DNA from: an uncultured virus (IMG/VR IMGVR_UViG_3300007539_000017)
Lineage: Duplodnaviria > Heunggongvirae > Uroviricota > Caudoviricetes
Strand: one strand, 5' to 3'
IMG/VR virus record: IMGVR_UViG_3300007539_000017
DNA length: 20,000 nucleotides
The notes beneath the pieces were generated by a model. It was not told the origin of the DNA, made no database searches, and saw only the letters and a program-made list of their open reading frames with translations. Position 1 is the stretch's first letter. Each line of letters begins with the position of its first letter. This document shows, one piece after another, positions 1 to 20,000 of the stretch. The translations under genes were made by a program, and so were the position numbers.

Positions 1-3000
1 GGAGCATTAGCAAAAAACTACTTCAAACTACTTGAAAAAGTAACTGGTGATACAGAACAACAAATAAAAGATAGAATAGCTGTTCCAGTTGGAGAAGCTA
101 TTAGAGGCATATTTGAAATGGGTGAAATACCTACATTCCAAAATATATTTGATGAATTACTCTTCTCTGAAGATATTGATGGAACTTATTTATCATCTTA
201 CTTTAAAGGTACAAGTAGAGAAATAATTGATGCAATGATTGGAGATGATAATCCATTTAATGTATTCCAAGACTTATATACAGAAGCAATGGCAGATATG
301 GATTTGAACTCATTTGGACTTGCTTCTGCCGATATAGGTACAGGACTCTTTAATGTATTAGATAAATACACTGCATTTACACAAATAAAAGGTGATGAAC
401 TAGCTGCAAGAATAGGACAAGGTAATTTATTCCAAGGATTAAATGAACAACTAATAGCAAATATTGGTGGTTCAGATTTTCTTGAGCATGAATTAAATCA
501 AGTATTTACAAGTTTAGCAGATGCATTCAGAGTAAAAATGCCAGATGCTACTGACACTGAAGTTGGTAAGGCAATATTAGACTTCTTAGTTTTCATGGAA
601 ACATTTAACAATCTTGCTGGTAAGAGTATTTCTGATATTGCAGATACATTAGAAATGCTACCTGAAGACTCTGATGCAATGGGTGCATTGAGAGATATGT
701 TAGAAATTTATTTAGACGAAATGACAACTGCAGGTTATTTAACTGAAAGAGAAGTTTTAGCAGCTGGCGATAGTACAACTAAGATGTTACAGCTTTACAA
801 GAATGCTCAATTAGCAATATCTAATGAAATAACAGACGCTAACAAAAAGATGCAAGACGAATTTGGCATAACAGCCGAAATGTCATTAAGACTTGCAATT
901 AAAGCTAAAGAGGCTTTCAAACAAATAAGAGAAGCTGCTACTGCACTAGGAAAACCATTAGAAGACGCAGAATTAACAGATGTATCATTCGGTAAACTTT
1001 TAAATAATTTACAAGATAACAGAAAAGCTATAGAAGCGTATGAAAAAGATATTGCACAATTAAGAGCAAAAGGATTTGAATTTACAGCAGATAGATTACT
1101 ACAAATGGGTCTAGGTGGTAGAGATATAGCGGCTAGAGCTTTAGAAGACCCAATGGCTGCACAGGCTTTAGAGTTTGAATTAATTAAAACTGCTCCTGCA
1201 ACTGCTTCTGATGTAGGTGTTAAGTCTCCATTAATGGATGATGCCTATATGGACCAAATGAACAACTTGGGTATTCAGATAACAGAAAGCTTTGTAAAAG
1301 GTATAGAAGATGGATTCCCAATTATAAGACAAATGTTTGGAGAAATGGGTGAAGAGGTTGTAGCCGCACTTAGAGAAGCACTTGGATTCGGTTCACCATC
1401 TAAAGTTATGATTCAATTTGGTAACTGGACAAGTGGTGGATTTGCACAAGGTATAAAAGAAGGAATACCAAAAACTGAATTAGCTATGCAGGATATGGCT
1501 AAAAATAGTGCGGAAGCATTTAGAGCAATACTAGGAATTAATTCAAACTCTAAATTATTTACACAATACGGACAAAATGTAGCAAATGGTTTTGTAGATG
1601 GTTTAAGAGGAGCTTTTGGGTCAGCTGGTGGAGTAAATGCAGCATTTGATGACTTTGCAGAATTAATAAAAAGATTCGGTGGAAACGTAGAAGCATTTTC
1701 AGCATTCATAGCCTCTACTTATGGTGAAGGAAATTTCCAAACATTCCTTGAAGCATTTATGGATGGTGTTTCTACTAAAGCACAAAAATACACATCTGAC
1801 CAACAAAAAGCTTTCCAGATGGTAACTCAATTAACAGGAGCTGAAAGAGCTAGAAACTCTGCTTTATTAAATGTAATGCAATCTAAAGCAGCTTACGCGA
1901 AACAATTAAGAGACGAAGCTTCATTACAAGATAGAATTGGAGATACTTTAGAGAGGCTAAATAAATTAGAACAAGAAGGTAAACAAGGTAACGTAACTGT
2001 TAAAGAACGTATTGGAATATTACAAAAACTACTTTCTTTAAGAGAGATGGAAAAGAGAGCTGCTGGTGAATATACTGCAAAAGAAGCTCTCGCGATACAG
2101 GATAAAGAACAAGAGGTTAATACTCTTGCAAGAATGTACGATAAAGGTGTCATAAGTGCATTAGAGTTCCAAGCTGCACAAGAAGAACTTTCTGAAATGA
2201 AAGGTGAATTTAAAACACAAGAAGATAAAGAGTTGTTTTTCTTACAACTAGCTGATGCTCAAACAGAATATGAAGATGCACAAGCTGCTGCTTTAAAAAT
2301 AGACCAAGAGCTTGTATCTACAAGAGAAGAATATTTTGGATTACTAGATGAACAAGAGCAAATGACTCTAAGAGTAAAAACAGCACAAGATAAATATTCA
2401 GCAGCTACTGAAGGTGCAGTAGAAGCTGATTTAGCACTAACATCTGCAATATTATATTTTGAAGAGAATATTGGTCCTCATATAGATACACTTTCTACTT
2501 TAGCTGAATCATATGGAGCTATCACAACAGAGGTAGATGGATTAATTGATGCATTAGAAAAATATAAAGAAGGAAGTATTGATAGCATATTTGGACCTGA
2601 TGGTGCTGAGATAACAAAACCATCTATATATGATGAAAACAAAAATAAAGCTGTCGAAGAAGAATTCAATGAATATGTATCAGATGTTAATACAGCTCAA
2701 CTGGGCGATAAAATGAGTTACCAAGAAGCTATGAATACATTTAAAGGTTCTTTTGAAGAAGCAGGACTATTAGATGAATATCAGAAATTTATATACAATC
2801 CACTTTTATCTCCAATTTTTAAACAAGGAACTGCTCTTAATATGGAATCTAATAGATTAAGAGAAGAAGAGCAATTCATGACTAATGCTGATTTAAAAAA
2901 TATAAAAAATATTCTTGATGTATTTAACAATCAAGGTCTAAACAGAATCTTTAGAGAAGAGTCTGGAACTACAATACTAAAACAATTTATTGAATCATTA

Positions 3001-3774
3001 GGTCTTAACTTAACTAGAAAGACTGATGGTTCTGGATACACCTTCTTTGAGAAAAACTTAAAATCTGTAGAAGATAAATTAGGAATATCACTAGGAAAAT
3101 TTTTAGAAAACTTTGGAGATACTTTTACTGGAATTACAAAACAATCTGCAGACGAGATGTCTTCTTCTGCAAAAAATCAAGCATACATTGAAAAAGTATT
3201 AAGTGGCTCACCAGTACATCAAGAAATGGATATGGGTGTAGAAGTAGCTGAAGATAATGGAACAATATATGTTCCACCAGGTTCTGCTTACCCTGCAGTA
3301 TATATAAATTCAGCTGGTGAAGAAAGAATTGTAACAAATGATGCTGCAAGACAAGCTGCACTTAGAGCTGGATATAGAGATACTGGAAGAAGACCTTCTG
3401 GATATGTTCCTCAAGGAATGATGGGGCTAAGAACAAAAGGTTATAAAATGGGTGGAAGAATTCCAGATATGTCACATATTAAACCTAAAAAATATGCAAT
3501 GGGTGGTAGAACTCAAGACCACATGATGAAGCGAGCTCTTGTTGGAGAATATGGCCCAGAAGAAGTAAGATTTGTTCCAGGTTCAGGTTTCTTAGTAAAA
3601 CCACTTACAACAGGTGGTAGGGGTAATAACACCATAGTTCAAAATTTATCTGTTAATGTTACTGGTATACCAGTAGATAATGCTTCTGCTAGAAAAGCAG
3701 CAATTCAAATCAAAAAAGCATTACAAAGATTAGATAGAGAAGGTAACGCTGGTGGAGGTATAAGGAACGTATAA
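1..3774 (+). CDS. Phage tail tape measure protein, 5'-truncated (frame is open from base 1, so ATG 118 is probably internal)
   Basis: Frame 1 has no stop from base 1 (GALAKNYFKLLEKVTG...) to TAA 3772-3774. Long Ala/Glu/Leu/Gln-rich helical protein. Two TMP-type motifs, LGFGSPSKVMIQFG..GFAQGI (from 1381) and LGINSNSKLFTQYG..GFVDGL (from 1531), plus the C-terminal TMP signature YAMGG...ALVGEYGPEE (about 3493-3564). Lies directly upstream of the tail-tip genes. Confidence 0.9.
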   Translation, partial: GALAKNYFKLLEKVTGDTEQQIKDRIAVPVGEAIRGIFEMGEIPTFQNIFDELLFSEDIDGTYLSSYFKGTSREIIDAMIGDDNPFNVFQDLYTEAMADMDLNSFGLASADIGTGLFNVLDKYTAFTQIKGDELAARIGQGNLFQGLNEQLIANIGGSDFLEHELNQVFTSLADAFRVKMPDATDTEVGKAILDFLVFMETFNNLAGKSISDIADTLEMLPEDSDAMGALRDMLEIYLDEMTTAGYLTEREVLAAGDSTTKMLQLYKNAQLAISNEITDANKKMQDEFGITAEMSLRLAIKAKEAFKQIREAATALGKPLEDAELTDVSFGKLLNNLQDNRKAIEAYEKDIAQLRAKGFEFTADRLLQMGLGGRDIAARALEDPMAAQALEFELIKTAPATASDVGVKSPLMDDAYMDQMNNLGIQITESFVKGIEDGFPIIRQMFGEMGEEVVAALREALGFGSPSKVMIQFGNWTSGGFAQGIKEGIPKTELAMQDMAKNSAEAFRAILGINSNSKLFTQYGQNVANGFVDGLRGAFGSAGGVNAAFDDFAELIKRFGGNVEAFSAFIASTYGEGNFQTFLEAFMDGVSTKAQKYTSDQQKAFQMVTQLTGAERARNSALLNVMQSKAAYAKQLRDEASLQDRIGDTLERLNKLEQEGKQGNVTVKERIGILQKLLSLREMEKRAAGEYTAKEALAIQDKEQEVNTLARMYDKGVISALEFQAAQEELSEMKGEFKTQEDKELFFLQLADAQTEYEDAQAAALKIDQELVSTREEYFGLLDEQEQMTLRVKTAQDKYSAATEGAVEADLALTSAILYFEENIGPHIDTLSTLAESYGAITTEVDGLIDALEKYKEGSIDSIFGPDGAEITKPSIYDENKNKAVEEEFNEYVSDVNTAQLGDKMSYQEAMNTFKGSFEEAGLLDEYQKFIYNPLLSPIFKQGTALNMESNRLREEEQFMTNADLKNIKNILDVFNNQGLNRIFREESGTTILKQFIESLGLNLTRKTDGSGYTFFEKNLKSVEDKLGISLGKFLENFGDTFTGITKQSADEMSSSAKNQAYIEKVLSGSPVHQEMDMGVEVAEDNGTIYVPPGSAYPAVYINSAGEERIVTNDAARQAALRAGYRDTGRRPSGYVPQGMMGLRTKGYKMGGRIPDMSHIKPKKYAMGGRTQDHMMKRALVGEYGPEEVRFVPGSGFLVKPLTTGGRGNNTIVQNLSVNVTGIPVDNASARKAAIQIKKALQRLDREGNAGGGIRNV

Positions 3775-5132
3775 TGCATCAAATACATTTAGGAAGAATT
3801 AGTTTTATATCTCCAGGAACACTACAACTTAGTGCAGGACCTGATGGAAAAAGTTTGTCTATCAGTGGTAAATTTGGTGGTGTTGAACATACTATTGACC
3901 ATATAAAATACTTAAGAGATGAGCTTCAATCAATGTCAACTATGGATGAACATGTCCCTTTTATTTACGATGGTGATACTACATTAAATGGATATGTTAA
4001 AGTAGTTAGTTCTAGTGTGGATATACAAAAATATTTACAAGGTGGAATTAGCTATGATATTAATTTAGAATACATAGGTAAAGTAGGTGATGTACAATTT
4101 GAATCAAGACTTACTGGAGCTTTATTAGAAAACGATTTTATAACTACAGCAACAAATCAACAATTTCATGCTGCACCAGGAAATAACTTTGCTTTTATAC
4201 ATAATTCATTACCTGGAAGAGCATTAAGAGTTGCTAGAGATTTAACAAGCAGTACAGCATCTGATACAACAAATTTATATATAAATCAATCAAGTATATT
4301 GAGAAATAATAACTCTATATATAATTTGGATATTAGTGATTACTACAAAGGATGTTGTCAAATAAGAATGGGAGAACATATGGAAAAATCTTCTCCAGGA
4401 GCTTCTGATACAGTAGTTCAAAGTATCAAATGTGGTAAATACGCTGGAGACTGGTCTGTAGGAGATACATTAGTTCTTGATAATGGAATTATAAAAATGG
4501 TTTTAGGAACAAGTACTGCTACTTCCAGTTTTAATACTTTTATATGGGATGTAAATCAATATGCTACAGAACAAGAATGGGTATTTTCCGAAGGAGACCC
4601 AGCCTCAGCCTCTGACCAACATGGTGAATTATTCTTAGGTTGGCACAGAGTACAAATACTCGTTAATAGACCAGAATTAGTTGTAGTTAGATGTACTACT
4701 TATAAAGATAGTGATACAAGAGGTAAAAGACTTGTGGTAGACTTTTCATTAAGAAGAGGAGCGCATCACATAGGCGTAATAACAAATTACTACACTGCTG
4801 GTACAAAAATAAATATTGCTTTAGAGTCAGCTCCATCAACTGCTCCAGATGTAACAAATATATTAAATGGTTTTATTAAAGATGGTTCTTCTTCTCCAGA
4901 AGATGGAAATTATTGGATTCTAGGTGGGTTAAAATCTTTAGATTCAGATACATCTATAACAGACAGAGGTATGTTGAGAAACAATGCTAATGGTTCTGTT
5001 TTTGGTTTTATGGTTGGATATGAATTAATTGACCCAAATACAAATGCTGCTTTATCTCACAATACTGCTAGCAATGTATACAAACAATATGTTGACAATA
5101 TAAATGAATTTCAAAAAATGGTAAAAGCATAA
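3774..5132 (+). CDS. Minor tail protein, probable distal tail (Dit-like) protein, 452 aa
   Basis: TAATG overlap with the tape measure stop, with AAGGA shortly upstream. Beta-rich composition. The position between tape measure and hub is the canonical Dit slot in siphoviruses. Function is inferred from synteny only. Confidence 0.55.
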   Translation: MHQIHLGRISFISPGTLQLSAGPDGKSLSISGKFGGVEHTIDHIKYLRDELQSMSTMDEHVPFIYDGDTTLNGYVKVVSSSVDIQKYLQGGISYDINLEYIGKVGDVQFESRLTGALLENDFITTATNQQFHAAPGNNFAFIHNSLPGRALRVARDLTSSTASDTTNLYINQSSILRNNNSIYNLDISDYYKGCCQIRMGEHMEKSSPGASDTVVQSIKCGKYAGDWSVGDTLVLDNGIIKMVLGTSTATSSFNTFIWDVNQYATEQEWVFSEGDPASASDQHGELFLGWHRVQILVNRPELVVVRCTTYKDSDTRGKRLVVDFSLRRGAHHIGVITNYYTAGTKINIALESAPSTAPDVTNILNGFIKDGSSSPEDGNYWILGGLKSLDSDTSITDRGMLRNNANGSVFGFMVGYELIDPNTNAALSHNTASNVYKQYVDNINEFQKMVKA

Positions 5133-5824
5133 TGCCTATTACAGAAAAATTAATGTCACAAGGTCAAGTAATAGTAACTTTAGATTTATCTTTGGTGCCA
5201 AATTATATTTTGAATTCTATACAGCCATGGGACCAAATTGTAATAACAGACTCAGAAATGGAAGCAGCAGAGTGGATAGATAGTGTAATGTTACCTTCAT
5301 CAGAATATGTAGGTGTAATACAGTCTTTATCTATTGAGCCAGAAACAGCAGAAATTGAAGGAGTTGGTATATCTGTTTACCTTGGAGATTCTGACAATAA
5401 AGGATTAGGTGTGAGTGAAATACAAAACGATGGTTCATCTTCTAGAGTCTATGAAGATAATACATTAGAATACGTAATTAATAATAATAATGGACAACCT
5501 TATGGATTGCTTAGAAATAATGACAGCGGAAGATTAAGAAGTGTTTGGCCTGGAACTATAACTGAAAAAACTATTCAAGATACCGACTTACTTTTAAATT
5601 TTGAAGGCACAGATGGTGATACAGATTATGACGATGAGACCGATTTAGAACATAACTTAGAATTTTACGACACAGCAAAAATATCAGACGACCAAGCAAA
5701 ATTTGGTAATACAAGTTTATATTTAGATGGTGATGGTTATGTATTAGTTGACTATCACCCAGGATTTCATCCTGCAAAAAATGACTTTACAATAGAGTGG
5801 TGGGAGTACAGGTTACAACCGTGA
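5132..5824 (+). CDS. N-terminal part of a tail hub/baseplate (Tal-like) protein ending in the first half of a LamG/concanavalin-A-like domain, 230 aa
   Basis: TAATG overlap with the upstream gene. Hub-like N-terminus (YVGVIQSL...EIEGVGISVYLG). From 5582 it reads DLLLNFEG...AKISDDQAKFGNTSLYLDGDGY...DFTIEWW, the usual start of phage LamG-type domains, then stops at TGA TAG. Confidence 0.7.
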   Translation: MPITEKLMSQGQVIVTLDLSLVPNYILNSIQPWDQIVITDSEMEAAEWIDSVMLPSSEYVGVIQSLSIEPETAEIEGVGISVYLGDSDNKGLGVSEIQNDGSSSRVYEDNTLEYVINNNNGQPYGLLRNNDSGRLRSVWPGTITEKTIQDTDLLLNFEGTDGDTDYDDETDLEHNLEFYDTAKISDDQAKFGNTSLYLDGDGYVLVDYHPGFHPAKNDFTIEWWEYRLQP

Positions 5825-5828
5825 TAGT

Positions 5829-8800
5829 ATGCCTCAATTTGATTTAGAAAACGCTGAAGTAAGTTCAAACTTTGTTGATAGATTAATACTTAATGAAGCT
5901 ATCGTTCCTTTTGTATATTGGGATTTAAAAAATGCAGGTCAAACTGTTCTTAAAACTGGAGCAGCTCCTGACCCAAATATAAGTAAGTTTCAACAAAGTG
6001 GTACTGGAATGACTGGTGCTGGATATTGGTCCAAATGCCCTCTTGACCCAAATAGACATGTTATGGACTTATTAAAAAACACTACTCCTACTTTTGGTAT
6101 AGGAAATACATTAGATGCTTTTATAAAACCAGGTACTACGTCACCATGGCCTAAGAATGCTGAGGGTCTTAAGTTTAGTAATGATAACCATAGATTAAAT
6201 CTTTATGACGTTTTACATGACGAAGATAAAGGTATAGCTGTAATAATAAATGGAACTTGGTACAACATATACTTTCCAATAGAACATGATTTATCATACG
6301 CTACTAATAGTACAGGCGGAGGCTGGATAGATACTAACCAAAGTGGTACAGATGATGATGGAGTTGGTAACACAGGTGTAGTACAAAACAATGAACCAAT
6401 ACCTATAAGATATACTGGAGATGGAAGTTCAGTAACCAGAAGTGATGGGATAACTATAATAAAAGCTAGACCATCTTATGCTCTTTTAAAACAATTAGTA
6501 GCAACTCCTGTAACAGTCAAGTATGCTGTTGGAGTTAAAGAAGCTTTTTACAGATGGGATAAAACAGGTTCTGTATGGGTTAAAGAATTAGATTCCAATA
6601 ATAACACCATATTAGAAGCTGATTGTTTTCCTTATGACACAACAATAGCTCAAGAACATTTTGATATGATGGTTGATATAGCTTGGCATAAAGGAACTGG
6701 AGGTTTTAAACATTCATGGTTTGTACAAGTTTATAAATATGATGGTACAGAAGATACGTTAAGAGATGGTAGTCAGATAACTTCTGCTTCTGATTTGGAG
6801 GCATACAAGGATGCTGCTTATGCAATGGGATTTTTTGGTGTAGTTTATGACAAAAATACAAAAAAATATTATTTTAAACAATGGGCTGTAGATAGATACA
6901 GAAAACATATTCAAACTTTACTAAGAGGAAGTCATTTTAGTGGAAACTTATCTACAATGACTCCTCAGTTTGGAGTTGACCCAAATCCAATTGCTGATTC
7001 TAGGAACTGGTATCAAGGACATGACATAAATAAAAACTGGTTTTACGCACCTGATGCTTGGTATGGTGGATATTTTACTGCCCCAGGTGGTGTAAATGGC
7101 TGGAGTGTAAGAGGTGGTCAAGCAGCACAAGGTGGTGTTAGTAACCCATCTAATATTGCAGACTCGGCAATTAACCCAAATACTATTACTGAATCAGCAG
7201 ATAATTCACCAATAACTATAGAAAATTTAATAGAAAATTTAGAAACCTTACCATTACCTTCTACAGACTTTTGGCAAGGTAAAAACTCTACAGGAGCAAA
7301 TGTCGACTATTCAGATTATTATTCAGGAGCTCGTTCTATATTTGATTCAGATGCTGGAACTGTTGATTATTGGAGTACTGACCCAAACTTTCAAGCTTAT
7401 TATTCTAAATATTGGCAAGATGGTTCATCATGGTTTCATGGAACTACTGCTTATTCAAAACCTAGAGCTAAAACTAAATGGGGTGCTGTATTAGCATCTA
7501 CGCAACATAATTCACTTCCTTCTTTTATGATTGGACTTAATGAAAATGGTCAAGGAACATCTAAAGTCTATATGAGGTCAGTAACGTCAACTAGTAAGGT
7601 TTTAAATGGTGTAGCTACTGATGATTGCTTTGACATAGCTAATGGAAAATCTTTAGGAACAATTGACTATGGTCAATGGAATCACTTTGCTATTACAAGA
7701 GAAGGAAACAACTTTTACACATTTAAAAATGGAACTATGGTAGATAGTTGGAGAAGCGACAAAACAATTAAAATACCACAACCTGATACAAAATTATGGT
7801 TATCTACTGGATTAAATTTATCAATTGGTTTATCACAAAATGCAGACCACTTTTATGGATATTTAGATGGTTTAAGAATTACTAAAGGAACTGCTAAACA
7901 TCAAACAGATACTAGCACAGGAATAGTAAGCTACAGTGTTCCAACTAGCGCACCAGAAACAGAAGATGCACAAACTAGTTATAGTGGAACTCATTATTTG
8001 GAAACAGTGTTAACTGCTTTAAATAGAATTGCAACACAACTAGATATTGAGTGGAAAGTAAGAATAGGTACAACAGCAGATGATACAGATAGGCCAATAC
8101 CTTCAGGAACTAACGTTGGAAAAGTTTTATTAGATATTGGACCTAGAACAAGTCTTTTTGTTGGTCATGGTGTAAATGAATATGCAGAAACTATTGTTGT
8201 TAGGGGAACTTCTGGTGAAGACCCAACAATAACAGGTATAGACCCATCAAGTATTAAATCATCTTTTGATGCTAGAGAATATGTTTCTACAGTAGAGTAT
8301 CTTGAAACAATAGGTGGACAAAACTTTGATACATTAGATGTTACCGATGATGCAATACCTTACCGCGACATAAACGGCAATTTACTTGAAAGAGTTGTTT
8401 ATGCTTCAGAACCTCAACATCCACATATATCTAAAGAAGAAAGAGCTAGAGCTTTCTTAAAAGAACTTAAGAGAGTTAAAAGGTCAATAGATTTAGATTT
8501 GGATTATTACGATATTCAAGGTGATTTTGAAGTTGGAGATAATATATTTATTTATGACCCTGAGCTAGGTTTTGAAGATAATGAAGCTAAGAGAATTGAA
8601 GATGGAAGAACAGCTTTATTCGAAGTTGCTTTTCAAGGCGAATATATAAATCCAGAAAAAATAAGAGTTACCTCAATTACACATCCTATTAAATCAGGTA
8701 TGGGTATTTATTTAAGAAGACTAAGAACCCCATCTTCTCAAGAAGTAGAATATATAGATTTGACACCATATGTACAATTTGAATCTGGTGGTGCAAGGCT

Positions 8801-10166
8801 TGAAGTTGGAGACCTTCCACTTAAATTAGGTGATGACTTAAGATTTTCTCCTACAGTAACTGGTATTACAGCAGGTTCTAAAGTAACATTTCCTGGAAAA
8901 GTTAGAGACCCAGATAATACATCTACTAATGGTATTAATTTGACATCTGGATTTATTCAAGATGCTTTAGGTGCTCAACAAGCAATAATAAAAATAGAAT
9001 GGGTTGTACCTTTAAATGAGGACGGCTCAATAATACAAAATGGTTCTCATTACAATATTAGATATAGAAAAACAGGAACTACTGACCCTTATACCGAAAG
9101 CGCAGTAACTTGGGGTCAAGAAACTTATACAATAGAAGGATTAGCTTTAGATACACAGTATGAAGTAGGGGTTCAACCAGTAAACTCTAATGGAGCAACA
9201 GGAGATTACGTAACTGATTACATAACAACTGCCGTAGATACAGTAGCTCCACTTAAACCAGACCAAGCCGTAACAATAGCTCCTGGTGCAACACGTGTGC
9301 AAATAATACACAATTTAGGAGCAGCAGAAGATATAAATAGAAATCCTGTTTCTAATGTTATTGATTTTACACTCCAAAATGATATTGACCATTTAAATGT
9401 TTATTACTCACAATCATCAGGTTTTTCTATATCTGGTATGACACCTAAAGGACAAATACCTGTAACTGCTTCACATTTAAGAAATGAAATACCTGCTATA
9501 GGTGAAGTACAAGTAGCTAATGGTGAAAATTATTACTGGAGATTTACTGTAGTTGACAAAGCTGGAAATGAGTCAGACCCTTCTGAAGAACAAGAAGCTA
9601 GAGGTAATTTAGTAGAAACACAAAATATAGGAACCGCTGCTATTACTGAAGCTAAGATTGCTAATTTAGCAGTTACTACTGCAAAGATTGTAGATGCTGC
9701 TATAACTAATGCTAAGATTGATGACACTATTCAATCTGATAATTACCAGCAAGGTGTACAAGGTTGGATAATACAAAAACAAAATGCTAATTATCCAAAT
9801 GGATATGTGGAGTTTTCTGATGGTGTTTTTAGAGGTAGCCTTACAGCCGAAACTGGTTCTATTGGTGGATGGGATATATCTGAAGATACTTTATCTGCTG
9901 ATTACACTACAGGCGGTACAACTTATTACCTAACTCTTGATGCTACTGCTGGTACAATAGAGGGTAACTATACTGCTGGTAGTTCAGGTTGGAAAATTGC
10001 TGCTGATGGTTCTGTAGAGTTTAATGATGGAAACTTCAGAGGAGATATAACTGGTGCTACTGGTACTTTTAGTGGAGGAATAAATATTGGAAATGGAACA
10101 TTTGTTGTAAATTCTCAAGGTGGTGTAACCTTAAGTGCAATAACTGGATTCCATATAACACCTTAA
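5829..10166 (+). CDS. Large minor tail/central fibre protein, 1445 aa: unknown N-terminal domain, LamG C-terminal half, hub remainder, two FN3-like domains and gpJ-like fibre repeats
   Basis: GQWNHFAITREGNNFYTFKNG...FYGYLDGLRITKG (about 7656-7900) is the LamG C-terminal signature. Hub-like segment at about 7977-8830 (ending DFEVGDNIFIYDP...IRVTSI). FN3 patterns IEW..YNIRYRK..YTIEGLALDTQYEVGVQPVN and YYWRFTVVDKAGNES (about 8900-9600). (AITxAKI)n repeat at about 9627-9720 and IQSDNY..GW...EF.DG.FRG repeats resemble the C-terminal region of lambda gpJ-type proteins. Confidence 0.85.
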   Translation: MPQFDLENAEVSSNFVDRLILNEAIVPFVYWDLKNAGQTVLKTGAAPDPNISKFQQSGTGMTGAGYWSKCPLDPNRHVMDLLKNTTPTFGIGNTLDAFIKPGTTSPWPKNAEGLKFSNDNHRLNLYDVLHDEDKGIAVIINGTWYNIYFPIEHDLSYATNSTGGGWIDTNQSGTDDDGVGNTGVVQNNEPIPIRYTGDGSSVTRSDGITIIKARPSYALLKQLVATPVTVKYAVGVKEAFYRWDKTGSVWVKELDSNNNTILEADCFPYDTTIAQEHFDMMVDIAWHKGTGGFKHSWFVQVYKYDGTEDTLRDGSQITSASDLEAYKDAAYAMGFFGVVYDKNTKKYYFKQWAVDRYRKHIQTLLRGSHFSGNLSTMTPQFGVDPNPIADSRNWYQGHDINKNWFYAPDAWYGGYFTAPGGVNGWSVRGGQAAQGGVSNPSNIADSAINPNTITESADNSPITIENLIENLETLPLPSTDFWQGKNSTGANVDYSDYYSGARSIFDSDAGTVDYWSTDPNFQAYYSKYWQDGSSWFHGTTAYSKPRAKTKWGAVLASTQHNSLPSFMIGLNENGQGTSKVYMRSVTSTSKVLNGVATDDCFDIANGKSLGTIDYGQWNHFAITREGNNFYTFKNGTMVDSWRSDKTIKIPQPDTKLWLSTGLNLSIGLSQNADHFYGYLDGLRITKGTAKHQTDTSTGIVSYSVPTSAPETEDAQTSYSGTHYLETVLTALNRIATQLDIEWKVRIGTTADDTDRPIPSGTNVGKVLLDIGPRTSLFVGHGVNEYAETIVVRGTSGEDPTITGIDPSSIKSSFDAREYVSTVEYLETIGGQNFDTLDVTDDAIPYRDINGNLLERVVYASEPQHPHISKEERARAFLKELKRVKRSIDLDLDYYDIQGDFEVGDNIFIYDPELGFEDNEAKRIEDGRTALFEVAFQGEYINPEKIRVTSITHPIKSGMGIYLRRLRTPSSQEVEYIDLTPYVQFESGGARLEVGDLPLKLGDDLRFSPTVTGITAGSKVTFPGKVRDPDNTSTNGINLTSGFIQDALGAQQAIIKIEWVVPLNEDGSIIQNGSHYNIRYRKTGTTDPYTESAVTWGQETYTIEGLALDTQYEVGVQPVNSNGATGDYVTDYITTAVDTVAPLKPDQAVTIAPGATRVQIIHNLGAAEDINRNPVSNVIDFTLQNDIDHLNVYYSQSSGFSISGMTPKGQIPVTASHLRNEIPAIGEVQVANGENYYWRFTVVDKAGNESDPSEEQEARGNLVETQNIGTAAITEAKIANLAVTTAKIVDAAITNAKIDDTIQSDNYQQGVQGWIIQKQNANYPNGYVEFSDGVFRGSLTAETGSIGGWDISEDTLSADYTTGGTTYYLTLDATAGTIEGNYTAGSSGWKIAADGSVEFNDGNFRGDITGATGTFSGGINIGNGTFVVNSQGGVTLSAITGFHITP

Positions 10167-10170
10167 AATT

Positions 10171-12033
10171 ATGGCTGATGGATTTCACATAGATGGTAGC
10201 GGAAACCTTTGGATAGGTTCTGCTTCTAATACATTTACAACTTCTGCACCATTCTATGTAGAAACTGATGGAACTATACATGCAGAGCAAGGAGATATTG
10301 GTGGACTTGATATTGGTGCAACTTATATACAATCTTCTAATTTTAGTGCTAATAATCAAGTAGGATACAGACTTCAATCAGATGGTGACGCAGTATTTTA
10401 TGGTTCATTAATTGCTAATTCATTATCTGCTTCTGGTGCAAACATATCAGGAAATATAACTGCTACTGATGGAACTATTGGTGGAACACAAATAAATTCA
10501 AGCAACATTGAGTCAACTACTTTTGACGCTAATACAGGTTATCAAATAGGGGCTAACTCTGCAACATTTCATGATGTAACTATTACAGGTACAATATCTG
10601 GTGCAAACATAGATGGAACTATAGATGGAGAAATAAGAACTGCTTCTGGAAATACTTATATTGAATTATCTAGTGATAGCGGAAGTACAATGTCGTATGT
10701 TAAAGGTGGTGGAACATTTGGAACATTACAAGATAACGCTGGAAATTTTGCTTTACAAAGCGACATTTACGCAAGTGGTCTTACATTAAGCTCTGCTGTT
10801 GGACCAGTAAGATTAGTCCCTGCCGCAGGTTTATATATTGGTGGAGATGTAGGAACTTCAAGTAAAGTATTAATAGGAGGTACTTCTCCTGGTTGGGGCA
10901 ACGTTCCTGCTAACGCAGGTGTAACATCAGTAACCGCAGTTGGTAGTATTGTAGCAACTGGTAATTCTAACACTGGTGCTGTTATCATAACTGATAACCA
11001 TGAAAGTCATAATAATTTAGCAAACTCTGGCCACAACCATAATGCTACTAATACAAATAATCTTGCAGGCCTTGATGATAGTCATAATCATACTTCTACA
11101 AATGCAGCAGGTTCTTTTACAGGAATAGATTCTGCAAATGTTTTAGTTAATAGTACTACAAACAATAATGCTGGAGTTTATCACTCTCATACAACTGGTA
11201 ACGTAACTTCTGTTCAAGTTCAAGGTAACATGTTAAGTCAAGGAAATAGTAATTCTGCAATATTGATTTATGATAACCATGGTACTGACCATCATTCATC
11301 TTCTGACCATACAGGAAATAACAATAATAACTTAGCAACAGTTGGATATGTAAACTCAAGAGGTTTTACAAGTAATAATGGTAACTCTAACTTAGGTACT
11401 CATGGTAATGAAAGTCATAATAATTTAGGTTTTGGAACTGGTAACTCAAATATAAGTTCTGCAGATGTAAACAGTCTTATAGATAATAATGTGAAAGTAA
11501 ATACTGGATGGTCCCATGCTGGGTCAGTACATAATAATGGTAATGGTAATGGTAATATGAATCAGACTAATCATTTTAATGGTAACATTTCTGTAACTAC
11601 ACATTATCACCCAAACCCTATTATTCACGATTCAAGATTATTAAATATTAATGCAAATACTGTTCCTGGTATAAATTTTGTAAATAGATTAAATCCAGTA
11701 CAAACAAACTTTATAGGAAATGTAGAAACAAGGCTTACTAGTAAAGAAAATTTATCTGGATATATTACTGAACACTTAACAGCTACAGCTTTTACATTAA
11801 CAGCACAAGATGTGAAACAAGCTCTGACTGATGATGGATATACAGATAGTTTTGGTATGGTTTTAGATAATGTAGATTATTACACAGAGGAACATAGTTC
11901 AGATTTAGAAGAAGGAGAAACAGTAAAAGGTTTTTCTCAAGAACATATGGTTCCTATTTTAGTACAAGCAATAAAAGAATTATCTGCTAAGATAGAAACA
12001 TTAGAAGATAGAATAACAACCTTGGAGGGTTAA
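10171..12033 (+). CDS. Tail fibre/spike protein with His/Asn-rich segment and C-terminal peptidase-S74-like intramolecular chaperone domain, 620 aa
   Basis: N-terminal Gly-rich fibre repeats (APFYV..DG, GxIGG, IQSSNF..GY). His/Asn-rich middle. C-terminus DSRL.NI..GINFVNRLNPV...AQDV...VPILVQAIKELSAKIETLEDRI matches the S74 chaperone layout with a terminal coiled coil. Confidence 0.85.
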   Translation: MADGFHIDGSGNLWIGSASNTFTTSAPFYVETDGTIHAEQGDIGGLDIGATYIQSSNFSANNQVGYRLQSDGDAVFYGSLIANSLSASGANISGNITATDGTIGGTQINSSNIESTTFDANTGYQIGANSATFHDVTITGTISGANIDGTIDGEIRTASGNTYIELSSDSGSTMSYVKGGGTFGTLQDNAGNFALQSDIYASGLTLSSAVGPVRLVPAAGLYIGGDVGTSSKVLIGGTSPGWGNVPANAGVTSVTAVGSIVATGNSNTGAVIITDNHESHNNLANSGHNHNATNTNNLAGLDDSHNHTSTNAAGSFTGIDSANVLVNSTTNNNAGVYHSHTTGNVTSVQVQGNMLSQGNSNSAILIYDNHGTDHHSSSDHTGNNNNNLATVGYVNSRGFTSNNGNSNLGTHGNESHNNLGFGTGNSNISSADVNSLIDNNVKVNTGWSHAGSVHNNGNGNGNMNQTNHFNGNISVTTHYHPNPIIHDSRLLNINANTVPGINFVNRLNPVQTNFIGNVETRLTSKENLSGYITEHLTATAFTLTAQDVKQALTDDGYTDSFGMVLDNVDYYTEEHSSDLEEGETVKGFSQEHMVPILVQAIKELSAKIETLEDRITTLEG

Positions 12034-12240
12034 ATGGCTTACGAAGATTTTAAATTTTTTATACCTGAAGAAAAATCTATTGAAGAGCAACTAAATGATT
12101 TAAGAAGTGATATATTTTCTTTAGAAGTTTCTTACTATAAATTAGGTACTAGTGAAGAAATGCAAAAAGATAGAGAAATAGTTGAATCTCAAATTATGGC
12201 AAAACGTCAAGAATACGAGGACTTAGGTGGGACATACTAA
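12034..12240 (+). CDS. Small acidic helical protein, 68 aa (candidate fibre assembly/accessory protein)
   Basis: ATG directly follows the fibre gene TAA, with a strong GGAGG site just upstream. Amphipathic helical pattern. Ends YEDLGGTY. Confidence 0.8.
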   Translation: MAYEDFKFFIPEEKSIEEQLNDLRSDIFSLEVSYYKLGTSEEMQKDREIVESQIMAKRQEYEDLGGTY

Positions 12241-12470
12241 TGCCAGATTTTTTATTCTATGACCCAGATGAAGCTGTAGATTGGGTTGAAAAAGCTCAAA
12301 ATAAAAGATATGAAATAAGAGATTGTGAAATCATTATTAATGAAGAAAGCTCAACATGGACAGAACAACAAGCAGCAGATTTTGATGTTATATATCAAAG
12401 AAAAATTTCTGAATACAATGAAATATGCCAAAATTTACCAGAAGACCATGAGTGGTATCAAGCTCCATAA
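12240..12470 (+). CDS. Small acidic hypothetical protein, 76 aa
   Basis: TAATG overlap with the previous gene, fills the gap exactly, and has similar codon usage to its neighbours. Confidence 0.75.
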   Translation: MPDFLFYDPDEAVDWVEKAQNKRYEIRDCEIIINEESSTWTEQQAADFDVIYQRKISEYNEICQNLPEDHEWYQAP

Positions 12471-12474
12471 ATAA

Positions 12475-13233
12475 ATGAAATTTAAACTAGGAGGCAATCA
12501 ATATATAGAGTTTGCTACTGATGTAGCTGGACTTGAAGATATTGCTAGAGTAAAACCATCTAAATTCTTTATACCTCAATGGTTTAAAGATATGAAAGAA
12601 ACTATCAACACTCCTGCTTCACCTGATGGTAGTGTTCCTGGAAGATTTGAAAGAAGTGGAGATACAGCAAAAAAATGGACAAGTGGAACTGTAAAAAGAT
12701 GTCCAGCTATTGTAGATTTAATTAGCGAAGGTTTTATAATACCAATGTGGTCTGATTTTCTTTTACAAAATGATGGCACAATATTGGAATGGGATAATAA
12801 AAATTTTCCATATGGTATTGAGTTTCATAATACAGCTCAAATATATAACTGGCCATTAAAGAAAAATGACTTTCCAGAAGGTGTTAAATTTACAAATCCT
12901 TGGAGAATATATACGCCACCAGGTTATTCAGTTATGTTTACACAACCTACATACCAATTTGAAAAAAGATTTACAGTACTTCCTGGAATTGTAGAAACTG
13001 ATTCATATCATCATATAAACTTTCCAACTATAATTCATACAAAAAAAGATATAATAATTGAAAGAGGTACCCCATTTATACAAGTTATTCCTTTTAAAAG
13101 AGATGATTGGAAATTTCAAGTAGGACAAATGACAGAAAAGCAAAAGTATCAAGACATAACACATAAAACACATTTAAGTTCAAAATTTAAGAATGCATAC
13201 CGTTCAATTACCTCTAGTTTCAAAAACTCATAG
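12475..13233 (+). CDS. Conserved phage protein with probable dUTPase-like beta fold (DUF6065-like), 252 aa
   Basis: Motifs IPQWFK, TVKRCPAIVD..EGFIIPMWSD, KFTNPWRIYTPPGYSVMF, LPGIVETDSY and IIERGTPFIQVIPFKR. The last two resemble degenerate trimeric dUTPase motifs III and IV. The family assignment is from memory of such motifs. Confidence 0.65.
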   Translation: MKFKLGGNQYIEFATDVAGLEDIARVKPSKFFIPQWFKDMKETINTPASPDGSVPGRFERSGDTAKKWTSGTVKRCPAIVDLISEGFIIPMWSDFLLQNDGTILEWDNKNFPYGIEFHNTAQIYNWPLKKNDFPEGVKFTNPWRIYTPPGYSVMFTQPTYQFEKRFTVLPGIVETDSYHHINFPTIIHTKKDIIIERGTPFIQVIPFKRDDWKFQVGQMTEKQKYQDITHKTHLSSKFKNAYRSITSSFKNS

Positions 13234-13237
13234 TAGA

Positions 13238-13253
13238 ATCTCCATGAGGAGAT
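13238..13253 (+). promoter_or_regulatory. 6-bp hairpin (ATCTCC-ATGA-GGAGAT) overlapping the Shine-Dalgarno site of the 13258 gene
   Basis: Perfect inverted repeat at 13238-13243 and 13248-13253. GAGGAG at 13246-13251 lies 6 nt upstream of ATG 13258. It sits in the only intergenic gap longer than 4 nt in the window. Confidence 0.45.
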
Positions 13254-13257
13254 AAGG

Positions 13258-13533
13258 ATGTCTGAAGATAATAATCAACCAGAACCTAAAAAAGATTATG
13301 AGATTGAATATAGGTTTGTTGACCATGAGTACAAAATGCAGTTTATACTTAGTAGAATTGCTGAAGCTGAACAAATGCATTTCGAATTAATGGTAGATAG
13401 ACTAGATGAAAATCACAGTGCTTATCCAGATTGGTATGATGCTGTGAAACAAACCATTCAAGAAATAGATAGGCTAAAACATATCTATAGAAGTTTAGGA
13501 GGTTCTTTCGGTTCTGAATTTACTAGAGGATAG
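13258..13533 (+). CDS. Small acidic helical protein, 91 aa, probable paralog of the 68-aa protein
   Basis: Good SD (GAGGAG). Helical hairpin pattern. YRSLGGSF near the C-terminus echoes YEDLGGTY. Confidence 0.8.
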   Translation: MSEDNNQPEPKKDYEIEYRFVDHEYKMQFILSRIAEAEQMHFELMVDRLDENHSAYPDWYDAVKQTIQEIDRLKHIYRSLGGSFGSEFTRG

Positions 13534-13537
13534 GTAA

Positions 13538-14692
13538 ATGGCAGAAGTAACCCATAGCTCTACGAGCTATATGAAAGGTTCAGCAGATGCTGACCATATA
13601 TTAGACGGAAGTTACGGATATACAACAAGTCAAGCAGTAGTTAATGTTTCTGATTCGGAACATAATTTATACATAGATGGACAAACATTAGTTTCTGACG
13701 GTACATTTGTTATTGGTACTACAGATAGTAAATCTATAATATTTGCAACAGATTCTACCGTTGCTGCACACATAAATACAGATGGAGCTTTTGATTTAAA
13801 ATCAGGTAAGTTTTTATTAGATGGAACAACAGGAAGCCCTAATCAAGTTTTAAAGTCTGATGGTTATGGAAATTTAAGCTGGGCAGATTTACCAACACAA
13901 CAAAATGCTTTTGGAGGAATAATTGTATCTGGACAAGATACAGTAACATCAAGTGGTTTAGCAGATAACTTAACATTGATTGCTGGCTCAGGAATTACAC
14001 TTTCTACTAATAGTACTAACAAGACAGTAACAATAACATCTTCAGGTAGTTCTGGAGCTGCTAATGCATTTAGTACAATTGCTGTTGGTGGTTCAAGTAT
14101 TAATGCAGACTCAAGTTCTGATACATTAACATTTGTAGCTGGTAATAATATAACAATTGACCCAAACACAAGCTCGGATACAATAACAATATCAGCTAGT
14201 ACTTCAGGAGATGTTAATCAAAATGCTTTTACGAGTGTTGCATCTACAGGTCAAAGTACAATTACTGCAAGTCAAACTCAGGATACATTAACAATAGATT
14301 CTCAAACAAATTCCTTAATGGATAGTAGATATAGAACAGATAGAGACAAAGTTACTGTTATTACAGATACTGAAACAAATAAGGTTGTAGTAAAAAACAA
14401 TATACCCAAAACTTTTTCAATGGCTAGTAAAGTACCATTAGTAAGCCAAACTGGCGAAAATGCTGGAGTTCCTTTAAGAAATAAATTTCTTAACGTTACA
14501 ACCAGTGGTTTAAGTATATCTGGTGGCGGCACAAGCATAGGAGTTAGTACTAGGTCTTTACAAGTATTAAATAGCTCTGGTTCAACTGTAGACGTTTTAA
14601 TGCCAGCAAAATCAGATAACAGTACACTAGAATTAACAATAGAGGATTCCTCAGGGAGTACACATACGATAGATATGGATGTAGCTGAATAA
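13538..14692 (+). CDS. Ser/Thr/Gly-rich virion structural (tail fibre-associated) protein with three 53-aa repeats, 384 aa
   Basis: AGAGGA upstream. NQVLKSDGYGNLSW fibre motif. NAF..I...G...I.A....DTLT..AG..IT repeats start at 13904, 14063 and 14222. Confidence 0.8.
   Translation: MAEVTHSSTSYMKGSADADHILDGSYGYTTSQAVVNVSDSEHNLYIDGQTLVSDGTFVIGTTDSKSIIFATDSTVAAHINTDGAFDLKSGKFLLDGTTGSPNQVLKSDGYGNLSWADLPTQQNAFGGIIVSGQDTVTSSGLADNLTLIAGSGITLSTNSTNKTVTITSSGSSGAANAFSTIAVGGSSINADSSSDTLTFVAGNNITIDPNTSSDTITISASTSGDVNQNAFTSVASTGQSTITASQTQDTLTIDSQTNSLMDSRYRTDRDKVTVITDTETNKVVVKNNIPKTFSMASKVPLVSQTGENAGVPLRNKFLNVTTSGLSISGGGTSIGVSTRSLQVLNSSGSTVDVLMPAKSDNSTLELTIEDSSGSTHTIDMDVAE
13901..14310 (+). repeat. Intragenic tandem repeat, 159-nt (53-aa) period, about 2.5 copies
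   Basis: AATGC(T/A)TTT (NAF) occurs at 13904, 14063 and 14222, each followed by D(N/T)LT(L/F/I). Confidence 0.8.
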
Positions 14693-17600
14693 TGTCAGAA
14701 AAAACGCCAGTAAGAGTAAATTACGATGGAGACGGTAATGCCGTTGGCTTTGCGGAATTTCAAGCTGATGAATTTATAGGAGTAGACGATGGTGGTACAG
14801 GTGCTACTACAGCATCTGGTGCTAGAGCTGCTTTAGGTATAGAAATTGGCGTTGATATACAAGCGTATGATACCGATTTAGCAGCAATTGCAGGACTTTC
14901 TCATAGTGACGGAAACTTTATAGTATCCAATGGTTCAGCATGGGTAGTAGAAAGTGGCTCAACTGCTAGAACATCTTTAGGACTTGGTTCATCGGACAGT
15001 CCAACATTTAATAATTTAACAGTATCTAATGATTTAACAGTAACTGGAGATTTAACAGTTCAAGGTGATACTGTAACAGTTAATGCATCAACAGTAACAA
15101 CTGAAGATGTATTAATGAAGTTAGCTGATAATAATACTTCTGATACAGTTGACATTGGTTGGTATGGAGAATATGTAGAATCTTCAACTACAAAATATTT
15201 AGGTTTTACTTGGGACGCTTCACAAGATAAGTTTATTTTATGGACTGGTAATCAAAGTGAACCAAACACATTAGTAGATACAGGAGCAACAGGCCATGCA
15301 ACAGCTACATTAATTGCAAATATTGAAGGAAACGTTACTGGAAATGTTACAGGTACAGTATCTGATGTAAGTAATCACGATACTGACGATATAGCTGAAG
15401 GCTCAACTAATTTATATTACACAACTGCTCGTTGGGACACAAAAATGGCAGCTGCCGATACTGATGATTTATCAGAAGGTTCTACTAATTTATACTACAC
15501 CGACACAAGGGTTGGAACTTACCTGACAACAAACAATTATGCTACAGAAAGCTATGTTCAATCACAAGTAGCAACTGCTAACGAATTATCAGAGATGACA
15601 GATGTTACTTTAACATCTACTACTACTGGAGATTTTATACAATATAACGGTTCTGCTTGGGTAAATATAGCACCTGACACCGATGATATAGCTGAAGGAA
15701 CAAACTTATATTATACAGATGCCAGATGGGATACCAAGATGGCAGCAGCAGATACTGATGATTTATCTGAAGGTAGCACAAATCTTTACTATACCGACGC
15801 AAGAGTAGGAAGTTACTTAACAACTAATAGTTATGCTACAGAATCTTATGTAGATAGTGCAGTAGCTTCTGAAAATGAATTAAGTGAGATGAACGATGTT
15901 ACTCTTACTAACCCTGCTAATGGTGACTTTTTAAGATACAACGGAACTGTTTGGATTAATGACCCTGTTAATTTATCTACAGATACTATTGGTGATTATG
16001 TACAAAGCATTACAGGCGGAACTGGAATTTCGATTGATGTTACTTCTGGTGAAGGACAAACACCTACATTAGCAATAGACTTTACAGAATTTGATACAGA
16101 TGATGTAGTAGAGGGAACAACAAACTTATTCTTTACTACAGCTAGAGTTGATAATCATTTAAGTGGTGGAACAGGAATTAGCTACACTACTGGTGCTATA
16201 GCAATAGATTTTAGTGAGTTTGATACTGGAAGTATTACTGAAGGAAGCAATCTTTATTATACAAGTGCTAGAGCAGATGCTCGAATTGCAGCAGCTAGTA
16301 TTGGAGATTTATCTGATGTAACTCTTACTTCTACTGCTACTGGTGACATACTTAGATATAATGGTTCAGCTTTTGTAAATGAACCACTTAACTTAGGTAC
16401 AGATACTGAAGGTGACTATGTAGCAAGTCTTGTAGCAGGAACAGGTGTAACACTTTCTAACAATAGTGGTGAGACATCTACACCAACAATAAGTATTGGA
16501 CAGGCTGTAGAAACAACTTCTAATGTACAGTTTGCAGATGTAACTATTGATGGAGATTTAACATCAGGTGGTCAAGTTCTTATAGGAACAAACACTATTA
16601 CATTAAACTATGATGTTCAAAGTGTAGATAATACATATAATGTTGAAATAGAATTTTGGAGAGGTAATTTACAGCACAAACATTTCTTCTGGGATGAAAC
16701 AAACGATAGATTTAGCATTAACAGTGATGACTTAGCAGCAGGAACTGTAATAGCAGACCTTACAGGAAATGTAACTGGTAACGTCACTGGTAACGTAACA
16801 GGTACAGTTTCTAGTATATCAAATCATGACACAGATGACTTAACAGAAGGTACAACTAATTTATATTTTACAAACGCAAGAGTAGATACAGAGATAGATA
16901 ATTATGTCAGTGGAGGAACTGGTGTAACAGTTACTTCTGGTGAGATAAGTATAGGTCAAGACGTTTCTACAACTTCATCTGTTACATTTGCAGATGTCAC
17001 TGCTGGATTAACTGGAGATGTTACAGGTAACGTAACAGGTAATGTTACAGGTAACGTTACAGGAACAGTATCTTCGTTAAGTAATCACGATACTGATGAT
17101 TTAGTAGAAGGTTCTAATCTTTATTTTACAAATACAAGAGCTCGCGGTGCTGTTTCTGCAAATGATACAGGTGGAGACGGTAGCTTTAGTTACGACTCTG
17201 CTACAGGAGTATTTACATACACAGGTCCTTCATCTGCTGAAGTAAGAGCTCACTTTACAGCAGGTACAGGTGTAGATATAACTACAGGACAAATATCTAT
17301 TGGACAAGCAGTAGAAACAACAAGTGATGTAGATTTTGCAACTGTTACAACTACTGGAGATGTAACTGTAGGTGGAGATTTAACTGTATCAGGTACAACT
17401 ACAACTGTTAACACTGAAACAATAAATCTTGCTGATAACATTATTACACTCAATTCAAACGCTACAGGTTCTGCTAGTGCTAATGCTGGTATAGAGATAG
17501 AACGAGGCGATGACGCTAACAAGACTTTATTATGGAATGAAACCTCAGATAAATGGACAGTAGGTTCTGAAACATTCGTAGCCTCTACATTTGAAGGTGA

Positions 17601-20000
17601 TTTAACTGGTGACGTTACTGGAACTGTATCTGACATCTCAAATCATGACACTGGTGACTTAACAGAGGGAACTAATCTTTACTACACAGATGCTAGAGTT
17701 GACGCTTACCACACAGGCGGAACTGGAATAACATATAGTTCTGGAACAATAAGCATAGACTTTACAGAATTTGATACTGATAGCATTACAGAAGGAAGCT
17801 CTAATCTATTCCATACTGCTACTAGAGCAAGAGCTGCATTATCAGGAAGTACAGGAATTACTTATAACAGTAGCACTGGTGTAATAAGTATTGACTCAAC
17901 TGTAGCTACATTAACTGACACACAAACCTTAACTAACAAGACAATAAATTTTGAAGACAATACAGCAATTATTGAATATGCTGTAACAGTGTCTAATGCT
18001 TCTGGTAGTAACAAATATTACTTAGATGGACAACTTGCAAGTACTGTACAATTAATTCCAGGTGTAACTTATAGATTTGATACATCAGACTCCTCAACAT
18101 CTGGTCATCCATTTGCTTTATCTGAAACTAAAGACGGCTCACACAATAGTGGTTCTAGTTATACACAAGGTGTTACAACTAATGGCTCACAAGGTTCATC
18201 AGGTTCATATCTACAAATAGTAGTAGATGGTATGACACCTAACTTGTACTACTATTGTACAGCACACTCTGGTATGGCTAATGATGGCATGCTTAGAATT
18301 AAGACACAAGATACTGATGATGTATCTGAAGGTTCATCAAACTTATATTATACAGACGCAAGAGTTGAAAGCTATCTAAGTGGTAGTACAGGTATTAACT
18401 TTAGCTCAGGTGCTATTTCAATAGATAATACAGTAGCAACACTTACAGGTACACAAACACTTACAAACAAAACAATAAACTTTGAAGATAACACACCGAT
18501 AGTTGAATTTGCAGTCACTGTATCTAATGCTAGTGGAAGTAATAAATTTTATCTAGACGGAGAGCTAGCAGCAAATATACAATTAATTCCTGGATTAACA
18601 TATAGATTTGATTTATCAGACAGCTCAACAGGAGGACATCCATTTGCATTATCAACTACAAAAGATGGTTCTCATGGTGGCGGAAGTTCATATACAACTG
18701 GTGTAACAACAAATGGTTCACAAGGCTCATCTGGTGCTTACTTACAAATAGTTGTAGACGCTGCTACTGCTGATTCACTTTATTATTATTGTACTGCTCA
18801 CTCAGGTATGGCTAATGATGCAGTTATATCTGTTCAAGGTTTATCACTTGCAGAAAGTACTACTGATGACTTATCAGAAGGCTCAACTAACCTTTATTAC
18901 ACAAGTAGTAGATTCGATACTGACTTTAGCGGAAAGACAACATCTGACTTAACAGAAGGTAGTAACCTTTATTACACTACTGCTAGATTTGATACTGCAT
19001 TTAGTGGTAAAACAACAGATAACCTTAATGAAGGTTCTACAAACCTTTATTACACAAATGCAAGAGTTGATAGTGAAATAGATAGCTATGTAACAGGTGG
19101 TACAGGTGTTACTGTAACTTCTGGTGAAGTTGCAATAGGACAGTCTGTAGGAACTTCTGACAATGTAACATTTAATGATTTAACAGTTTCTGGTAATTTA
19201 ACTGTAAGTGGCACTTCTACAACAATTAATACAGAAACAATCCAATTAGCTGACAACACAATAGTTCTTAACTCTAACGCTACAGGTTCTGCTACAGAAG
19301 ATGGTGGAATAGAAATAGAGCGTGGAGATGACACAAACAAAACTTTACTTTGGGATGAGACTAATGATAAGTGGACAGTAGGTTCTGAGACATTTGTAGC
19401 AGGTACTTTCGAGGGAGACTTGACTGGAGATGTCACTGGTAATGTCACAGGAAATGTTACTGGAAACCTTACAGGAAATGTAACAGGACAAGTTTCAGAT
19501 ATTTCTAATCATGGTGCAGCAGATATATCTTATGACAACTCTGATGCTGATACCTTAACTGCAACAAATGTTAAAGGTGCATTAGATGAATTAGATTTAG
19601 CTAAAGTTGATAAATCTACTTTAGCATCTACATTAACTTTTTATCCTACTGATACAGCAGATGGAAGTATTAGTGGTTACTCCAGAATGGTTACTTCTAT
19701 ATCTGATACTGATTATGATACAACTGCTGTAGATGTATCAACAGGTTCTATCACTGCTAATGACCAAGAAGTAGGTGCAGTAATAGCAGATGCAGACTTA
19801 TTTACTGGCAATCCAGGTTATATCAATGTTCACGTTGTAGGTAGTATAAGAAACACATCTGGTGGTAGTGCAGGATTTTACTTTAAAGTTTTTCATAGAG
19901 ACTCTAGTGGTACTGAGACACTTATGGGTACTTCTAGTTCTACATCTAATGTTACAAACACTACATATCAAGAGTTCTATGCAGATGCTTTACTTAATAA
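14692..20000 (+). CDS. Giant mosaic tail fibre/virion structural protein, 3'-truncated (at least 1769 aa), containing two cupredoxin-like domains; absent from the ORF track because it has no stop in the window
   Basis: TAATG overlap at 14690-14694. Manual translation is open to the window end: MSEKTPVRVNYDGDGNAVGFAEF...GGTGATTASGARAALG...DIQAYD...YQEFYADALLN. It carries fibre motifs GGTGATTA..AR..LG, TDDLxEGxxNLYYT, (GNVT)n, L.D..DV....GD.L.YNG..W and TQTLTNKTI. Confidence 0.92.
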   Translation, partial: MSEKTPVRVNYDGDGNAVGFAEFQADEFIGVDDGGTGATTASGARAALGIEIGVDIQAYDTDLAAIAGLSHSDGNFIVSNGSAWVVESGSTARTSLGLGSSDSPTFNNLTVSNDLTVTGDLTVQGDTVTVNASTVTTEDVLMKLADNNTSDTVDIGWYGEYVESSTTKYLGFTWDASQDKFILWTGNQSEPNTLVDTGATGHATATLIANIEGNVTGNVTGTVSDVSNHDTDDIAEGSTNLYYTTARWDTKMAAADTDDLSEGSTNLYYTDTRVGTYLTTNNYATESYVQSQVATANELSEMTDVTLTSTTTGDFIQYNGSAWVNIAPDTDDIAEGTNLYYTDARWDTKMAAADTDDLSEGSTNLYYTDARVGSYLTTNSYATESYVDSAVASENELSEMNDVTLTNPANGDFLRYNGTVWINDPVNLSTDTIGDYVQSITGGTGISIDVTSGEGQTPTLAIDFTEFDTDDVVEGTTNLFFTTARVDNHLSGGTGISYTTGAIAIDFSEFDTGSITEGSNLYYTSARADARIAAASIGDLSDVTLTSTATGDILRYNGSAFVNEPLNLGTDTEGDYVASLVAGTGVTLSNNSGETSTPTISIGQAVETTSNVQFADVTIDGDLTSGGQVLIGTNTITLNYDVQSVDNTYNVEIEFWRGNLQHKHFFWDETNDRFSINSDDLAAGTVIADLTGNVTGNVTGNVTGTVSSISNHDTDDLTEGTTNLYFTNARVDTEIDNYVSGGTGVTVTSGEISIGQDVSTTSSVTFADVTAGLTGDVTGNVTGNVTGNVTGTVSSLSNHDTDDLVEGSNLYFTNTRARGAVSANDTGGDGSFSYDSATGVFTYTGPSSAEVRAHFTAGTGVDITTGQISIGQAVETTSDVDFATVTTTGDVTVGGDLTVSGTTTTVNTETINLADNIITLNSNATGSASANAGIEIERGDDANKTLLWNETSDKWTVGSETFVASTFEGDLTGDVTGTVSDISNHDTGDLTEGTNLYYTDARVDAYHTGGTGITYSSGTISIDFTEFDTDSITEGSSNLFHTATRARAALSGSTGITYNSSTGVISIDSTVATLTDTQTLTNKTINFEDNTAIIEYAVTVSNASGSNKYYLDGQLASTVQLIPGVTYRFDTSDSSTSGHPFALSETKDGSHNSGSSYTQGVTTNGSQGSSGSYLQIVVDGMTPNLYYYCTAHSGMANDGMLRIKTQDTDDVSEGSSNLYYTDARVESYLSGSTGINFSSGAISIDNTVATLTGTQTLTNKTINFEDNTPIVEFAVTVSNASGSNKFYLDGELAANIQLIPGLTYRFDLSDSSTGGHPFALSTTKDGSHGGGSSYTTGVTTNGSQGSSGAYLQIVVDAATADSLYYYCTAHSGMANDAVISVQGLSLAESTTDDLSEGSTNLYYTSSRFDTDFSGKTTSDLTEGSNLYYTTARFDTAFSGKTTDNLNEGSTNLYYTNARVDSEIDSYVTGGTGVTVTSGEVAIGQSVGTSDNVTFNDLTVSGNLTVSGTSTTINTETIQLADNTIVLNSNATGSATEDGGIEIERGDDTNKTLLWDETNDKWTVGSETFVAGTFEGDLTGDVTGNVTGNVTGNLTGNVTGQVSDISNHGAADISYDNSDADTLTATNVKGALDELDLAKVDKSTLASTLTFYPTDTADGSISGYSRMVTSISDTDYDTTAVDVSTGSITANDQEVGAVIADADLFTGNPGYINVHVVGSIRNTSGGSAGFYFKVFHRDSSGTETLMGTSSSTSNVTNTTYQEFYADALLN
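17971..18300 (+). other. Cupredoxin/plastocyanin-like domain 1 within the giant fibre
   Basis: YRFDTSDSSTSGHPF (His codon 18106) and LYYYCTAHSGM (Cys 18256, His 18265, Met 18274), the type-1 copper ligand order H...C-x2-H-x2-M. Confidence 0.75.
18502..18840 (+). other. Cupredoxin/plastocyanin-like domain 2 within the giant fibre
   Basis: YRFDLSDSSTGGHPF (His 18637) and LYYYCTAHSGM (Cys 18790, His 18799, Met 18808). Tandem duplicate of domain 1 at an offset of 531-534 nt. Confidence 0.75.

Follow-up and report, generated by a model that had tools for sequence, protein, structure and literature searches.

How does a phage build a tail tip whose hub-fibre polypeptide is laid out in three consecutive genes? 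The question is raised by 20,000 nucleotides of DNA (the window) from an uncultured virus of the Caudoviricetes (IMGVR_UViG_3300007539_000017), in which, all on the plus strand, ORF A (5132..5824, 230 aa), ORF B (5829..10166, 1445 aa) and ORF C (10171..12033, 620 aa) are separated by 4 nt each. An earlier note had read the two junctions either as serial +1 frameshift sites or as boundaries of split subunits that complement each other in trans. Its ORF coordinates and junction sequences, CAA CCG TGA TAGT ATG at J1 and ACA CCT TAA AATT ATG at J2, hold, and both downstream ORFs lie in the +1 frame, which is open from the Pro codon to the ATG. We favor the second reading, with a probability of about 0.78: a single hub-LamG-FN3-fibre gene was split into three separately initiated genes, whose products would reassemble non-covalently in the tail tip of the virion. 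The recoding story is replaced by a documented case of tail-tip evolution.

Organization of the Tail-Tip Genes

The window opens with the 3' part of the tape measure protein gene (1..3774; 2737 aa in the genome ORF map, with a start that precedes the window; PHROG 5493, E 7e-16). It is followed by a 452-aa gene (3774..5132) with no match in Pfam or PHROG, assigned to the distal-tail-protein position from gene order and found at the same place in relatives. ORF A comprises the N-terminal part of the hub (residues 1-147) and the N-terminal half of a LamG domain (148-227, ending DFTIEWWEYR). Downstream of J1 (5819..5831, CCG TGA TAGT ATG), the first domain of ORF B is a predicted GH24 (T4-lysozyme-like) muramidase carrying inserted subdomains (residues 1-376, 5829..6956), and a variable linker comes next (377-540, 6957..7448; pLDDT <50 for 402-563, length differing among relatives). 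The C-terminal LamG half follows (541-700, 7449..7928; PF13385 at 541-686, E 6e-7), aligning from residue 227 of the unsplit L046, then the remaining putative baseplate hub and FN3 domains (716-1260, 7974..9608; PF00041), aligning from about residue 146 of LamG-less unsplit relatives, and finally tail-tip fibre repeats (1261-1445, 9609..10166; PF09327 and PHROG 31, central tail fibre J), which end GFHITP. Downstream of J2 (10161..10173, CCT TAA AATT ATG), ORF C encodes the distal fibre; its product starts MADGFHID, and an S74-like chaperone region occupies the C-terminus from about residue 480.

Like a siphophage hub/Tal, this array lies two genes after the tape measure gene and runs from hub through FN3 domains to a beta-rich fibre, in the TMP-Dit-Tal order described for siphophages (PMC10194240), Dit being recognized by position only. 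Family matches of the hub are weak (PHROG 196, E 0.005, in 1 of 14; Atlas score 0.91 to clusters Sipho_Gp37 and DUF5047; no match in Pfam or PDB), and ORF A together with the middle of ORF B is a putative, weakly assigned baseplate hub. A model of ORF A alone was poor (pLDDT 53) with no clear match, maybe reflecting a half-fold or a shallow alignment. Two WhiB genes in the genome point to a host that is probably actinobacterial.

Fused and Split Forms Among Relatives

Are the cuts real? Long near-identical contigs of runs X2, X6 and X9 (X2 possibly being the source of this DNA) cross J1 without gaps, as do contigs of X2, X9, X3, X4, X10 and X16 at J2; short unrelated contigs in X9 and X19 carry indels at 5814-5819. 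Among the 20 runs covered, none with this sequence is an RNA run. J1 is repeated in L001, L009 and L010, J2 in L001 and L010, and the same cut points are found in relatives whose hub identity is as low as about 45%. That assembly or sequencing indels broke a single ORF, which the earlier note had wanted excluded, has no positive evidence in its favor, even if three of the contig sources may be this sample or one near it, and given gap-free contigs from several runs over each junction and the shared cut points its probability is negligible.

The relatives show all four combinations of fused and split states. Single chains of 1381-1553 aa occur in L048 (1381 aa), P0065 (1508 aa) and L236, L239-241, L243-245 and L249 (1384-1553 aa), A is separate from a fused BC in L030, L036 and L037, and AB is fused with C separate in L046, L047, L049-51, L053-55, L057, L059 and L060. 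This argues, at the level of sequence, that the three ORFs of the window are true gene fissions, and with all states in one family the steps from a one-chain hub-fibre to a multi-protein tip, as in T5 and T4, become readable from relatives. J1-split loci form one clade (FastTree support 1.000, hub-core tree leaving out 9 of 83 loci without full hub core), and the J2 state changes at least five times on a 51-sequence hub tree. Since intact-LamG relatives are not adjacent to the split clade in the hub trees, it is the existence of whole LamG domains elsewhere that supports the direction from intact to split. Before tallying, L004, L005, L020, L021, L090-L097 (LamG-only matches), L019 (fragment) and L006 and L007 (duplicates) were left out; counts over the remaining relatives are not independent because of shared ancestry. 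A word search for longer forms of residues 1-145 of ORF A found none among 435 candidates, which, as fused forms were found otherwise, reflects a limit of sensitivity. In the 1.84-billion search multi-LamG proteins took up much of the listing, which ran to the best 150 matches.

The Junctions as Candidate Frameshift Sites

Could the junctions nevertheless be recoded? As in SPP1 gp17.1/gp17.1*, a Pro codon precedes the stop of a tail gene and the next ORF is in +1 (PMC6316719). In the SPP1 case as described there, CCC slips to CCU in CCCUAA and re-pairs; in the window the sites read CCG-T and CCT-T, without CCC-U for re-pairing, an ATG of its own starts the next ORF, and neither frame relation, shift site nor spacer is conserved in homologs. 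Over 24 dereplicated relatives per junction the spacers vary between -1 and 8 nt, and each of the three frames occurs. Such variation is an outcome that the earlier note had itself named as speaking against frameshifting. J1 gaps are 4 (10), -1 (5), 6 (4), 1 (3) and 8 nt (2), with frames +1 (13), +2 (7) and 0 (4) and Pro as last upstream residue in 13; J2 gaps are 1 (7), 4 (6), 3 (5), -1 (5) and 0 nt (1), with Gly (16), Pro (7) or Ile (1) as last residue. The commonest frame is +1 (13/24 at each junction), open in all of these, and Pro-stop with an open +1 frame is found at 11/24 J1 and 7/24 J2 junctions. Such openness, pointed out earlier for both cuts, is the default after C-C-N-stop: the frame can be closed only by the last three spacer bases, about 8% by chance, and stays open in about 92%. 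Nor does Pro-stop mark fusable junctions, because the blocked junction 12470/12475 is also Pro-stop (CCA TAA ATAA ATG). The closest counter-examples come from L012 and L002/L013: L012 (ORF A 79% identical) reads TTG TGA TGATAT ATG, in frame 0 with a double stop, as also found in L028, L033 and L040, and in L002/L013 CCC TAG is followed by 8 nt, making +1 the wrong frame for a next ORF in +2. For an RNA stimulator J1 gave no structure signal (z -0.45, +0.94), and synonymous change around it is not lowered; one of the four stretches folded, downstream of J2, reached z -2.4 (4/200 shuffles), and the last 15 codons of ORF B have pS 0.17-0.25 vs 0.29-0.42 for the fibre, a comparison over 15 codons only. 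Frameshifting, readthrough and bypass as candidates were rejected on the variation of spacer and frame; for bypass, the matched take-off/landing codon (Pro...ATG-Pro at J1, GGA...GGA at J2) is, by eye, absent in L012, L022 and L035.

How is translation of ORFs B and C then initiated? The view that neither ATG has a convincing SD fits J2, which is SD-poor like several other late genes, and fails at J1, where GTGAT (5821-5825), which spans the last base of CCG, the stop codon and the T after it, agrees with the SD consensus over its 3' portion (aligned spacing 7), with a duplex energy of only -5.4 kcal/mol. An SD-like match of 4-5 nt is present at 24/24 J1 junctions, and GTGAT at 15/24, irrespective of the last codon (CCG, GCG or TTG). 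CCG accounts for 6 of 414 Pro codons in the late genes, and its appearance at J1 is explained by the overlap of the SD-like GTGAT with the stop. The short spacers would likely bring about translational coupling and matched protein amounts.

Serial programmed +1 frameshifts at Pro-stop, giving nested isoforms of up to about 2300 aa, would be consistent with the two open frames of the window, with CCG TGA plus open +1 recurring on distant branches, with CCT-stop and 4 nt shared by the six closest J2 junctions and with the fold downstream of J2. They are very improbable given junctions that each show every frame and five lengths of spacer, double stops in frame 0, sole CCC-stop cases that need another frame, shifts from CCG to CGT and CCT to CTT that lack SPP1-like re-pairing, a G-TGA-T also kept with Ala and Leu codons, and the lack of a structure signal at J1. 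Quite improbable too are separate genes with a minor leaky +1 or readthrough product in the window's subclade: +1 is never blocked where it occurs, and natural J2 fusions imply that a joined chain is viable, but openness is what chance predicts, and no A-lysozyme-B single chain is found among 83 loci or the best 150 library matches. J1 and J2 are thus likely no frameshift sites, and split subunits complementing in trans are the better supported reading.

A Predicted Lysozyme Domain Between Two LamG Halves

ORF A aligns to residues 1-227 of the unsplit L046, L048 and P0065, and A 1-227 and B 546 onward are collinear with L046 1-227 and 227 onward; PF13385 (Laminin_G_3) is intact at 3-140/151 in P0065 and L048. 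All 40 aligned ORF A homologs end within 2-6 residues of an invariant WWEYR. Both cuts had been placed inside continuous units, which is correct for LamG and the fibre repeat array, except that the LamG halves are not adjacent but have 540 ORF B residues between them. Ratios of dN/dS (0.03-0.21 for LamG halves and hub, 0.07-0.15 for the C-terminal LamG half, 0.16-0.44 for the faster-evolving lysozyme region) indicate purifying selection on all pieces.

What was placed between the halves? The model of the ORF B N-terminus aligns to the FAHEc1 endolysin (7m5i_A) over 160/160 residues (VIA-align Z 11.5, rmsd 2.5), a score to be read with the caveat that Z below about 13 may be unspecific for helical proteins; the top five rows are all GH24 muramidases, aligned over the whole chain, and the whole-domain match extends to SpmX muramidase 6h9d and P22 lysozyme 2anv. 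Foldseek gave a probability of 0.99 (E 0.027; 0.03-0.07 across matches), PDB profile matches are weak (E 0.11-0.33), and PF00959 was found in 7 of 11 proteins scanned, above the curated cut-off in L035 and L037, and separately in P0197. The window's own domain has no Pfam or PHROG match, the whole genome no PF00959 match, and GenBank phages no match for lysozyme or hub. Residues 1-376 of ORF B are accordingly a predicted GH24 lysozyme-fold domain. By motif, its triad is E23 (5895-5897), D32 (5922-5924) and T88 (6090-6092, assigned across an insertion), plus Y30, with the E-x6-Y-x-D spacing of T4 lysozyme E11/Y18/D20 and a T-x-G-x-G hairpin (bioRxiv 10.1101/418723). Unlike GH24 lysozymes, it has about 210 extra residues in inserted subdomains (55 between D32 and T88 vs 5 in T4), is fused to a tail protein and looks inactive in one clade: the triad is kept in 14/24 relatives, lost entirely in 9/24 (L027-L045 clade) and partial in L034. 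A WD-40 match in P0199 proved spurious. The domain behind J1 had escaped the earlier note.

Split J1 and lysozyme co-occur without exception. The lysozyme-type N-terminus is present in 39/39 J1-split loci, 0/14 intact-LamG and 0/28 LamG-less loci (0/42 unsplit). J1 may stem from capture of a lysozyme with its own start or from in-frame insertion then fission; a search for a free-standing donor returned family fragments only. In the literature covered, which includes few subscription papers, no description of a lysozyme set into a split LamG hub was found.

A Possible Fibre Joint

In every case J2 interrupts one and the same fibre-repeat loop. ORF B ends His-Ile/Leu (His1442, 10152-10154, in the window) in 24/24 J2-split relatives vs 0/25 covalent, internal copies of that strand. 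In a DNA pattern scan not requiring His, 53 of 85 matches were dropped by a length and motif filter and 25 distinct junctions left; the terminal His is present in 19/19 tail-type junctions, mostly from the same contigs as the 24, and the other 6 of 25 are non-tail genes without it. The first strand of ORF C has His in 20/24 and Asn instead in 4/24. From sequence, this suggests a joint dedicated to attaching an exchangeable fibre end to end, and, if it holds, a small defined interface for fibre exchange. Like the P2 gpV apex, where HxH motifs from three chains surround Fe (bioRxiv 10.1101/2023.02.25.529910), a conserved His ends a trimeric beta-structure; unlike gpV, HxH is absent, with one His per B end and usually one in C's first strand, so that a putative metal site would lie between two proteins. 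The terminal His had likewise gone unremarked.

Residues 345-620 of ORF C are 73% identical to the end of the single-chain P0065. Peptidase_S74 is present in ORF C of 3 of 4 relatives, PF13884 matches in L022, L035, L046 and L048, and Atlas features (0.90) also indicate the S74-like region; the window's own ORF C has no Pfam match and reads HDSRLL where relatives read SDERLK.

How the Pieces May Work Together

We tentatively propose, at less than even odds, that an active lysozyme is grafted onto the hub through halves of the lectin-type LamG domain that act as a split-protein clasp, and that a His-capped, possibly metal-bridged joint evolved separately and made a fibre loop into a plug by which receptor fibres are swapped; if true, both would be natural, portable protein connectors. 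Under the favored reading of gene fission, capture of a lysozyme gene, start codon included, into the LamG loop would have taken place in one ancestor, with fusion to the downstream half only. A and B would pair through split LamG and split hub, and each hub subunit would carry a muramidase hanging by its C-terminus, predicted to be active in this lineage and to cut the host wall. The B trimer would end in three His, which may cap the trimer and dock the C trimer end to end, possibly with a metal ion held jointly with the first-strand His of C, and C would serve as exchangeable receptor-binding module. Alternatively, the genes are separate and the hub reassembles, with LamG halves, lysozyme and terminal His as tolerated relics without such roles. 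Triad loss despite retention of the domain (9-10 of 24 relatives), the faster evolution of the lysozyme region, LamG-less relatives and a P2 gpV His cage reported as dispensable in the laboratory (bioRxiv 10.1101/2023.02.25.529910) would agree with relics, which are unlikely in view of LamG halves as constrained as the hub, the WWEYR invariant in 40/40, three catalytic positions kept or lost together and a His fixed at chain ends only.

Relation to Known Tail Tips

Taken singly, each element has precedents: hubs of several proteins, tail lysozymes and genes in pieces. The T5 tip consists of pb3, pb4 and pb5 (PMC10038345), Sf11 and chi have a hub of two proteins, BH1P and BH2P (PMC12724387), and siphophage central fibres can be separate trimers joined non-covalently. 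Unlike these systems as described, the first cut in the more weakly assigned hub of the window falls inside an inserted LamG, followed by a GH24 domain, the second inside a fibre repeat and not between FN3 domains, and fused and split forms coexist in one family. T4 gp5 also has a T4-lysozyme fold in a central tail-tip protein whose pieces stay together after cleavage, and gp5.4 (PAAR) docks on the end of its trimeric beta-helix (PMC4576200). However, gp5 belongs to a contractile tail and comes from a single gene whose product is cleaved by proteolysis, whereas in the window the cut is at gene level, the enzyme N-terminal and tethered via half a LamG, and the docked partner a long fibre. In phage Aeh1 an insertion fragments the essential gene for NrdA, the proteins of which reassemble without splicing; the intruder there is a free-standing mobile endonuclease (PMC3045599), whereas here an enzyme domain is fused to the second piece and apparently used. 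Neither Pfam nor PHROG recognizes the lysozyme of this genome, so virion muramidases of this sort are likely annotated less often than they occur, and its putatively active and inactive-looking versions in sister clades offer a ready test of the need of aquatic actinophages for a tail lysin.

Probable separate genes at the hub-fibre locus

In the window the tape measure gene is followed by a 452-aa gene and by ORF A (5132–5824, 230 aa; putative hub N-terminus and N-terminal half of a LamG domain), ORF B (5829–10166, 1445 aa; lysozyme-like domain, linker, C-terminal LamG half, putative hub remainder, FN3 and fibre repeats) and ORF C (10171–12033, 620 aa; distal fibre). The sequences at the A/B junction (J1, CCG TGA TAGT ATG) and the B/C junction (J2, CCT TAA AATT ATG) are as the earlier note gave them, and a check showed that they are not assembly errors. 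The explanation that we favor, at a probability of roughly 0.78, is that the three ORFs are separate genes, with a lysozyme insertion at J1 and a His-ended joint at J2; these two features are the real content of an observation that was mostly right.

Scans of viral and metagenome contigs yielded 83 usable loci, window included, of which 39 are split at J1, 14 have an intact LamG domain, 28 are without LamG and 2 are truncated; the 74 loci with a full hub core gave 42 representatives at 97%. All four fused/split combinations occur among the relatives, including single chains with intact LamG (L048, P0065 and eight further loci of 1384–1553 aa), fused AB with separate C (11 loci) and separate A with fused BC (L030, L036, L037), which argues for the genuinely split subunits that had been considered as one option. 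In alignments ORF A matches residues 1–227 of the unsplit proteins, and B picks up at their residue 227 from its own residue 546. All 40 aligned A homologs stop 2–6 residues after an invariant WWEYR, and 39 of them are 229–233 aa long. As dN/dS against three relatives is 0.03–0.21 in either LamG half and in the hub, neither LamG half is decaying.

Could the ORFs nevertheless be joined by two serial +1 frameshifts at Pro-stop, the other option considered? Pro-stop with a +1 frame is not constant among the relatives. At J1 (24 junctions: 22 split representatives, L012 and L034) the gap is 4 nt in 10, −1 in 5, 6 in 4, 1 in 3 and 8 in 2, the next frame is +1 in 13, +2 in 7 and 0 in 4, and the last residue is Pro in 13. 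At J2 (n = 24) the gap is 1 in 7, 4 in 6, 3 in 5, −1 in 5 and 0 in 1, the frame +1 in 13, 0 in 6 and +2 in 5, and the last residue Gly in 16 and Pro in 7. The +1 frame is indeed open in all 13 +1 junctions of J1 and all 13 of J2; however, after C-C-N-stop only the last three spacer bases can close it, with a chance of about 8%, so its openness carries no weight. Nor is Pro-stop distinctive, since it also occurs at the 12470 junction, which had been contrasted as unfusable and is blocked. The SPP1 shift is described as requiring re-pairing of CCCUAA on CCU (PMC6316719), and the junctions do not conform to such a CCC-stop frameshift site; the classical CCC stop is present at J1 of L002 and L013, yet the next ORF there is in +2. 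In L012, whose A is 79% identical, J1 reads TTG TGA TGATAT ATG. In L008, near-identical to the window, His replaces the final Pro of B (CAT for CCT at J2), so this Pro is dispensable. In that same L008 assembly a 384-aa gene (10058–11210) is broken, which may be an assembly error. Given the variable gaps and frames, L012 and the CCC stops of L002 and L013, a programmed +1 shift cannot, judged from the junction sequences, be the mechanism of the family, and A, B and C are very probably separate genes.

Contrary to the impression that J1 is devoid of a convincing SD, an SD-like GTGAT is found there at an aligned spacing of 7, as matched to the general SD consensus. GTGAT occurs at 15 of the 24 J1 junctions, with CCG, GCG or TTG as last codon; GGAGG, GGAG, GGTG(A) or TGAT takes its place at the remaining nine. 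CCG is rare (it makes up 6 of the 414 Pro codons of the late genes) and is kept at J1 because G-TGA-T is kept. Genes that overlap or are separated by very few nucleotides can be translated by termination-reinitiation, and such arrangements are enriched among the genes for subunits of complexes (PMC10666635). The tip proposed here resembles the T5 central tip, built of separate trimers (PMC10038345), the putative split hub the known two-protein hubs (PMC12724387), and the fragmented gene the genes-in-pieces NrdA of Aeh1 (PMC3045599). Searches for the hub family gave a PHROG 196 match (E 0.005) in 1 of 14 sequences and an Atlas value of 0.91 to Sipho_Gp37 and DUF5047 clusters, and found nothing in Pfam or the PDB.

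A predicted lysozyme domain behind J1

B starts with 385–545 extra residues in 39/39 J1-split loci, which form one clade on the hub tree, versus 0/42 other loci. Phage-lysozyme motifs are visible in the alignment of B N-termini; PF00959 matched 7 of 11 proteins scanned, two above the cut-off and the window's own protein not among them, and the three sequences matched in a profile search of the PDB are all lysozymes (E 0.11–0.33). An AlphaFold2 model of B residues 1–700 (24-sequence input; mean pLDDT 61, mostly >60 in residues 1–400) led in Foldseek to GH24 enzymes (probability 0.99, E 0.027), and VIA-align of residues 3–371 to 7m5i_A (Z 11.5, rmsd 2.5, 160/160), followed by 9kbs, 6h9d, 8b2s and 2anv. 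T4-type enzymes are reported to use E11, D20 and T26, with Y18 conserved (bioRxiv 10.1101/418723); B of the window has E23, Y30 and D32 with T4-type spacing and T88 within TFGIGNT. The E/D/T positions are kept in 14 of 24 sequences, all three are gone in nine of one clade and L034 retains only D, and this joint loss supports the triad assignment. Both fold and triad of GH24 are thus found, on a predicted model, and the B N-terminus most probably has this fold, reminiscent of the T4 gp5 tail lysozyme (PMC4576200). That the domain is active is predicted with somewhat better than even odds. In L027, L028, L031, L033, L039, L040, L041, L044 and L045 the domain is kept, yet I/V stands in place of the catalytic E, T/S in place of D and V in place of T; in this clade it is possibly a wall-binding pseudo-enzyme.

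How did the split arise? A lysozyme gene with its own start codon may have been captured into a LamG loop, the simplest history since the fold begins at B's first residues. Alternatively, the lysozyme may have been inserted in frame into LamG, with fission afterwards. Searches for free-standing relatives of B's domain found no donor lysozyme. Phages with intact LamG are not adjacent to the split clade on the hub tree, which means that LamG has repeatedly been lost or exchanged; the tree is not used to order these events. Our literature search found no report of a lysozyme within a split LamG hub.

A proposed His-ended joint at J2

Fused relatives read like IDIG-GSDSTS-FHVD in the J2 region; in split relatives B stops past the first strand of that region and C begins just ahead of F(H/N)xD. 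The chain-end strand has H-I/L in 24/24, regardless of the preceding repeat number; each of the 25 internal copies found has N, D, T or S at that position. With this residue left free, a DNA pattern scan found 19 tail-type junctions, all with His, mostly on contigs seen before and including L155, a LamG-less phage. Across J2-split relatives the His position is fixed and the trailing residues are variable; in some, the terminal His-Ile is followed by short Pro-ended tails (IIPAP, IGGTP, ITP; L018 15116–15136, J2 of L031). On a tree of 51 sequences the state of J2 changes five times or more. The first strand of C has His in 20/24, and C carries a putative C-terminal chaperone that is absent from B. 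These patterns moderately favor a dedicated joint, in which the three His of B would cap the B trimer and dock C end to end; a metal, perhaps shared between the His of B and of C, is a tentative addition, less likely than not. Precedents are the His cages of P2 gpV (bioRxiv 10.1101/2023.02.25.529910) and the end-on docking of gp5.4 onto the gp5 beta-helix in T4 (PMC4576200).

Variability of ORF C

The first 240 residues of C have a dN/dS of 0.57–0.72 (against two close relatives), likely from exchange and not drift. The last 276 residues are 73% identical to the end of the distant P0065, indicating recent module exchange. A His/Asn-rich stretch (10990–11620; HESHNN, HNHN, HSH, HHSSSDH, HYH) looks like metal-binding fibre tips. 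In the S74-like chaperone region (11599–12030, C residues ~477–620), where L035 and L046 have SDERLK, the window, L011 and L015 have HDSRLL. If Ser and Lys of SDERLK are the S74 self-cleavage pair, the chaperone would stay attached in C of the window.

Genome setting

The source contig is a phage contig of 70,165 bp with 35% GC, of which the window forms the final 20 kb; half or more of the sampled words occur in each of 20 public runs labeled freshwater, aquatic, salt marsh or marine. It carries two WhiB genes (contig positions 833–1021 and 25736–25924), which, as WhiB is commonly carried by actinophages (PMC8612146), suggests an actinobacterial host. No PF00959 endolysin was found in the contig. 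A repeat-rich fibre-like ORF (window 14692–20000, at least 1769 aa) with TDDLSEGSTNLYYT repeats and two YYCTAHSGM motifs continues past the contig end and had no match in Pfam. The tail module contains, as in many relatives, a 252-aa DUF6065/dUTPase-like gene (window 12475–13233; PHROG 7084, E 6e-74), and an unusually long ORF of 1670 aa lies among the head-tail joining genes (contig positions 38423–43435).
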